From NCBI GenBank assembly GCA_031409655.1, contig JANNXQ010000107.1, positions 1 to 64,000 of the forward strand: a stretch of DNA of 64,000 nt, read 5' to 3'. Below, one piece after another: positions 1 through 64,000 of the stretch (position 1 is the stretch's first letter; every line of letters begins with the position of its first letter). The notes beneath the pieces were generated by a model. That model had not been told where the DNA came from. It saw only the letters and a program-made list of their open reading frames with translations, and did no database searches. Source of the stretch: Chthoniobacteraceae bacterium. GTDB taxonomy: Bacteria; Verrucomicrobiota; Verrucomicrobiia; Chthoniobacterales; Chthoniobacteraceae. The translations under genes were made by a program, and so were the position numbers.

Positions 1-3000
1 GGACCAGCGCGCCGCGATCCCCGATTTGTTCGCTGCGGGCGTTTTCGAGCCGACCGCCGTTGTCGATGATGATGTCCGCCGTCGTGCTGGGGTTGTCATC
101 GGTGGGGATCGCGCCATTGAGCGCGGGGCTGTCCAGCACCAGCGTGCCTCCTTCCACTTGCGTAGGGCCGGTGTACGTGTTGGGGTTGGGGTTGGGGGCG
201 GCGAAAACCCAGGTACCCACTTCAGTCTTGATCACGGTGGTGGGTTCACCCGGGCTGCGGTCGGAGATGGGGGAACCCATCTTATTGTCTCCCGTGTTCG
301 ACCCTCTGAATTCCACCACAATGGCCCCGGTTCCCGCAAAGCCGAGCGGGTCGGGATTGGCGATGGTCACCGTGTTCTCCTCGGAGGCCGCGTTGGATGC
401 GATCTTTCCAGTGTTCCCGCTGTCGCCGCCGATGACGATGTGGACGGCGGTCGTGGCCGGTTGCGGCGCGTCGTATTCGATCGTCCCTTTAGAGAGGATG
501 ACGGTCGGAGCCACACTGCCCCCTGGGCCCGGCCCGAAGCTGCCCGGCGCGCCGGGATTCCCCAGGATGGGAACATTCACGGTGCCTCCCTCAATCAGCG
601 TCGGGCCGGTATAAGTATTGGCGCCCGGGAGCCGCAACTTACCAGTCCCGCGGATGACCAGCGTCTCGGTCGCCGCGCCCGAGATGACGCCCTGGATGGT
701 CATGTCGTGAGCCTGCACGTCGATGTAGTGCCGCCCGCTGACGCCGCCGGTCAGGGCGATCGAGCGATCCGGGTTGAGGATGATCCCGTTGGCTCCCGCC
801 TGGAGGGTGGCATTGCCGTGGAGGGTGGTGGTTCCGTTGTAAGCCCCGAGCGCAATGTCGTGGTCGATGTTGGTGATACCCAGGCCCACGATGGTGGCGT
901 TATGCACGTTGTTGCCGGTGAGCACATACTTGTTGGTCGCATTCGCTCCAGTCAGCCCGCCGAGGGTGAGCGCGAAGGCCCCGGAGATGTTGCCATTGAG
1001 CGTGGTCGTCGTGCCCGTGCCGTCGCTGCTGATGCCAGCATTGGCCGCGAGGATGATGTCACCGTGGAAGGTTCCGCCCTGCTCCGTGCGGATGACTCCG
1101 CGGCCCTCCGCGCCATTGCCGGCGATGGTGAACCGATTATTCCAGACGGAGCCGGCCCGGTTCACGTAAATTGATGAGAACCCAAAGCCGCCAATGACGG
1201 TGGTGATATTCCCGGTGCCGAATGGATCGGTCAAGTTGTCCGCACCGAGCGCGATTCGCCCCGCCGCGAGCGCGGTAGTGCCGCCGATGGTGATCCGCCC
1301 GGTGTAATCCTGGGTGGCCGAGGAAGTGAGTACGGTGTTGGTGTTCCCGTTGCCCGTGATCGCGAGCGGTCCACTGCCGGAGAGCATATTGGCGCTGCCG
1401 AGCGTCAGGCCGAAGCCGTTGCCCGAGATGGCGCCGCCGCCGGGGCCGATGTCGAGGCCATGGTTCGCATGAAGCGCGAAGTTGGCGCTGGGCTGGAGCG
1501 TGCCGCCATTGAGGACGATGTTATTCACCGAACCAGTGCTGCCAAAGTTGCTATCCTGACCGGCGATCAGCGTGCCCTCGTTGACGAAGGTGCCAGCGGC
1601 GTACGTATTGACCGCGAGGGCGCCCAAAGTCACCGTTCCGAGCCCAGCCTTGACCAGCGCGTTGCCGCCATTGGCGAGGATCGGAGTATTGATCGTGAGG
1701 GCGTCCGCCGACGCGTTGGTGCGGACCACGAGATCCTGACCGGAAGAAGCGCGGATGCCGGCGCCACCGCTGAGGTTCGTGTTAGTGCCGGTCTTGAGGA
1801 TGCCATCCACGGTCACCGTCTGCGGGCTGGGGACGGAGGATACCGTGAAGGCATGGGCGCCCGCGATCTTGAGCGTGGTGAAGGTGGCGTCGGTCTGCGC
1901 CGTCACGGGCGCGGTAATTTCCTGATGCGTCGCGGAGGCGAGCGTTCCGCCACCCCCAGTGCTCACGGCCCCCGCGTCGCTGCCGTAGGCGAGGGCGCGG
2001 ACGTAACCGCCCGCATCATACCACGCGAAGTTGCTGCCCCCGAAAAAGGAGCCGTGATCGATGAAGGTATTGGTCGTGACGCCGTTGAGCACGATTTTGT
2101 TGGTCGATCCATTGGTGCCGCCGCTGACGACAAAGTTTGCCGTGGCCCCCGCGGTGCGGGCGGTCAGGGAATTGAAGGTGAGGCTCGCCAAGGTTCCGCC
2201 CAAAGTGGAGTTGATGGTGGCATTGCCCGCCACCCGCGTCAGGGCACCGATCGTTCTGATGCCGGCCGTGGGGTTCAGCCCACCGCCGGAGAGAAGCTGA
2301 CCGGTGCCAATGAACGTGACGGGGGACGAGGTGGAAAGCGAGCCGCCTTCCAATAGGCCGAGCGTGCCCCCGCCAATGGTGGTCGCGCCGGTGTAGAGGT
2401 TGGCGCCACGAAACGACTGCGAGCCGTTGCCGAGCTTGGTCAGACCGCCTGACCCGGTGATGACCGCGTCCGCGAGCCCATCCAACCCGGTGGCGCCGAC
2501 GCTAATAGAGTTGGAACCCAGCGCGACGGTGCCGGTCGCAAACAGCGCACCGAGATTGTAGGTGTTGGTGCCAGCCACGGCGAAGGCCACGGTGCCCAAG
2601 CTGCCCTTGTTGAGAGTGCTGTTTTGCACTGCGTTGACGTTGTTGAGGACGAGGGTGCCGCCGGTGGCAATGTTCGTGTTGCCGGTGTGGAGGTTCGCTC
2701 CGCTGAGCGTTTGGGTTGACGCTCCCACGCTGAAGCTGCCCGCCCCACTGAGCACGCCAGTGAAATTTCCTGAGCCGGATTGAACCGCCAAGACGCTCGT
2801 GGCCACGATATTGATCCGTCCACCGCCGGCGATGGCCCCTACGTCATCGCCAAACTCGTTGATCTCCGCATACGCGTCGTTACCCACGGTGAACACGCCG
2901 GTGTTACTCAGGAAATTGCCTTGGACCATCCGAAAGCGCGCGAGATTGGCGAGGGTCAGATGGCCCTGAAACGCAGCCTGGCCGGAGAAAGGGAACTGCG

Positions 3001-3601
3001 GCCCGATCACCAGCGTGCCGGCGTTGACGGTGATCGTCCCGCCGATGGCGTTCTGCGTGCCGCCCGCCGTGGCTCCTTTCAAGGTGAGAGTGCCGAGGCC
3101 TTCCTTGACAAAACCGCTGCTGGCGTTGACGAGCGCGGCAATGGTTGCGCTGGCATTTGTGGTGATGGTCGGCGCCGCGCCGGAAAGAGTGATCGTGTTC
3201 GCCGGGACATTGGCCGCGCCCTGGAGGACGTAGTTGCCGCTGCTCCCGGGATTGAAGGTGAGATTGCCGACCGTGATGGCGCTCCCGATGGTCACCGTGC
3301 CCGCCGCGCCGTTGCTATTGCCAAAGACGGCGTCATTCGGCCCGGAGTTCGACCAGCTCGAGTTTACGGCACCATTCCACCAGACGTTGTTGCCCGCCGT
3401 GGAGTTCCAGGTGCCGGCGCCATCGGTCACGCCGGCCGTGGCGCCATTGGCATCCCATGTGTAAGTGGCCGCGTCCGCGCTGGAAGGCGGGAAGAGCGCC
3501 GAGACCAAGCAAGCCGCCGACACGGCGAGAATGCGGCGGAACCGCGGCCCACTGATGGAACCCATGAGAAGACCCGGCGTGACCTTGCAGACATTGCGCA
3601 T
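1..3601 (-). CDS. Large secreted protein with autotransporter-associated beta-strand (PATR) repeats; C-terminus runs off the left edge
   Basis: Parts translated by hand (absent from the ORF track). Starts MRNVCKVTPG..., signal-like RRILAVSAACLVSALF then ATYTWDANG. Repeated motifs: GLTKLGNGSQSFRGANLYTGATTIGGGTL, GTGKLRLPGANTYTGPTLIEGGTV, NTYTGPTQVEGGTLVL. Alternative ATG at 3565. Confidence 0.88.
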   Translation of the reverse strand, partial: MRNVCKVTPGLLMGSISGPRFRRILAVSAACLVSALFPPSSADAATYTWDANGATAGVTDGAGTWNSTAGNNVWWNGAVNSSWSNSGPNDAVFGNSNGAAGTVTIGSAITVGNLTFNPGSSGNYVLQGAANVPANTITLSGAAPTITTNASATIAALVNASSGFVKEGLGTLTLKGATAGGTQNAIGGTITVNAGTLVIGPQFPFSGQAAFQGHLTLANLARFRMVQGNFLSNTGVFTVGNDAYAEINEFGDDVGAIAGGGRINIVATSVLAVQSGSGNFTGVLSGAGSFSVGASTQTLSGANLHTGNTNIATGGTLVLNNVNAVQNSTLNKGSLGTVAFAVAGTNTYNLGALFATGTVALGSNSISVGATGLDGLADAVITGSGGLTKLGNGSQSFRGANLYTGATTIGGGTLGLLEGGSLSTSSPVTFIGTGQLLSGGGLNPTAGIRTIGALTRVAGNATINSTLGGTLASLTFNSLTARTAGATANFVVSGGTNGSTNKIVLNGVTTNTFIDHGSFFGGSNFAWYDAGGYVRALAYGSDAGAVSTGGGGTLASATHQEITAPVTAQTDATFTTLKIAGAHAFTVSSVPSPQTVTVDGILKTGTNTNLSGGAGIRASSGQDLVVRTNASADALTINTPILANGGNALVKAGLGTVTLGALAVNTYAAGTFVNEGTLIAGQDSNFGSTGSVNNIVLNGGTLQPSANFALHANHGLDIGPGGGAISGNGFGLTLGSANMLSGSGPLAITGNGNTNTVLTSSATQDYTGRITIGGTTALAAGRIALGADNLTDPFGTGNITTVIGGFGFSSIYVNRAGSVWNNRFTIAGNGAEGRGVIRTEQGGTFHGDIILAANAGISSDGTGTTTTLNGNISGAFALTLGGLTGANATNKYVLTGNNVHNATIVGLGITNIDHDIALGAYNGTTTLHGNATLQAGANGIILNPDRSIALTGGVSGRHYIDVQAHDMTIQGVISGAATETLVIRGTGKLRLPGANTYTGPTLIEGGTVNVPILGNPGAPGSFGPGPGGSVAPTVILSKGTIEYDAPQPATTAVHIVIGGDSGNTGKIASNAASEENTVTIANPDPLGFAGTGAIVVEFRGSNTGDNKMGSPISDRSPGEPTTVIKTEVGTWVFAAPNPNPNTYTGPTQVEGGTLVLDSPALNGAIPTDDNPSTTADIIIDNGGRLENARSEQIGDRGALV

Positions 3602-3739
3602 AAATCGAGGATGCCCGGAAACCGCGCGCGCCGTCTTCCCAACTAAAGTATGAAAATGCGCGGGGCGTTTGGGATTGATGCTTGGCAGCGGACGGGTGGA
3701 GATGCTTGACTCCCCACCCGGCGCGCTGGTCGCGCTGGC

Positions 3740-4918
3740 ATGAAGGTTTCGCTCACCACCAAGTACTGTGCGCCGCACCGGGCGCCGCGCCGCACGGCCG
3801 ATCTCTCGCTCCTCAATCCGAGCGTGCAGAAGCCGCTGCTCGCGCTCCAGGAGGTGATGGAGAGCCGCACGTTTTTGAAAGCGGCGGAGCGCCTCATCCA
3901 CGCCGCGATCCCATGCGATGTCGTTTATACGCTGCTGCACTACTCGATGGATCGCGGGCGCTCGATGACGGCGTGGGGCAGCGACGGCGCCGAATTTACC
4001 AACGAGTATGTGCGCGAGAGCCTGATCGGGAATCCGCTGGGCTGGGTGCTCGCGACGAAGCCCGGCGTGAAGTCATTTCCGCTCTGCGATTGTTACCCGA
4101 GCATCGAGGCGATGGAGCGCTGTCCGTTTTTCCAGCGCTTCATCCAGCGCATCGGCATTTACCACGCGACGGTGATGCCCTTCTGGCGGGAAGGTCTCGA
4201 CGGTGCCGATCTCGTGATGGGGCCGCACCGCGGCCCGCAGTGGCCGAAGTTTTCCCCCGAGGAAGTCGCGCGGATGGAGCTGATCCACCCGCACATCGAC
4301 GCGGCCTACCGGCGCGTGAACAAACTTCAGAGCCAGAGCTGCGCGCGGCGCGGGCTGGAGGAATTCGTGGCGTCGCTCCCGCTGCCCGCCTTGCTGGTGG
4401 AGTGGGATCTGCGGCTGCTCTTTCACAATGCCTCGGCGAGTGAAGCCGTCGCGCGGTGGAAAGGCACGGACCCGCACCTCAAGACTGGTCCGGACGACCT
4501 TCAACTCCCGGCGAATTTGCGCACCGAAATCGAGACGCTACGCGAAGAGTGGACCACGGCGCTGCGGGAAAGTCCCGGTCCGGCGCTCTTCCGCGAACGC
4601 ACCGTGGCGCATCCCACCGTGCCCGGCTCGCGGGCGCTGATCTCCATGACCACGCTGCGCTCCCCGCATTTCGGCAAGCCGAGTTTCGTCATCCGCTTTG
4701 AGACGCACGGCAACGGGGCCAGGGATCCTCTCGCCTCCCTCGCCAAACTTTCCGACCGCGAGCAGAAACTCGTGCGCCTGGTCTGCGACGGCCAGAGCAA
4801 TCAGGAAATCGCCGAGGCCCTCGGGCGGTGCGTAAGCACGGTAAAGAGCGAGTTGCACGCGATCTTCAAGAAGCTCGGCATCCCGAGCCGCGCCCGGCTC
4901 ATGGCGCTGCTGCGGTAG
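3740..4918 (+). CDS. LuxR-family HTH transcriptional regulator with N-terminal GAF/PAS-like sensor region
   Basis: C-terminal LSDREQKLVRLVCDGQSNQEIAEALG..STVKSELHAIFKKLGI LuxR HTH; no receiver domain recognised. Confidence 0.85.
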   Translation: MKVSLTTKYCAPHRAPRRTADLSLLNPSVQKPLLALQEVMESRTFLKAAERLIHAAIPCDVVYTLLHYSMDRGRSMTAWGSDGAEFTNEYVRESLIGNPLGWVLATKPGVKSFPLCDCYPSIEAMERCPFFQRFIQRIGIYHATVMPFWREGLDGADLVMGPHRGPQWPKFSPEEVARMELIHPHIDAAYRRVNKLQSQSCARRGLEEFVASLPLPALLVEWDLRLLFHNASASEAVARWKGTDPHLKTGPDDLQLPANLRTEIETLREEWTTALRESPGPALFRERTVAHPTVPGSRALISMTTLRSPHFGKPSFVIRFETHGNGARDPLASLAKLSDREQKLVRLVCDGQSNQEIAEALGRCVSTVKSELHAIFKKLGIPSRARLMALLR

Positions 4919-4923
4919 GGCGG

Positions 4924-7014
4924 TCAGGCGACGGCCAGCGCCACCGGGTTTTCCCCACCGTCGTCGCCGAGGGTCCGGGTGACGATCGCGGCCAGTTGAT
5001 GGGCCAGATAGGGCTTCGGCAGGTAGTTGATGTCCTCCTGGATCTTCCGGTCGCCGAAAAGTTCCGCGCTGTAACCGCTGCTGTAGATGACCGGCAGGCC
5101 GGGGCGCTCGCTCGTGATGTGGTCCGCGACGTCGCCGCCCGAAAGCCCGCCGGGCATGATCATGTCCGTGAGGAGCAGGTCGATCTCATCGTGATGCTCC
5201 TGCCAGAGAGTCAGCGCCTCGCGGCCATCGGCGGCTTCGAAGACGTGCAGGCCGCATTCCTTCAAGACGCGGCAGACGAGCGAACGCACGCTCTTGTTGT
5301 CTTCGGCGACGAGCACCGTCCGCCCGCGCGCGGATGCCTTGGACACCGCCGAAGACACGGGCGCGCTCGCGGCCACGGCATCCGTTTCCGGGAGGAAAAT
5401 GCGGAAGCTCGTGCCCTCGCCGAGCACGCTCACGAGTTCCAGCCAGCCATCGTGCTGCTTCACGATGCCGTGGACCGTGGCCAGGCCCATGCCGGTGCCC
5501 TTGCCGGGTTCCTTCGTGGTGAAGAAGGGTTCGAAAATGCGCCGCGCCGTTTTTTCATCCATGCCCGTGCCGGTGTCGCGGACGGACAGGCAGAGGAAGC
5601 GCCCCACGCGCGCCTCTGGAAAGCGGCGGACGTGTTCCGCGGTGATCTCGACCAGCTCGGTGGAGATGAAAATTTTGCCGCCCGCCGGCATCGCATCGCG
5701 CGCGTTCACGACGAGATTCACGAGCACCTGCTCGAGGTTGCAGCGATCACCGAGGATCGGCGGAAGCCCGGGCGCACTTGCCGCGTGAATTTCGACGCTC
5801 TCGGGAATCAGCCGCGTGAGCATGACCATGACCTCGGAGACCACGTCGCCCAGACTGAGGCAGGTTTTTTCCATGACGTGCTTGCGGCTGAAGATGAGGA
5901 GCTGCCGCGTGAGCTGCGCGGCGCTCTGCGAAGCTTGCTGCACGGCAGCCAGCGAGTCCGCCACCTTCGGTTCGAGATTTCCCGCTTCGAGACGCAGGCT
6001 GGTGTGACACTGGATGACGGTGAGCAGGTTATTAAAATCATGCGCCACGCCCGCAGCGAGGTGGCCCACGGCTTCCATCTTCTGCGCCTGGCGAAGCTGG
6101 TTCTCGAGCGACGTTTGCTCGGAGACATCCTGCAGCACAGCGAGGACGTGCGGGCCGGCCGCGAGGGCAAAGGGTTCGAGCCAGAGCAGACCATTCCGGC
6201 GCTCGCCACTTTTCGGGTGAAATTCGCACTCGTGCCGGAGCAGCGTTTCGCCGCGGAAAAGGCGCTCGCCCGTGGTGCGGAGGAAATCTTCCGACGTCTC
6301 GATGCCCGCTTCCCAAAAGGATTGCCCGACGATTTCCTCCGCTGTCCGCCCGGTGGCGGCGAGGAGTGCGGGATTCGCCTGGAGCACGCTTTGATCGAAG
6401 ACGCGAAGGATTGCCGTCGGCAACGGGCAGGCGTCGAAGGCGCTCGCGAGGCGCTCTTCGGAAAGGCGGAGCGCGTTCCGGCTCCGCTCAAGGTCGGCGA
6501 ATCTCGCCGCCGATTCGCGCGTCACCTGCCATTTCGCAGTCATCGCGTGCGCGAGTTGGAGCACCTCGATGGTGTCGAAGGGCTTCTTCAAAATGACCAG
6601 CCGATCGGTGTGCCCGAGCTTTTCCACGATGTCCTGCCACGAGTAGTCCGAATACGCCGTGCAGATGATCACCTGCAGCCCGGGATTCACCGACCACAGA
6701 TGCATGATCGTCTCGAGTCCATCCCAGCCGGGCGGCATCCGCACATCGACGAAGGCCAGCGCGTAGGGACGCCCTTCCGCGAGCGCCGCCTCGACTTTCG
6801 CCAGCCCCTCCTGGCCTTGATGCGCGCTTTCGAGCTCGAAGGCCACGGGCGCCGCGGACCTCACACCTTTGCCGAGCACGGCGCTCAGCAGGTCGTCGGT
6901 CGCAGTATCGTGGCGCTGTCCCGCGAGGAGGATCTTGCGGAAATCCTCATGGATCGCCGGGTTGTCGTCGATGATGAGGATGCGCTTGCGGAGGCCGTCG
7001 GGGGATGGGTTCAT
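4924..7014 (-). CDS. Hybrid sensor histidine kinase (REC-PAS-HisKA-HATPase-REC)
   Basis: RILIIDDN..FVDVRMPPGWDG receiver, H-box AGVAHDFNNLL, FEPFFTTK.PGKGTGMGL, C-terminal LLLTDMIMPG receiver; ATG 7014 overlaps the upstream TGA (ATGA). Confidence 0.92.
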   Translation of the reverse strand: MNPSPDGLRKRILIIDDNPAIHEDFRKILLAGQRHDTATDDLLSAVLGKGVRSAAPVAFELESAHQGQEGLAKVEAALAEGRPYALAFVDVRMPPGWDGLETIMHLWSVNPGLQVIICTAYSDYSWQDIVEKLGHTDRLVILKKPFDTIEVLQLAHAMTAKWQVTRESAARFADLERSRNALRLSEERLASAFDACPLPTAILRVFDQSVLQANPALLAATGRTAEEIVGQSFWEAGIETSEDFLRTTGERLFRGETLLRHECEFHPKSGERRNGLLWLEPFALAAGPHVLAVLQDVSEQTSLENQLRQAQKMEAVGHLAAGVAHDFNNLLTVIQCHTSLRLEAGNLEPKVADSLAAVQQASQSAAQLTRQLLIFSRKHVMEKTCLSLGDVVSEVMVMLTRLIPESVEIHAASAPGLPPILGDRCNLEQVLVNLVVNARDAMPAGGKIFISTELVEITAEHVRRFPEARVGRFLCLSVRDTGTGMDEKTARRIFEPFFTTKEPGKGTGMGLATVHGIVKQHDGWLELVSVLGEGTSFRIFLPETDAVAASAPVSSAVSKASARGRTVLVAEDNKSVRSLVCRVLKECGLHVFEAADGREALTLWQEHHDEIDLLLTDMIMPGGLSGGDVADHITSERPGLPVIYSSGYSAELFGDRKIQEDINYLPKPYLAHQLAAIVTRTLGDDGGENPVALAVA

Positions 7015-9890
7015 GCGGTGGCGAGTTGGCAAAAGGAGAAGCGTGGCGAGACCGCGGCGGGCGCTTCCGCGAGCGGCAGTTCGAGCGTGAAGGTGGCGCC
7101 CATCCCCGGCCCGTCGCTCTGCGCGATGAGCGTGCCGCCCATCTCATGGGCGGCGAGCGAGCTGCAGTGCAGGCCGAAGCCGTGGCCGTCTTTCTTCGTG
7201 GTGAAGCCGTGGCCAAAGATGCGGTCGAGATTTTCGGGACCGATGCCACCGCCTTCGTCGCGCACGGAGATGCTCACCCGTCCGCGCTCGCATCGCGAAA
7301 CGGCGAGCGTCAGCCGCTTGCCGCCCGCGTCGTTGTCGGCCATCGCCTGCTTGGCGTTGCGGATGAGGTTCACGAGAATTTGCAGCGTCTTGTGGCGGTC
7401 CACGATCACCGGCGGCACGTCGTCAATTTCGCGCACCACTTCGACGCCGTGCCGGCTCAGCGCGGAGTCCTGAAGTTTGAGCGCATCTTCGAGGAGTTCG
7501 GAGACGGACAGCTTTTCCGAGATGCCCGAACCAGTGGCGAGATTCTGCTGCATGGCCACGATGTCGCGGATATGGCCGACATGGGAGACCAGCGTGCCGG
7601 TCTCCGCGGAGAGCATCTCGTGCTCGGTGCGGAGTCCTTCCGCCAGCCTCCCGAGGAGTTCGGGCACCAGCCGGCCGCGCGGATCGGTAGTGAGAAAATT
7701 GGCCAGCCCGCCGTTCTGCGCGCGGATGAGCGAGACGACTTCGTTCAGCTCGGCGACGCGCGAACCACGCACGCTGTCGCCGATGATGCACGCGGCGACG
7801 TTCACGCTGTTGAGCACGTTGCCGACGTTGTGGAGCACGTTCGTCGCGACCTCGGCCATGCCGGCCTTGCGCGAGATCACGCCGATCTGCGCGTTCATCG
7901 CCGCGAGCGCCTGCTGCGCTTGTTTGCGTTCGGCGATCTCCGCGGTGAGTTCCGCGGTGCGCTCGATCACCCGCGTCTCCAGTTCCTCGTGCGCCTGGCG
8001 CAGCGCTTCCTGCGCGCGCACGCGTTCGGCCAGTTCCAGGCGCAGGCGCTCGTTGCTCTCCGTCAGTGCGCTGCGGGCTTCGGAGAGACCGGCGCGCGCG
8101 CCTTCGAGTCCGCCAGCCGCGCGACCGATCTCCTCCTGCAGCTTGTTAAAGTTCAGCGCCATGTCGCCCACTTCATCCCGCGAGTGAACGGCGACGGGCA
8201 CAAGATCGACGCGCGCTTTCGCGGCATCGAGATCACCGGCGGCCAGCGCGCGCATCGCGCGGGTGAAGTCCGCGAGCGTGCCTTTCACGAGCTTCTCGGT
8301 GGCCTGCGAAACTTCGACGGCGGAATGCGCGATCATGCCCGGCAGGATCAGGCCGACGGCAAAGGTGAGCAGCGCGACGACAACGAACGTATCCTCGAGC
8401 ACGACGATGAGCGCCTGATTGTGCTCCGGCACGTGATCGACGGCGATGAGGTAGCCGATGGCATCGAGCACGAGCACGAGCAGCATCGCGCCGGTGAGCT
8501 TGAGGTGGAGCGTGCGCGCGATGCCGGGAAGCCCGGCTTTGCGGCGATCGGAAAATTTCCGCCACGCGTAGAGCAGCGCGCCGGAGTAGGCAAAAGCGAT
8601 GCCGATCAGCACCGTCGGCAGGCCGAACTGCTGAAAGCCAAAGATCGCGGTGAGCGCCCACGCGCTGGCGGCGATCAGGCCGAGGACGATCGTGCCGCGC
8701 GGCGCGCGATACGGGCGCTCCATCGCCGGTTCGTTCCGGCGCAGGAGCCAGACCGCGATATTCGGCATGGAGATGCCGATGAGATAAGTGAGATTCGCCG
8801 CCGCGATCAGCCACACCGGATCGCCGATGAGGAGAAACGCGATGGCCATGCCCGCGGTGAGGACGGTGGCCGTCCAGGGAGCATCGGTGCGCGAGCGCTT
8901 CGCGAGAAACTCAGGCAGCAGGCCGTCCTCCGAGAGTTGCGAAAGCGTCCGCGAGGCACCCGCGAGCGCGGCGATGGTGCCGTGGAGCATGTTGAAAATC
9001 ATGAACCAGATCGCCGTCGCTTTCGCCGCCGCACCGAGCAGCGGAGCGAAGGTGGGCCCGAGTTCGAGCGCGAGTTCCTTGCCCATCGCCTCCGGCCCGA
9101 GCGCGCCGAGCCAGATGATCGGGAGAATGACGAAGTAGAGCGTCGCCAGCCCGGCACTCGCAAACATCGCGCGCGGGACATTCTTTTTCGGGTCGATCGT
9201 TTCGCCCACGTGACACGCCGCCTGTTCAAACGCCGGCGCGGCAAAGCCAATAAGATACAGCCCGGCCATGATACTCGTGAACTGCCCGAACCAGCCCGCG
9301 AAAGGCACGGTGAGTTGAAACGTGAACGCCTGCTGCCAATCCACGCTCCCGCTGTAGATCGGCACGATCGCGGAGGTGAAGGCGAGCGCCGCCGATGCTG
9401 TGGCGATCGGCATCGCGAGCCGCATCACCCATTTCACTCCGCAGAGATTGATGAAGGTGAAAAAGAGCACGATGCAGGACGCCATGAGCGGCACCGGGAA
9501 CCACGGCAGGTACCATTGATTGATCGCCGAAGAGGCGAGCAGCGCCGTCAGACCGCACGTCGGCACCCAGCCCCACCAGTAACAAACGCCGGTGAGATTC
9601 GCGAGGATCGGGCTGTAAGGCCGGAACGCTTCCGCGCACGTCGCCGCGATTCCGCCCACGCGGTTCGGATACATGAGGATCAGTTCCGTCCAGCCAGGCG
9701 TCGCCATCCAGCCCAACACCAGACCGGCGATCAGCAAAAGTACGGACGCGCTTCCCTGCCCAATGATCGCGCCTTGCCCGATGAAAAGCGCGCTGAGGAG
9801 AAAGAGGCTTTGATTGATGCCGCCCATGGCGACGGAGGTGGTGCCAAACCAACCAATGGTGCGGGGATGGATGTAAGGATTCGTTTTCAT
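7011..9890 (-). CDS. APC-family amino acid/polyamine permease fused to HAMP and histidine kinase
   Basis: About 450 aa polytopic region (GGIA..CAEAF, GETIDPKKNVPRAM, SRTLSQLSEDGLLPEFL, ERPYRAP), two more TMs, HAMP-like SRDEVGDMALNFN, H-box VLHNVGNVLNSVNV, FTTKKDGHGFGL; ATG 9890 in ATGA overlap. Confidence 0.88.
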   Translation of the reverse strand: MKTNPYIHPRTIGWFGTTSVAMGGINQSLFLLSALFIGQGAIIGQGSASVLLLIAGLVLGWMATPGWTELILMYPNRVGGIAATCAEAFRPYSPILANLTGVCYWWGWVPTCGLTALLASSAINQWYLPWFPVPLMASCIVLFFTFINLCGVKWVMRLAMPIATASAALAFTSAIVPIYSGSVDWQQAFTFQLTVPFAGWFGQFTSIMAGLYLIGFAAPAFEQAACHVGETIDPKKNVPRAMFASAGLATLYFVILPIIWLGALGPEAMGKELALELGPTFAPLLGAAAKATAIWFMIFNMLHGTIAALAGASRTLSQLSEDGLLPEFLAKRSRTDAPWTATVLTAGMAIAFLLIGDPVWLIAAANLTYLIGISMPNIAVWLLRRNEPAMERPYRAPRGTIVLGLIAASAWALTAIFGFQQFGLPTVLIGIAFAYSGALLYAWRKFSDRRKAGLPGIARTLHLKLTGAMLLVLVLDAIGYLIAVDHVPEHNQALIVVLEDTFVVVALLTFAVGLILPGMIAHSAVEVSQATEKLVKGTLADFTRAMRALAAGDLDAAKARVDLVPVAVHSRDEVGDMALNFNKLQEEIGRAAGGLEGARAGLSEARSALTESNERLRLELAERVRAQEALRQAHEELETRVIERTAELTAEIAERKQAQQALAAMNAQIGVISRKAGMAEVATNVLHNVGNVLNSVNVAACIIGDSVRGSRVAELNEVVSLIRAQNGGLANFLTTDPRGRLVPELLGRLAEGLRTEHEMLSAETGTLVSHVGHIRDIVAMQQNLATGSGISEKLSVSELLEDALKLQDSALSRHGVEVVREIDDVPPVIVDRHKTLQILVNLIRNAKQAMADNDAGGKRLTLAVSRCERGRVSISVRDEGGGIGPENLDRIFGHGFTTKKDGHGFGLHCSSLAAHEMGGTLIAQSDGPGMGATFTLELPLAEAPAAVSPRFSFCQLATA

Positions 9891-11971
9891 GGGGAAACGG
9901 CGAGAACTGCGCGTGGAGCGGGATCCGTGCTGAGAGGTGGGGGGGGAGAAATCGGCAACTCGAGGGTGAAGACCGCGCCGGCTCCGCGACCTTCGCTCTC
10001 CAGGCGGAGAACACCCCCCAATTCCCGCGCGGCGACGGCGCAACTATGCAGGCCAAATCCGTGGCCGTCCTTTTTCGTGGTGAAGCCGTGGCTGAAGACG
10101 CGCGGAAGATTTTCCGGAAGGATGCCCTCGCCATTGTCACGCACCGCGATCCGCAACTGACCCTCGTCGCCCTCGTCGATCGTGAGCGTGAGCACCTTCC
10201 GCTCCGATTCGTGCGCATCCATGGACTGCCGGGCGTTGCAGATGAGATTGACGAGGATTTGCAGGACCTTGTGCCGATCCGTCGAAATCATCGGGACGGC
10301 TGCGAAGGCGCGGACAATTTCGATACCGTGATGAGCGGACGAAGCGGTGCCCATGCGCAGCGCGTCCTCGACGAGGGTGGCCGCCTCGATTCGCTCCGTG
10401 CCGCCGGAGCGCGTGGCAAAGCTTTGCTGTGCGGCGACGATGTCGCGGATGTGCGCGACGTTTTTCACCAGCGCGCTCGCCTCGTCGCGGATCGCGCTCT
10501 GCTCGTCGCGCAATGACTCTGCAAGCCGACCGAGCAGCGCTGGCACCAGACGCCCGCGCGGGTCCGTAGTGAGGAATTCCGCAAGGCCGCCGTTGAGCGA
10601 CTGCAGGAGCGCGGCGACTTCCGCGAGGCTGCTGGCCTGCGAGGCGCGCAGCCGTTCACTGATCACGCTGGTCGAGACGTTCACGCTATTGAGAACATTG
10701 CCGACATTGTGCAGGACGCCGGTGGCGACTTCGGCCATGCCGGCCTTGCGCGAGCTCTCGACCAGCGCGCGATGCGTGGCTTCGAGTTCGTCCGCAGCGG
10801 CCTTCTCGGCGGTGATGTCGAGGAAGACTCCGCGCAGGAGCGAAGGCTCGCCTTTTTCATCGCACAGAATCGCGGCGCTTTCGCGAATCCACACCGTGCG
10901 TTCGTCCGCGGCGAGCATCCGGTAGTCGCAGCGGTAGGGGCGCTTGCCTGTCACTTTCTGCGCGCAGAAGTCGCCAGCCCATGCGTCCTCCGGATGCAGA
11001 TGGGCCTGCCAGAAAGACGGCGCCGCCATCCACTGTTCCGGCGTGCAGCCGAGGATGCGCTCGCATTGCCGACTCACAAAAGTAAAGCGGTGACCACGCA
11101 CTTCACACTCCCAGACGATGCCGTCGATGGAGTTCACGAGCGTCTCCAGCTTGCGTTTTTCGAGCTCCAGCGCCTCCTGCTGCCGCTGCCGCGCCGCGAG
11201 ATCGCGCACCGTGATCTGGTGCGCCGCCTCGCCGCTCAGTCCTGCGGCCAGCAGCAGCAGTACACCCAGGAGACCGATGGTCGTGAGCCGCGCCCGCTTC
11301 ATCGCCGCGACCCATTCGGAGGCGTGGAAGTCCACGCCGAGGATGGCGTCGATCTTCCCACCTTTGCCGCGCATCGGCACCACCGCGCTCACCCAGGTGC
11401 CCCAGCGATCGGTGTAAATTTTTTCCTCAAAGCACGGCTCTCCGCTCGCGTAGGCCCGCGCGACGGCGGGGAAGGCGTCATACACTTCGCCGATCGGCGT
11501 GCGCTGCTCCCGCTCGCCCTCGAAGCGTCCATCGTGGTCGTAGTCCGTCTCCGAATCCACCACGAGGACGGTGCGTCCGTCGGGCAGCGTGCGCATCGTG
11601 TAGATGTCGTTGATCGAAGGATTCGCGGCCAGCCAGCGTTTGAGGGCTTCGATCATTTCCAGATAACCCGCGTCGTTCGGATCGGTCCCAAGCGTCACAT
11701 TCTCGTGACTCATGCGTTCGAGTTCTCGCGCGTAAGTGGGCGCGTAACCTTCGACCATCCGCTGCATCCGCAATCGCTCGCGCTGCCCCGCCGCCTCGGT
11801 CGCAATCCATCCCGCACCGAGCAGCACGAGGAGCAGGGGCCAACCCCAGCGCGCCAGCCGCCGATGCCGCCAGAAGCAGCGGTGAAGAAACGCGAAGATC
11901 CCGAGCATCAGTCCCGCGAAAACGGCGTAATCCAACTGTGTCCCGGCGACAAAGTTGACGAGCGCGTTCAC
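9887..11971 (-). CDS. Membrane sensor histidine kinase (extracytoplasmic Cache-like domain, PAS, HisKA, HATPase)
   Basis: N-terminal TMs, YTDRWGTWVSAVVP sensor segment, PAS (FTFVSRQCERILG..HLHPED), H-box VLHNVGNVLNSVNV, G2 box GHGFGLH; GTG start. Confidence 0.88.
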   Translation of the reverse strand: MNALVNFVAGTQLDYAVFAGLMLGIFAFLHRCFWRHRRLARWGWPLLLVLLGAGWIATEAAGQRERLRMQRMVEGYAPTYARELERMSHENVTLGTDPNDAGYLEMIEALKRWLAANPSINDIYTMRTLPDGRTVLVVDSETDYDHDGRFEGEREQRTPIGEVYDAFPAVARAYASGEPCFEEKIYTDRWGTWVSAVVPMRGKGGKIDAILGVDFHASEWVAAMKRARLTTIGLLGVLLLLAAGLSGEAAHQITVRDLAARQRQQEALELEKRKLETLVNSIDGIVWECEVRGHRFTFVSRQCERILGCTPEQWMAAPSFWQAHLHPEDAWAGDFCAQKVTGKRPYRCDYRMLAADERTVWIRESAAILCDEKGEPSLLRGVFLDITAEKAAADELEATHRALVESSRKAGMAEVATGVLHNVGNVLNSVNVSTSVISERLRASQASSLAEVAALLQSLNGGLAEFLTTDPRGRLVPALLGRLAESLRDEQSAIRDEASALVKNVAHIRDIVAAQQSFATRSGGTERIEAATLVEDALRMGTASSAHHGIEIVRAFAAVPMISTDRHKVLQILVNLICNARQSMDAHESERKVLTLTIDEGDEGQLRIAVRDNGEGILPENLPRVFSHGFTTKKDGHGFGLHSCAVAARELGGVLRLESEGRGAGAVFTLELPISPPPPLSTDPAPRAVLAVSP

Positions 11972-12018
11972 TTACCCGCCGACCTAGCAGGACACGCGCC
12001 ACTCCGGGCGCCCGGTAC

Positions 12019-13232
<1,214 letters not shown>

Positions 13233-13236
<4 letters not shown>

Positions 13237-14114
13237 GACAGCCCGGTGAAGAAGCGCAGGTAGAAAAACATGAGCGGCGCGGTGAAGAGGATGGAGTCGA
13301 TGAGATCGAGCGCACCGCCAATGCCGGGCAGGAAACGGCCCGAGTCTTTCACATCGGCGCTGCGTTTCACGATGGACTCCGCGAGATCGCCGATGATCGC
13401 CGCAAAGCCGAGCCCGAGGCCGAGGATGACCGCGTGCGTCTGATTCAGATACGAAAGCCGCGGGCCCATGATCGCGAGCAGGCCACAACCGCCGGCGGTC
13501 GAGAAAGCGAGGGCGCCGAAGAATCCCTCCCACGTCTTCTTCGGCGAGATGTGGGGGACGAGCGGGTGTTTGCCGATGAGCGAGCCGGTGACGTAGGCGC
13601 CCATGTCGCTGAACTTCGTCACGACCACGAGCCACAGCACGTAGAAATGTCCGGTGACGTGGCCCATCTCATCGCGCGGGAGGAGATAGACGATCTTCGT
13701 CACGAAAGAGAAAAGCCACGGCACGTAGAAGAGCCCGAAGACCGTGAGCGCCATGGTCTCCAGCGGGAGGATGTCGTGCTTTTTCATGAACATCTGCCGC
13801 GCGAAAATCACGAGCATGAGCATGAGCAGGGCGCCGACTTCAAAGTCGTAAGTGCGTGCCGGGCCAACCTGGCTGAGCCAGTAGAAGCTCCCGAAGCTCA
13901 GCACCGCGCCGCAGAGCATGCCGATGATCTTGAAGTTCGGCAGCTTCCGGTGATCGAGCATCGTGTAATACTCCCAGAGCCCGACGAGCCCGAGTCCGGC
14001 GATGAGCACGAAGAAGCCCGGCTCGTAACCCGCGAAGATGATCCACAGCGCGAGCGACCAGAGCGCGACCGAGCTGCCGAGGCGGCGGAGGAATACGCGG
14101 GTTTTGTCGGTCAT
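13233..14114 (-). CDS. cdsA: Phosphatidate cytidylyltransferase
   Basis: SDMGAYVTG..IGKH..ISPKKTWEG, GDLAESIVKR...KDSG..LPGIGGALDLIDS; TGA overlaps the dxr ATG. Confidence 0.93.
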
Positions 14115-14166
14115 GCGGCGGGCTGCGGGGAGAATCGGGACCGCACCGCGGGATGGCAAGCTCCGG

Positions 14167-14257
14167 GGAAAGGATGAAGGCGGAAGGATGAAGGATGAAG
14201 AAGTGCGCGCGCCGCGCCCATTCACTTCATCCCTCATCCTTCCGCCTTCATCCTTCC
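14167..14257. repeat. Inverted heptamer-repeat palindrome (GGATGAA)n ... (TTCATCC)n
   Basis: aggatgaaggcggaaggatgaaggatgaag versus cttcatccctcatccttccgccttcatcct; abuts the stop at 14258-14260. Confidence 0.9.
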
Positions 14258-15376
14258 TCAGAGCGTCGGCAGGACGATCTCCACGGTCGTGCCGGTGCCG
14301 ACGGTACTTTGCAGGGACATGAAGCCGCCGTGGGCTTCCACCACACTCTTCGCGATGGCCATGCCGAGGCCGGTGCCGTGCGATTTTCCGTGCGTCACAA
14401 AGGGCTCGAAAATTTTTGCCTGCAACTCGGGCGCGATGCCGCAGCCGGTGTCGCTCACGGTGAAGAGCGCGCGACCTTCGGCGACCCGCAGGCCGAGGCG
14501 CAGCAGGCCCCCGTGGGGCATCGCTTCCACGGAGTTTTTGATCACGTTCAGCAGCACCCGCACGAAGCGGCGCACATCCACCATGGCTTCGCCGCATGGG
14601 TGCAACTCGCGGACGAGGTGCACATTCTCCGGAACCATGCGCACGAGCTGCGTGTCGAGTTCCTCGAGCACGGCTTTCAGTGGGCGCCGATCCGCCTGCA
14701 GACTGCTCTGGCCGCGGGCAAAATCGAGGAGCTCCTGGACCATGTCCGTCATGCTTTCGACGGACTTTTCCATAATGTTCGTGAAGCTGCGGATCGAGGG
14801 ATCGTCGGTGCGCTTGTCGATGAGCGACGTACACATCTTCAGCGCGTGGATCGGGTTCTTCAGGTCGTGGATGATGCTATTCGCCATCGTGCCGACGAGG
14901 CTCAGGCGCTCGCTGCGCATGAGCTCGGTGATGAAGTGCGAATTGATCCCGCGCAACCGCTCGACCACCGAGCGGAGGAAATTCATGTGCAGATCGCGCG
15001 GCGCATTATCGAGGATGCGGGCAAAGGATGCGGCGTCGATGCGGCCGAGCACCGAGGACTCGGCAGCGGCGGCATTCGCGGAGCGCGGCTGGCCGTCGAT
15101 GAGCGCCATCTCGCCAAAGAAATTTCCCGGCTGGATGAAACCGAGCGTCTCCTGCTTGCCGCCGCGTCCCGCTTTGGAAATGCGGACGCTGCCTTCGACC
15201 ACGAGGTACAGACAATCGCCGGCGTCACCTTCACTGAAGATCGCGTCGTCCGCGTCGAACCGCAGCAGATCGACATCCGTGCCGATGTCGTTGATCAGCT
15301 CCGTCGGGATGCCGGCGAAGAGCTTGTTGCGCTGGAGTTGCGCGGCGTCGGGCGGGGTGTCGAGGTGGGCGATCAT
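14258..15376 (-). CDS. Cyclic-nucleotide-binding domain sensor histidine kinase (soluble)
   Basis: IFSEGDAGDCLYLVVEGSV..FFGEMALIDGQPRSANA cNMP domain; IIHDLKNP H-box; FEPFVTHGKSHGTGLGM. Confidence 0.9.
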   Translation of the reverse strand: MIAHLDTPPDAAQLQRNKLFAGIPTELINDIGTDVDLLRFDADDAIFSEGDAGDCLYLVVEGSVRISKAGRGGKQETLGFIQPGNFFGEMALIDGQPRSANAAAAESSVLGRIDAASFARILDNAPRDLHMNFLRSVVERLRGINSHFITELMRSERLSLVGTMANSIIHDLKNPIHALKMCTSLIDKRTDDPSIRSFTNIMEKSVESMTDMVQELLDFARGQSSLQADRRPLKAVLEELDTQLVRMVPENVHLVRELHPCGEAMVDVRRFVRVLLNVIKNSVEAMPHGGLLRLGLRVAEGRALFTVSDTGCGIAPELQAKIFEPFVTHGKSHGTGLGMAIAKSVVEAHGGFMSLQSTVGTGTTVEIVLPTL

Positions 15377-15390
15377 GGCGAGGTGCGAGT

Positions 15391-17751
15391 TTAGTAGGCG
15401 GGCTTGCTGCTGAATTTTGTGGTGGTAGCGCCCGCGCCGCCGAACTGGCCGCTCGTCGAGCCGTTGCCGCCGGAGCCGGAGTAGTTCGCTTTGTCGGTGT
15501 AAACTTTGGCCGCCGCGCTGCCGCCGACGGTGACGGTCTTTCCGTTGTCGATCGTCACGGTCTTGCCGGCGATGATCTTGGCACCGGCGCCGCCGAGGGT
15601 GACGTCGTCATCGAAGCGCACCTTACCATTGGTCGTGCCGCCGTAGAGCTTGAGGGTGGTGTCGGCGTTGATCGTGCCGCCGCCGATCAGGAGCTGCCCG
15701 TTCGCGCCGATCGCGCCAATCTTCACGGTGCTGCCGCGGATGTCGGCATTGCGCAGTTCGATTAGCCCGCTCGCTCCCGAGTTCTTGAGTTCCACAGTGC
15801 CGCGGTCGGCTTGAAGGCGACCGCCGTTTACACCGATTTTGCCACCGCTGGAGGTGATCCTGATCGTCCCCCCAGGGCCCGCCGCGGCGGCGTCGAGCAG
15901 CGAAAGAAGCTGGCCGCTGTTCGTGATCTCGATCGCGGGGCCGCTCGTTTTCCTGCTCGCGAGGGTGATGCTGCCGCCCCGAGCGCTGGCTACGCCTGGC
16001 GCGGAATCGGAGACTTTGATCGTGCTCGCAACCTTGATCCTGGCGGCCGAGATGGCACTGACGCTGCCGCCATTGCCGCCCGTCGGCGTGCCCGTGCCGT
16101 TTGCGCCAGAGGAAACATTGATCGGCGCACCAAAATCGACGTTGCCCGGGATCGCTTTCAAAATTGAGCCGATCCAGAGGCTGCCTCCGTTCCCGCCAGC
16201 TCCGGTCACCGCAGCGCCGCCCATCATATTCGCGCCGTTGATGCCGGTCGCGGAGAAGTCGATCACTGGTGCGTAAAGATAGGTGAGATAGCCACCAGCG
16301 TGCGGGTTCGTGGTCAGCGTGCCGTTCGCGCCCGGGAAGCTCAGGCCATTGCCCGCAGCGATGGAGGCCGCGGAGATGGTGTAGGGCAGGGTGCCCGTGA
16401 CGAAACCCCCGCTCGTCGTGATCGCGCCCACGGCCGTGAGGCCGCCAGTCACCGTGGTGAAATTGCTCACGATGAGATCGGTTGGCGAGGTGACGTTAAC
16501 CGGCGCCGGTGGAGTCGTCGGAGTGGGAGTCGGGGTCGGAGTCGGAGTCGGGGTCGGGGTCGTTGGCGTGGTCGCAGCGGTCCCACCGCTGCCGCTGTTG
16601 ACGATCGACTGGATAACACTGCTTCCAGTGCCAGTGCCGGTGCCGGTGCCGGTGCCAGATCCAGAGCCGGACGCAGACGCTTGCGGGCTGCCGCCAGAGG
16701 CGATGGTATTGACCACGTTTGAGACACTCTGCGCAGCGGTAGCACCTGCGGGCGCCGCACTGCGGGCGGAAGTCATACCGGCGCTCGCGATGCCAGCGAA
16801 GGCGCTCCGGGCATCGCTGGCCGTGGATTCGTCGGACCAGACGGCGCTCGCGGAGGCGTCGCCGCTCGACTCGAGTGCATCATCCTCCGCGGCTGTCCGG
16901 GACCGGCGATGGGTAGTGGCCTGGGCCATGAGGAGGGGCGGTGTCCCCGCACTCCCGCTGCTGGCGGCGCGCTTTTCCAGATCGGCCATCGCTTCGTCGG
17001 AGGCGGCGATGACGCTGGTGCCATTGCCGGCGATCACGAGATTGGTCGGCACGAGTCCCTTGGCCGCGATCCGGGTGCCCTGCAGGGCGATTTCCTGGTC
17101 GATGAGCGCCAGGCTCGGGAGCGGTGCCACGTTGGCCCGCGTCTTGCCTTTGAAGAGCTGCGCATCCACCAGCGCCGAAGTCTTCACGACCTTGCGGAGG
17201 TCCACATCCACCGGGTTTGGCAAGGTCTTCGCATTCGCCTCCATGATGATCATCTTGCCGGGAGTAAGCTTGATCGACTCGCCGAAGCGCCCGTTCACGG
17301 AAAGCCGCAGGCTGCCTTCGAGCACGAGCACCTTCACGTGTTTGCCTGGCTCATTCTCAATCATGATCGTGGTGCCCGTGATCGACGCCGTCACCGAGGC
17401 GGTGCGGATGCGCGCCCCGCCGCGATTTTTCGGCACCTGGAGGAGCATCGTGCCCTTTTCCAGGGAGAGATCCCGGGTGCCGGCTTTGAAGCTAAAGAAA
17501 GTCTCCGCGCCGAGGCGGGTGAGGGTGGCGTCCTGAAAAAGGAGTTCGGCCCGCGACTGGATGCCGGTGCGCACCGCGACCTGATCGCGCACGGTGTCCT
17601 GTACGACTGCCGGACGCGCGCCCTTCTGCGGATCGATGACCTTCACGTCATTGACGATCTGGTTGATCTTCGCCTCCTGGAGCGGGCCGGCGAGGAGCGT
17701 GCCGATGCTGCCGAGGAGGATGACGCCGACGAGGAGAGAGGTGTTTTTCAT
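15391..17751 (-). CDS. Secreted FecR-domain protein with S/G/T- and Pro-Thr-rich linker and Gly-rich beta-helix-like C-terminus
   Basis: Signal peptide; VRTGIQSRAELLFQDATLTRLG..ARIRTASVTASITGT..VLVLEGSL FecR-like; TPTPTPTP linker; GGNGG-rich tail. Confidence 0.8.
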   Translation of the reverse strand: MKNTSLLVGVILLGSIGTLLAGPLQEAKINQIVNDVKVIDPQKGARPAVVQDTVRDQVAVRTGIQSRAELLFQDATLTRLGAETFFSFKAGTRDLSLEKGTMLLQVPKNRGGARIRTASVTASITGTTIMIENEPGKHVKVLVLEGSLRLSVNGRFGESIKLTPGKMIIMEANAKTLPNPVDVDLRKVVKTSALVDAQLFKGKTRANVAPLPSLALIDQEIALQGTRIAAKGLVPTNLVIAGNGTSVIAASDEAMADLEKRAASSGSAGTPPLLMAQATTHRRSRTAAEDDALESSGDASASAVWSDESTASDARSAFAGIASAGMTSARSAAPAGATAAQSVSNVVNTIASGGSPQASASGSGSGTGTGTGTGTGSSVIQSIVNSGSGGTAATTPTTPTPTPTPTPTPTPTTPPAPVNVTSPTDLIVSNFTTVTGGLTAVGAITTSGGFVTGTLPYTISAASIAAGNGLSFPGANGTLTTNPHAGGYLTYLYAPVIDFSATGINGANMMGGAAVTGAGGNGGSLWIGSILKAIPGNVDFGAPINVSSGANGTGTPTGGNGGSVSAISAARIKVASTIKVSDSAPGVASARGGSITLASRKTSGPAIEITNSGQLLSLLDAAAAGPGGTIRITSSGGKIGVNGGRLQADRGTVELKNSGASGLIELRNADIRGSTVKIGAIGANGQLLIGGGTINADTTLKLYGGTTNGKVRFDDDVTLGGAGAKIIAGKTVTIDNGKTVTVGGSAAAKVYTDKANYSGSGGNGSTSGQFGGAGATTTKFSSKPAY
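16511..16660 (-). repeat. Coding hexamer repeats (Pro-Thr and Gly-Thr linkers)
   Basis: GGAGTC/GGGGTC and GCCGGT tandem units within the FecR protein. Confidence 0.85.
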
Positions 17752-17840
17752 TGCTGATTTTGGGTGCAGTGAAAGGTGAGCACCTCCAGTGCCGAGGTTA
17801 TGGTTATTCTACTCCGCCCCGTAATTCGTGGCCGCCACCC

Positions 17841-18779
17841 TCAGAAGCGCAGCGAAAACTGCAGCCCGACGCCCGCATTCAGCACATCGTAGTCGAACGC
17901 CGATCGGTTCGATCGGTTAAATCCGAGAAACGAACTCGCAGAAATGGCCGCCCACTCGACCGGCGCGTAGCGGAGCGACAAGGAGATGGAGTGGTTATCG
18001 TCACGCCGACCGTCCCCCTGCCGATAGACGAAGTAGCCGTAGCGATAGCCGAGATCGGCCCCGAGCTGCTCGGTGACCTGGAGGTGGTAGCCGGCAAAGG
18101 CCACATATTCATCCCGTCCTGGCTCCTGCGGCTCCGCCCAGGTCCACTGGGCGCTGGCCCCGAAGAAGACCGCGTGGGCGCGGGAGAAAGGGATCACCTT
18201 CTGGATGCCGAGCAGGGCCGCGTGGCTTTGGAAGATCTCCTCCTGCCCCTCCGCCGTGCTGAGGTGATTGTACAAATAGCGAACCGAGACTTCCGCCCCA
18301 CGCAGCACCGGCGGCGACCACACCACCCCGCCCGTCGCATCCACGCTCTGGAAGTCGAGTTCGCGATACTCCGCATATTTGTACAGGGCCGTCCGCAGCC
18401 CGGCTTCAAAGCGCAGGTCGTAGCCGAGGCGCTGGGTGAAGGCCGCACCGGCCGAGGCGACGAGGAATTTGTCCTCGAGCAGATCGCGTTTTGCGAGGGC
18501 GACGTTGTTCGTGAAAAAGGCGGACACTTCGGCAAAGGCCGTAAAGGGCTTCGGGCGCTCCTGGCGCTTGAAGAAGACCTGCGCGCCAAAGGCATCGTCG
18601 GGCGCCTGCCCGGAGTCGGGCAGGGAAAGATCCGGCGCCGGCTCCGCGGGCCGACTCAGCGGCGGGGGTGGCAGGGGAAACTGCCGCGCTTGATCGATCC
18701 GCACGTCCGCCGAGGGCCCCTGCGCAAGTGCGCGGAGAGTCAAACCCGCGAGTACGCTGTAGAGGGCGAGGCGAAACAT
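17841..18779 (-). CDS. Probable outer-membrane beta-barrel protein
   Basis: Signal peptide, Pro-rich linker, alternating aromatic/hydrophobic strands, C-terminal AGVGLQFSLRF ending in Phe. Confidence 0.75.
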   Translation of the reverse strand: MFRLALYSVLAGLTLRALAQGPSADVRIDQARQFPLPPPPLSRPAEPAPDLSLPDSGQAPDDAFGAQVFFKRQERPKPFTAFAEVSAFFTNNVALAKRDLLEDKFLVASAGAAFTQRLGYDLRFEAGLRTALYKYAEYRELDFQSVDATGGVVWSPPVLRGAEVSVRYLYNHLSTAEGQEEIFQSHAALLGIQKVIPFSRAHAVFFGASAQWTWAEPQEPGRDEYVAFAGYHLQVTEQLGADLGYRYGYFVYRQGDGRRDDNHSISLSLRYAPVEWAAISASSFLGFNRSNRSAFDYDVLNAGVGLQFSLRF

Positions 18780-18828
18780 TCAACCGTGAAAGAGCAGAGG
18801 TCAGGCCAGTGTTCGGGGGAGGGTTGCT

Positions 18829-18908
18829 GGTTGAGAGTTGAGAGCCCCGGGCAATTCGGTCGCAAAGGAGTTTTCAAAACGGCCACCTGCGGCTCTCAAC
18901 TCTCAACC
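18829..18908. repeat. Inverted heptamer repeat (GTTGAGA)2 ... (TCTCAAC)2 in a divergent intergenic region
   Basis: Perfect 18-bp IR ggttgagagttgagagcc / ggctctcaactctcaacc. Confidence 0.88.
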
Positions 18909-18951
18909 CTCCACTTCCCCCCCGGCACATTTCCCGCTGAACCGCAGCTTC

Positions 18952-20907
18952 ATGCCGCGCCATGGCGCCACCTCACATCTGGTCATTTTCGGCGTGCTCA
19001 CTCTGGGGTTGGCCTGGTTGCAGTTTGCCGGCTTCATCCCGCTGGAGCGCGTGGAACTGGCCTTGCAGGATGGCCTCGCGCAAGTCGCGCGCAAGGCGCC
19101 GGCCGATCCGCGGCTGGTCTTCCTCGCGGTCGATACCGCCTCAGCCAGCCTCGATCCGGAGACGGATCTCGGCAAGCTCTGGGACTTGCAGAACGCGACG
19201 GACGAGGAGCGCCGGGCGCTCGAGATGATGGCGCACCACTGGCCGTGGTCGCGCGAAGTCCACAGCCTCGTCCTCGAGCGCCTGGTGCAAGCCGGCGCGC
19301 GGGCCGTGGCCTTCGACTTCACCTTTCCAAAACCGTCGCCGAATGACGCCCCTTTCGCCGCGAGCCTGGAACGAAACCGCGCCCATGTGGTCGTCGCCGG
19401 AAATCTCACGGAGGACACCAGTCTCGCGATTGAGGGCGGGCTGCCCTCCTTCAGTGCGCCCTCGGCGTCGCTGATTCCCGAGACCTCGCCGCGCGATCCG
19501 CGCATCGGTTTCGACAACTTCCGCATGGATCAAGACGGCGTCATCCGGCGCGCCAACTACCGCTGGGCGCTCGAGCACGGCGCCTGGAGCGGCGACGAAG
19601 AACTCTCCCTCGCCGCCCGCACGCTTGATCGCGCGGGCTTCGCAGCAAAAGTTCCGGCGACCCACGAAGCCCTGCGCCTGCGTTTCGCCGGCCCGCCAGG
19701 CACCTTCCCGGCGCGCTCGATCTTCGAACTCTTCGTCCCGGACTTCTGGCGGCAAAATTACGCCGGCGGCGCATTTTTCCGCGACAAGATCGTGATCATC
19801 GGCGCCGCCGGAAACTGGCAGCACGACGAACACCGCTCGCCCTTTGCCATGATGCCCGGCGCGGAACTGCATCTGAACGCCGTGAACGCCGCGCTCCACG
19901 GCGCCTTCATCCACGAAGTCTCGCGGCCCGCCCAGGCGCTGCTCGTCTTCGCCGCGGCCGTCCTCGCCGGCCTCGCCCGCCGCTGGGTGCGGGCGCCCCA
20001 ACTGCGTTTCGTCGTCCTCCTGCTCGGCACCGCCGCGTGGGGCGCACTGGCCTTCGTGCTTTTCGATCGCGCGGATCTCGCCATCCCGTCCTTCGGCCCG
20101 CTCCTTGCCTACAATCTCAATGGCATCGGCGGCCTCGCGCTGGACATCGTGCTCGAGCGCCGCGAGAAGGCGCAGATCCGCCGCACCCTCGAGCGCTACG
20201 TCTCGCGCAATGTCGTCGAGGAACTCATCGACAGCCCCGATCAATTCAACCGCGCGCTCGGCGGCGATCTGCGGCAGGTCACCGTCCTCTTTTCCGACAT
20301 CCGCAATTTCTCCCGCGCCGCCGCGACCATGGATTCACGCGCCCTCGTCGCGCAGCTCAATGAATACTTTGCCGCGATGGTCGAGTGCGTCTTCCGCTAC
20401 GGCGGCACGCTCGACAAATTCATCGGCGACGCCGTCATGGCAGTGTGGGGCAACACCCGCAGCAATGGCCCCGCCGCCGACGCCGCGAACGCGGTGCGCT
20501 GCGCCATGGCGATGCGCGAAGCACTCGAAAAGCTCAACGCCCACTGGATCTCGGAAGGCCGGACGGCGCTGCGCTTCGGCATCGGTCTCAACTCCGGCGA
20601 AGTCGTCGTCGGCAACATCGGCTCGCCGCATCGGATGGAATTCACCGTCATCGGCGATGCCGTGAACATCGCGTGGAGGCTGCAGGAGAAGACGAAGCAC
20701 GGCCCGACGATCCTGATGGGTGAAAGTGTCGCCGAGCTGCTCGACGAAGAATTCCGCATCATCGAATGCGGCGAACTGGATCTCTCGGATCACGAGCCCG
20801 TACGCTACTCGCGGCTCGCGACGGAGGAGGAAATTCTCCGGGTTCAGCGTCCCGCTTTCGAAGCGCAAAAGCCCGGTGCGGATCGCCTTGTCGCCAGCCC
20901 GCGCTGA
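18952..20907 (+). CDS. CHASE2-domain class III adenylate/guanylate cyclase
   Basis: WPWSREVH..AGARAVAFDFTF, DQDGVIRR, FRDKIVIIGA, MPGAELH (CHASE2); three TMs; TVLFSDIRNFS, LDKFIGDAVMA, FTVIGDAVNIAWRL. Confidence 0.92.
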   Translation: MPRHGATSHLVIFGVLTLGLAWLQFAGFIPLERVELALQDGLAQVARKAPADPRLVFLAVDTASASLDPETDLGKLWDLQNATDEERRALEMMAHHWPWSREVHSLVLERLVQAGARAVAFDFTFPKPSPNDAPFAASLERNRAHVVVAGNLTEDTSLAIEGGLPSFSAPSASLIPETSPRDPRIGFDNFRMDQDGVIRRANYRWALEHGAWSGDEELSLAARTLDRAGFAAKVPATHEALRLRFAGPPGTFPARSIFELFVPDFWRQNYAGGAFFRDKIVIIGAAGNWQHDEHRSPFAMMPGAELHLNAVNAALHGAFIHEVSRPAQALLVFAAAVLAGLARRWVRAPQLRFVVLLLGTAAWGALAFVLFDRADLAIPSFGPLLAYNLNGIGGLALDIVLERREKAQIRRTLERYVSRNVVEELIDSPDQFNRALGGDLRQVTVLFSDIRNFSRAAATMDSRALVAQLNEYFAAMVECVFRYGGTLDKFIGDAVMAVWGNTRSNGPAADAANAVRCAMAMREALEKLNAHWISEGRTALRFGIGLNSGEVVVGNIGSPHRMEFTVIGDAVNIAWRLQEKTKHGPTILMGESVAELLDEEFRIIECGELDLSDHEPVRYSRLATEEEILRVQRPAFEAQKPGADRLVASPR

Positions 20908-21086
20908 GGAAATCAACGCGCCCCGCAGCGGACGAAAAACGCGGCGCCGTGGCGCGCCGGATTTCGTTTGTCGCCGAATCGATACTGTCCAGCGCTTGAC
21001 AAGACGGGCGCGACCATCCCGCAGCGCGCGCGCTTTTGAAAAACTTTCGCGTGACGCTCTGCGCGTCGCGTGCCAATCCTCGGCGC

Positions 21087-21680
21087 ATGAGAATTCCCCT
21101 ATTATTCATTGCTGCCACCATCGCGTTTTCCCCGACCTTCCTCCCCACCTCGCGTGCTGAGGACGCCAAGGAGGTGGCGGTGATCAAGACCGACGCGGGC
21201 GAGATGGTCGTCGAGTTCTGGCCCGACGTGGCGCCGAAGACGGTCGAAAACTTCAAGAAGCTCGCGAAGGAAAAATTTTACGACGGCACCGCGTTTCACC
21301 GCATCATCAAAGGCTTCATGATCCAGGGCGGCGACCCGAAAACGAAGGACGCGAGCAAGGAAATGGATTGGGGCACTGGCGATCCAGGCTACAAGATCAA
21401 GGCTGAGTTCAATGAGAAGAAGCATCAACTCGGCGTGCTCTCGATGGCCCGCGGCGGCGATCCGGACTCGGCGGGCTGCCAGTTTTTCATCTGCCTCGGG
21501 GACGCCGCCTTCCTCGACGGGAAGTACACCGCCTTTGGCAAAGTCATCAAAGGTGAAGACGTGCTGAAGAAGCTCGGCGACACCGAAGTCGCGGCGAGCC
21601 GCGGTGGCGAGCCGAGCAAGCCGACGAAACGCGTCGGCGTGTCGAGCATTGGCATCTTCGCTGCTGATTCAGCGAAGTAA
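21087..21680 (+). CDS. Cyclophilin-type peptidyl-prolyl cis-trans isomerase (secreted)
   Basis: APKTVENF..FYDGTAFHRIIKGFMIQGGDP, LSMAR, QFFI, LDGKYTAFGKV; signal peptide. Confidence 0.95.
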   Translation: MRIPLLFIAATIAFSPTFLPTSRAEDAKEVAVIKTDAGEMVVEFWPDVAPKTVENFKKLAKEKFYDGTAFHRIIKGFMIQGGDPKTKDASKEMDWGTGDPGYKIKAEFNEKKHQLGVLSMARGGDPDSAGCQFFICLGDAAFLDGKYTAFGKVIKGEDVLKKLGDTEVAASRGGEPSKPTKRVGVSSIGIFAADSAK

Positions 21681-21753
21681 CGGCACTGCGTCGTCGCTGA
21701 TTCGTCACCTGCTCGACGTTTCGGCGTCGCGGAGCAGCCGCCACCATCGCTCC

Positions 21754-22644
21754 ATGGCTTCCCCTTCCCGCAAAATAAAGCTCGGCCTCGTGCAGATGCG
21801 CTGCACTGCCGATCCGCAGGCGAATCTCGCGAAGGCTCTGGCCGGCGCGGGTGAGGCGGCGGACCGCGGGGCGCAGATCATCTGCCTGCAGGAGCTCTTC
21901 ACCTCGCAGTACTTCTGCCAGGTGGAAGATCACAAATACTTCCAGCTCGCGGAGGAGATCCCCGGGCCGAGCACGGCAGCTTGCGCGGCCTTCGCCAAAG
22001 AACGCGGCGTCGTCATCATCGCGTCGCTTTTCGAAAAGCGTGGTGCGGGCCTTTACCACAACACCGCCGCGATCATCGACGCCGACGGCGCGTATCTCGG
22101 GAAGTATCGCAAGATGCACATACCCGACGACCCGCTCTTCCTCGAGAAATTCTACTTCACCCCCGGCGACCTCGGCTACCGCGCGTGGCCGACGAAGTTT
22201 GCCAAGATCGGCGTCTGCGTCTGCTGGGATCAGTGGTACCCGGAAGCCGCGCGCCTCACCGCGCTCGCGGGCGCGGAGATCCTTTTTTACCCGACGGCGA
22301 TCGGCTGGCATCCCTCCGAGAAAGGCGAATATGGAAAGCGCCAGCACGACGCCTGGGAGACGATCCAGCGCTCGCACGCGATCGCCAATGGCTGCTACGT
22401 CGCCGTGCCGAATCGCACCGGGCACGAAGCGCCCGATGGTGGACCGGGCATCGAGTTTTGGGGCCAGAGTTTTGTCGCTGACCCGGGCGGGCAATTGATC
22501 GCCAAGGCCTCCTCCGGCGATGAGGAGGTGCTGGTCACGGAAGTCGATCTCGGGATGCTCGATCAACAGCGCACCCACTGGCCTTTTTTCCGAGATCGGC
22601 GTATCGATAGCTACAGCGATTTGCAGCGTCGCTTCATCGATTGA
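21754..22644 (+). CDS. aguB: N-carbamoylputrescine amidase (carbon-nitrogen hydrolase)
   Basis: CLQELF, YRKMHIPDDP, CWDQWYPE nitrilase triad; directly upstream of agmatine deiminase. Confidence 0.88.
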   Translation: MASPSRKIKLGLVQMRCTADPQANLAKALAGAGEAADRGAQIICLQELFTSQYFCQVEDHKYFQLAEEIPGPSTAACAAFAKERGVVIIASLFEKRGAGLYHNTAAIIDADGAYLGKYRKMHIPDDPLFLEKFYFTPGDLGYRAWPTKFAKIGVCVCWDQWYPEAARLTALAGAEILFYPTAIGWHPSEKGEYGKRQHDAWETIQRSHAIANGCYVAVPNRTGHEAPDGGPGIEFWGQSFVADPGGQLIAKASSGDEEVLVTEVDLGMLDQQRTHWPFFRDRRIDSYSDLQRRFID

Positions 22645-22655
22645 CCTTCCCCCCA

Positions 22656-23735
22656 ATGGACGCCTCCGCCGAACCCTCCCCCGCCAGCACGCCCGCCCAA
22701 ACTCCTGCGGCTCTCGGCTATCGGATGCCCGCCGAGTGGGAGCCGCACACTGCCACGTGGATGTCGTGGCCGCGCCCGGACGGCATCAGCTTTCCCGACA
22801 CCTACGATCGCGTGCAGCCAGCGCTGGCGAAGATGGTCGATGCGCTCGCGGACTCGGAGCCGGTGAATATCAACGTCTGCGACGCGACGCACGAAGCCCT
22901 CGTGCGGAAGATCCTCACGAAAGCCCGTGCCCGGCACACGCACGTCACCTTCCACCACATCCCGATCAATGAACCGTGGTGCCGCGACCATGGCCCGATC
23001 TTTGTCAAACGCGACGCCGATCCGCAGCTCGCGGTCATCGACTGGGACTACAATTCGTGGGGCTGGAAGTATCCGCCCTTTGACGATGACGACGATGTGC
23101 CGACGCGCGTCGCCGACACCCTCGGCCTGCCGATCTACACACCTGGCATGGTGCTCGAAGGCGGCTCCATCGAAGTGAATGGGGCCGGCACCCTGCTCAC
23201 CACGAAGTCCTGTCTGCTCAATCCGAATCGCAACCCCGATCTCCCGCGGGCCGAGATCGAGCAGCGCCTCCGGGATTTTCTCGGGGTGAAAAAAATCCTC
23301 TGGCTCGGGGATGGCATCGAGGGCGACGACACCGACGGGCACATCGACGATCTCTCGCGTTTCGTCGATGAGACGACCGTCGTCACGGTCGTCGAGGAAG
23401 ATGAGGAGGATCCGAATTTCGCCCCGCTCTTTGACAACCGCTCGCTCCTCGAGGGCATGACCACGGCCGACGGCACCCCGCTCATGGTGCTCGATCTGCC
23501 GATGCCGCGAAAGATCGTGCGCGACGGCCAGCGCCTCCCCGCGAGCTACGCAAACTTTTACATCGGCAACAAGGTCGTGCTCCTGCCGACCTTCTGCGAT
23601 GCGCACGACCGCTGGGCCGTGGCTGTGCTGACGAAGGCTTTCCCCGAGCGCAAGATCGTGCCCATCGACTGCCGCGAACTGATCTGGGGTCTGGGCGCCT
23701 TCCACTGCCTTACCCAGCAGCAGCCGCAAATCTAG
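22656..23735 (+). CDS. aguA: Agmatine deiminase
   Basis: RMPAEWEPH, WCRDHGP, VLEGGSI, DDTDGHID, SYANFY, GLGAFHCLTQQQP. Confidence 0.92.
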   Translation: MDASAEPSPASTPAQTPAALGYRMPAEWEPHTATWMSWPRPDGISFPDTYDRVQPALAKMVDALADSEPVNINVCDATHEALVRKILTKARARHTHVTFHHIPINEPWCRDHGPIFVKRDADPQLAVIDWDYNSWGWKYPPFDDDDDVPTRVADTLGLPIYTPGMVLEGGSIEVNGAGTLLTTKSCLLNPNRNPDLPRAEIEQRLRDFLGVKKILWLGDGIEGDDTDGHIDDLSRFVDETTVVTVVEEDEEDPNFAPLFDNRSLLEGMTTADGTPLMVLDLPMPRKIVRDGQRLPASYANFYIGNKVVLLPTFCDAHDRWAVAVLTKAFPERKIVPIDCRELIWGLGAFHCLTQQQPQI

Positions 23736-23738
23736 CGC

Positions 23739-24188
23739 TCACGCCAGCGCGCCGAGCTGACTCGCGATCGCGAGCAGCAGCTCGCTTTCCTCCGGCGTCC
23801 AATCGTGAGCTTCCGCCTTCGCGATCCCGAGCACGCCCCTCAGTTCGCCATCCGTCAGCATCGGCACGGCCAGCGAACCCTCCATCCCCGTCGCCCGTGC
23901 CCCCGGGCGCGCCTGGCCGGAAGTGTCGGTCTGCAGATTGCAGATCGTCACTGGCTCGCGGCGCTCCGCTGCGAGACCCGCGATCCCTTTGCCGATCGGC
24001 ACCTTCGCGATGATCTGCACGACCGGCGGCGGGATATTTTTCGACGCCGCGAGCTGGAGCACGCCATCGCGGAGAAAGTGAACCGTCCCTGCCGCGCAGC
24101 CAAAGTGCGCGATCGCCGCAGCGAGCACGGCATCCACGGAACCGGACTCGAGCGCAGCGGCCACCGCGGGAGGGAGGGGAGTAGTCAT
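23739..24188 (-). CDS. Stand-alone GAF domain protein
   Basis: VPIGKGIAGLAAERREPV..SLAVPM..LRGVLGI GAF pattern. Confidence 0.82.
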   Translation of the reverse strand: MTTPLPPAVAAALESGSVDAVLAAAIAHFGCAAGTVHFLRDGVLQLAASKNIPPPVVQIIAKVPIGKGIAGLAAERREPVTICNLQTDTSGQARPGARATGMEGSLAVPMLTDGELRGVLGIAKAEAHDWTPEESELLLAIASQLGALA

Positions 24189-24274
24189 GCGCCTTCCCAT
24201 ACACGGGGCCCCCGCGCGCCGCAATCCGGCGGCCCATGCTTGGCGCGGCGGGAGGCGACGGCTACCAATGGTCG

Positions 24275-24904
24275 ATGCGCCTTCTCCGCCTCGCGCTTCT
24301 CCTCGCCGTTGTCTTCTCTCTGCCCTTCATCTTCTGGGGCGACGTTTTCGAGCGCTGGTTCACCGGCGACGCCGCGGTGCAGTGGATGCGCGATTGCGGC
24401 CCATGGGGCTGGCTCGCGACGATCGGCCTCCTCATCGCGGACCTCGCGCTCCCCGTGCCCTCCACGGGCGTGATGTCCGCCGCCGGCTTCCTCTACGGCG
24501 GCTGGATCGGCGGGCTCGTGAGCGCAGGCGGATCGTATCTTTCCGGGTTGCTCGCCTACGGCCTGTCGAGGCGCTTCGGTCACCGCGCCGCCGCGCGCCT
24601 CGCGAGCGCCGAAGATCTCGCGGGGAATGAATCCCTCTTCCAGCGCCACGGTCCCTGGCTCATCGCCCTCTCCCGCGCGCTGCCCCTGCTGCCCGAAGTC
24701 TCCTGCTGCCTCGCCGGCATCGCCCGCATGCCCTTCGTCACCTTCGCACTTTCCCTCGCCTGCGGCTGCCTGCCGGTCGGCTTCGCCTATGCCGCGATCG
24801 GGCAGGCAGGCCGCGAAAATCCCGCGCTCGCGATCGGCCTGAGCATCGCCTTACCCGCGGTGCTTTGGGCCATCGTGCGCCCCTTTCTCCGCCGCCGCGT
24901 CTGA
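24275..24904 (+). CDS. VTT/TVP38 (DedA superfamily) membrane protein
   Basis: LPVPSTGVMSAAGFLYG, YGLSR.FG, SRALPLLPE..AG..RMPF..F. Confidence 0.82.
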   Translation: MRLLRLALLLAVVFSLPFIFWGDVFERWFTGDAAVQWMRDCGPWGWLATIGLLIADLALPVPSTGVMSAAGFLYGGWIGGLVSAGGSYLSGLLAYGLSRRFGHRAAARLASAEDLAGNESLFQRHGPWLIALSRALPLLPEVSCCLAGIARMPFVTFALSLACGCLPVGFAYAAIGQAGRENPALAIGLSIALPAVLWAIVRPFLRRRV

Positions 24905-24927
24905 AACCCGGATCACGCGGAGGGATC

Positions 24928-25019
24928 GACCACGAATTTCACAGATGACACAGATGAAGGAGAGATGGGGCAAAGCGTCATCCCTCTCCGCATCTGTGTA
25001 ATCTCCGTAATCTGTGGTC
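24928..25019. repeat. Inverted nonamer-repeat palindrome between convergent genes
   Basis: gaccacgaatttcacagatgacacagatg ... catctgtgtaatctccgtaatctgtggtc with inner ggagagatg/catccctctcc pairing. Confidence 0.8.
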
Positions 25020-25065
25020 CTCCCATCCCAGAAATCCCAGCAAGACCGCCCCGGGATCACCCCAG

Positions 25066-25452
25066 TCACCAATCCTTGGCCCGCATCTTCTTCACCGCGC
25101 CGCGCTTCTTTTTCGAATCGAGCATCCGCTGTTTCACCCCCCACGGTCGCTTCGCAGTTTGCCGCCGCTTCTTCTCCCGCTCGGCGCGGAGAGCGGCCCG
25201 CTCTTCCGCGCGACGACGCTCGATGGCGTCGAGCAAACGATCCCACGCCAGTTGCCGATTCATCGACTGCGAACGCGTATCCTGCACCGTCACGGCGGCG
25301 CCCGAGGGCGTGTGGCGCAAGGTCACCGCGGTCGAGACCTTGTTCACATGCTGGCCGCCGGGGCCGGAACTCCGGGCAAAAGTCTCGACGAAATCCGCCG
25401 CCTCGAGGCGCAGAGCGGCGAGTCGGGCAGCGATAGTGGGCGCGAGTGCCAT
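25066..25452 (-). CDS. arfB: Peptidyl-tRNA hydrolase / ribosome rescue factor of the ArfB (YaeJ) type
   Basis: RSSGPGGQHVNK GGQ motif, RSQSMNR, basic C-terminal tail; 128 aa with no codon-recognition domain. Confidence 0.78.
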   Translation of the reverse strand: MALAPTIAARLAALRLEAADFVETFARSSGPGGQHVNKVSTAVTLRHTPSGAAVTVQDTRSQSMNRQLAWDRLLDAIERRRAEERAALRAEREKKRRQTAKRPWGVKQRMLDSKKKRGAVKKMRAKDW

Positions 25453-25584
25453 GGCCTAGTTTGATGGACTAGCGAAGCCTCGGGGCCAAGCACGGAACGA
25501 CCCATCCCGCCAAACTCCGGCGGCGGCATTTCGGAGATTTTTTCCATTCCCTCTCTCCGCGGAATTTCCGACCCTTCCCGTCCA

Positions 25585-27462
25585 GTGAGGCTGGCCTACA
25601 TCTTTTCCCGCTACCCTGTCGTATCGCAGACCTTCTGCGACACGGAGATGCTTGCCTTGGAGCGCCTCGGCGTGGATCTGGACATTTGCTCGATTTATCC
25701 GCCACCCACGAGCTTCCGCCACGGGCACGCCGCGCGGATGCGGGCGGAGATCCACTACGCGCCGCCCGCACCGATCCTGCGACTCGCCGAGCAGCAGTCC
25801 AGGCTCTCGGGACGCTGGCCGGAGAGATTCATCGCCGACCACGAGCGCCGCTACGGCCAGGAATACAAGGCCGCGCTCCGAGCCCGCAACGCCCTCTACT
25901 TTGCCGATCTTTTCGCCGCGCGCGGCATCTCCCATTTTCACGTTCACTTCGCGAACCGCGCCGCGCAGACCGCCCTCTTCATCAAGCATCTGAGCGGTAT
26001 CCCGTTCAGCATCACCACGCACGGGCAGGACTTCATGCACGATCTCGGCAACGACGACCTGCTCCGCGAGATCTGCCACGAAGCGGAGTTCGTCGGCAAC
26101 GAAACGCGCTACAGCAAAGGCCTCGTCACCAAACTTTGCCCGGCCTCAGCGGATAAAATGGTGCTCGTTTTCAACGGCATGGACCTCGCGAATTTCGCGG
26201 GCGCAAGCGCCGGGACGACGAACGCAGTGCCGCGCATCTTCAGCGTCGGCCGCCTCATTGAGTTCAAAGGCTTCCATCACCTCATCGCGGCGTGCGGCGA
26301 TCTGCGACGGCGGGGCGTAGCCTTTGAATGCGAGATCGTCGGCGAAGGTCCGTGGCGGGGGCGCCTCGAAGCCGCAATCACGGAGGCGGGCGTCAGCGAT
26401 TGCGTGCGGCTCCTCGGTTCGCGTCCGCAGGAGGAGGTCTTTGCGCGCCTGCGCGCCTGCGATATTTTCGTCCTGCCCTGCATCTTCGATGAAAATGGCG
26501 CGAGCGACGTCTTCCCCACGGTGATCCTCGAAGCCATGGCCAGCGCCCGCCCGGTGGTCTCCACCAAACTCGCCGGCGTGCCCGAGCAGGTGATCGATGG
26601 CGAGACGGGCCTGCTCACCGCGCCCGGCGACGAAATTGCCCTCGCCGGCGCGCTGGCGAAGCTCCTCCAGTCACCGGAACAGCGGCGGCAATTCGGCGAA
26701 GCGGGCCAGCGCCGGCTCAAAGCCGAGTACGCCATCGACCACACCGTCCAGCCGCTCCACGCGCTTTTTGCCAAAGCCGTGAAACCCGCGCCCCTCCCGC
26801 CACGGACCGCGCCCGGTCTCGCCTGCCTGCTCCACGATTGGCCGACGGGAGAGCGCGCCGACTCCGAGCTTCAGCAACTCCGCGAAATACATCCGCACCT
26901 GCGCGTCTATGCGGCCAGCGCGTCCTCCTCCGTGCCGTCGGAAAACGCGCTGCCCTGGCTCGCGCATCTGGATTTCCTGCCCGACAGCATGGTGCTGGAA
27001 GGCGAGTGGCAGCAGGAGCGAGAACTCGCGCGGCGCATGGAGACGTGGCGCAGCGACCTCGGCCAGAAGCTCTCTTCCGAATTTTTCCTGCAACAAGCCC
27101 GCCACGCGCTTTACCTCCGCCGCTGGCTGACCCGCGACGGCGTGCGGCACGTGCATGCCATGACGTCACGGGAACTGCTCTGCGCCTGGATGCTCCGACA
27201 ACTCACCGGCGTGACCGTGAGCGCGACCATCGAAGACAAACCGTTCCTAGGCTCCACCGCGATCGCACGCCTGGCCCCGGAATGCAGCGGCCTGCGCGTC
27301 TGCGACGATGAACTGCACGCGGCGCTCCGCCCACATTTCGCCGCTGCGGGCCGCGTCCTGCTTCATCACCGCCACGGGCGCGCCATCGAGCCCGATTTTC
27401 TCGCCCGTCTGAAATCGTGGGCGACGCCAAATCTGAAATCTGAAATCCCAAATCTGAAATGA
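25585..27462 (+). CDS. GT4 glycosyltransferase (WcaL-like) with a degenerate duplicated C-terminal domain
   Basis: [42 protein letters not shown]; extra ~220 aa tail. Confidence 0.87.
27429..27460 (+). repeat. Heptamer tandem repeat (AAATCTG)n encoding the GT4 C-terminus
   Basis: aaatctgaaatctgaaatcccaaatctgaaat; translated [11 protein letters not shown], runs into the rfbA ATG. Confidence 0.85.
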
Positions 27463-28334
27463 ACAAGAAGGCCATCATCCTCGCCGGCGGTGCCGGCACC
27501 CGGCTCTACCCGCTGACCCGCGTCGCGTGCAAGCAACTGCTGCCCGTCTATGACAAGCCGATGATCTACTACCCGCTCGCCACCCTCATGCTGGGCGGCA
27601 TCCGCGAGGTCCTGATCATTTCCACGCCGAAGGATGTGCCCATGTTTCGCGACCTGCTCGGCGACGGCGCGCGCCTCGGCATGCGGATCGAATACGAAGA
27701 GCAACCCAAGCCCGCCGGCATCGCGCAGGCCTTCCTCATCGGAGAAAAATTCATTGCTGGCGACGGCGTGACCCTGATCCTCGGCGACAATATTTTCTAC
27801 GGGAAACTCGACTTCTTCCGCGACGCCCTCGCGGTGCAGAATGGCGCGTGCGTCTTCGGCTATCAGGTGCGCGATCCGGAGCGCTACGGCGTCGTCGAGT
27901 TCGACGCCAGCGGCCGGGCGATCAGCCTCGAGGAAAAGCCCGCAAAACCAAAGAGCCCCTTCGCCGTGCCGGGCCTGTACGTTTACGACAAAAAGGTCGT
28001 CGAGATCTGCCGGAACATGAAGCCCAGCGCGCGCGGCGAACTCGAAATCACCGACGTGAACATCGAGTATCTCCGGCGCGGAGAGCTAAACGTAAAGGTC
28101 CTCGGCCGCGGCATGGCCTGGCTCGACACCGGCACCCAGACCAGTCTGCTCGAAGCCGCCAATTACATCGCCGCGATCCAAAACCGCCAAGGCCTGATGA
28201 TCGCCTGCCTCGAAGAAATCGCCTTCAACCAAGGCTGGATCGACCGTGCGCAGTTGCAGGCTCTCGTAGCCGCGCTGCCGAAGAACGAATACCGCGAGTA
28301 TCTCCAGGCCGTCTGCGACGAACCAGCGTCCTGA
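27459..28334 (+). CDS. rfbA: Glucose-1-phosphate thymidylyltransferase
   Basis: [49 protein letters not shown]. Confidence 0.96.
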
Positions 28335-28337
28335 CAA

Positions 28338-28399
28338 GGAGCAGGGGCGCCCTCGCCCCGTTTTTCTGCAGGGACTCGGGGCGAGGGCGCTCCGGCTCC
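28338..28399. repeat. REP-like inverted repeat between convergent genes (possible bidirectional terminator)
   Basis: gcgccctcgccccg / cggggcgagggcgc perfect 14 bp, flanked by ggagc/gctcc. Confidence 0.75.
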
Positions 28400-28403
28400 A
28401 TGC

Positions 28404-28649
28404 TCACTGCCGCTCGTATTCGCCTTTGCCGACCTGCTTCAGCACGGTGAAGCCTGCGCTCTTCGCGGCGGCGATGGAGGCCGGCTTCGTGACCTTCGGC
28501 GTGTTAAATTTCGAGATCACCTTGCGCACCGGTTTTTTGCAAAGCGGACACTCGGTCAGCGCGGCGCGATTGACCGGACGCTGAATCTGGAAGCGTCCGC
28601 CGCACTTCGCGCAGTCCCCTTTGCAGAGTTCGTATTCGTAGAGAGGCAC
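28404..28649 (-). CDS. FmdB-family zinc-ribbon protein
   Basis: (M)PLYEY..CAKCG..F..CPLC..VRKVIS; GTG start. Confidence 0.8.
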   Translation of the reverse strand: MPLYEYELCKGDCAKCGGRFQIQRPVNRAALTECPLCKKPVRKVISKFNTPKVTKPASIAAAKSAGFTVLKQVGKGEYERQ

Positions 28650-28662
28650 GGGGGGGAAGAAA

Positions 28663-28712
28663 GCTCGAAATCCGAATTCCGAAACTCGAAACAAATCTTC
28701 GAGCTTCGGATT
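28663..28712. repeat. Degenerate heptamer repeat hairpin (CGAAATC/CGAAACT)
   Basis: gctcgaaatccgaattccgaaactcgaaacaaatcttcgagcttcgga, immediately 3' of the TAA at 28713-28715 on the minus strand. Confidence 0.75.
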
Positions 28713-29435
28713 TTACCCGATGTATTTCTCCCACTCCTCCGGCAGCGTCGGGCGCTCGATGGAATCCACGAGCCGGCCTTCAAACGTCGGCTCGAATGTC
28801 GTCGTGGTCCCATAGACCATCACCGCTTCCTTCGATCCTTCCACGCGCATGGCGTGCGCGACACCGGCGGGGATCACGGCGCAGGCATTGTTCGGCCCGC
28901 GCTGGTCGTCGCCTTCGATATTGAAGCGCATCACCCGGCGCGGCAGCCCAGCCCGCTCGTCCACGAAGAACATCTCCACATTTCCCTGCACAAAGAACAT
29001 CGCGTCCCACTGCTCGTGGTCGTAGGGGCGGAGGGCAAAATTTTCGGGTTCATCGACGAAGAGCCGCTGGAACCAGGCCGCCGGGGTCGTGCCCTCCGGG
29101 ATGTGCGGCGGATGAATGTGAAAGCCTTTCGCGGTGCCGGCAAACATCCGCGCCGTCGCCCATTGGCGCGGCCAAATGCCGATCGCGGAGAGTGGCCCTT
29201 CACCCTGGCGCGAGAGTTCTCCGAAAAATCCGCGATGCCGCTGCGGGTACACTTTCCTCGCAAAAACCTCGACGCCGGGAATCCAAGCGTCGGCCAGTTC
29301 CGCCCGCTTGGCGATGAGTTCGCCCACATCGAGGCCGCTGGTGGCGAGGCGCTCCGCGGGGGATTTTTGCGAATAATCGCGCTGCGAAAGCTGCGCCCGC
29401 GCTGCGGGTTTTAAAGCGTGCCAGAGGTCGGACAT
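28713..29435 (-). CDS. Divergent RmlC-like cupin (dTDP-4-dehydrorhamnose 3,5-epimerase-like)
   Basis: IPGV..RGFFGEL, KGFHIH, IPAGVAHAM resemble RmlC motifs; near rfbA. Confidence 0.65.
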   Translation of the reverse strand: MSDLWHALKPAARAQLSQRDYSQKSPAERLATSGLDVGELIAKRAELADAWIPGVEVFARKVYPQRHRGFFGELSRQGEGPLSAIGIWPRQWATARMFAGTAKGFHIHPPHIPEGTTPAAWFQRLFVDEPENFALRPYDHEQWDAMFFVQGNVEMFFVDERAGLPRRVMRFNIEGDDQRGPNNACAVIPAGVAHAMRVEGSKEAVMVYGTTTTFEPTFEGRLVDSIERPTLPEEWEKYIG

Positions 29436-29497
29436 GATCGGGATGTAAGCGAGTCGCGGGCCAGGGAGCAAGTCCGGGAGGCACGAGCGCGGTCCGG

Positions 29498-30643
29498 TTA
29501 CTCCCGCCCAGCTCGCCTGGCCGCGTCCAGGACGCGCTCGTATTCCTCGACGATGACCTTGAGGTCAAAGGCGCGCGCACGCTCCAGGCTCGCGGCTTGC
29601 GCGGCGACGAGGAAGCTCCGCTCAGTGAGCAGCCGGCGGAGCCCGGCGGCGTAGAGCATGGTGTCATTCACCGGGGCGGTGATGCCATTGACGCCGTCGG
29701 TGAGGACATCGCGCAGGCCCGGGATATCGCTCCCCGCGATGGCCAAGCCGTGCGCCAGCGCCTCGATCGCGGCCACTGGCATGCCTTCGGAAAGCGACGG
29801 CATGCAGAGGATATCAGACTCTGCGAGGAGCCGGTGCACCTCGTCGTTCGCCCGCCAACCGGAGAGCCGGACGCGGCCCCCGAGTCCGTGCGCCGCGACG
29901 CGGTCGCGGACCATGGGAAGGTCCGGGCCATCGCCGATCATCGTCAGGCGCCAATCCAGATCGCGGAGATGGGCGAGCGCCTCGATGAGCAAAGGCGCAT
30001 TTTTCTGCGGATTGAATCGACCGATGAAGACGAGCTGCGGGGAAGAGGTCGCTTGGGGATGCTGAGTTTTGAATGTTGAATTTCCGAGGTCGATACCGTT
30101 GACGATGCGCACAACGGGGCGGGAGTAAGCACGCTCGGCGAGTTCTTGCACAAAGGAACTCACCGCGGTGCAAGCGGCCGCCCTGGACCAGACGCGCCGG
30201 GCAAGTGGGTCGATGATTTTGAAGAGGGTATCCGTCTGCTCGGGGACGCCACCGGGCACGTCGCCCAGATGCGCAGTGAGCACGTACGGGACGCGCGAGA
30301 TGCAGTGCATTGCCCAGGCGAGCAGACCCGTCGGCATCGCGAAATGGGCGTGGATCACGTCCGGTTTCCAGCGCGCGATCTGCCGCAGCGTCGGGAAAAA
30401 ACTCGTCGCACAAAAGAAGCCCATCTCCGGCACCGTGCAGGTGTCTTCGCGACGGCGCAGGCTCGCCGTCCGGAAGACCTCCACGCCGCCAATCGTCTCG
30501 CGCGTCGATCGCCATCCGAGGCCCGCCGTTTGCACCCGCACTTCATGCCCACGCCGCACGAGCCCTTCTGCCACCGTCTTTGCGACCCGTCCGCCGCCGC
30601 CTCCGAGCGGCGGGTATTCGTAGCAGAGCACGAGAATCTTCAT
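29498..30643 (-). CDS. GT4 glycosyltransferase
   Basis: MKILVLCYEYPPLGGGGG, FIGRFNPQKN, PSLSEGMPVAAIEAL. Confidence 0.92.
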   Translation of the reverse strand: MKILVLCYEYPPLGGGGGRVAKTVAEGLVRRGHEVRVQTAGLGWRSTRETIGGVEVFRTASLRRREDTCTVPEMGFFCATSFFPTLRQIARWKPDVIHAHFAMPTGLLAWAMHCISRVPYVLTAHLGDVPGGVPEQTDTLFKIIDPLARRVWSRAAACTAVSSFVQELAERAYSRPVVRIVNGIDLGNSTFKTQHPQATSSPQLVFIGRFNPQKNAPLLIEALAHLRDLDWRLTMIGDGPDLPMVRDRVAAHGLGGRVRLSGWRANDEVHRLLAESDILCMPSLSEGMPVAAIEALAHGLAIAGSDIPGLRDVLTDGVNGITAPVNDTMLYAAGLRRLLTERSFLVAAQAASLERARAFDLKVIVEEYERVLDAARRAGRE

Positions 30644-30671
30644 CGGCGCGCGGGCGAGAAAATCCGGGGAA

Positions 30672-32522
30672 TCATCGCTGCAGCCATTGGGTGAGGAGCC
30701 ACTGGCACCAGAGGAAAAGGCGCTCGTCGGCGCGGTTGCTGCGATGCGCCGCGAGTTTCTTTTCGAGAAAAGCGCGGTCAAGTCCGGCGGGCAGAGCGCC
30801 AGTCCCGAAGTCAAACCGATCCTCGCGCAACCAGCGACCGATGGGCATGCCGAAGCCTTTCTTCGGGCGTGAGATGATCTCGGGCGGAAGTAGCGGCGCG
30901 AGCGCTTTCTTCAAGATCCACTTTGTCTCCCCGCCGCGCAGCTTGAGCTGCCATGGGATGCGACGGGCGAGATCGACGACCTCGATGTCGAGGAAAGGCG
31001 AGCGGGCTTCGAGCGAGCAGAGCATCGAGGCGCGGTCCACTTTCGCGAGAATGCCGTCCTGAAGATAGAGCTGCGTCCAGAATTGCAGCGCGCGATCGAC
31101 GACATTCGGTTGCGCGCAGCGGTCCCACGCTTCGATCGCCTCGCTGTAGATTTCCTCGGGGTCAGCAGGCTCGCGAAAGTACTCCGTGATGTCCGCAGGC
31201 TCCAGAGCGCCCATCCACAAAGGATTCCAGAGCGGCGGCGCGTAGCTCAGGCCGCGCAGAAAGCGCTTCACTTTGAAGTCGAAGCTGATGTTCGCGTGGG
31301 TCACCGGAAGCCGCGCGGCGAGGTGGCGGAGGCCAACGTGAATCGGACGCGGCACGAACTTCGCGTAGAGTTCCGCGGTGCGCAGTGCGCGCATCGGATC
31401 GTAGCCGGCGAAGAGTTCATCGCCACCATCACCGCCGAGCGCGACGGTCACGTGCTGGCGGGTGAAGCGGGAGAGCAGATAGGTCGGGAGCAGCGAGCCG
31501 TCGCCGAGCGGTTCGTCGAGGCGCGCGATGAGTTCCGGCAGCAGCGCGGAAGACTTGTCGAGATCGAGCGTCTCGTGATGGTGCCGGGTGCCGAGCTTTT
31601 CCGCGACGAGCCGGGCCCATTGCGATTCGTCGAAGGTCGGATCATCGAAGCCGATGGAAAAGGTATTGAGCTGACCGGCTGGGACGTGCTTCGCCGCGAG
31701 TGCCGCGATGGCACTGGAGTCGATGCCACCGCTGAGAAAAACCCCGAGCGGCACATCCGACATGAGCCGGCGCTTTGTCGCGCGCTCGAGGGTCTCGCGG
31801 AGCTCTACCTCATAGGTCGCATGGGTCTCATGCGCCCCATGCGGCTCGATGACAAACTCCCACCACCGCCACGTCTTCAGCTCCCGCTTCGCCAGATCGT
31901 AGCTGAGGCTGTGTCCGCCCGGCAGCTTCCACACTCGCTCATAGATCGAGCGCGGCGCGGGGATGTAGCAGTACGCAAAGTACTTCTTCAGCGACAGCGG
32001 CGAGAGACCGGTTGGACACACCGGATGCTGCGTGAGCGCCGAAAGTTCACTGGCAAAGCCGAGGGTGTCGCCTTCGTGAAAGTAATACAGCGGCTTCTTC
32101 CCGAAGCGGTCGCGCGAGCCGAACAGCCGCCGCCGCGCGCGATCGTAGATCACGAACGCCCACATCCCATTCAGCCGCTCGACGAAACCATCGCCCCACG
32201 TCCGGTAGCCGTGCAGCAAGACCTCGGTGTCGCTGTGATCGGTGACAAACTCGCAGCCCGCCGCCTGCAACCCCGCGCGCAGTTCCGCGTGATTGTAGAT
32301 CTCGCCATTGAAGATCACACTGAGCTGCCCATCGCGCGTCCACATCGGCTGCGCGCCGCCGCCGAGATCGACGATCGACAGCCGCCGATGGCCGAGGAAG
32401 ACACCCGCGCTTTCCTCCTGCCAGTGACCCTCAGCGTCCGGGCCGCGGTGGCGGATGGCGTCCGTCATCCGGCGCAGCGTGGCCACATCGCCGCGACCGA
32501 CGAAGCCAGCTATCCCGCACAT
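30672..32522 (-). CDS. asnB: Asparagine synthase (glutamine-hydrolysing) family amidotransferase
   Basis: MCGIAG, HRGPD, GHRRLSIVDL, FNGEIYNH, LSGGIDSS, GDGGDELFAGY, KVDRASM, RPKKGF. Confidence 0.93.
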   Translation of the reverse strand: MCGIAGFVGRGDVATLRRMTDAIRHRGPDAEGHWQEESAGVFLGHRRLSIVDLGGGAQPMWTRDGQLSVIFNGEIYNHAELRAGLQAAGCEFVTDHSDTEVLLHGYRTWGDGFVERLNGMWAFVIYDRARRRLFGSRDRFGKKPLYYFHEGDTLGFASELSALTQHPVCPTGLSPLSLKKYFAYCYIPAPRSIYERVWKLPGGHSLSYDLAKRELKTWRWWEFVIEPHGAHETHATYEVELRETLERATKRRLMSDVPLGVFLSGGIDSSAIAALAAKHVPAGQLNTFSIGFDDPTFDESQWARLVAEKLGTRHHHETLDLDKSSALLPELIARLDEPLGDGSLLPTYLLSRFTRQHVTVALGGDGGDELFAGYDPMRALRTAELYAKFVPRPIHVGLRHLAARLPVTHANISFDFKVKRFLRGLSYAPPLWNPLWMGALEPADITEYFREPADPEEIYSEAIEAWDRCAQPNVVDRALQFWTQLYLQDGILAKVDRASMLCSLEARSPFLDIEVVDLARRIPWQLKLRGGETKWILKKALAPLLPPEIISRPKKGFGMPIGRWLREDRFDFGTGALPAGLDRAFLEKKLAAHRSNRADERLFLWCQWLLTQWLQR

Positions 32523-32528
32523 CGGCCC

Positions 32529-32630
32529 AGAAAACGTCGAACATCGAACACCGAACATCGAACATCGAACGGGCAGAGGCCGCAGCCCGTTCGACGTTCG
32601 ACGTTCGATGTTCGATGTTCGATGTTCCTC
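32529..32630. repeat. Inverted heptamer-repeat palindrome (AACATCG)5 ... (CGATGTT)5
   Basis: Arms 32533-32574 and 32585-32626; fills the gap between the GT2 stop and the asnB ATG. Confidence 0.95.
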
Positions 32631-33576
32631 ATTTCCCCGCCAGATTCCTCGTCCCACGCACGAGGTACACGCTCTTATTCTGGCTCTCGTAAAAAGTCCG
32701 CATGATCATCTCCGCAAGCAGCCCCATGAGGATGCACATCAGCCCCGTCACCGCGGTAAGCACCGCGCAGAGGAGTAGCGGATTGCGGATAAAAGACTCG
32801 CCTTCGACGAGCTTCCGCCACAGCGCCAGGCCGCCGCTCGCGATGCTGACGGACAGCGTCGCGAGGCCGACGGCCCCGAAGAGATACATCGGCTTCTGCT
32901 GGAAGCGGTCGAGGAACTTTACCGTCACCAGATCGGCGACCACCTTCAGTACCCGCTCAAGGCCATACTTTGAGTCGCCAGCGGTGCGGGCGGAGTGACG
33001 CACCACGACCTCGGCGATCTCCGCTCCGTGCCAGCGGGCGTAGATCGGCAGGAAGCGGTGCATCTCGCCATAGAGCCGAACGCCTTCGATGACCTCGCGC
33101 CGATACGCCTTCAGCGAACAGCCGAAGTCATGCAGCCGCACGCCGCTGACGAGCGAGATGAGCCGGTTCGCCATGATGCTCGGGAAGTTGCGCTTGATCG
33201 CATTGTCCTGCCGATCCTTCCGCCAGCCGCTCACGACATCGAAGCCTTCGTCGAGCTTCGCGAGGAGCAGCGGGATATCGGCGGGATCATTTTGCAGATC
33301 GCCATCCATCGGGATGATGATCTCGCCGGTCGCGAAATCGAAGCCGGCCATCATCGCGGCGGTCTGGCCGAAATTGCGGCGGAAATGCACCACCTTCACG
33401 CGCGCATCGTGACCCGCGAGTTCGTCGAGTAGTTCGTCCGAGCCGTCCGTCGAGCCATCATTGACGAGCACGAGTTCCCACGGCCCGCCGACTTTCTCCA
33501 TCGCATCGCGCACGCGTTCGTAGAGGGGCTTGAGATTTCCCGCCTCATTGCAGATCGGGATCGTCACGGAAATCAT
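32629..33576 (-). CDS. GT2 polyprenyl-phosphate glycosyltransferase (ArnC/GtrB-like)
   Basis: VNDGSTDGS, RNFGQTAA, MDGDLQNDP, DVVSGWR, HDFGCSLKAYR, two C-terminal TMs. Confidence 0.9.
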   Translation of the reverse strand: MISVTIPICNEAGNLKPLYERVRDAMEKVGGPWELVLVNDGSTDGSDELLDELAGHDARVKVVHFRRNFGQTAAMMAGFDFATGEIIIPMDGDLQNDPADIPLLLAKLDEGFDVVSGWRKDRQDNAIKRNFPSIMANRLISLVSGVRLHDFGCSLKAYRREVIEGVRLYGEMHRFLPIYARWHGAEIAEVVVRHSARTAGDSKYGLERVLKVVADLVTVKFLDRFQQKPMYLFGAVGLATLSVSIASGGLALWRKLVEGESFIRNPLLLCAVLTAVTGLMCILMGLLAEMIMRTFYESQNKSVYLVRGTRNLAGK

Positions 33577-33630
33577 CGGGCAACGAACGTAGGAACTCGC
33601 GGAGAGCGGTGGCAATGGAAAAGGCGGGCA

Positions 33631-33685
33631 ATGCTGGATGCTCGATGGCAGCGGCACGTCCCAGCGAGCATCCCGCATCCAGCAT
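33631..33685. repeat. Short inverted heptamer repeat (GATGCTG)/(CAGCATC)
   Basis: atgctggatgctcgatg ... gcatcccgcatccagcat. Confidence 0.7.
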
Positions 33686-33906
33686 CTTCCCTCTGAGAAA
33701 GATGCTTCCCGATTTCCGCCGCGCACGCCACGCTCAGAGTTTCCAGAGCTGCCGGAGATCCGCGGATTTTTCCCCGAGCCCGCAGGCCCGCGCCGCTCGC
33801 CCACCATCCATTCATCCTCATGGTCTTGTTGAAATCATCGACGAGCGGCCAAGGGCGGCAGCTTGCCGAGATTTGGGTGCAAAAGTGCCGCCGCGAACTT
33901 TCACTC

Positions 33907-34023
33907 GGAGAAAACATCGAACATCGAACATCGAACGTCGAACATCGAAAGGCGGATCGAGCGCGCACGGATTCCCTGCGTTCGACGTTCAGTGTTCGAC
34001 GTTCGATGTTCGATGTTTTCTCC
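33907..34023. repeat. Inverted heptamer-repeat palindrome (AACATCG)5 ... (CGATGTT)n upstream of wzm
   Basis: ggagaaaacatcgaacatcgaac ... gttcgatgttcgatgttttctcc; ends 10 nt before the wzm ATG. Confidence 0.95.
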
Positions 34024-34033
34024 ACGCCTGCCC

Positions 34034-34897
34034 ATGTCTGACGCCACCACCGAAGACCTCTCGCAGTGGGACCGGGTGCTCGCCCCACAGCGTCCGTGGT
34101 TCGATCTCCGCCTGCGTGAGATCTGGAAATACCGCGACCTCGTTCTCCTCTTCGTGCGCCGCGATTTCACCTCCACCTACAAGCAGACCCTCCTCGGTCC
34201 GCTCTGGTACCTGATCCAGCCGCTCTTCACCACGTTCACCTTCGCGCTGATCTTTGGCTACTTCGCCAAAGTGCGCACCGACGGTCTCCCGCAACTCCTC
34301 TTCTTCATGTCGGGCGTCGTGGCCTGGAGTTACTTCGCGGATTGCCTGGCGAAGACGGCCAATACCTTCCGCGGCAACGCCGGGCTCTTCGGGAAAATCT
34401 ATTTTCCGCGGCTCATCGTCCCGATCTCCATCGTGATCACGAACATGGTCACCTTTCTCATCCAGTTCGGCCTCTTTCTGCTGATGCTTGGCTTCTATTG
34501 GTGGAAGGGCGCGCCCGTTTTCCCCAACTACCGCGTCATCATCCTCCCGCTGCTCATCCTCCAGATGGCGCTCCTGGGGCTCGGTGTCGGGGCGATCGTC
34601 TCTTCGCTCACCACCCGCTGGCGCGATGTCGGGATGCTCGTTGGCTTTGGCACACAGCTCTGGATGTACGGGAGCAGCGTGGTGCTGCCGCTCTCGGCGA
34701 TCCCGGAGGATCTCCGCTGGATCTTCGTGCTCAATCCCATGGTCCCGATCATCGAGACATTCCGCTTCGCCTTCCTTGGTCGCGGCGTGGTCGAGATCTG
34801 GCAGCTCCTGGTCAGCCTCGCCGTCACGCTGGTCATCTTCTTTGCCGGCATCGTCATTTTCAGCCGCGTCGAGCGCGACTTCATGGACACCGTCTAG
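34034..34897 (+). CDS. wzm: Polysaccharide ABC transporter permease
   Basis: YRDLVLLFVRRDF..YKQTLLGPLW..QPL, KIYFPRLI, LNPM..IIETFR. Confidence 0.9.
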   Translation: MSDATTEDLSQWDRVLAPQRPWFDLRLREIWKYRDLVLLFVRRDFTSTYKQTLLGPLWYLIQPLFTTFTFALIFGYFAKVRTDGLPQLLFFMSGVVAWSYFADCLAKTANTFRGNAGLFGKIYFPRLIVPISIVITNMVTFLIQFGLFLLMLGFYWWKGAPVFPNYRVIILPLLILQMALLGLGVGAIVSSLTTRWRDVGMLVGFGTQLWMYGSSVVLPLSAIPEDLRWIFVLNPMVPIIETFRFAFLGRGVVEIWQLLVSLAVTLVIFFAGIVIFSRVERDFMDTV

Positions 34898-34901
34898 CCC
34901 G

Positions 34902-36194
34902 ATGCCCACTGCTATCCGCGTCGAGAATCTCTCGAAACAATATCACCTCGGAGCCATCAATCGGCAGATGCTCTACGAAGAGTTGCAGAGCCGCTGGGCG
35001 CGTTGGCGCGGCCTGGAAGATCCGCATTCCAAAGTCGGCGCGCACGCGAAACGCAACGAAGGCGACGGCTCCTTCTGGGCGCTGCGCAATGTGTCCTTTG
35101 AAATCGAGCAGGGCGATGTCGTCGGGATCATCGGACGCAATGGGGCCGGAAAGTCCACGCTGCTCAAGATTCTCTCGCAGATCACTTCGCCGACCGAAGG
35201 CCGCGTGCTGCTCAAAGGGCGCATGGCCAGCCTGCTCGAAGTCGGCACCGGTTTTCATCCCGAGCTGAGCGGACGGGAAAATGTGTTCCTCAACGGCGCC
35301 ATCCTCGGCATGACGCGGGAGGAGATCGCCAGGAAGTTCGACGAGATCGTTGCCTTCGCCGGCGTGGAAGAATTTCTCGATACCCCGGTAAAACGCTACT
35401 CCAGCGGTATGACCGTGCGGCTCGCTTTTGCCGTGGCCGCGCACCTCGAGCCAGAGACGCTCGTGATCGATGAAGTGCTCGCCGTGGGTGACGAAGCCTT
35501 TCAGCGAAAGTGCCTCGGCAAGATGGACGAAGTCTCCCAGCGCGAAGGCCGCACGCTGCTCTTCGTGAGCCACAACATGGCCGCCGTGAACAGCCTCTGC
35601 CGCAACACCATCGTCATGGACGACGGCCGCATCGCCTTCAGCGGACCGACCCCGGAAGCCGTCGGCTACTACCTCCGCCACATCGCGCTCCAGGACGCCG
35701 ACGATCACAGTAATCCGCTCACGTTTCCCGATGTCCCCGCGCAGCCCATCCAGTTCTCCGAGATCGCGCTCCTCGACGCGGCGACGAACCAGCCCGGGTT
35801 GAAATTCGACTACCTCGCCGGGGCCGCGATCGACATCACACTCACCGTGCGCACTGGCGACCGCGACTACTACACCGCCGTCACGATCGCCGATCCGCTG
35901 GGCAACTGGATCATTTTCACCAGCGACGAAGATCTCGTCGAACCGCCGATCAGCAAAGTCGGCCCCGGCCGCTACCGCTATCGCATCGCCATCCCCGGCG
36001 GCCTGCTCAAGCCGGGCAACTACTCGCTCACCGTCGCCGTCTGCAAACGCCCCGTCGGGCGCATCGAACGCTACGACGGGGTCTTCTCCTTCGACATCGT
36101 GGATGTCACCTCGCGCCGCGCGCTGAAGGGCCTCTACCGCAAGCCCGCGCTCGTCGCCCCGGAGATTCCCTGGCCGCTCGTTTCGGCTCCATGA
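34902..36194 (+). CDS. wzt: Polysaccharide ABC transporter ATPase with C-terminal carbohydrate-binding (Wzt_C-like) domain
   Basis: GRNGAGKSTLLK, LEVGTGFHPELSGREN, YSSGM, IDEVLAVGD, VSH; C-terminal extension ending LKPGNYSL. Confidence 0.9.
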   Translation: MPTAIRVENLSKQYHLGAINRQMLYEELQSRWARWRGLEDPHSKVGAHAKRNEGDGSFWALRNVSFEIEQGDVVGIIGRNGAGKSTLLKILSQITSPTEGRVLLKGRMASLLEVGTGFHPELSGRENVFLNGAILGMTREEIARKFDEIVAFAGVEEFLDTPVKRYSSGMTVRLAFAVAAHLEPETLVIDEVLAVGDEAFQRKCLGKMDEVSQREGRTLLFVSHNMAAVNSLCRNTIVMDDGRIAFSGPTPEAVGYYLRHIALQDADDHSNPLTFPDVPAQPIQFSEIALLDAATNQPGLKFDYLAGAAIDITLTVRTGDRDYYTAVTIADPLGNWIIFTSDEDLVEPPISKVGPGRYRYRIAIPGGLLKPGNYSLTVAVCKRPVGRIERYDGVFSFDIVDVTSRRALKGLYRKPALVAPEIPWPLVSAP

Positions 36195-37108
36195 CGGCGT
36201 CGCCATTCTTAAATTGGAACGTCGCGGAAGACTCGGCGAACGTCGTCGATTCCGCCGTCGCCCTGCGCAAGAGCAACGCCGAGATCGTCTATGCGCCGAT
36301 CTTTTCCTCCGAGCAGCGCGCGCAGAAGTTTCTCCAAACGGACCGCGTCGTCTGGCGACGGCGCACGCTGGAGAAGTTCGCGCTTTTCACCGGAAAGCCC
36401 ATCGCGGGAAAAGTGATCGAGATCGGCGCGGGCACCGGTTGGTGTTCGGCCGTGCTCTCCCAGGAACCGGCGGTGGAGGAAGTCTATACGCTGGAATACG
36501 ACCGCTACTGCGTGGAGACGCTCATCCCGATGTCGCACCGCGCGCTCGGTGCCAAGGAAGAGAAAATCCGGCGCGTGCTCGGCAGCTTCAACCTCCTGAA
36601 GTGCGGCGACGGCTTCTTCGATCTGGTGGTCTCCATCGGCGCACTGCACCACTCGGAAAATCTGCGCACGACGCTGCGGGAATGCTTCCGCGCGCTGAAA
36701 CCCGGCGGCTGGCTGCTCGCCACGGAGCCGTGCGAATTCAACTCGATGACGCAGCGCGAGCACTACGAAATCATGCATCGCCCGATCCCCTCCGACGACG
36801 GGCGCACCGTCACGAAGGCCGAGAAGTCCGATCACATCGTGCGCCTCTGCCAATACGAAGCCGCCGCCTACGACGCGGGCTTTGATGTGACGTCGTTCGC
36901 CTTCGACGCCACGCCGAAAAGCGGTGGCCGGCTCGCGTCGATTGCGCGAATGGGTAGCGGATTGCTGCGCGGCGACGCGCTCTTCACCGACGCCCGTTCC
37001 TACACCGGTTTTCAACGGCACGTCGCCTATCCCTACTTCGCAAAAAAATCATTTCCCCCGCGCGAGGCGCTGTATGACAAAGGTCTCTTCTTCCTGCAAA
37101 AACCATGA
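36191..37108 (+). CDS. Class I SAM-dependent methyltransferase
   Basis: VIEIGAGTGW, FDLVVSIGALHH, RALKPGG. Confidence 0.88.
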   Translation: MTASPFLNWNVAEDSANVVDSAVALRKSNAEIVYAPIFSSEQRAQKFLQTDRVVWRRRTLEKFALFTGKPIAGKVIEIGAGTGWCSAVLSQEPAVEEVYTLEYDRYCVETLIPMSHRALGAKEEKIRRVLGSFNLLKCGDGFFDLVVSIGALHHSENLRTTLRECFRALKPGGWLLATEPCEFNSMTQREHYEIMHRPIPSDDGRTVTKAEKSDHIVRLCQYEAAAYDAGFDVTSFAFDATPKSGGRLASIARMGSGLLRGDALFTDARSYTGFQRHVAYPYFAKKSFPPREALYDKGLFFLQKP

Positions 37109-37878
37109 GCCAGCTCGCGGACATCACCTTCCCAAAAACCACGCCGCTCCCGAAGATCCTCGATGCCATCGACGAGTTCGGCGTGCTCATCATTCCCGAC
37201 TATCTCGACGCGGAAAAAGTCACCGGTCTGACCGAGGAATTTCTCCGCTTCTTCGAGACGGAAGCCGCCTACGTGCAGCGGCTCGAGTATAAGGCCGGAC
37301 GCGCTGTCAGCGTCCGCCGTTCGCAACTCGATACCGCGCTCTTTCCGCTGACCGCCGAGGTCTTCGGCTCGGAATACGTGGAGCGGTGCACGGATCGCTA
37401 CTACCGCGGAAAGCCGCACCTCACGAATTTCGAGATCTTCTGCACGCACGATCAGCCGCGCGAGGAGCCGATCAATCCCATCCATTTCGACAAGCTCCAG
37501 TCGCTGAAATTTTTCCTCTATCTCAAGGACACGACCGCGACGAACGGCGCGTTTGATTGCGCTCCCGGCTCACATCACGCCGCTCGTAAAATTGCCAACC
37601 GCCACTTGCGCCGCGGTGGGCGGATGAAGGAAATCCCGAATCAACAGCTCCCGCCCGAAGGCCTGCCGCTCATCCCGATTGAAGGTCCGGCCGGCGCGAT
37701 GATCATCTTCACCACCGACGCGTATCATCGCGGCGGCGTCGTCTCGCCGGGCACCGAGCGTTTCGTGATGCGCGGACACTGCCGGTCGCAGCCCGCTCCG
37801 GTCTATGAGCCGACGCGCGGCAGCCGCCAATGGTGGCGCGAGTCGGCGTTCAATCCGCTGCGGTATCTCCCTGTCTGA
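37105..37878 (+). CDS. Phytanoyl-CoA dioxygenase (PhyH)-like Fe(II)/2-oxoglutarate oxygenase
   Basis: HFD..LKFFLYLKD..NGAF..PGSH..GPAGAMIIF...YHRGG..R. Confidence 0.75.
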   Translation: MSQLADITFPKTTPLPKILDAIDEFGVLIIPDYLDAEKVTGLTEEFLRFFETEAAYVQRLEYKAGRAVSVRRSQLDTALFPLTAEVFGSEYVERCTDRYYRGKPHLTNFEIFCTHDQPREEPINPIHFDKLQSLKFFLYLKDTTATNGAFDCAPGSHHAARKIANRHLRRGGRMKEIPNQQLPPEGLPLIPIEGPAGAMIIFTTDAYHRGGVVSPGTERFVMRGHCRSQPAPVYEPTRGSRQWWRESAFNPLRYLPV

Positions 37879-38939
37879 TGCTGGAGTTTGATTTGTTGGG
37901 CCGCCGGATCGGCCCCGGACATCCGACCTTCGTCATCGCGGAGGCCGGGGTGAATCACAACGGCGACCCGGAACTCGCGAGGAAACTCATCCGCGCCGTG
38001 CGCGCGACCGGCGCGGATTGCGTGAAGTTCCAGACCTTCAAAGCCGAGCGCGTCGTCACCGCCGCCGCGCCGAAAGCGAACTACCAACTCGGCACCACCG
38101 ACCCTGCCGAATCGCAGCTCGCGATGCTGCAAAAGCTGGAGTTGCCCGAGTCCGCGTATCGCGAACTCATCGCCCTCGCCGCCGCCGAGGGTGTCGCCTT
38201 TTTCTCCACACCCTACAATGAGGAGGACGTCGATTTCCTTGCCGGGCTTGGCATCGGCGCCTTCAAGCTCGCGTCGCTCTCCGTCGTCGAGCCCGCCTTT
38301 CTTCGCTACGTCGCGCAGCAGGGGAAACCGATCATCCTCTCGACCGGCATGGCCACACTCGAGGAAGTCGCGAGTGCCGTCGAAACCATGCGCGCCGCCG
38401 GCAACGAACAAATCGTGCTCCTGCAATGCACGACGAACTACCCCTCGCGGCTCGACGATGTGAACCTCCGCGCGATGCTCACGATGCGCGATGCCTGCCG
38501 CGTCCAGGTCGGCTACTCCGACCACACGCCCGGCCACACCGCCTGCATCGCCGCCGTCGCCCTCGGCGCCTGCGTCATCGAGAAACACTTCACCCTCGAC
38601 CGCACCCTGCCCGGCCCCGACCACACGACATCCTGCGACCCCGAAGAGTTCTCCGCTCTGATGCGCGAAATCCGCGCCACCGAACTCCTCCTCGGCTCCG
38701 CCGAAAAAGCGCCGTGCGAAGTCGAGGGCCGAAACGCCATCGGCATGCGCCGGAGCATCGTCGCCCGCCGCCCGATCGCCGCCGGCGAAGTCCTGCGCCC
38801 CGAGATGCTCTCCTTCAAACGCCCCTCCACCGGCATCCCCCCCGCACAGCTCGAAGAACTCGTGGGCCGCAAAGCTCAATGCGACATCGCTGCGGATACC
38901 TTGGTGACTTGGGAAATGTGCGGCGCTGCGCAAACCTGA
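37878..38939 (+). CDS. neuB: Nonulosonic acid synthase (NeuB family) with C-terminal SAF domain
   Basis: IAEAGVNHNGD, VKFQTF, ILSTGMA, GYSDHT, IEKHFTLDR..GPDH, RRSIVA..KRP.TGI. Confidence 0.92.
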   Translation: MLEFDLLGRRIGPGHPTFVIAEAGVNHNGDPELARKLIRAVRATGADCVKFQTFKAERVVTAAAPKANYQLGTTDPAESQLAMLQKLELPESAYRELIALAAAEGVAFFSTPYNEEDVDFLAGLGIGAFKLASLSVVEPAFLRYVAQQGKPIILSTGMATLEEVASAVETMRAAGNEQIVLLQCTTNYPSRLDDVNLRAMLTMRDACRVQVGYSDHTPGHTACIAAVALGACVIEKHFTLDRTLPGPDHTTSCDPEEFSALMREIRATELLLGSAEKAPCEVEGRNAIGMRRSIVARRPIAAGEVLRPEMLSFKRPSTGIPPAQLEELVGRKAQCDIAADTLVTWEMCGAAQT

Positions 38940-38961
38940 CAGCAGCAACAATCCTCCAGCG

Positions 38962-39843
38962 ATTCGCCCGAAAATCTACATCTCCACCGCGGCATTCGGC
39001 GGTGCGCCGCTCGGCGACATCTTCGCGCAGTGCGAGGCGGGCGGCATCACCGATCTCGAACTCAGCTCCGGTGCGCGGCTTGAGGCCGGCTGGCGCGAGT
39101 CCGTGCGCGCAGTGCGGCACCGGGGGATGCGCCTGCTCGTTCACAATTACTTTCCGTCGCCGGACGATCCTTTCGTGCTGAATCTCGCCGCTACCGATCC
39201 GGCCATCCGCGACCGCAGCCTTGGCTTCTGTCGCGCGAGTATCGACCTCACTGCGGAACTCGGCGCGCCTTTCTACAGCGTCCACAGCGGCTTCGCACTC
39301 AATCTCACGCCAGAGATGCTCGGTCATCCGGAAGTGCAGGCCGCGGCTGCGGAGCGGATCGCGATTCCCCGCGACGAGGCGCGGACGACTTTTCTTTCGT
39401 CGGTGCGCGAACTCGTCGGATACGCCCGAAGCGCGGGCGTGCGGTTGCTGGTGGAAAACAACGTTCTCTCGCAACGCTATCGCGAGCGGCAGGAGGGAAA
39501 TCCTTTACTGCTCTGCGATGCCGAAGAAGTCCTGTGGCTCATGCGCGAAGTGGCGGATCCCACGCTCGGTCTTCTTTTTGACACTGGCCACGCGAAGGTT
39601 TCCGCCAACGCGCTCGGCTTTGATCCGAACAAGTTTGTCGAAGCTGTAAGTCCGCACATCGGGGCGTGGCATGTGAGCGACAATGACGGCATCACCGATC
39701 AAAACGCGGCTTGTCGCGAAGACTCCTGGTTTCTGCCCGCCCTGCGCAAACATCCCGCCGCGCCAATCGTCATCGAGGTCGGCAAACTGACGGGCGAGGA
39801 AATCTCGCAGCAGATCGCATTGCTCGAACGTGCCCTTTCGTGA
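38962..39843 (+). CDS. Sugar-phosphate isomerase/epimerase (xylose-isomerase-like TIM barrel); start uncertain
   Basis: HNYFP..FVLNLA, YSVHSGF, VENNV, DTGHAKVS, HVSDNDG. The frame is open from 38908 and reads KIYISTAAF..LELSSG before the first GTG at 39103. Confidence 0.72.
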   Translation: MRPKIYISTAAFGGAPLGDIFAQCEAGGITDLELSSGARLEAGWRESVRAVRHRGMRLLVHNYFPSPDDPFVLNLAATDPAIRDRSLGFCRASIDLTAELGAPFYSVHSGFALNLTPEMLGHPEVQAAAAERIAIPRDEARTTFLSSVRELVGYARSAGVRLLVENNVLSQRYRERQEGNPLLLCDAEEVLWLMREVADPTLGLLFDTGHAKVSANALGFDPNKFVEAVSPHIGAWHVSDNDGITDQNAACREDSWFLPALRKHPAAPIVIEVGKLTGEEISQQIALLERALS

Positions 39844-39859
39844 AACGGTTCCTTAGCCC

Positions 39860-41326
39860 GTGAGCAAAGACATCCAACGCAACCTCCTCCCGCTGGCCGC
39901 CACCCTGCGCGAGGCGCTGGCGCTGCTCAATCAAGGCGTCTCCGGCGCGGTCTTTCTCGTTGATGGCGCGGGCGTGCTTTGCGGGCTCTTCACCGACGGC
40001 GACATCCGCCGCGCGCTGCTCGCCGGGGCGACGCTCGACGACGACGCGGCGCGCTGGATGAATCGCAAATTCACCTCGGGCCGCGCCTCCGCGACTCACG
40101 AGGAAAATCTGCGGCTGCTCAGTAAGTCCATCCGCCACCTGCCGATCCTCGACGACGTTGGGCGGCCCGTGGAGTTTCTCTCGTGGGCGGAAATCTGGAA
40201 GTTGCCAGTGACGCAACCGTCGCTCGGTGGGAACGAGCTGAAATACGTGAGCGACTGCATCACCACGAGTTGGATTTCCTCGCAGGGCAGTTACGTCACT
40301 CAGTTCGAGCAGGCCTTCGCGGATTTTCATGGCGTGCCGTCGGCGCTGACAGTTTCGAATGGCACCACTGCACTGCATCTCGTGCTCGCCGCGCTCGGCA
40401 TCGGGCCGGGCGACGAAGTCATCGTGCCCGATCTCACCTTTGCCGCCTCGGCGAATGTGGTCATCCACTGCGGCGCGAAGCCAGTGCTCGCGGATGTGGA
40501 CGCGCGGACGTGGACGCTCGACCCCGCGGACTTTGCTCGAAAAGTAACGCCGCGGACGAAGGCCGTGATGCCCGTGCATCTTTACGGGCATCCGTGCGAT
40601 ATGGATCCGATCATGGAGATCGCTCGGCGGCACGGACTGTTCGTGGTGGAAGATTGCGCCGAGGCGCTGGGCGCGAAGTACAAGGGACGGCTCGTCGGCA
40701 CCTTTGGCGACGCAGGCTGCTTCAGCTTCTTCGCGAATAAGGTGATCACCACTGGCGAGGGCGGCATGGTCTTCACCGGCGATCCCGCGCTGCATCAGCG
40801 CATGAATGTGTTGCGTGATCACGGCATGGAGAAAGGTCGCCGCTACTGGCACGTCTATCCCGGCTTCAACTACCGGATGACCAATATCCAGGCTGCGATC
40901 GGTCTCGCGCAGATGGAGCGCATCGACTTCTTCCTCGAGCGCCATCGCGAGATCGCGCGTCACTACACGGAGCGGTTGCGCGGATTGCCCGGTCTCGTTT
41001 TGCCGCCGGAGGAAGCGTGGGCTTCGAATATTTTTTGGCTCTACTCGATCCTCATCGACGAAACGCGCGCGGGCCTGTCGCGCGATCAACTCGCGCGCTG
41101 GCTTGCCGAGCACGGCGTGGAAACCCGCCAGCTCTTTTTCCCGCTGCACATCCAGCCGCCGTATCCGCAGGGAACGAGCGCCGACTTCCCCATCTCCACG
41201 CAGCTCTCTGCACGCGGCCTCAGCCTCCCGACCTCGAAGGATTTGGAACCCGCGCAGATCGACCGCGTGTGCGACGCCATCGTGCAAGCGCTCGAATCGC
41301 ACCAAGCCGTCGCCGCCGCGCGTTGA
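39860..41326 (+). CDS. CBS-domain-fused DegT/DnrJ/EryC1/StrS sugar aminotransferase (perosamine synthase-like)
   Basis: N-terminal GLFTDGDIRRAL..HLPILD CBS pair; SNGTTALH, PVHLYG, EDCAEA, FSFFANKVITTGEGG, NYRM. Confidence 0.9.
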   Translation: MSKDIQRNLLPLAATLREALALLNQGVSGAVFLVDGAGVLCGLFTDGDIRRALLAGATLDDDAARWMNRKFTSGRASATHEENLRLLSKSIRHLPILDDVGRPVEFLSWAEIWKLPVTQPSLGGNELKYVSDCITTSWISSQGSYVTQFEQAFADFHGVPSALTVSNGTTALHLVLAALGIGPGDEVIVPDLTFAASANVVIHCGAKPVLADVDARTWTLDPADFARKVTPRTKAVMPVHLYGHPCDMDPIMEIARRHGLFVVEDCAEALGAKYKGRLVGTFGDAGCFSFFANKVITTGEGGMVFTGDPALHQRMNVLRDHGMEKGRRYWHVYPGFNYRMTNIQAAIGLAQMERIDFFLERHREIARHYTERLRGLPGLVLPPEEAWASNIFWLYSILIDETRAGLSRDQLARWLAEHGVETRQLFFPLHIQPPYPQGTSADFPISTQLSARGLSLPTSKDLEPAQIDRVCDAIVQALESHQAVAAAR

Positions 41327-41334
41327 TTACCGCG

Positions 41335-42480
41335 ATGATGCGCTGGCTCGCCGGGCAGCTCTTTGAAGACACCACGCGCAGCGGCAAGCTCGCAGCGATG
41401 GATGGAGTGAGAGGCATCGCGGTGCTCACCGTTTTCCTCAGCCACAGCAGTGGCCGCGATCAGGCGATGGCTCCATGGCTCGCTTTCAACGGCATTGGCC
41501 ACATCGGCGTGTATCTCTTCTTTGTGCTCAGTGGTTTTTTGCTCGCGCACACGCTCCTGCGACGGCGGCAAAGCGCAGGCGAATTTTACCTCCGGCGCTT
41601 CTTCCGCATCTTCCCGCTCTACGCGCTGGTGGTCACCGCGGTGTTCCTCGTGCAGCACCACACCGGGGTTTTGGACACGCGCTATCTCCATGTGAAAGAC
41701 GGCGCGCTGGGTTGGTTGCGGCACCTGACGTTCCTGCAAGGAGACAGCGTCTTCTGGACGATCGCGGCGGAGTTTCAGTTCTACTTTGTGATGCCGTTCA
41801 TCGTTGCCGCATTGGTGCGCTGGGGTCGGCCCGCGGTGCTCGCGACGGTCGCGGTCGCGGTCGCTTACGGCGCGTGGTATCTGGCCATCGTCCACGGGCT
41901 GCTCCCGGCTTCGGCGGCGTTGAAAGTCGCACGGATTGCACATGCCGGGCAGTTCGTGGATGTCTTCCTGTGCGGCGTGCTCGCGGCCTATGCTTTCGAA
42001 AGCGCCGCAATCGCGCGCTGGTTTGCCGCAGCGCGGCGCTGGCTCGAGCCCACCCTCGCGATCCTCGCGGTCGCGGTGGCAGCCACTTCGCTCATCTGCG
42101 TCTCGGAGCACTTTCTCTGGTTCCGCCGACCCCTCTACGGCCTTCGCGATTTCTCGATCGTCTATGGCGCCATCTTCGCGGTCCTTTTGCTGGCCACACT
42201 TTACGACTACCGCCCCTTTGGCCGCGTGCTCATGCATGGCCTCCTGCGTCTCGCGGGGGTCATCGCTTTCGGTTGGTACCTGCTCCACTTTCCGATCTTC
42301 GAGGCGATCAATCGCTCGACCGCCGGCACTCCATTCGCGATTGGTGCAGTGAAGTTTCTGATCAGCTTTCTGCTCTGCATCGTCGCTGGCATTCTGAGCT
42401 ATCTGCTCGTCGAAAAACCCTGCATCCAGCTTTCCAAACGTCTCCTGCAACGCCGCACGCCCGCTCCCGTGCTCGCTTAA
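41335..42480 (+). CDS. Acyltransferase-3 family membrane O-acyltransferase
   Basis: DGVRGIA..H, GVYLFFVLSGFL, RRFFRIFP, WTIAAEFQFY, YLLH, VEKP. Confidence 0.9.
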   Translation: MMRWLAGQLFEDTTRSGKLAAMDGVRGIAVLTVFLSHSSGRDQAMAPWLAFNGIGHIGVYLFFVLSGFLLAHTLLRRRQSAGEFYLRRFFRIFPLYALVVTAVFLVQHHTGVLDTRYLHVKDGALGWLRHLTFLQGDSVFWTIAAEFQFYFVMPFIVAALVRWGRPAVLATVAVAVAYGAWYLAIVHGLLPASAALKVARIAHAGQFVDVFLCGVLAAYAFESAAIARWFAAARRWLEPTLAILAVAVAATSLICVSEHFLWFRRPLYGLRDFSIVYGAIFAVLLLATLYDYRPFGRVLMHGLLRLAGVIAFGWYLLHFPIFEAINRSTAGTPFAIGAVKFLISFLLCIVAGILSYLLVEKPCIQLSKRLLQRRTPAPVLA

Positions 42481-42485
42481 AAATA

Positions 42486-43184
42486 ATGTCCACCGTCTGT
42501 CTCATCCCCGCGCGCGGCGGTTCGAAGCGCATCCCACGCAAAAATCTCCGGTTCCTCGGCGGCAAGCCGCTGCTCGCTTACGCCATCGACAACGCGCGCG
42601 AAGCCGGCGTCTTCGACGAAATCGCGGTGTCCTCCGACGACCCGGAAATCCTCGCACTTGCCGAGCAGTGCGGCGTGCGTGCGGATCGGCGCCCCGAGCA
42701 CCTCAGCGGCGACATGACGAAGTTCGTCGAGGTGCTGGACGAATATCTGCGCCGACCCGAAGCCGCCCGCTTTCAGCATTTTGCCGGACTCCTGCCGACG
42801 TGCCCATTTCGCACGGTCGAAGACGTGCGCGCGGCGCTGGCCCTGAGCACCGGGCATCCGGACGCCTTCGTCGTCGGCGTCACCGCGTACGATTTCCCGC
42901 CGCAACTCGCCATGACCTTCGAGCCCACCACGAACGTGCTGACCATGTGCGAGCCGGGGACCTATCGTTTGACCACGCGCAGCCAGTCGCTCGGCACCCT
43001 GCATCATCCGAATGGCTCGATCTACTGCGGCCGCGTCGCCCGTTTCCTCCAGACGGGCACGTATTTCGAGCCCCCGCTCGTTGGCTACGCGATGCCGCCC
43101 GAGCGCTCTTTCGATATCGATTATCCCTACCAATTCGAAATCGCCGAAGCCATGCTCCGCGCCCGTTCACACCCCACCTCATGA
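42486..43184 (+). CDS. Acylneuraminate (nonulosonate) cytidylyltransferase, NeuA/PseF family
   Basis: LIPARGGSKRIPRKN..GKPLL, VSSDD, PTCPFR, NGSIY, SFDID. Confidence 0.9.
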   Translation: MSTVCLIPARGGSKRIPRKNLRFLGGKPLLAYAIDNAREAGVFDEIAVSSDDPEILALAEQCGVRADRRPEHLSGDMTKFVEVLDEYLRRPEAARFQHFAGLLPTCPFRTVEDVRAALALSTGHPDAFVVGVTAYDFPPQLAMTFEPTTNVLTMCEPGTYRLTTRSQSLGTLHHPNGSIYCGRVARFLQTGTYFEPPLVGYAMPPERSFDIDYPYQFEIAEAMLRARSHPTS

Positions 43185-44107
43185 CCTACGCCGAAGCCAA
43201 AGCCGCCATCCGCGGACCCGTCGCCCCGATCCTCACCCCGTTTAAAAGCGACGACCATTCCGTCGATCACGAAGCCCTCGCGCGGTACGTCGATTTCCTC
43301 GTCGTGAAAGGCATCCCCGTGCTGCTCACCACCGTCGGCACGAGCCGGTTTAATCTTCTCACCACTGCCGAAATGATGGCGGTGAACGAAACCGTGGTGC
43401 GCACCGTGAATGGCCGCGCCATGACCATCGTCGCCGGTCCTCCGGATGGCGACACGCGCGAGAATGTCCGCTTTGCGCAGCACGCCGCGAAGATCGGCGC
43501 GGGCGCTTTCATCGCGATGTTTCCGGAGCGCTGGTATGGCGAGGAACCGCTCGTCCAATTCTTCAAGACGGTGAGCGAAGAATCGAGCATCGGCGTGATG
43601 ATCCACGAGATGGCCATGCGCAATGGGCTCGCCGGCGGACCGGTACAGTATTCGCTGCCGCTGCTCGACGGGCTCACCGATTTGCCAGGAATCATCGGCA
43701 TGAAGGAGGAATGCTGCGACGCGGAGTACAGCTACCGGATTATCCGCAAGGTGAGCCACAAGTGCGCGCTCATCGGCTGGGGCAGCATGAAGCGTTTCCT
43801 GCGCGATCATCATGCCGGCGCACGCAGCTATCTCATGGGCGTCGGCAGCTTTGTCCCGCACATCGAGTTGGCATTTTACGACGCCGTCATGGCGCGCCGC
43901 TACGACGAGGCGGAGAAGCTGGTGCGCGAAAACGAGGAGGATTATTTCCAACTCGCCGTCTCGCTCGGCTGGCATCGCGCGCTCAAGGAGACGCTCGACA
44001 TCTTCGGCCTGCTCCCGCGCACCGAGCGCCCGCCTTTCGGCGAACTCAGCGCTGCCGAACGCGCGCAGCTCGAGTCACTGGTGGAGAAGATCGGCTGGCG
44101 GAAGTAA
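43181..44107 (+). CDS. DapA/NanA-family class I aldolase-like protein
   Basis: PILTPF..VDHEAL..YVDFL..G, GTSRFNLLT..E, IIGMKEE putative Schiff-base Lys, ERPPF. Confidence 0.78.
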   Translation: MTYAEAKAAIRGPVAPILTPFKSDDHSVDHEALARYVDFLVVKGIPVLLTTVGTSRFNLLTTAEMMAVNETVVRTVNGRAMTIVAGPPDGDTRENVRFAQHAAKIGAGAFIAMFPERWYGEEPLVQFFKTVSEESSIGVMIHEMAMRNGLAGGPVQYSLPLLDGLTDLPGIIGMKEECCDAEYSYRIIRKVSHKCALIGWGSMKRFLRDHHAGARSYLMGVGSFVPHIELAFYDAVMARRYDEAEKLVRENEEDYFQLAVSLGWHRALKETLDIFGLLPRTERPPFGELSAAERAQLESLVEKIGWRK

Positions 44108-44128
44108 GCGCCGCGCGCTCACGCAACT

Positions 44129-45580
44129 TTGGACCACAAGCACGCCGTCGAAGTGCTCGCCGAGATCGAGCGGCTCGCGGATGTGAATGCCCTGCGCGCT
44201 GGCGGACTTCGCATCTGGCCACTCCTGCGGGATGAATTGTGGAGCCAGCTCCTGCGTCCGACCTCTCACGCTGCCGCTGCTCCAGCGCCCGCTCCGCGTG
44301 CTGCATCCTTCGTGGGTCGCGCCGAAACCCGGTTGCGGCGCTGGGGGGAAAAGTCACGCTTGCGGTCGGTCCCGCGCGCCGATGCGCTTTTCCTCTCGCG
44401 GATCGAGGATTACGGCGACTGCCTCTCGGGTGAGTACTACAACCGGCACACCGACCCGATGCTCGAGTTCTGCCGGGCGCGGATGTCCTGCGTGAAGATC
44501 GAAGGCAGCGATGCAGGCACAGCGCGAACGCTGCCGCGGAAAGTCGGCACGGAAGTCCTGCACATCCAGAGTCTGGGCGCTGCGCCGACGGCACTGCCGG
44601 ACCTGGAAGGCGCGGAACCAGTGCGGGCGGCACTCGAGAAAATCGGCGAGTCGCTCTGGCTCGATGACGAAGCGTTGCGAAGCGCTACCGCCAAAGTGCT
44701 GCACCGCCGCGACGCCTTCCGCGCGGTGCTCAATCACATCCAGCCGCGCATCGCCTTTGTGGTCTGCTACTACGATCTCCGCGTGCTGCCGCTCCTCGCT
44801 GCCTGTCGCGAACGCGGGATTCCGACCGTCGATATTCAGCACGGCAAACAAGGCGTGTATCACGGCCACTACACGCATTGGACGCGGTTCCCGGAGGGCG
44901 GCTACGAGTTGTTGCCGGATTACTTTTGGGTGTGGGGTGAGGCCTCGCGGCGGCACATCGCGCAAGGTCAGCCCACGAGTCTCCAGCGGCATCGTGCGGT
45001 GGTCGGTGGCAATCGCTGGCTGGCACTTTGGCGAAAGGGCGACGCGTTTCCTCCGGACGCCGAGCAGGCGGCCTGGCTGGCCACAGTGCGCAGGGCAAAG
45101 CGCGTGATCCTCGTGACACTGCAACCGATCGACCCGCCGATTCCCGCCTCGGTGCGGGATGCGATCCGGCGCAGTCCCGAAGATTGGCTCTGGCTCTTGC
45201 GGGTGCATCCGCATCGGCGCGGCGACATCCCGAAGCTTGCTGCGGAAATCGCGGGCGGCGGTCGCGTCGAATTCGAGCACGCGAGCAGCGTTCCGCTTTA
45301 CGCCCTGCTCCGGGTCGCCCAGCGCCACATCACCTGCTGGTCGTCAGTGGCCTTTGAAGCGGATGCCTTCGAGGTACCGACGATGATCGTGCATCCGAGC
45401 GGCGCATCGCTTTACGCAGAAGACATTTCCGCCGGCCGCTTCCAATACGCCGAAGCCGCGACCACGCTCGCCGCCTGGATCGCCGGCGAAAATCCCGCTC
45501 GCTCTGTCGCCGAAGCCTACATCGAAACCGACGACGCCCGAGCCGAGTCCGCCCTCGCCACCATCCTCGCGAACGTTTGA
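44129..45580 (+). CDS. Uncharacterised GT-B-like glycan biosynthesis protein (candidate nonulosonate transferase)
   Basis: GIPTVDIQHG, PDYFWVWG, LRVHP, SSVAFEA..VPT; TTG start; located in the NeuA/NeuB cluster. Confidence 0.55.
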   Translation: MDHKHAVEVLAEIERLADVNALRAGGLRIWPLLRDELWSQLLRPTSHAAAAPAPAPRAASFVGRAETRLRRWGEKSRLRSVPRADALFLSRIEDYGDCLSGEYYNRHTDPMLEFCRARMSCVKIEGSDAGTARTLPRKVGTEVLHIQSLGAAPTALPDLEGAEPVRAALEKIGESLWLDDEALRSATAKVLHRRDAFRAVLNHIQPRIAFVVCYYDLRVLPLLAACRERGIPTVDIQHGKQGVYHGHYTHWTRFPEGGYELLPDYFWVWGEASRRHIAQGQPTSLQRHRAVVGGNRWLALWRKGDAFPPDAEQAAWLATVRRAKRVILVTLQPIDPPIPASVRDAIRRSPEDWLWLLRVHPHRRGDIPKLAAEIAGGGRVEFEHASSVPLYALLRVAQRHITCWSSVAFEADAFEVPTMIVHPSGASLYAEDISAGRFQYAEAATTLAAWIAGENPARSVAEAYIETDDARAESALATILANV

Positions 45581-46494
45581 AAACGCCGCTTGCCATCTTT
45601 GCCTACCGCCGCCCGGCGCATCTCAAACGCACGCTCGCCGCACTGCCACTCTGCGCGCGGCTCGATGAATGTGCAGTCACCATCTTCTGCGACGGCCCGC
45701 GTGACGCCGCTGCAAGGAGCGACGTGGAAGCGGCCCGCAAAATCGCCCGCGCCTGGGCTCACGCGCACGGAGCCGAGGTCCGCGAGGCAGCGGAAAATCT
45801 CGGCCTCGCGCGTTCGATCGTCGGCGGTGTCACGGAACTCTGCGCCGTGCACGATCGGGTGATCGTGCTCGAAGATGACCTCGTGCCCTCGCCCGATTTC
45901 CTCGCCTTCATGCTCACCGCTCTCGACCGCTACGCCACCGAAGCGGAGGTCTGGCAGATCGGCGGATTTCGGCTGCCGTTTGCGTGGAGTGGAAATGCGG
46001 ACGCGCTTTTCCTGCCTTGCACGACGACGTGGGGCTGGGCCACGTGGCAGCGCGCGTGGCGGCACTTTCAGTGGGCGCCGCCCGACCTCGCGCAACTCGA
46101 CGACGAAGCCGTGAGTCGCGCCTTCGATCTCGAGGGTGCCTATCCCTACTCGCAGATGCTCCGCGATCGGCTCGCGGGCCGGAACGACTCGTGGGGCATC
46201 CTCTGGTGGTGGACGGTCTTTCGCGCTGCCGGGCTCGTCCTCTATCCGCGCGAATCCTTGCTCACGGTCGGCGGCTTTGACGGCAGCGGCACGCACTGCG
46301 GCGGCGACGGCGCGCTCGTGCGCGATCAGGCTTCCGGCACTTTTCCGCAGCGCGCTGCGCGTTTTCCTGAGCAGACGGCAGTGGACGTTGCCGCGCTCAC
46401 CGCGCTGCGCGAGCACTTGCGCAGAGCGGCTCGTCCCGCTCGTCCGAAGAGATCCTGGTGGCAGCGCGCGCTTTCACTTTCCACCGCGCCATGA
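45577..46494 (+). CDS. GT-A fold glycosyltransferase
   Basis: [47 protein letters not shown]. Confidence 0.82.
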
Positions 46495-47090
46495 TCACCA
46501 GCCTCCGCCGAATCGCTGCGCGTCTGCTCGGGAGTCCAGCGCCGTTGCCGCCCGATTGGTCCGCCAGCGCCCGGCTCGCCTCCACCGCGCGCATTCATCC
46601 CGAAGCCTCCCTGCAAAATCTTTGCAAACGTCCGGAAAATATCGTCATCGGAGAGAATTCCCACGTGCGCGGTGAACTGCTGCTCTTCTGGGAAGGCGGC
46701 GGCATCCGCATCGGTGCGTGGAGTTACCTCGGCCACAGCAGCCGGGTGTGGTCGCGCCACTCCATCGAGATTGGGGATCACGTCCTCATCTCGCACGGCG
46801 TCGATATTCATGACACGGACAGCCACCCGATCGATTGGCGCCAACGGCGGCACGACATCGAGTGCGTGCTCAGTGGCCGGCCCGGCGAACGCACCGCGGA
46901 GATCCCGGGCGCGCCCGTGGTGATCGAAGACGACGTCTGGATCGGCTGCAAAGCCACGATCCTGAAAGGCGTGCGCGTCGGTCGCGGAGCCGTCGTCGCC
47001 GCGGGCGCGGTCGTCACGCGCAATGTGCCGCCCTTCACCGTCGTTGCCGGGAATCCCGCCCGCGCGATCCGCACCCTGCCTCATGACTGA
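46491..47090 (+). CDS. Hexapeptide-repeat (LbH) acyltransferase
   Basis: [38 protein letters not shown]. Confidence 0.92.
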
Positions 47091-47859
47091 ACGCGTCGGC
47101 GACAGCCGCTTCTTTCCCGCCCTGCGCCAGCACTACCTGCAAGTGCCGAGCATCCTGCTCTGCCGCGTGCCCGAGTTGGAATACGCCGCGGCTCTCCGGC
47201 TCGGGACGGCGGCGCTCGATCACTGCTGCGGCGATGCGCGTTTCGCCAGCCTGGGCTGGCCAGGGGAAAAGTTCGCCGCTGGTTGCGACCTCGATGCGCC
47301 GGCGATCGAGAAGGCGCGCGCGTTTTCGCTGCACGAGCGCCTCGATGTCTGCGACGCCGCGCAGCGCCTGCCTTACGCAGACGCCACCTTCGATCTCGTC
47401 TTCAACAACAGCGCGCTGGAGCACATCCCCGATCTCGAACGCGCGCTCGCCGAAGTCGCGCGCGTCACCCGCCCCGGTGGCCGCTTCGCCTTCAATGTGC
47501 TCAATCACCGCTACTTTTCCTGGTGGCCATCCGACGCGCCGCCGGCTGCGGACTACCGCGCGTGGCAGCCCTTTTTCCACGCGCTGGATCTCGGCGAATG
47601 GACGCACCGACTGGCCACGGCGGGCTTCGATGTCCGCAAGGTGCAGGGTTACTTCGATGAAGAGGCGTCCCGCGTTCTCGCCTTACTCGACAGCGAATTC
47701 TCCGGTCACTTTTTCAAGCGGCACGTGAGCCGGCTCGTGCAGGAATATCAAAGCTCGCGCTGGAGTCGTTGGCAGTGGCGGCGGAAAATCGCCGGCCTGC
47801 GCTGGCCCACTGACGCGGATGCCGGGGCCGGATACTTCTTCGAGTGCGTGCGCCGGTGA
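47083..47859 (+). CDS. Class I SAM-dependent methyltransferase
   Basis: [37 protein letters not shown]. Confidence 0.85.
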
Positions 47860-48698
47860 GTGACCGGACGCAGCTCTCCTGGGAGGAAGCGGTGCGCTGG
47901 TATCGCACCCAGCCAGACAATGAAGCCGCCATCCGCGCAAACTTCTTCGACCTGCCTGTTATACAGGCGGCGGAGCGTTACGCGGCCTGCGAGGAATTTG
48001 CCGAAGTCGCACAGCTCCTCCGACCCGGCAAAGGTCGGACCATCCTCGACCTTGGCGCCGGCCATGGCATCGCGAGCTATGCGTTTGCCAGGGCCGGGTG
48101 GCGGGTCACTGCCTTGGAGCCGGACCCGAGCATGGAGGTCGGTGCGGGAGCGATCCGCGAAATCCAAGCCACCACTGGCTTGCCCATCACGATCGTTACG
48201 GAAGTCAGCGACACCCTTCCTTTTGCCGAGGCCAGCTTTGATGCCGTCTTCGCTCGCCAGGTGCTCCACCACGTCCCCGATCTCCGCCAGACGATGCGGG
48301 AACTTTTCCGCATCCTGCGTCGGCGAGGTTGCGTCCTCGCCATCCGCGAACATGTCGTCCACGACGATGAGGAACTCGCCCGCTTCCGCGCCAGGCACCC
48401 GCTCCACCATCTTTACGGAGGCGAAAACGCCTACCCCTTGGGCACCTACCTCGGGGCCGGATCGACGGCGGGCTTCAGCGTCGAGAGGACTTGGGGTCCG
48501 CTCGAGTCGATCCTGAACTTTGCGCCCGGCACTGAGGACGCCCGCCAGCGCTGGATCCGCCACCTCGCCCGGCGCCGCTTCTTCGGGCTCGGACGACTCT
48601 TCGCGCGCTCCCCTCACTCTATCGACGCCGCCCTCCGCGCCGAGGAGCGGACGAATCCCACTCCGGGCCGGATCCACTCCTTTCTCTTCCGAAAGTGA
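47856..48698 (+). CDS. Class I SAM-dependent methyltransferase
   Basis: ILDLGAGHGI, LPFAEASFDAVFARQVLHH; GTG in GTGA overlap. Confidence 0.88.
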   Translation: MSDRTQLSWEEAVRWYRTQPDNEAAIRANFFDLPVIQAAERYAACEEFAEVAQLLRPGKGRTILDLGAGHGIASYAFARAGWRVTALEPDPSMEVGAGAIREIQATTGLPITIVTEVSDTLPFAEASFDAVFARQVLHHVPDLRQTMRELFRILRRRGCVLAIREHVVHDDEELARFRARHPLHHLYGGENAYPLGTYLGAGSTAGFSVERTWGPLESILNFAPGTEDARQRWIRHLARRRFFGLGRLFARSPHSIDAALRAEERTNPTPGRIHSFLFRK

Positions 48699-49292
48699 AT
48701 GCGGCCCTTGCCGTTCATGCCCGACACTTTGCTCAAAGTTCTGAATTTGCGCTCCGCCGCCGTCCCCACTAAAGATCGCCGCCTGCCGAGCAGCAGCCCC
48801 GTCTTGAAAACCGTCCAGCACACCACGATCCGCCCCTTCTCCCAGGGTGATGCTTCTCCTTTAGCCAGCGTCCTCAGCCACGCGAGCGCAGCGTACACGC
48901 GCTTCTTCCATCCCTTCGTCTTCGAGACGGAAGTCATCGCAGACCTGACGGCCAACTCCGTCATCGACCAGTGGTTCATGATCGAAATCTCGGACGGCAC
49001 GGTTTCGACACCCGTCGGTTTCTACATGCTGCGCGGGATGGACGAGGGTTTTGAGGATCCCATGTATGGCGTCTTCATCGCCGAGAGCCATGCCGGCCGC
49101 GGCCTGGCCCGGCTCACCCTGGCCCACGCGGAAGCTCAGTGCCGACTGAATGGCTGGAAAAACATCCGCCTCAAAGTGGACCCCGAGAACGCCCGCGCGC
49201 ACCAACTCTACCTCGCGTGCGGTTTTAGATTTGAGTCCGACGATCCGAAAAACAGCGACCAGGTCGTCCTCATCCGTCAGGTCTCCAAATAA
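48699..49292 (+). CDS. GNAT-family acetyltransferase; start uncertain
   Basis: GVFIAESHAGRGLA, LKVDPENARAHQLYLACGF. Confidence 0.82.
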   Translation: MRPLPFMPDTLLKVLNLRSAAVPTKDRRLPSSSPVLKTVQHTTIRPFSQGDASPLASVLSHASAAYTRFFHPFVFETEVIADLTANSVIDQWFMIEISDGTVSTPVGFYMLRGMDEGFEDPMYGVFIAESHAGRGLARLTLAHAEAQCRLNGWKNIRLKVDPENARAHQLYLACGFRFESDDPKNSDQVVLIRQVSK

Positions 49293-49391
49293 GGGCGCCG
49301 CCCAGCCCCCGCGGGCCTTCCTCTTCTTACCACTGGCTCGTTTGTTTCATTCTCCTCGGTTGGCGGCGCGGTTTTTTGCGGGTGCGGAAAC

Positions 49392-50327
49392 ATGAAGACT
49401 GTCCTCATCACTGGCGTCGCTGGATTTCTCGGCCGCTTCATCGCGCGGCAGTTTGCCCGTGAAGGCTGGCGGGTCGTGGGCATCGACGTGGCTTCGCCGG
49501 AAAATGCGCAGCTCAGTCCCGGCACCATGTACCATCGGATGCAGCTCCCGAGTCCCGGCCTCCCGGATCTGCTCCGCGCGCTGCCGCCCGATGTCTGCGT
49601 CCACTGCGCGGGCCGGGCCTCAGTCCCTTTCTCGATGAAAGATCCCGCGGCGGATTTTCGCGACAACACCGTGCTCACCTTCGAACTCCTCGACGCGCTC
49701 CGCCGCGAAGCGCCGCGCTGCCATTTCCTCCTCCTCTCGAGCGCCGCAGTCTATGGCAACCCCGCCTCGCTCCCCGTCACCGAGACGCAGCGCACCGCAC
49801 CGCTCTCGCCCTACGGCTATCACAAGCTCCAGTGCGAACTGCTCTGCGAGGAATTCTCCCGGATCTACGCGCTGCCCACCACCGTCGTCCGCATCTTCTC
49901 CGCCTACGGTCCTGGCCTCCGCCGACAGGTGGTCTGGGACATCTGCGAACGCGTGCTCTCGTCGGCTTCGCTCACCCTGCACGGCACCGGTCGCGAGAGC
50001 CGCGACTTCATCCACGCCAGCGACATCGCTCGCGCGCTGGTCCTGCTCGCTGGCCAAAGCACCGCCCAGGCCGAAGTCTTCAATCTTGCCTCCGGCGAAG
50101 AGACGACCATCGCGCAACTCGCCGACATCCTGCTGGCCGCCTTGCTCCGCGACACGAAGCCCGCCTTCGACGGCCAGGCGACGCCCGGAAATCCGCTCAC
50201 CTGGCGCGCCGATATCGCGAAGATCCGCGCGCTCGGCTTCACCCCTTCCGTGACGCTCGAGCAAGGTCTCCGCAGCGTCGCCACTTGGGCGTCCGCCGAG
50301 TTGGCGGATAGTTTCCCTTCCGCCTAA
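49392..50327 (+). CDS. NAD-dependent epimerase/dehydratase
   Basis: LITGVAGFLG, SSAAVYG, PYGYHK (YxxxK), RDFIH. Confidence 0.92.
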   Translation: MKTVLITGVAGFLGRFIARQFAREGWRVVGIDVASPENAQLSPGTMYHRMQLPSPGLPDLLRALPPDVCVHCAGRASVPFSMKDPAADFRDNTVLTFELLDALRREAPRCHFLLLSSAAVYGNPASLPVTETQRTAPLSPYGYHKLQCELLCEEFSRIYALPTTVVRIFSAYGPGLRRQVVWDICERVLSSASLTLHGTGRESRDFIHASDIARALVLLAGQSTAQAEVFNLASGEETTIAQLADILLAALLRDTKPAFDGQATPGNPLTWRADIAKIRALGFTPSVTLEQGLRSVATWASAELADSFPSA

Positions 50328-50328
50328 A

Positions 50329-51504
50329 ATGCCCACGAAGCGTCAGCACATCGGTCTCGTCGCCCTCGGAGGTTCCGGCTGGCTCGGCGGCGCCGCCTAC
50401 ATCCGCAATCTCGCGCGCGCCATCCGCATTGCCGATCCCGGAGCCCGCCTCACTTTCCTCTGCGCCGAGTCGCGCACCAAAGAGTGGAGCGACGACGGCA
50501 CCGTCGTCACCGTGCCCATCGACCGCCGCCGCGGCTTGCAACGCCTCCTGCCCAGCGGCTTGCCCAGGCTCCGTGAAATCGTCGCGGATGAGCAGATCGA
50601 ATTTCTCTACCCCATCACCTTCGACAACCGCTCCACGCTCGGCCTCGAACTGCCGGTCGGTCGCCAGCTCGGCTCCTGTCAGTGGGCCGGCTGGATTCCC
50701 GACTTTCAGCACCAGCACCTGCCGGAACTTTTCTCCCAGGCGGAACTCGATTTCCGGCGCAAGAACATCGGCGCCCTCGTCGCCGAGGCCCCGCAACTCG
50801 TCTTCAGCAGCGAAAATGCGCGGGCCGATTTCCGCGCGCTCTATCCAGAGCTTGCCGCAAAGGGGAGCGTTTTGCGCTTTGCGACGGCGCCCGATCCGAA
50901 GTGGTTCGCCCCGCCTGCCGTGCCGAAAGACTTCGACGTTCCCGCGCGATTCTTTCTCATCAGCAACCAATTCTGGACGCACAAAAATCACCTGCTCGTC
51001 TTCGAAGCGCTGCGCTTGCTCGCGGAGCAAGGCGTCCAGCCAATCGTCCTCTGCACCGGAAATATCAACGATCCGCGCGATCCCAACTACGTGGCGAAAA
51101 TCCGCGAGACCCTCGCGAGCTCCGGCCTCACGGAGCGCGTGCAGCTCCTCGGCATCATCCCGCGCGAAGCGCAGATCCATCTCATGCGCCGCGCACTCGC
51201 CGTCATCCAGCCATCGCTCTTTGAAGGTTGGAGCACGGTGGTCGAGGATGCGCGCCTCGTGGGCCGGCCGTGCCTGCTTTCCGATCTCGCCGTGCATCTG
51301 GAGCAGAATCCTCCCGGCGCCCACTACTTCCCGCGTCACTCCGCCGAAGCCCTCGCGACGCTCATCGCCGAGGTCTGGAAAAATGGCGCGCCCGGTCCCG
51401 ACGCCGCCGCCGAGGCCAGCGCCCGCGCCGCTGCCGATACGGCCCTGGCAGATTTTGGCGCGCGCTTCCTCGAGATCGCACGCCACACGATGTCGCCCTC
51501 ATGA
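50329..51504 (+). CDS. GT4 glycosyltransferase
   Basis: WIPDFQH, NQFWTHKNH, PSLFEGWSTVVEDA. Confidence 0.88.
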   Translation: MPTKRQHIGLVALGGSGWLGGAAYIRNLARAIRIADPGARLTFLCAESRTKEWSDDGTVVTVPIDRRRGLQRLLPSGLPRLREIVADEQIEFLYPITFDNRSTLGLELPVGRQLGSCQWAGWIPDFQHQHLPELFSQAELDFRRKNIGALVAEAPQLVFSSENARADFRALYPELAAKGSVLRFATAPDPKWFAPPAVPKDFDVPARFFLISNQFWTHKNHLLVFEALRLLAEQGVQPIVLCTGNINDPRDPNYVAKIRETLASSGLTERVQLLGIIPREAQIHLMRRALAVIQPSLFEGWSTVVEDARLVGRPCLLSDLAVHLEQNPPGAHYFPRHSAEALATLIAEVWKNGAPGPDAAAEASARAAADTALADFGARFLEIARHTMSPS

Positions 51505-52433
51505 AGTCCCCACGGCTCGCCGATCTCCCGCCACCACCGCCCGGAAAAGCCGGCTGGCCATGGACCGAGGAAACGCCCGTCGGCGCGCCGACGTCGTCGC
51601 TTCCCCGGATCTCGCTCGTCACCCCCTCTTTCAATCAAGCGCAGTTCCTTGAGGAAACACTCCGCTCCGCACTGCTTCAGGGCTACCCGGAGATGGAGTT
51701 GCTCGTCGTCGATGGCGGCAGCACCGACGGCTCAGTGGCGCTCATCGAAAGGTATGCGCCGCACCTGACCTGGTGGACGAGCGAGCGCGACAGCGGCCAA
51801 AGCCAGGCGATCAACAAAGGCTTCCGTCGCGCCACCGGCTCCGTGCTGGGCTGGCTGAATTCCGACGACGTGCTTTTCCCCGGCGCCCTGCAAGCCATCG
51901 GCCGCGCTGCCCTCGCGCAGCCCGCCGCCGGCCTCATCTACGGCGCCGGCGCAAAGATCAGCCCGTCAGGCGAAGTGCAAAAAGAGATCCCCTTTCGCCC
52001 GGTAAATCTGCGGCTGCTCCGCACCCAGTTTTATCTTTTGCAGCCTTCCAGTTTCTTCACCCGCGCGGCCCTCGACGCCGTCGGCCTGCTCGATGAAGAC
52101 CAGCACTACGTCATGGACTGGGATCTCGCCTTGCGCATCGCCCGTAAATTTCCCCTCCACGCGATCCCCGAAAAGATCGGGATGTGGCGCGACTATCCGG
52201 AGACGAAAACGCGCAGCTCACCAGAGACGCGCTGGTTTGAGATCGTCCGCACCGCGCAAAAATTCAACGGCGTCTGCGACCGCAACGTCATCGTCTTCTG
52301 GTTGCTCTATCTGCTCGCCCGCGCCCGCCGCGCCACGGGCTGGAGGGCCTTTGCGCACCTTGATCGCACGGCTCGCCGGCTTCTGAGCTGCATCTGGAGT
52401 GAAAACTCGTACATGGCGCATTCCTTCCGATGA
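51501..52433 (+). CDS. GT2 glycosyltransferase
   Basis: GWPWT leader, ISLVTPSFNQ, DGGSTDGS, GQSQAINKG, WLNSDD, MDWDL. Confidence 0.92.
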   Translation: MKSPRLADLPPPPPGKAGWPWTEETPVGAPTSSLPRISLVTPSFNQAQFLEETLRSALLQGYPEMELLVVDGGSTDGSVALIERYAPHLTWWTSERDSGQSQAINKGFRRATGSVLGWLNSDDVLFPGALQAIGRAALAQPAAGLIYGAGAKISPSGEVQKEIPFRPVNLRLLRTQFYLLQPSSFFTRAALDAVGLLDEDQHYVMDWDLALRIARKFPLHAIPEKIGMWRDYPETKTRSSPETRWFEIVRTAQKFNGVCDRNVIVFWLLYLLARARRATGWRAFAHLDRTARRLLSCIWSENSYMAHSFR

Positions 52434-53239
52434 CGAAGTCAGCACAATCCTCCGGCGGGCGTGTTATTCGCGCCCTGGGTGAAGTCGCCGGCAAGCTCTC
52501 CGCGCGCGCCCGCTCGAGCGCCCTCATCACCCGCTTCGGCAGCGCGGCCGAGGCGCTCAGCGCGAAGGATCGCGACCGCCTCTGGCAGATCACGGAAGTC
52601 CTCGATCGCCTCACCCCGCCGTTCCGCACGATCTACGACATCGGCGCCTTCGACGGCGCGTGGTCGGAAGCCTTTGCCATCTACAGCGGCGGCGATGTCT
52701 TTAGTTTCGAGCCGCTGCCGGAGATGGGTCGCGAGGTCGCCGCGCGCGCCGCCCGGCTTCCCCGCATCCATCTGCAACCGATTGCTTGCGGCACGGAAAC
52801 GGCGACTCGCGTGATGCACAAAGACGGGCACAAGACCGCCGCCAGTTCGCTGCTCCCGATGACGGATGTGCATCGCACGGAATTCCCGCTCACCGGAAAA
52901 TCGACCGAAACCTCCGTGCAGATCGCACCCCTCGACACCTGGTGCCGCGAGCACCGTCTGCCCGCACCGGACCTCGTGAAGATCGACGTGCAAGGCTTCG
53001 AACTCGCCGTCCTCGCGGGCGGACGAGAGACCCTCGAGCAGGCTCGCTACCTCTGGATCGAGCTAAACTTCGAAGAGTTCTACGCTGGCGGCAGCACCTT
53101 TGCGAAGAGCTACGCAGCGCTGGAAAAACTCGGCTTCGCGCTCGTCGATCTCGTCGATCCCATCCGCAGCAAAAGCAACGGTCGCCTGCTCTACCTCGAC
53201 GGCGTCTTTCGCAACCTCCGCCCGCCATCGACGCCGTGA
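52430..53239 (+). CDS. FkbM-family methyltransferase
   Basis: YDIGAFDG, FEP, ASSLLPM, LD..DLVKIDVQGFELAVLAGG. Confidence 0.9.
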   Translation: MTKSAQSSGGRVIRALGEVAGKLSARARSSALITRFGSAAEALSAKDRDRLWQITEVLDRLTPPFRTIYDIGAFDGAWSEAFAIYSGGDVFSFEPLPEMGREVAARAARLPRIHLQPIACGTETATRVMHKDGHKTAASSLLPMTDVHRTEFPLTGKSTETSVQIAPLDTWCREHRLPAPDLVKIDVQGFELAVLAGGRETLEQARYLWIELNFEEFYAGGSTFAKSYAALEKLGFALVDLVDPIRSKSNGRLLYLDGVFRNLRPPSTP

Positions 53240-54345
53240 GCGCACCGGCGCGCCAACCGGACGTCGTCTTCGCCTTTCGCGGTGGCCGCAGCCAGACGAT
53301 CGCCGCCGTCGCCGCCGCCACCATGCCGGACGAGTTCCTCTACGGCTTCGGCAAAGTGCGCGAACACTTTCCGACGAGCACGTTCATCGAACCCTCCGCC
53401 CGACGCACCCTGCTCCAACGTGCGCTCCGCCCTTTTGAAATGCTCACCGCCCGGCTCGGCTTCCCGATTTTCGCGGCGCCGACGCTGGAGAATCTCCGCA
53501 CCCTGCGCGCCGCTCGGATGCTCGTGGCAACGACCGACGGAACGGCGATGCCGCTGCTTCTGCTAAAAAAATTCGGCCTCTTGCGGACGCCCGTCATGTT
53601 CATCACTCAAGGCCTGCACAGCATCGGCGAATCGACGCGCGCGCTGCCCTGGTCGCGCGCTCTGCAGCGCGGAATCGGTGCCTGCATCGCTCAAGCCGCC
53701 GCGATCATCACCTTCGGCGATGGCGACACCGCAGCGCTGCGGAAGGCCTTTACTTTCTGCGCGCTGCCGGAGATCGCCACGATCCAGTTTGGCATCGACA
53801 GCGGCTACTGGCAGCCGGCGTCGGCTCCGGTCGAGGATTACGTGCTCAGCGTCGGCAGCGATCAGTTGCGTGATTACCCCACGCTCCTTGCCGCGATTGA
53901 TTCCACACCGCTCCGCCTCGTCACGCGGCTGCCGCTTCCCCCCGAAGCGCGGCGGCCAAACATCATCGTGCAAAGCAAACTCGAGTGGGCCGAACTGCGT
54001 GCGCTCTACCAGCGGGCGCGTTTCGTGGTCACGCCGGTGCAAGATCAGCCGCGCGATTCCGGCCACAGCGCCACGCTCCAGGCGATGGCCTGCGGCAAAG
54101 CCGTGATCATCTCGGACACCGCCGGTCTCTGGGATCGCGCCCACATGCGGCACGGCGAGCACTGCCACCTCGTCCGCCCCGGTGACCCCGCCGCCCTGCG
54201 CGCGGCGATTGCGTTTCTCACTGCCAACCCCCACGAGGCCGAACGCCTCGGCCGCAATGCGCGCCGCCTCGTCGAAGAACGCTACACCAGCGCTGCCTTT
54301 GGCTCGCAACTCTGCTTTCTCATCGAAAGGCATCTCCAGGCATGA
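53236..54345 (+). CDS. GT4 glycosyltransferase
   Basis: FGID..W, SVG...RDY.TL, SGHSATLQAMACGKAVI; GTG in GTGA overlap. Confidence 0.85.
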   Translation: MSAPARQPDVVFAFRGGRSQTIAAVAAATMPDEFLYGFGKVREHFPTSTFIEPSARRTLLQRALRPFEMLTARLGFPIFAAPTLENLRTLRAARMLVATTDGTAMPLLLLKKFGLLRTPVMFITQGLHSIGESTRALPWSRALQRGIGACIAQAAAIITFGDGDTAALRKAFTFCALPEIATIQFGIDSGYWQPASAPVEDYVLSVGSDQLRDYPTLLAAIDSTPLRLVTRLPLPPEARRPNIIVQSKLEWAELRALYQRARFVVTPVQDQPRDSGHSATLQAMACGKAVIISDTAGLWDRAHMRHGEHCHLVRPGDPAALRAAIAFLTANPHEAERLGRNARRLVEERYTSAAFGSQLCFLIERHLQA

Positions 54346-55490
54346 AAATTCTCCTCATCGGCGGCGCGGGTTTCATCGGCACTGCGACGGCGGCGGCCCT
54401 GCTCGGCGCGGGGCACTCCGTGCGCATCGCCGATTCATTCGATCCGCAAATCCATGGCGCGGACTATCACACCTCACCCGCCTACCTGCGGCTCGAGGAG
54501 CACTGCGAAATTCAAGCTGGCGACGTGCGCGACCGCGCGGCGCTGGAGCGCACGCTCGAAGACATCGAGGCGGTGTACTTTTTCGCCGCCGGCACCGGCA
54601 CCGGGCAGTCGATGTATCAGGTCCATCGCTACTGCGATGTGAATGTGCTCGGCACCGCGGTCTTCGCGGAGCTGCTGCCGCAGTTCCGCGATCAGGTGCG
54701 CAAAGTCATCGTGAGTTCGAGCCGCGCGGTCTATGGCGAAGGCGCCTACCGCTGTGCGACGCACGGACGCATCCGCCCCGCCGGACGGACCGCCGAGCGC
54801 TTGCGCGAACGCCGATGGGACGTGCTCTGCCCCCACTGCGCTGCGCCCGCCGAGACCCTCGCCTCCGAGGAAGACGACGCCTGGGCGCCGACCTCCATCT
54901 ACGGCATCACCAAGCTCGCGCAGGAACAAATCCTCCTCCAGACCTGCGCGAACTTCGCCATCCCCGCCGTCCTCTTCCGCTACCAGAATGTGTACGGTCC
55001 CGGCCAGTCGCTGAAGAATCCCTACACCGGCATTCTCGCCATCTTCAGCCAGGTGCTCGCCCGCGGCGAAGAGGTCAACATCTTTGAAGACGGCCTGCCC
55101 ACGCGCGACTTCGTGCAGATCGACGACGTCGTGCATTACAACCTCCGCGCCCTCACCGCGGAGGCCCCGGAGCCGCTCGTGCTGAATGTCGGTTCCGGCG
55201 TGCGCACGACGCTGCTCGAACTGCTCGCCGCTCTCGCCGCCGCGCTCGGCGTGGAGCCGCGCCACCGGATCTCCGGCGACTTCCGGGCCGGCGACATCCG
55301 CCACGCCTGCGCCGATCTCCGCCGGCTCACGGCCACGCTCGGCCCGCGCGAATTCACCACGATTCAGGAAGGGGTCCGTGGCCTTGTCGCTTGGATTCTC
55401 GAGCAGGGGGGTGACGGACTTTCCACCACGGCCTATCGCAGCTCGCTCGATGAAATGCGCCGCGCCGGGATGATGGGCGCGCAGCGATGA
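54342..55490 (+). CDS. NAD-dependent epimerase/dehydratase with Cys/His insert (dTDP-rhamnose 4-epimerase-like)
   Basis: IGGAGFIG, TGTGQSMY, SSRAVYGEG, YGITK, NVYGPGQSLKNPYTG. Confidence 0.88.
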   Translation: MKILLIGGAGFIGTATAAALLGAGHSVRIADSFDPQIHGADYHTSPAYLRLEEHCEIQAGDVRDRAALERTLEDIEAVYFFAAGTGTGQSMYQVHRYCDVNVLGTAVFAELLPQFRDQVRKVIVSSSRAVYGEGAYRCATHGRIRPAGRTAERLRERRWDVLCPHCAAPAETLASEEDDAWAPTSIYGITKLAQEQILLQTCANFAIPAVLFRYQNVYGPGQSLKNPYTGILAIFSQVLARGEEVNIFEDGLPTRDFVQIDDVVHYNLRALTAEAPEPLVLNVGSGVRTTLLELLAALAAALGVEPRHRISGDFRAGDIRHACADLRRLTATLGPREFTTIQEGVRGLVAWILEQGGDGLSTTAYRSSLDEMRRAGMMGAQR

Positions 55491-55695
55491 GCCAGCCGTC
55501 TTCGCTCGGCATTCTCATCAGCGTTTACTTCCCGTCTCGCTGGCTTGCGCAGTTCACCTGGCAATTGCTCGAAGCCTTCTGGCCCGCGCCGCCACCCATC
55601 TCGGCCGCAAGGCGCGCCGCCTCGTCGAAGAGCGCTACCCCAGCGCCGCCTTCGGCTCGCAACTCTGCGCCTTGATCGAACGTCACCTCCTGTGA
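55487..55695 (+). pseudogene. Chimeric remnant: 5' end of a paralog of 55692-56630 joined out of frame to the 3' end of a paralog of 53236-54345
   Basis: GILISVYFPSRWLA..AFWP resembles CILAPVYHPYRWVA..EFWP. 55600-55695 encodes LGRKARRLVEERYPSAAFGSQLCALIERHLL*, matching 54247-54345. Confidence 0.8.
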
Positions 55696-56630
55696 TTCCC
55701 CCAACAGACCAGCAGGCGCCCGCACCGCTTTGCATCCTTGCACCCGTCTATCACCCGTATCGCTGGGTCGCACCGCACCTCGCGCGCTGTCTCGCCGAAT
55801 TCTGGCCGGATCATCCGCCGCTCTTCTTCTGCGGGCTCACCGGGGAAGAAGCGGGCTCGCTACCGGCGCTGCCCGTGAAAAGCGCGCACCTGCCACGCGA
55901 CTGGGCAGCCTTCGTGCGCGACGCGACCGACGAGCTTTCGTCGCGCGGATTCACGAAGTGTTACCTCGTTCTCGAGGAGCATCTCCCGCTCGACCAGTGC
56001 CACAGCGAGCACCTCAATCACACCCTCCCGCGGATCCTCGATGAACTCGACGCCGCCTACATCGGCCTCATGGGCTGGGACAATCGCCGCTACGCCACCC
56101 GCGCCCCGATCCTCGGCGCCGACCGCTTCCACTGCATGCATCTCACGCCGCCGAATGCGCCGCGTTTTCATCTTCATCCCTCGCTCTGGCGCATCGCGGC
56201 GCTGCGCGATTGCCTCGATCTTACTTTGCAGGACGACACCCACACACCGTGGCGTTTTGAAAAAATCACCGAGCGCGCGGACGCGAAGCTGCCGGAGCGT
56301 TGGAAAAAAGGCTGCTACCAGGTCTGTGGACGCGAACTCAGCGCGCGAAAATTCACGGCTTGGGAGACCTTCATCCGCCGCTCGAAGCGCGCGATCTTCC
56401 TCAAACTCATGAGCGTTTTTCCGCTGCTGCCCCAGGGCCTCGGGAAAGCGTACTGGCACGCCGTCGGGTTCGATCGCTTCATTTTCGAAGGGCCTTACCC
56501 GATGTTTTTCTCCGGCGTGATGGCCAAAGGCGGCCTGAACTCTTACTTCGTGGACTACATGAAATCGCAGCCCCAGCACCACGCGCTGATCGACTCGCTC
56601 CTCGCCGCGCGCGCCAGCCACACTCCGTAG
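55692..56630 (+). CDS. Hypothetical glycan-cluster protein, possibly GT-A-like
   Basis: Open 312-aa frame from a GTGA overlap; YLVLEEH (DxD-like position), PSLWR, TPWRFE. Confidence 0.6.
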   Translation: MIPPTDQQAPAPLCILAPVYHPYRWVAPHLARCLAEFWPDHPPLFFCGLTGEEAGSLPALPVKSAHLPRDWAAFVRDATDELSSRGFTKCYLVLEEHLPLDQCHSEHLNHTLPRILDELDAAYIGLMGWDNRRYATRAPILGADRFHCMHLTPPNAPRFHLHPSLWRIAALRDCLDLTLQDDTHTPWRFEKITERADAKLPERWKKGCYQVCGRELSARKFTAWETFIRRSKRAIFLKLMSVFPLLPQGLGKAYWHAVGFDRFIFEGPYPMFFSGVMAKGGLNSYFVDYMKSQPQHHALIDSLLAARASHTP

Positions 56631-56681
56631 CGCCTGATGAAATCCTCGAACTCTCGGCGCCCAGCGCGCCAGCAGCGGAGG

Positions 56682-56800
56682 AGTAGCGCAGGCTTCCAGC
56701 CTGTGGGAGTGCCGCGGGCATCCTTGCCTGCTTTTTGCGTAGCCGAACGAAGCAGGCTGGAAGCCTGCGCCAACCCGACAGGCTGGAAGCCTGCGCTACT
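56682..56800. repeat. GTAG-type REP doublet with nested palindromes
   Basis: Perfect 23-bp IR agtagcgcaggcttccagcctgt / acaggctggaagcctgcgctact, plus inner gcgggcatccttgcctgc and gcaggctggaagcctgc. Confidence 0.88.
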
Positions 56801-56809
56801 CACCTTCCC

Positions 56810-57784
56810 ATGATCGGAAGCGGAATCGTCTGGCAATTCATCAAGTGGCACAAGCTCTCCGGCAACTGGCTGGCGGAGCGGCTCTTTGATCGCCCGCTCC
56901 CTCCGCCCACCGCGCGCGAACTCCAGCTCGCCGCCGAGCTGAAGGAGGAACTGCTGAACGCACCCGCGGCGAACATGCTGCCGAAGTGGGTGACCTTCCG
57001 CGATACGATCCGGCAAAACTTCGAGTCGTATGATCCGCGCACCTTCCTGCGCTGGACGCTGGTCCAGCACACCATGTGCGTCACGAATTCCGGGCAAATG
57101 GTCCGCGAGTGGCCCGCGCTGAGGAGTTCGCGGGACTGGCCACGTTTTGAAAAAGCCGTCCGCGAATCGGATGTCGGCAATCCGATCCGCTTCCTCTACC
57201 ACCCGCAGAGCAGCGGGAATCTCCTGCATCACTGCTACCACGTGATGCGCTTCGAGGAACTGACCGGGCTCAATGTATCGAACCTGGAACTGGTCGTGGA
57301 ATTCGGCGGCGGCTACGGCAGCATGTGCCGCCTCCTGCACAATCTCCGCTTCCGCGGCGCCTACCTCATCTACGACTTGCCCGAGTTTTCCGCGCTCCAG
57401 CGTTACTTCCTGAAGAGCCTCGGCCTGCCCGTCCGTGATCGCGACGACGTGCTATCGACTGATGGCATCTTCCTTTTCTCCGAACTGCCGAAGCTCGAAG
57501 CGACCCTCCAGCGCCTCGGCGCCAGGCAACCATCCGCCTTCATCGCCACGTGGTCCCTCTCCGAGTCGCCGGTCGAGCTGCGCGAAAAATTCCTCCCCCT
57601 CGTGCGCGACTTCGAGGGCTTCCTGATCGCCTTCCAGGACAAATTCGGCCCGGTGGATAACTGCGACTTCTTCCGCAAATTCCGCGAGTCCACCGCCGAG
57701 AAGATCGACTGGACGCCCCGCGCCCTCCGCCACATTCCCAACAACAACTACCTCTTTGGCCGCCAACGATGCGCGAAGCTCTGA
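56810..57784 (+). CDS. Putative sugar O-methyltransferase
   Basis: VGNP, VVEFGGGYGSMCR, YLIYDLPE..LQRYFL, ATWSLSE. Confidence 0.78.
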   Translation: MIGSGIVWQFIKWHKLSGNWLAERLFDRPLPPPTARELQLAAELKEELLNAPAANMLPKWVTFRDTIRQNFESYDPRTFLRWTLVQHTMCVTNSGQMVREWPALRSSRDWPRFEKAVRESDVGNPIRFLYHPQSSGNLLHHCYHVMRFEELTGLNVSNLELVVEFGGGYGSMCRLLHNLRFRGAYLIYDLPEFSALQRYFLKSLGLPVRDRDDVLSTDGIFLFSELPKLEATLQRLGARQPSAFIATWSLSESPVELREKFLPLVRDFEGFLIAFQDKFGPVDNCDFFRKFRESTAEKIDWTPRALRHIPNNNYLFGRQRCAKL

Positions 57785-58560
57785 TCCCGCAGATTCATCC
57801 CGCCTTCTGGCTGAAAACACTCCTGCACCGCGTGATGCCCGGCGGCTTCGGCTACCACCGCAAGCTGCGCACGAAGGTGGATCCCAACTACGTCCACGAG
57901 CGCGACAAACACGCCGTCCGCCACAAGCATCACGGCGCCGGCGGCTGGCAGGAAGCCGACGACACCACCGGCATCCAGCGCCGCGACTACTCGGACTACG
58001 ACGAATACCTCACCCACCAGAAGCTGAAGCTCGATGAGATGCTGAAGACGAAGGGCGGCTTCACGAATGCGGAGATCGTCCACTTCCGGCTGAACTTTTA
58101 CCTCCGCTTCCGTGAGCTCACGCGGCTGCTTCCGCCAGAGGCGAAAATGCTCTGCATGGGCGCGCGGCAGGGCACGGAGGTGGAAGTCTTGCGCGACCTC
58201 GGCTTCGCCCATGCGACCGGCATCGACCTCAACCCAGGCCCCGACAATCCGCTCGTGAAGCCGGGCGATTTCATGCGCCTCGATTTTCCCGATTCGTCGC
58301 TCGATCTGCTCTACACGAATTGCGTCGATCACGCCTTTGACCTCGAGGCGTTCTTCGCCGAACACGCGCGCGCCATGAAGCCCGATGGCTACGTGCTCTA
58401 CGACGTGGGGATCAATATGGAAGAAGGCGGCGGCGCTTTCGAAGCGCTGTCGTGGAAACGCACGGAAGACGTGCTCGAGATCATGCTCCGGCATTTCAAG
58501 CGCATCGTGCGCGTCCAGCGCGAGACGCAGTGGATGTGGATCCTGCTGCAAGGCAAGTAG
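57769..58560 (+). CDS. Class I SAM-dependent methyltransferase-like protein
   Basis: LCMGARQGTEV, GIDL, GDF..LDFPDSSLDLLYTNCVDH, RAMKPDG. Confidence 0.78.
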   Translation: MREALIPQIHPAFWLKTLLHRVMPGGFGYHRKLRTKVDPNYVHERDKHAVRHKHHGAGGWQEADDTTGIQRRDYSDYDEYLTHQKLKLDEMLKTKGGFTNAEIVHFRLNFYLRFRELTRLLPPEAKMLCMGARQGTEVEVLRDLGFAHATGIDLNPGPDNPLVKPGDFMRLDFPDSSLDLLYTNCVDHAFDLEAFFAEHARAMKPDGYVLYDVGINMEEGGGAFEALSWKRTEDVLEIMLRHFKRIVRVQRETQWMWILLQGK

Positions 58561-58563
58561 CCG

Positions 58564-59361
58564 ATGCCGGAGCGCCAGATCGTCGGGATCGTCCTCGCGC
58601 GCAATGAGGACCTGCAGATCCGGCAAGCGGTCGAAAACGTCGCCGCCTTCTGCGACCGGCTGATCCTCTGCGATCACGGCTCCACGGATGGCACCGCGGA
58701 AATCTTTGCGGATCTCACCGCGCGGCATTCGCAGATCGAGGCGCACCGGCTCATCCATTCGCGCGAATCGCACGCTTTGCTCGAAGTCTATGCCGGCTCG
58801 GAGGCCTGGATCTTCGGGGTGGATGGGGATGAAATTTATGATCCCGCCCGCCTCGCTGTTTTGCGCACGCAGCTTCTGGGCGGACGCTACTCCGACTCGT
58901 GGATGATCCTCGGGAACGTGCTCAACTGCGACTTCGTCGATCCGGCGGGCAAGACGGCCGCTGGCTGGCTCGCCCCACCGTGCCGCAGCATCACGAAGCT
59001 GTATAACTTCAGCGTGATCCGCTCGTGGAGCGGAGTAGAGAAAGAGCGCTTGCACGGCGGCTTTATCGATTTTGCTCCCGGCCACCACGCCTCCGACCGC
59101 TTGTATCTGCACGAGAAAACTTCCTGGGAGGAAGCCCCGCTCCGCTGCCTGCACACGTGTTTCGTGCCCCGCAGCAGCCTCGATCAAGGACAACTCACAG
59201 TGCGGGAAAACATCATGGACCAGCACCACTCCGGCCTGCTCGGCACCGCCCGGCGGTGGTGGAAAAACCTCCGCGGCGTTCCGGTCGAGTCCGCCTGGAA
59301 AAAATCGCGCTACATGCGCGGTGAACGCGTGACCATCGACGCGCGCGCCTTCTTCCCGTGA
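58564..59361 (+). CDS. GT2-like glycosyltransferase
   Basis: LARNED, DHGSTDGT, WIFGVDGDEIY, RLHG. Confidence 0.8.
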   Translation: MPERQIVGIVLARNEDLQIRQAVENVAAFCDRLILCDHGSTDGTAEIFADLTARHSQIEAHRLIHSRESHALLEVYAGSEAWIFGVDGDEIYDPARLAVLRTQLLGGRYSDSWMILGNVLNCDFVDPAGKTAAGWLAPPCRSITKLYNFSVIRSWSGVEKERLHGGFIDFAPGHHASDRLYLHEKTSWEEAPLRCLHTCFVPRSSLDQGQLTVRENIMDQHHSGLLGTARRWWKNLRGVPVESAWKKSRYMRGERVTIDARAFFP

Positions 59362-60332
59362 AGCTCTTCCGTCGCCCGGAACCCGTGGCGAGGGTCGCCT
59401 TTAACACGCGTCCACTCGCCGGACCCTACGGCGGCGCGAACCAATGGGTGACGCAGCTCACGCGTTACCTTGAGCAATGCGGCTACGAAGTCCGTTACGA
59501 CCTGCGGAAGCCGGTCGATTGTCTCATGCTCACCCATCAAGGCACGAGCGGGCGGCTGCTCTTCAGCGCCGCGGAAATCCAGGACTACCGCAGCAAGCAT
59601 CCGCGCGGGCGCGTGATTCAGCGGATCAACGACAACGACCGGCGCAAAGGCACGGACGAAATGAATCACCTGCTCGCCGAGACGAACGCCGTGACCGATC
59701 ACACCGTCTTCGTCTCCGAATGGTTGCGCGAGCATCACGCGGGGCTCTGGTTTGACGGCAAGAAACCCAGCTCCGTGATCCTAAACGGCGCGGACCCCGC
59801 CACCTTTCACCCCATCGGCGGGAGCGCCTACGATGGACGCGGGCCGCTCCGGCTGGTCACGCATCACTGGTCGGATAACTGGAACAAGGGCTTCAAAGTG
59901 TACGCCGAGATCGACGCGATGATCGCCGACGGACGCCTGCCGAATACCGCGCTGCGGGTCATCGGTCGCTGGCCGGCCGAGATTCGGTGGCGCGCGGCGG
60001 AGACCTTTGGCCCGCACTCGGGCCGTCCGCTCGCCCGACTGCTGCGGGAGTGCCACGTCCTCGTCAGCGCGTCGCTCTGGGAGCCAGGAGCCATGCATCC
60101 CGTCGAGGGCATCCAGTGCGGCTTACCGCTGCTCTATCATGCAGACAGCGGTGGCACCGTGGAGCTCGGGCAAAAGTTTGGCGTCAGCTTCCGCGACGAC
60201 CTTGCCGGGGCGATCGAGCAAGTCCGCCAGCGCTATCCGGAACTCCGCGCCCGTGCCGTGTCCGAGCCACCCTCCGGCGACCTCATGTGCCTGGAATACC
60301 GGCGGCTGATCCAGCGTTGCATCGCCTTGTGA
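59358..60332 (+). CDS. GT4-like glycosyltransferase
   Basis: GPYGGANQW, VFVSEW, ILNGAD, HHWSDNWNKG, SLWEPGAMHPVEGIQCGLP. Confidence 0.8.
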   Translation: MKLFRRPEPVARVAFNTRPLAGPYGGANQWVTQLTRYLEQCGYEVRYDLRKPVDCLMLTHQGTSGRLLFSAAEIQDYRSKHPRGRVIQRINDNDRRKGTDEMNHLLAETNAVTDHTVFVSEWLREHHAGLWFDGKKPSSVILNGADPATFHPIGGSAYDGRGPLRLVTHHWSDNWNKGFKVYAEIDAMIADGRLPNTALRVIGRWPAEIRWRAAETFGPHSGRPLARLLRECHVLVSASLWEPGAMHPVEGIQCGLPLLYHADSGGTVELGQKFGVSFRDDLAGAIEQVRQRYPELRARAVSEPPSGDLMCLEYRRLIQRCIAL

Positions 60333-61435
60333 ATCGGGCCATCTGGTTCTTCAAGGTCGGTTCGTTTTCCCACATCAATGACCATGTCCGGGCGATCCTT
60401 GAGCGGGAGTTTCCGGAGTATTCCGTCCGCGTCATTGATGTCGCCAGCGACATCCTCCGCGGTCGTCCTTTCACCACTGCGCGCTGTCTGCTCGATGCGC
60501 TCCGCATCTATCCGCGCGAGATCTTCGGCAAGCGCCGCAAGCCCACGGATTTTCTCCTCCGCACGCCCACGGCATTCCGCGCGAGCCGGCAGTGGTCGCG
60601 GGAAAATGTGCGCGCCGGCGAGGTGGCGTTTACCTTTCAGACGCAATCCCTCTTCGACGCGAGCGGCGCGGGCGTTCCGCATTTCGTGTACACCGACCAA
60701 ACCTGCCTCGCGAACCGCCGCTATCCCGTGGCGGTGAATCCGGAGTTGCTCGATCCGCGGTGGCTCGCCGTGGAGCGCACCGTGTACGAGTCCGCACGCG
60801 TGACTTTTACCACGAGCACGTTTGCGCTGCGCTCGCTGACGGAAGATTACGGAGTCGAGGAATCTCTGGCGAGCTGCGTGCTTTCCGGGGCCAACGTGGA
60901 AATCGAGGAGCCCAGCGCGAAAGATTTCGGCGGACTCATCCTTTTCGTGGGCGTGGACTGGAAGCGGAAGGGCGGGCTGGATCTCGTGCAGGCTTTTGAG
61001 CAGGTGCTCGTCGCCCATCCGTCCGCGCGCCTGCGCATCATCGGCTGCGCGCCGCACGTGAATCATCCTCGCATCGAAGCACTCGGACGCGTGCCTCTCG
61101 CCGAGATGAACCGTCACTTTCGCGAGGCCGATATTTTCTGCCTGCCGAGCTGCCACGAGCCCTCCGCGTCCGTGCTCGTGGAAGCGATGAGCCACGGTCT
61201 GCCCATCGTGAGCACCCGCGTCGGCGGCACGCCCGATCGCTGCCTTCACGGCGAGACCGGCCTGCTCGTGAACGCTGGCGACATTCCCGCACTCGCCGCC
61301 GCACTCGGCGCGCTGCTTTCCGATCCCGCGCGCTGCCGCACGATGGGAGAAGCTGGTCGCCGCTTCGCCCGCGATCGCTTTTCGTGGGAGATCGTCGGTC
61401 GGAAGATCGCCGCGAAGATTCGCGAGACCATCTGA
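60329..61435 (+). CDS. GT4 glycosyltransferase
   Basis: LFVGVDWKRKG, DIFCLPSCHEP..VLVEAMSHGLPIV; GTG in GTGA overlap. Confidence 0.9.
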   Translation: MNRAIWFFKVGSFSHINDHVRAILEREFPEYSVRVIDVASDILRGRPFTTARCLLDALRIYPREIFGKRRKPTDFLLRTPTAFRASRQWSRENVRAGEVAFTFQTQSLFDASGAGVPHFVYTDQTCLANRRYPVAVNPELLDPRWLAVERTVYESARVTFTTSTFALRSLTEDYGVEESLASCVLSGANVEIEEPSAKDFGGLILFVGVDWKRKGGLDLVQAFEQVLVAHPSARLRIIGCAPHVNHPRIEALGRVPLAEMNRHFREADIFCLPSCHEPSASVLVEAMSHGLPIVSTRVGGTPDRCLHGETGLLVNAGDIPALAAALGALLSDPARCRTMGEAGRRFARDRFSWEIVGRKIAAKIRETI

Positions 61436-61440
61436 GTCCG

Positions 61441-63222
61441 ATGCCGATCACCCGAGTCCACCTCACCGCTGGCGACAAAGTCGGCTGGGCGATCGACGAA
61501 GATCTCCGGCTCGTCCGCGACTCGCTCGCCGGGGTGTGCGAGGTCACCTCGCTCGCCAAAGCGGAGGTTGTGCACTCAGGCTGGTGGGTGAATTTGCTGC
61601 CGTATTCACCTGCCGATTTCCGCGGGAAGCACGTCGTCTGCACCGCGGAAAACGCGCCCTTCTACTACATCACCGAGCCCGAGTTCTTGAAGGTGCGGGA
61701 GATGGTCACGCAATGGATCGTCCGCTCCCGCGAGGGCGCTGCGCAATTCGCCGCGCTCGGCATCGAGAGTCGCTACGCGCCCTACACTTTTGATCCCGCG
61801 GTCTTCCATCCGCTGCCGCTCGATCACCCGGAGGTGCAGAAACTTGTCCGCAGGTGGAGTATTCCCACGGAGAAATATCTCGTCGCAAATTTTCACCGCG
61901 ACACCGAAGGCGCGGACCTGCGCTCGCCGAAGATCCAGAAGGGCCCCGACGCCTTTCTCGAAATCGTCACGCTGCTGCGCGATCGCGGCGCGGATTTCCA
62001 TGTGCTGCTCGCGGGCCCGCGCCGGTTTTATCTCCGGCGCGAACTCGCTGCTCGCCGGATCCCGTTCACCTTCGTGGGCGAAGACACCGGCGCGAACGAC
62101 GACCTCACGGCGAATACCCTGCACCGCTCGGTGCTCAATCTCCTCTACAGCATCGCCGACGCGCAGGTGGTTTCGTCGCGCTGGGAAGGTGGGCCGCAAT
62201 CCGTCCTCGAAGCGGCCGCGACGTGCTGCAAGATCATCAGCACGCGGGTGGGCCTCGCGCCGGACGTGCTCGAACCCGGCTGCTTGTTCGACACGGTCTT
62301 CGAAGCCGCGGATTTGTTGGAACGCGACATCGCCACCGGCGTGCTGGACGCCAGCGTGGAGCCGCAATTTCAACGCGTGAGTATCGCGCACACTGAGCCC
62401 GCGCTGCGCGAGCATCTGCGCGAAATCTATCGCTCGCTCGAACCACTGCCTGCCTCGGGCTCAGGTTCGGGTCGTTCGATCCGCCGCGTGGCGGATCGTT
62501 TACTCGGTCGCTTCAAAGCCAAGCCCGCCGTGCGTTCCATCGCGCTTGTGCATGAGCCGAAGAAGGAGACGAGCAACGCATTCGACGATTTTCTTCGGCG
62601 CCTCGCCGATGAATTGCGCGAGCGCGGATGCGGGTTGGCGGATGCGGCAGACGGGACTGATTGCGACGCCGTCCTGCTCGGTCGCGTCACGCCGGGAAAC
62701 CCGCATCTGGAAAAACTTTCGCCGTCGGCACTCCCGCCCGTGATCGGATTTCTCGATGACGAATCAGCGGCGAACAGCGCCGCAAGTATTCACCGACAGC
62801 ACTGCGCCTGCGTGTTGCTCTCGTCAATCGAAGCGCTCACGCATCTCCAGACCCGTGGCGAAATCTCGAATCGCACGCTCGTCATTCCACCCGTCGCGAC
62901 GGCCACTCGCGCAACCGCCACCGCCGAACCGGTGCTTCTACGCTCCGACGATCCGTGGGCCGGCGGTCGCATCCAGCAAGCTCTCGCGAGCGGCGCCCCG
63001 ATCCTGTATCCACACGGGTCGCACTATGAATACGCGGTCTGGTTTGGCGGACTGGCGCTCCGCGATGCCGAATCACCGAGCGAGAAACTCGCGACATTTT
63101 CCGCGCACCACGACATCTTCGCGCGACTCGCAGCGCCTGTCTCGATCGCCTCCGTCGCCGACCGCCTGCTGCGCCTCATTTCCACCACCCGCGAACTTTT
63201 GACTGATGAATCCGATGACTGA
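61441..63222 (+). CDS. GT4 glycosyltransferase with a degenerate second GT-like domain
   Basis: FHRDTEG..KIQKGPD, SSRWEGGPQSVLEAA..ISTRVG; long C-terminal extension after a SGSGSG linker. Confidence 0.8.
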   Translation: MPITRVHLTAGDKVGWAIDEDLRLVRDSLAGVCEVTSLAKAEVVHSGWWVNLLPYSPADFRGKHVVCTAENAPFYYITEPEFLKVREMVTQWIVRSREGAAQFAALGIESRYAPYTFDPAVFHPLPLDHPEVQKLVRRWSIPTEKYLVANFHRDTEGADLRSPKIQKGPDAFLEIVTLLRDRGADFHVLLAGPRRFYLRRELAARRIPFTFVGEDTGANDDLTANTLHRSVLNLLYSIADAQVVSSRWEGGPQSVLEAAATCCKIISTRVGLAPDVLEPGCLFDTVFEAADLLERDIATGVLDASVEPQFQRVSIAHTEPALREHLREIYRSLEPLPASGSGSGRSIRRVADRLLGRFKAKPAVRSIALVHEPKKETSNAFDDFLRRLADELRERGCGLADAADGTDCDAVLLGRVTPGNPHLEKLSPSALPPVIGFLDDESAANSAASIHRQHCACVLLSSIEALTHLQTRGEISNRTLVIPPVATATRATATAEPVLLRSDDPWAGGRIQQALASGAPILYPHGSHYEYAVWFGGLALRDAESPSEKLATFSAHHDIFARLAAPVSIASVADRLLRLISTTRELLTDESDD

Positions 63223-64000
63223 ATTCGTAGCCGAGCCCCGACGTGCCGATTGGTTGCAAAGGGCGAGCGACACTGTCTGCCGCGACCGCATCTGGAAGCT
63301 GGGCCTGCTGACGGGACTGAAAGCTGACGCCGACGAGTTCACGCCCGCCAACTTCGAACGCGCGCTCGTGCTCGACCGGCTCATCCAACTGCACCAGCCC
63401 GCGCGCATCCTCGAAATCGGCACCGGGCGCGGACTCGGCAGCATGGCCATGGCCGCCGCCGCACTCGCCCACGGCGTCCAAACGTGCATCACCACGCTCG
63501 ACATCCTCTCCACCGACACCAAGCAGCGCTGGCCGATCGAGATCGATGGCCAGCGCCGGGTCACCGAAGCCAGCCGCCGCGAGATCTGGAGCCAGCACGT
63601 CGATCCCGCCCTCGTGGAACTCGTGACCGAAGTCACCGGAGCCACCACCCGCACCTTGCCGCAGCTCGCCGCGGGCGGGCACAAATTTGACCTCATCTTC
63701 ATCGACGCCGGACACGACCTGTATTCGGTCATCCACGATCTCTCCTACAGCGTGAAGCTGCTCGCGCCACGCGGCGCAATCCTCATGGACGACTTCGCCC
63801 CGATGGAAGAATTCGGCCTCGGCACCTGCATCGCCGCGCAACACGCGCACCGCTACTTTGATCGCGTGGAAATTTTCCCGACCGAGGGACTCGTCTTTGG
63901 CGGCACCGAGCACCCGGAGGCGCCGCGCGGCATGGTGCTGCTGAGCGAGCCGATCGCGCGGGAGGTGGAGGTGAGTCGCCTGCGCCTGCTCGCCTGGCGT
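63206..64000 (+). CDS. Class I SAM-dependent methyltransferase (Methyltransf_24-like), truncated by the right edge
   Basis: Hand translation from ATG 63206 or 63215: PARILEIGTGRGLGS, FDLIFIDAGH, LLAPRGAILMDD. Confidence 0.82.
   Translation, partial: MNPMTEFVAEPRRADWLQRASDTVCRDRIWKLGLLTGLKADADEFTPANFERALVLDRLIQLHQPARILEIGTGRGLGSMAMAAAALAHGVQTCITTLDILSTDTKQRWPIEIDGQRRVTEASRREIWSQHVDPALVELVTEVTGATTRTLPQLAAGGHKFDLIFIDAGHDLYSVIHDLSYSVKLLAPRGAILMDDFAPMEEFGLGTCIAAQHAHRYFDRVEIFPTEGLVFGGTEHPEAPRGMVLLSEPIAREVEVSRLRLLAWR

Follow-up and report, generated by a model that had tools for sequence, protein, structure and literature searches.

CbrA, CrbS and RpuS exemplify proteins that unite a secondary transporter and a two-component kinase in a single chain; each has a LeuT-fold carrier N-terminal to its kinase, as does the protein described here. 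Published accounts of them agree with an earlier sequence-only reading of this locus, which had named SLC5 carriers with a STAC domain as the precedent among characterised fused carrier-kinases. CbrA is reported to transport L-histidine and to autophosphorylate, and the two activities to be separable. For this best-studied of the fused systems, in vitro work records no significant effect of the transported substrate on any kinase activity, so fusion alone is no proof of substrate sensing. A 2026 preprint on its structure describes CbrA as 'a rare transceptor' and leaves the step from carrier movement to signal unsettled. Ammonium-transporter (Amt) receptors are a second precedent: Ks-Amt5 is an Amt module with a histidine-kinase tail, and Sd-Amt1 has the order Amt-HAMP-GGDEF.

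The DNA analysed (the window) was a stretch of 64,000 nucleotides from a Chthoniobacteraceae bacterium (GCA_031409655.1, contig JANNXQ010000107.1, positions 1 to 64,000). It encodes a protein with an APC-like domain, a transmembrane (TM) hairpin, HAMP, a helical linker and a histidine kinase. This protein was interpreted as a membrane receptor kinase with a transporter-derived input domain, a reading to which we assign a probability of roughly 0.68. The window also holds a broken dxr gene, split by an inserted hairpin element.

Gene and domain architecture

The gene is an unbroken frame of 959 codons on the minus strand, opening with the ATG at 9890 and closing with the TGA at 7013..7011; translation of 7011..9890 bore out the single unbroken ORF reported earlier. 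A 1051-aa shadow ORF lies on the plus strand (7005..10160), and GC3 was 0.83 for the minus-strand gene versus 0.66 for the shadow ORF. Homologues were up to 81% identical, aligned across 97-99% of the protein and were 936-955 aa long. The ATG at 9890 was taken as the start because it overlaps the stop of the upstream gene (ATGA) and because of these homologue lengths. All three of the Pfam families proposed for the protein, AA_permease_2, HAMP and HATPase_c, were matched. The features of the locus, with the evidence used for each, are as follows.

7011..9890, minus strand: whole gene, APC-like domain, TM hairpin, HAMP, helical linker and histidine kinase (translation, Pfam, GC3, homologues)
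8538..9857, minus strand: APC/LeuT-fold domain, residues ~12-451, 12 TM helices (Pfam, PDB profiles, model, Foldseek)
8325..8510, minus strand: TM13-TM14 hairpin, residues ~461-522 (hydropathy, model helices, invariant columns)
8094..8324, minus strand: HAMP, residues ~523-599, with AS1 continuing TM14 and AS2 formed by helix 573-599 (Pfam, model)
7881..8093, minus strand: proline-free helical linker (signalling helix), residues ~600-670 (conservation drop)
7401..7880, minus strand: dimerisation and phospho-acceptor region, residues ~671-830, FixL/ZraS-like (FixL alignment, motifs)
7068..7394, minus strand: HATPase_c catalytic domain, residues 833-941 (Pfam, PDB matches, motifs)
9887..11971, minus strand: upstream partner, a membrane sensor kinase with an extracytoplasmic region, PAS_3 and the same kinase class (Pfam)
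4924..7014, minus strand: downstream partner, a REC-PAS-HisKA-HATPase-REC hybrid kinase (sequence; Pfam, Response_reg in two stretches)

The APC/LeuT-fold domain

What had been described as a polytopic APC-like region of ~450 aa is a complete 12-helix APC/LeuT fold by Pfam, profile and Foldseek comparison. AA_permease_2 (PF13520) matched residues 12-418 (E 2.3e-31, 109.6 bits, cut-off 27), and AA_permease also matched the protein (E 2e-16); PF00324 was present in all but two of the 78 genomic relatives (76). The profiles of xCT, y+LAT, LAT1 and GkApcT were matched across profile positions 10-449, with E down to 1.6e-20. When a narrow family profile was compared with the solved SLC7 transporters, positions 119-436 aligned and TM1-3 did not. 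In the ESM Atlas the APC part was matched best by a 52-member 'permease/HAMP' cluster (score 0.85), which was kept as a lead.

Residues 1-600 were modelled with confidence as a monomer (pLDDT 89.5, pTM 0.87). Hydropathy and the helices of the predicted model gave 12 APC helices followed by TM13 and TM14. TM1 was predicted to be discontinuous, with helices 14-25 and 27-36 split at residue 26, as was TM6, with helices 200-214 and 218-230 broken at 215-217; the model thus conforms to a LeuT-type 5+5 inverted repeat, in which these two helices are discontinuous. The best Foldseek matches of the model were APC transporters without exception, led by LAT1, y+LAT1, BasC, AdiC and GkApcT (target-normalised TM-score 0.73-0.81). 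The earlier reading had staked itself on a LeuT/APC fold at the N-terminus and had proposed AdiC and ApcT as yardsticks; APC transporters head the Foldseek list, and the predicted fold agrees with AdiC and GkApcT, both among its top matches.

Two APC signatures are kept and are conserved among the relatives: W-T-E-L...P-N-R-V-G-G in TM2/IL1, and A-F-E...G-E-T-I-D-P-K-K-N-V-P-R-A after TM6. The canonical APC motif of TM1 is G-S/T-G-(I/V)-F; at the expected place the sensor reads M-G-G-I-N-Q-S. This non-canonical motif, the divergence of TM1-3 from the solved transporters and the lack of a ligand clue in the gene neighbourhood would fit an APC domain that has lost ligand binding and acts as an anchor, a dimerisation scaffold or a sensor of some physical property of the membrane, for instance its potential, its lipid state or pH. 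A pure anchor should not stay 65-87% identical over 600 residues in several phyla, nor should it keep Gly/Pro-rich breaks in TM1 and TM6. Near those breaks the polar residues N26, Q27, S28, E222 and H227 were invariant in 74 sequences, and we regard a role without ligand binding as very unlikely.

Hairpin, HAMP and linker

The two extra TM helices noted earlier were recovered by hydropathy and in the model as TM13 (461-486) and TM14 (492-~522). Five hairpin residues (K464, D476, G479, Y480 and D500) were invariant in 74 of 74 sequences. TM14 and HAMP AS1 fall within one predicted helix, 492-550. HAMP itself, likewise named earlier, was matched at residues 539-588 (30 bits, cut-off 25), its AS1 and AS2 helices are present in the model, and D572, E573, F581, N582 and Q585 are near-invariant. 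Domain order and model agree with the proposal that an APC scaffold is coupled to the kinase through a TM hairpin and HAMP. The coiled coil proposed to follow was borne out only in part: residues 590-685 lack proline and are enriched in Ala, Glu, Arg and Leu, and a single-register heptad test was not significant, 163 of 2000 shuffles scoring as high as the sequence.

Kinase core

The H-box and HATPase domain proved intact, as had been claimed. The putative phospho-acceptor, His687 (codon 7830..7832), lies in the H-box 'LHNVGN', within 'VATNVLHNVGNVLNS', and was aligned to the H-box of FixL. No HisKA model in Pfam matched the 959-aa protein, even at E<=1. HATPase_c was matched with E 5.5e-18 (65.9 bits, cut-off 26.4), and its N (841-846), G1 (878-883), F (893-898) and G2 (902-907) boxes were located. 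PDB matches of the kinase core were FixL and ZraS, and ESM Atlas matches of this part were ordinary kinase clusters.

Operon and neighbouring genes

The APC kinase is the middle gene of a translationally coupled three-gene operon with ATGA overlaps at both junctions: the stop of the upstream PAS kinase overlaps the ATG of the APC kinase, whose TGA is overlapped by the ATG of the downstream hybrid kinase (7014..7012). Residues 673-935 of the APC kinase and the core of the upstream kinase shared 57% identity; the upstream transmitter is thus a paralogue, and its H-box helix is nearly identical. The same three-gene order recurs in another locus of the family (L001), where the upstream gene was 35-41% identical to the window's PAS kinase across two matched stretches and the downstream gene 34% identical to its hybrid kinase, the N-terminal REC being best conserved. 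Across the genomic loci of the family, 37 downstream genes lay close by on the same strand and 23 of them carried a receiver domain; a receiver-bearing gene followed 18 of 20 non-hybrid APC kinases. Rfam and promoter/terminator scans returned nothing informative.

Family spread, conservation and exchange of outputs

In species-representative genomes 495 relatives were confirmed, from several phyla and including cultured isolates, which bears on the question of phyletic spread left by the sequence-only reading. Relatives occur in isolate or complete assemblies, among them Undibacterium arcticum, Glaciimonas immobilis, Mesorhizobium sp. and Paraburkholderia sp. PREW-6R; in the last, the copy is flanked by genes for a GAF kinase and a REC-EAL protein. 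The fusion might be an artefact, either of chimeric assembly or of a frameshift that ran a permease gene into a kinase gene, and the broken dxr indicates that gene damage does occur in the window sequence. The fusion recurs in the 495 confirmed genomic stretches elsewhere, complete and isolate assemblies among them, and conservation is unbroken across the TM12-TM13-TM14-HAMP junction. Together with the full-length homologues and the 65-87% identity of the module, these observations refute an artefact, which we consider scarcely credible.

The N-terminal module (APC domain, hairpin and HAMP, ~600 residues) was 65.7-87% identical across 73 loci from several phyla. Mean column conservation ranged from 0.58 to 0.79 within residues 1-600 and from 0.28 to 0.48 after them, with a step from 0.63 to 0.38 past residue 600; because conservation drops there, outputs appear to be exchanged within the linker (~600-670). 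The 78 genomic members carry a hybrid kinase-REC (31), GGDEF-EAL (20), an HWE kinase (13) or the kinase type of the window (7), the remaining 7 being truncated or unclassified. GGDEF-EAL members are found in culturable hosts: Undibacterium arcticum KCTC 42986, Glaciimonas immobilis DSM 23240 and Mesorhizobium sp. Four kinase types, or GGDEF-EAL, stand behind the same module, and the module tree needs at least 12 output switches, the minimum possible being 3. As judged from these sequences, APC-hairpin-HAMP is an input module shuffled among outputs, GGDEF-EAL included, and the design is not specific to kinases.

Among the best 150 matches in 1.8 billion representatives, 43 of the 45 with full coverage were 801-1539 aa long, i.e. 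fused, and the other two break off within HAMP or have a garbled end. Short matches, considered as stand-alone sister permeases, proved to be fragments or frameshifted pieces. No stand-alone permease of the module's clade was seen among these 150 matches or on plasmids, where the stand-alone permeases among the matches listed were at most 27.5% identical.

These data also bear on a rival reading, in which an active APC transporter works autonomously and its substrate does not gate the kinase, the kinase being ruled by other cues such as cytoplasmic signals or partner proteins; the fusion would then do no more than place or express uptake and signalling together. The core does retain the motifs typical of its family, its 12-helix fold is complete, and CbrA offers a case in which transport and kinase activity are separable and L-histidine has no significant effect on the activities. 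Against this, the hairpin and HAMP are always present and as strongly conserved as the core, the same 600-residue block stands before unrelated outputs, which is the behaviour of an input domain, and no stand-alone permease of the clade was found among the matches examined. HAMP is not known to have a role besides relaying a signal from membrane helices, and a transporter that leaves its kinase ungated is judged unlikely.

A literature search with thin coverage of subscription journals found no description of an APC-HAMP-kinase or APC-HAMP-GGDEF fusion. The proteins form a large, widespread and apparently unstudied bacterial sensor family in which a transporter seems to have been turned into a receptor.

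Nearest stand-alone relatives and candidate ligands

Among curated families, TmoP, the trimethylamine-N-oxide (TMAO) permease, scored highest against the APC domain (NCBIfam NF053774; 131.3 and 134.4 bits, next family 65). These scores fall far short of the equivalog cut-off of 690 bits; genuine TmoP proteins score 839 and 829. By hhalign the APC domain matched TmoP with a probability of 99.2% over query residues 7-468, where the match ends, TmoP lacking the TM13/14 hairpin and HAMP of the sensor. TmoP is the nearest stand-alone relative, at an identity of only 25-27%. The two proteins share C-x-W-x-x-W-x-P in TM3, A-F-E...C...E...P-K after TM6 and A-G-A-S-R-T-L-x-Q-x-S-x-D-G-x-L-P in TM8, and differ in TM1 (S-G-V-P-P-L in TmoP, G-G-I-N-Q-S in the sensor).

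True TmoP proteins are stand-alone permeases of 531-541 aa in dimethylamine-monooxygenase clusters, and the sensor is not so placed: tblastn found no DmmABCD homologues within 8 kb of 80 loci or across the window. ORF clustering of the flanks of the 80 loci gave no common metabolic or transport gene, and Pfam matches in 76 close neighbours pointed only to signalling partners. Of the label 'amino-acid/polyamine permease' given earlier, APC stands; the substrate part reflects only the Pfam family name, and the nearest stand-alone relatives are TMAO permeases. As a weak lead, these relatives hint at a small methylated amine or amine oxide as candidate ligand.

Proposed mechanism

In the receptor reading, a small solute would bind a putative site at the broken TM1 and TM6 of the APC/LeuT-fold domain and shift it between alternating-access states. 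The movement may pass from TM12 through a conserved cytoplasmic loop to the added TM13-TM14 hairpin, and from TM14 into HAMP as one helix, HAMP and the signalling helix then setting autophosphorylation of His687. Dimerisation would probably occur through TM13/14 and HAMP. Judged by gene order, the likeliest acceptor of the phosphoryl group is the N-terminal receiver in the REC-PAS-kinase-REC protein encoded next downstream. The upstream PAS kinase, with its nearly identical H-box helix, probably feeds the same receiver, and we therefore propose that the operon may be a two-input phosphorelay. The sequence is compatible with either a true transceptor, which translocates its ligand, or a pure receptor, as are the Amt-derived sensors, which are reported to have lost transport.

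A fuller version can be offered tentatively and is rather doubtful as a whole: that the ~600 residues form an undescribed, phylum-spanning ligand sensor made of a LeuT-fold carrier, a lever and HAMP, with phosphorelay and c-di-GMP outputs swapped behind it, and that lifestyle decisions may draw on its report of an environmental methylated amine or amine oxide, or of some comparable small nitrogenous solute. Should the module have kept its transport activity, this would be the first case in bacteria of an APC alternating-access cycle read directly by HAMP.

Significance

Fused transporter-receptors are regarded as rare, and the APC-HAMP family is a second, independent LeuT-fold solution, one built on HAMP, which is better understood than any other transmembrane coupler. 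Its members are found in hundreds of species, culturable ones included, and their kinase and c-di-GMP read-outs are easily assayed. The unusual conservation of the module and its repeated re-use before different outputs suggest a generally important ecological signal for soil and freshwater bacteria. An identified ligand would annotate hundreds of genes together.

Comparison with known systems

Yeast Ssy1, and LysP with CadC, are non-fused APC sensors that report amino-acid availability. They signal through separate partner proteins, whereas the window protein carries a covalent HAMP-kinase. The fold of its sensor domain is common to LAT1, y+LAT1/2, xCT, Asc-1, BasC, AdiC, GkApcT and ApcT; the solved APC/SLC7 transporters gave Foldseek E-values of 1e-12 to 1e-9 and target-normalised TM-scores of 0.65-0.81 over ~440-468 columns. 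At 16-20% identity these are transporters or exchangers without signalling domains, and the sensor differs from them in its divergent TM1 and two added helices.

Ks-Amt5 and Sd-Amt1 resemble the family in using a transporter fold as signalling input, with kinase and c-di-GMP outputs and, in Sd-Amt1, HAMP coupling. The Amt receptors are built on a trimeric 11-helix channel and the window protein on an APC/LeuT fold, and no ammonium-transporter family was matched in the window protein by Pfam. In Sd-Amt1, HAMP directly follows the last Amt helix, whereas the window protein inserts two membrane helices before it.

Proteins of the CbrA type share the LeuT-fold plan and differ in carrier, coupler and output. 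Their carrier is of the SLC5/SSS type with 13 TM helices and that of the window protein is APC/SLC7-like with 12+2; SSF and STAC models found no match in the window protein at E<=1 (Pfam), and its Foldseek matches were APC transporters rather than SLC5 carriers. Their coupler is a cytoplasmic STAC four-helix bundle, and that of the window protein is a TM hairpin with HAMP. Unlike the SLC5-STAC kinases, the APC module also occurs in front of GGDEF-EAL outputs.

The APC kinase gene and its operon

The fusion gene was found on the minus strand at exactly the coordinates proposed by the sequence-only reading. The longer plus-strand frame opposite it has a lower third-position GC (0.66 vs 0.83 for the gene) and is a shadow ORF of the kind expected in 65% GC DNA.

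Features of the APC kinase gene, its product and the upstream gene
7011..9890, minus strand: APC kinase gene, ATG at 9890, TGA at 7013..7011, 959 aa
7005..10160, plus strand: antisense open frame opposite the whole APC kinase gene, 1051 aa
9887-11971, minus strand: upstream kinase, 694 aa, N-terminal membrane/extracytoplasmic region, PAS_3
APC kinase residues 12-418: AA_permease_2 (Pfam, E 2.3e-31)
APC kinase residues 539-588: HAMP (Pfam)
APC kinase residues 833-941: HATPase_c (Pfam)
APC kinase residues 841-846, 878-883, 893-898, 902-907: kinase N, G1, F and G2 boxes, all present

The proposed permease, HAMP and kinase domains were thus all recovered by Pfam in one 959-aa frame. No Pfam HisKA model matched the protein; the helix 'MAEVATNVLHNVGNVLNS' lines up with the FixL H-box, and the candidate phospho-acceptor His687 is present, so that with the four boxes the H-box/HATPase region is intact, as had been claimed. 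Twelve APC helices are followed by the two additional ones expected, TM13 (461-486) and TM14 (from 492), by hydropathy and the structure model. A coiled coil had also been proposed: residues 590-685 are free of proline and helix-prone, but heptad enrichment in a single-register test was not significant (163 of 2000 shuffles equally high), and the proposal is confirmed only in part.

The gene is the middle one of three on the minus strand; at both junctions (9887-9890 and 7011-7014) stop and start codons overlap as ATGA. The upstream kinase shares 57% identity with the APC kinase over the kinase core and has nearly the same H-box helix. Its residues ~33-245 gave no Pfam match at E<=1e-3, the N-terminal region is kept at 35% identity in the operon of L001 (the closest genomic relative), and this region may represent a periplasmic sensor domain that has so far gone unrecognised. 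The downstream gene encodes a REC-PAS-HisKA-HATPase-REC hybrid kinase, and L001 has the identical three-gene order. Of the close downstream genes on the same strand, 23 of 37 encode a receiver domain (16 hybrid kinases, one REC-GGDEF-EAL), and a cross-tabulation placed a receiver-bearing gene behind 18 of the 20 non-hybrid APC kinases. At the Paraburkholderia locus L081 (4166-10738), GAF-HisKA-HATPase-REC, APC-HAMP-HisKA-HATPase-REC-Hpt and REC-EAL genes run in one direction; the host is culturable and the record nearly unannotated (2 features). From these arrangements we infer a two-input relay, in which the upstream kinase and the APC kinase would both signal to the hybrid kinase through its N-terminal receiver.

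Fold of the N-terminal domain

The N-terminal 520 residues matched Asc-1 (E 1.8e-7) and ApcT by sequence search, and the family profile matched xCT (E 1.6e-20, profile positions 10-449), y+LAT1/2, GkApcT, LAT1 and Asc-1. Residues 1-600 were modelled with AlphaFold2 from an alignment of 94 sequences (mean pLDDT 89.5, pTM 0.87). In the model TM1 (helices 14-25 and 27-36) and TM6 (200-214 and 218-230) are discontinuous, TM14 and HAMP AS1 form a single helix (492-550), and AS2 spans 573-599. Foldseek against the PDB yielded 301 matches at E<=1e-3, the best of which were all APC-superfamily carriers (LAT1, y+LAT1, BasC, AdiC, GkApcT, ApcT), and the LeuT/APC fold is therefore confirmed. TM-scores normalised to the target were 0.79 for LAT1 (8kdg) and 0.80-0.81 for AdiC (3ob6/5j4n); cation-chloride cotransporters ranked after the APC carriers.

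Distribution of the family

A protein database search scored 8000 candidates, of which 1932 matched at E<=1e-3. Every one of the 120 matches listed carries an AA_permease family domain and 113, read from the table, also carry HATPase_c; the other seven are 733-871 aa long, one being named 'partial'. The permease part alone was searched exhaustively with HMMER against 1.84 billion representatives, giving 1566 matches at E<=1e-3, 506 at 1e-10 and 233 at 1e-30. Among the 45 whole-query matches listed, 43 are 801-1539 aa long and two break off within HAMP or in a garbled C-terminal stretch. Other short matches were considered as stand-alone permeases; those inspected were fragments. In one-genome-per-species contigs, 543 pattern matches yielded 495 confirmed relatives. 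The 80 retained come from Verrucomicrobiota, Pseudomonadota and, as single or paired MAGs, several other phyla. Among the relatives are isolates (Undibacterium arcticum, Glaciimonas immobilis and Mesorhizobium sp.), and one more copy was found in Paraburkholderia sp. PREW-6R, on a replicon of 1.09 Mb. The fusion is thus no assembly chimera confined to one genome, and an artefact is excluded. Source annotations of the relatives read only 'amino acid permease' or 'amino acid transporter/signal transduction histidine kinase'.

A conserved N-terminal module and its varied outputs

Conservation per 40-residue block in 85 full-length relatives was 0.58-0.79 for residues 1-600 and 0.28-0.48 thereafter, with the hairpin and HAMP conserved equally to the carrier core. 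The first ~600 residues of 73 genomic loci are 65.7-87% identical to the window module, and the residues K464, D476 (mid-TM13), G479, Y480 and D500 do not vary in any of 74 sequences. Pfam found HATPase_c in 53, HisKA in 37, Response_reg in 31, GGDEF and EAL in 20 each, HisKA_2/HWE in 13 and Hpt in 9 of 78 genomic members.

Output classes of the 78 genomic members (per-locus classification)
Hybrid kinase-REC: 31
GGDEF-EAL: 20
HWE-type kinase: 13
Window kinase type: 7, window included
Truncated or unclassified: 7

This classification uses a HisKA_2 motif, and its total of 13 agrees with Pfam.

A maximum-likelihood module tree was built from 74 rows (Verrucomicrobiota 34, Pseudomonadota 28), leaving out 20 metagenome proteins. 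The four output classes require at least 12 changes (minimum possible 3, shuffled mean 32.1). Phylum is largely tracked by the tree, with 5 changes each for Verrucomicrobiota and Pseudomonadota. Five Methylophilaceae/Burkholderiales MAG loci (L015, L018, L020, L023, L028) nest in a verrucomicrobial clade with weak support (85-88), which could reflect cross-phylum transfer or mis-binning. Single or paired MAGs were labelled Acidobacteriota, Myxococcota, Planctomycetota, Gemmatimonadota, Omnitrophota, Cyanobacteriota and Actinomycetota, labels to be taken with caution as MAG binning can mislabel.

The evidence best supports a sensory-input role for the carrier-derived domain. This domain would relay its conformational state from TM12 through a conserved loop to the TM13-TM14 hairpin, from there along the continuous TM14-AS1 helix to HAMP, and on to whichever output domain is attached. 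The main rival would have carrier and kinase working independently, by analogy with CbrA, in which the two function independently and histidine was without significant effect on any activity in vitro; the invariant hairpin and HAMP, the re-use of the module before different outputs and the absence of stand-alone forms among the matches inspected argue against it here. A carrier domain acting only as a membrane anchor would hardly be expected to keep 65-87% identity across phyla or invariant polar residues at the TM1/TM6 breaks.

Proteins related to the carrier domain

No NCBIfam model reached its cut-off for the sensor. The best was the TMAO permease TmoP (131-134 bits vs a cut-off of 690), the runner-up APC model scoring 65 bits; the sensor is not a TmoP. 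Of 135 plasmid records matched, one is a family member (64.7% identity) and 134 fall below 60%, at 23-27.5% for those among the matches listed. Two of the best stand-alone plasmid matches, from Paracoccus alcaliphilus and Methylobacterium sp. DM1, score as true TmoP proteins (839 and 829 bits) and are encoded within dimethylamine-monooxygenase or methylamine clusters. TmoP aligns with the sensor across TM1-TM12 (BLASTP, 25% identity, E 1e-27; hhalign, 27% identity, probability 99.2%, query 7-468), but lacks TM13/14 and HAMP and differs at the TM1 break (S-G-V-P-P-L vs G-G-I-N-Q-S). Because these nearest stand-alone relatives lie in methylated-amine clusters, a methylated amine or amine oxide may be the ligand, a lead and no more. 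A search for dmm homologues found none in the window and none up to 8 kb away from the 80 loci.

Other features of the window

2-3940, minus strand: protein >1313 aa with PATR autotransporter repeats, running off the window start
12682-12788 (inside dxr, minus strand), 32533-32626, 33913-34017: copies of a ~107-nt palindromic element
14258-15376 (minus), 15391-17751 (minus), 18838-20907 (plus): cyclic-nucleotide signalling cluster comprising a cNMP-binding histidine kinase, a 786-aa FecR-domain protein and a CHASE2 adenylate/guanylate cyclase
21604-22644 (plus), 22641-23735 (plus): overlapping agmatine-to-putrescine pair, CN_hydrolase (N-carbamoylputrescine amidase-like) and agmatine deiminase (PAD_porph), 12 kb from the sensor
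25585-64000: long surface-polysaccharide cluster (glycosyltransferases, Wzt ABC transporter, NeuB, DegT aminotransferase, many methyltransferases)

The arms of the palindromic element are tandem heptamers (AACATCG)n, with 22 motif matches vs 0.03 expected; its hairpin has a predicted energy of -42.8 kcal/mol (z -9.65), and no Rfam family matched. The first copy lies in frame within dxr, an essential MEP-pathway gene, supplies a TAA stop and splits it into ORFs 12784..13635 and 12019..12696.

Comparison with known systems

The APC kinase belongs to the APC and histidine-kinase superfamilies. No account of the fusion turned up in a full-text literature from which most subscription journals are absent, and an earlier mention may exist. 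The SLC5-STAC kinases resemble it functionally but differ in carrier family and coupler, and the Amt-based receptors Ks-Amt5 and Sd-Amt1 are closest in logic, Sd-Amt1 being an Amt-HAMP-GGDEF protein whose carrier family and coupler are likewise unlike those of the APC kinase. Since carrier family and coupler both differ, the APC kinase is neither an SLC5-STAC kinase nor an Amt receptor.
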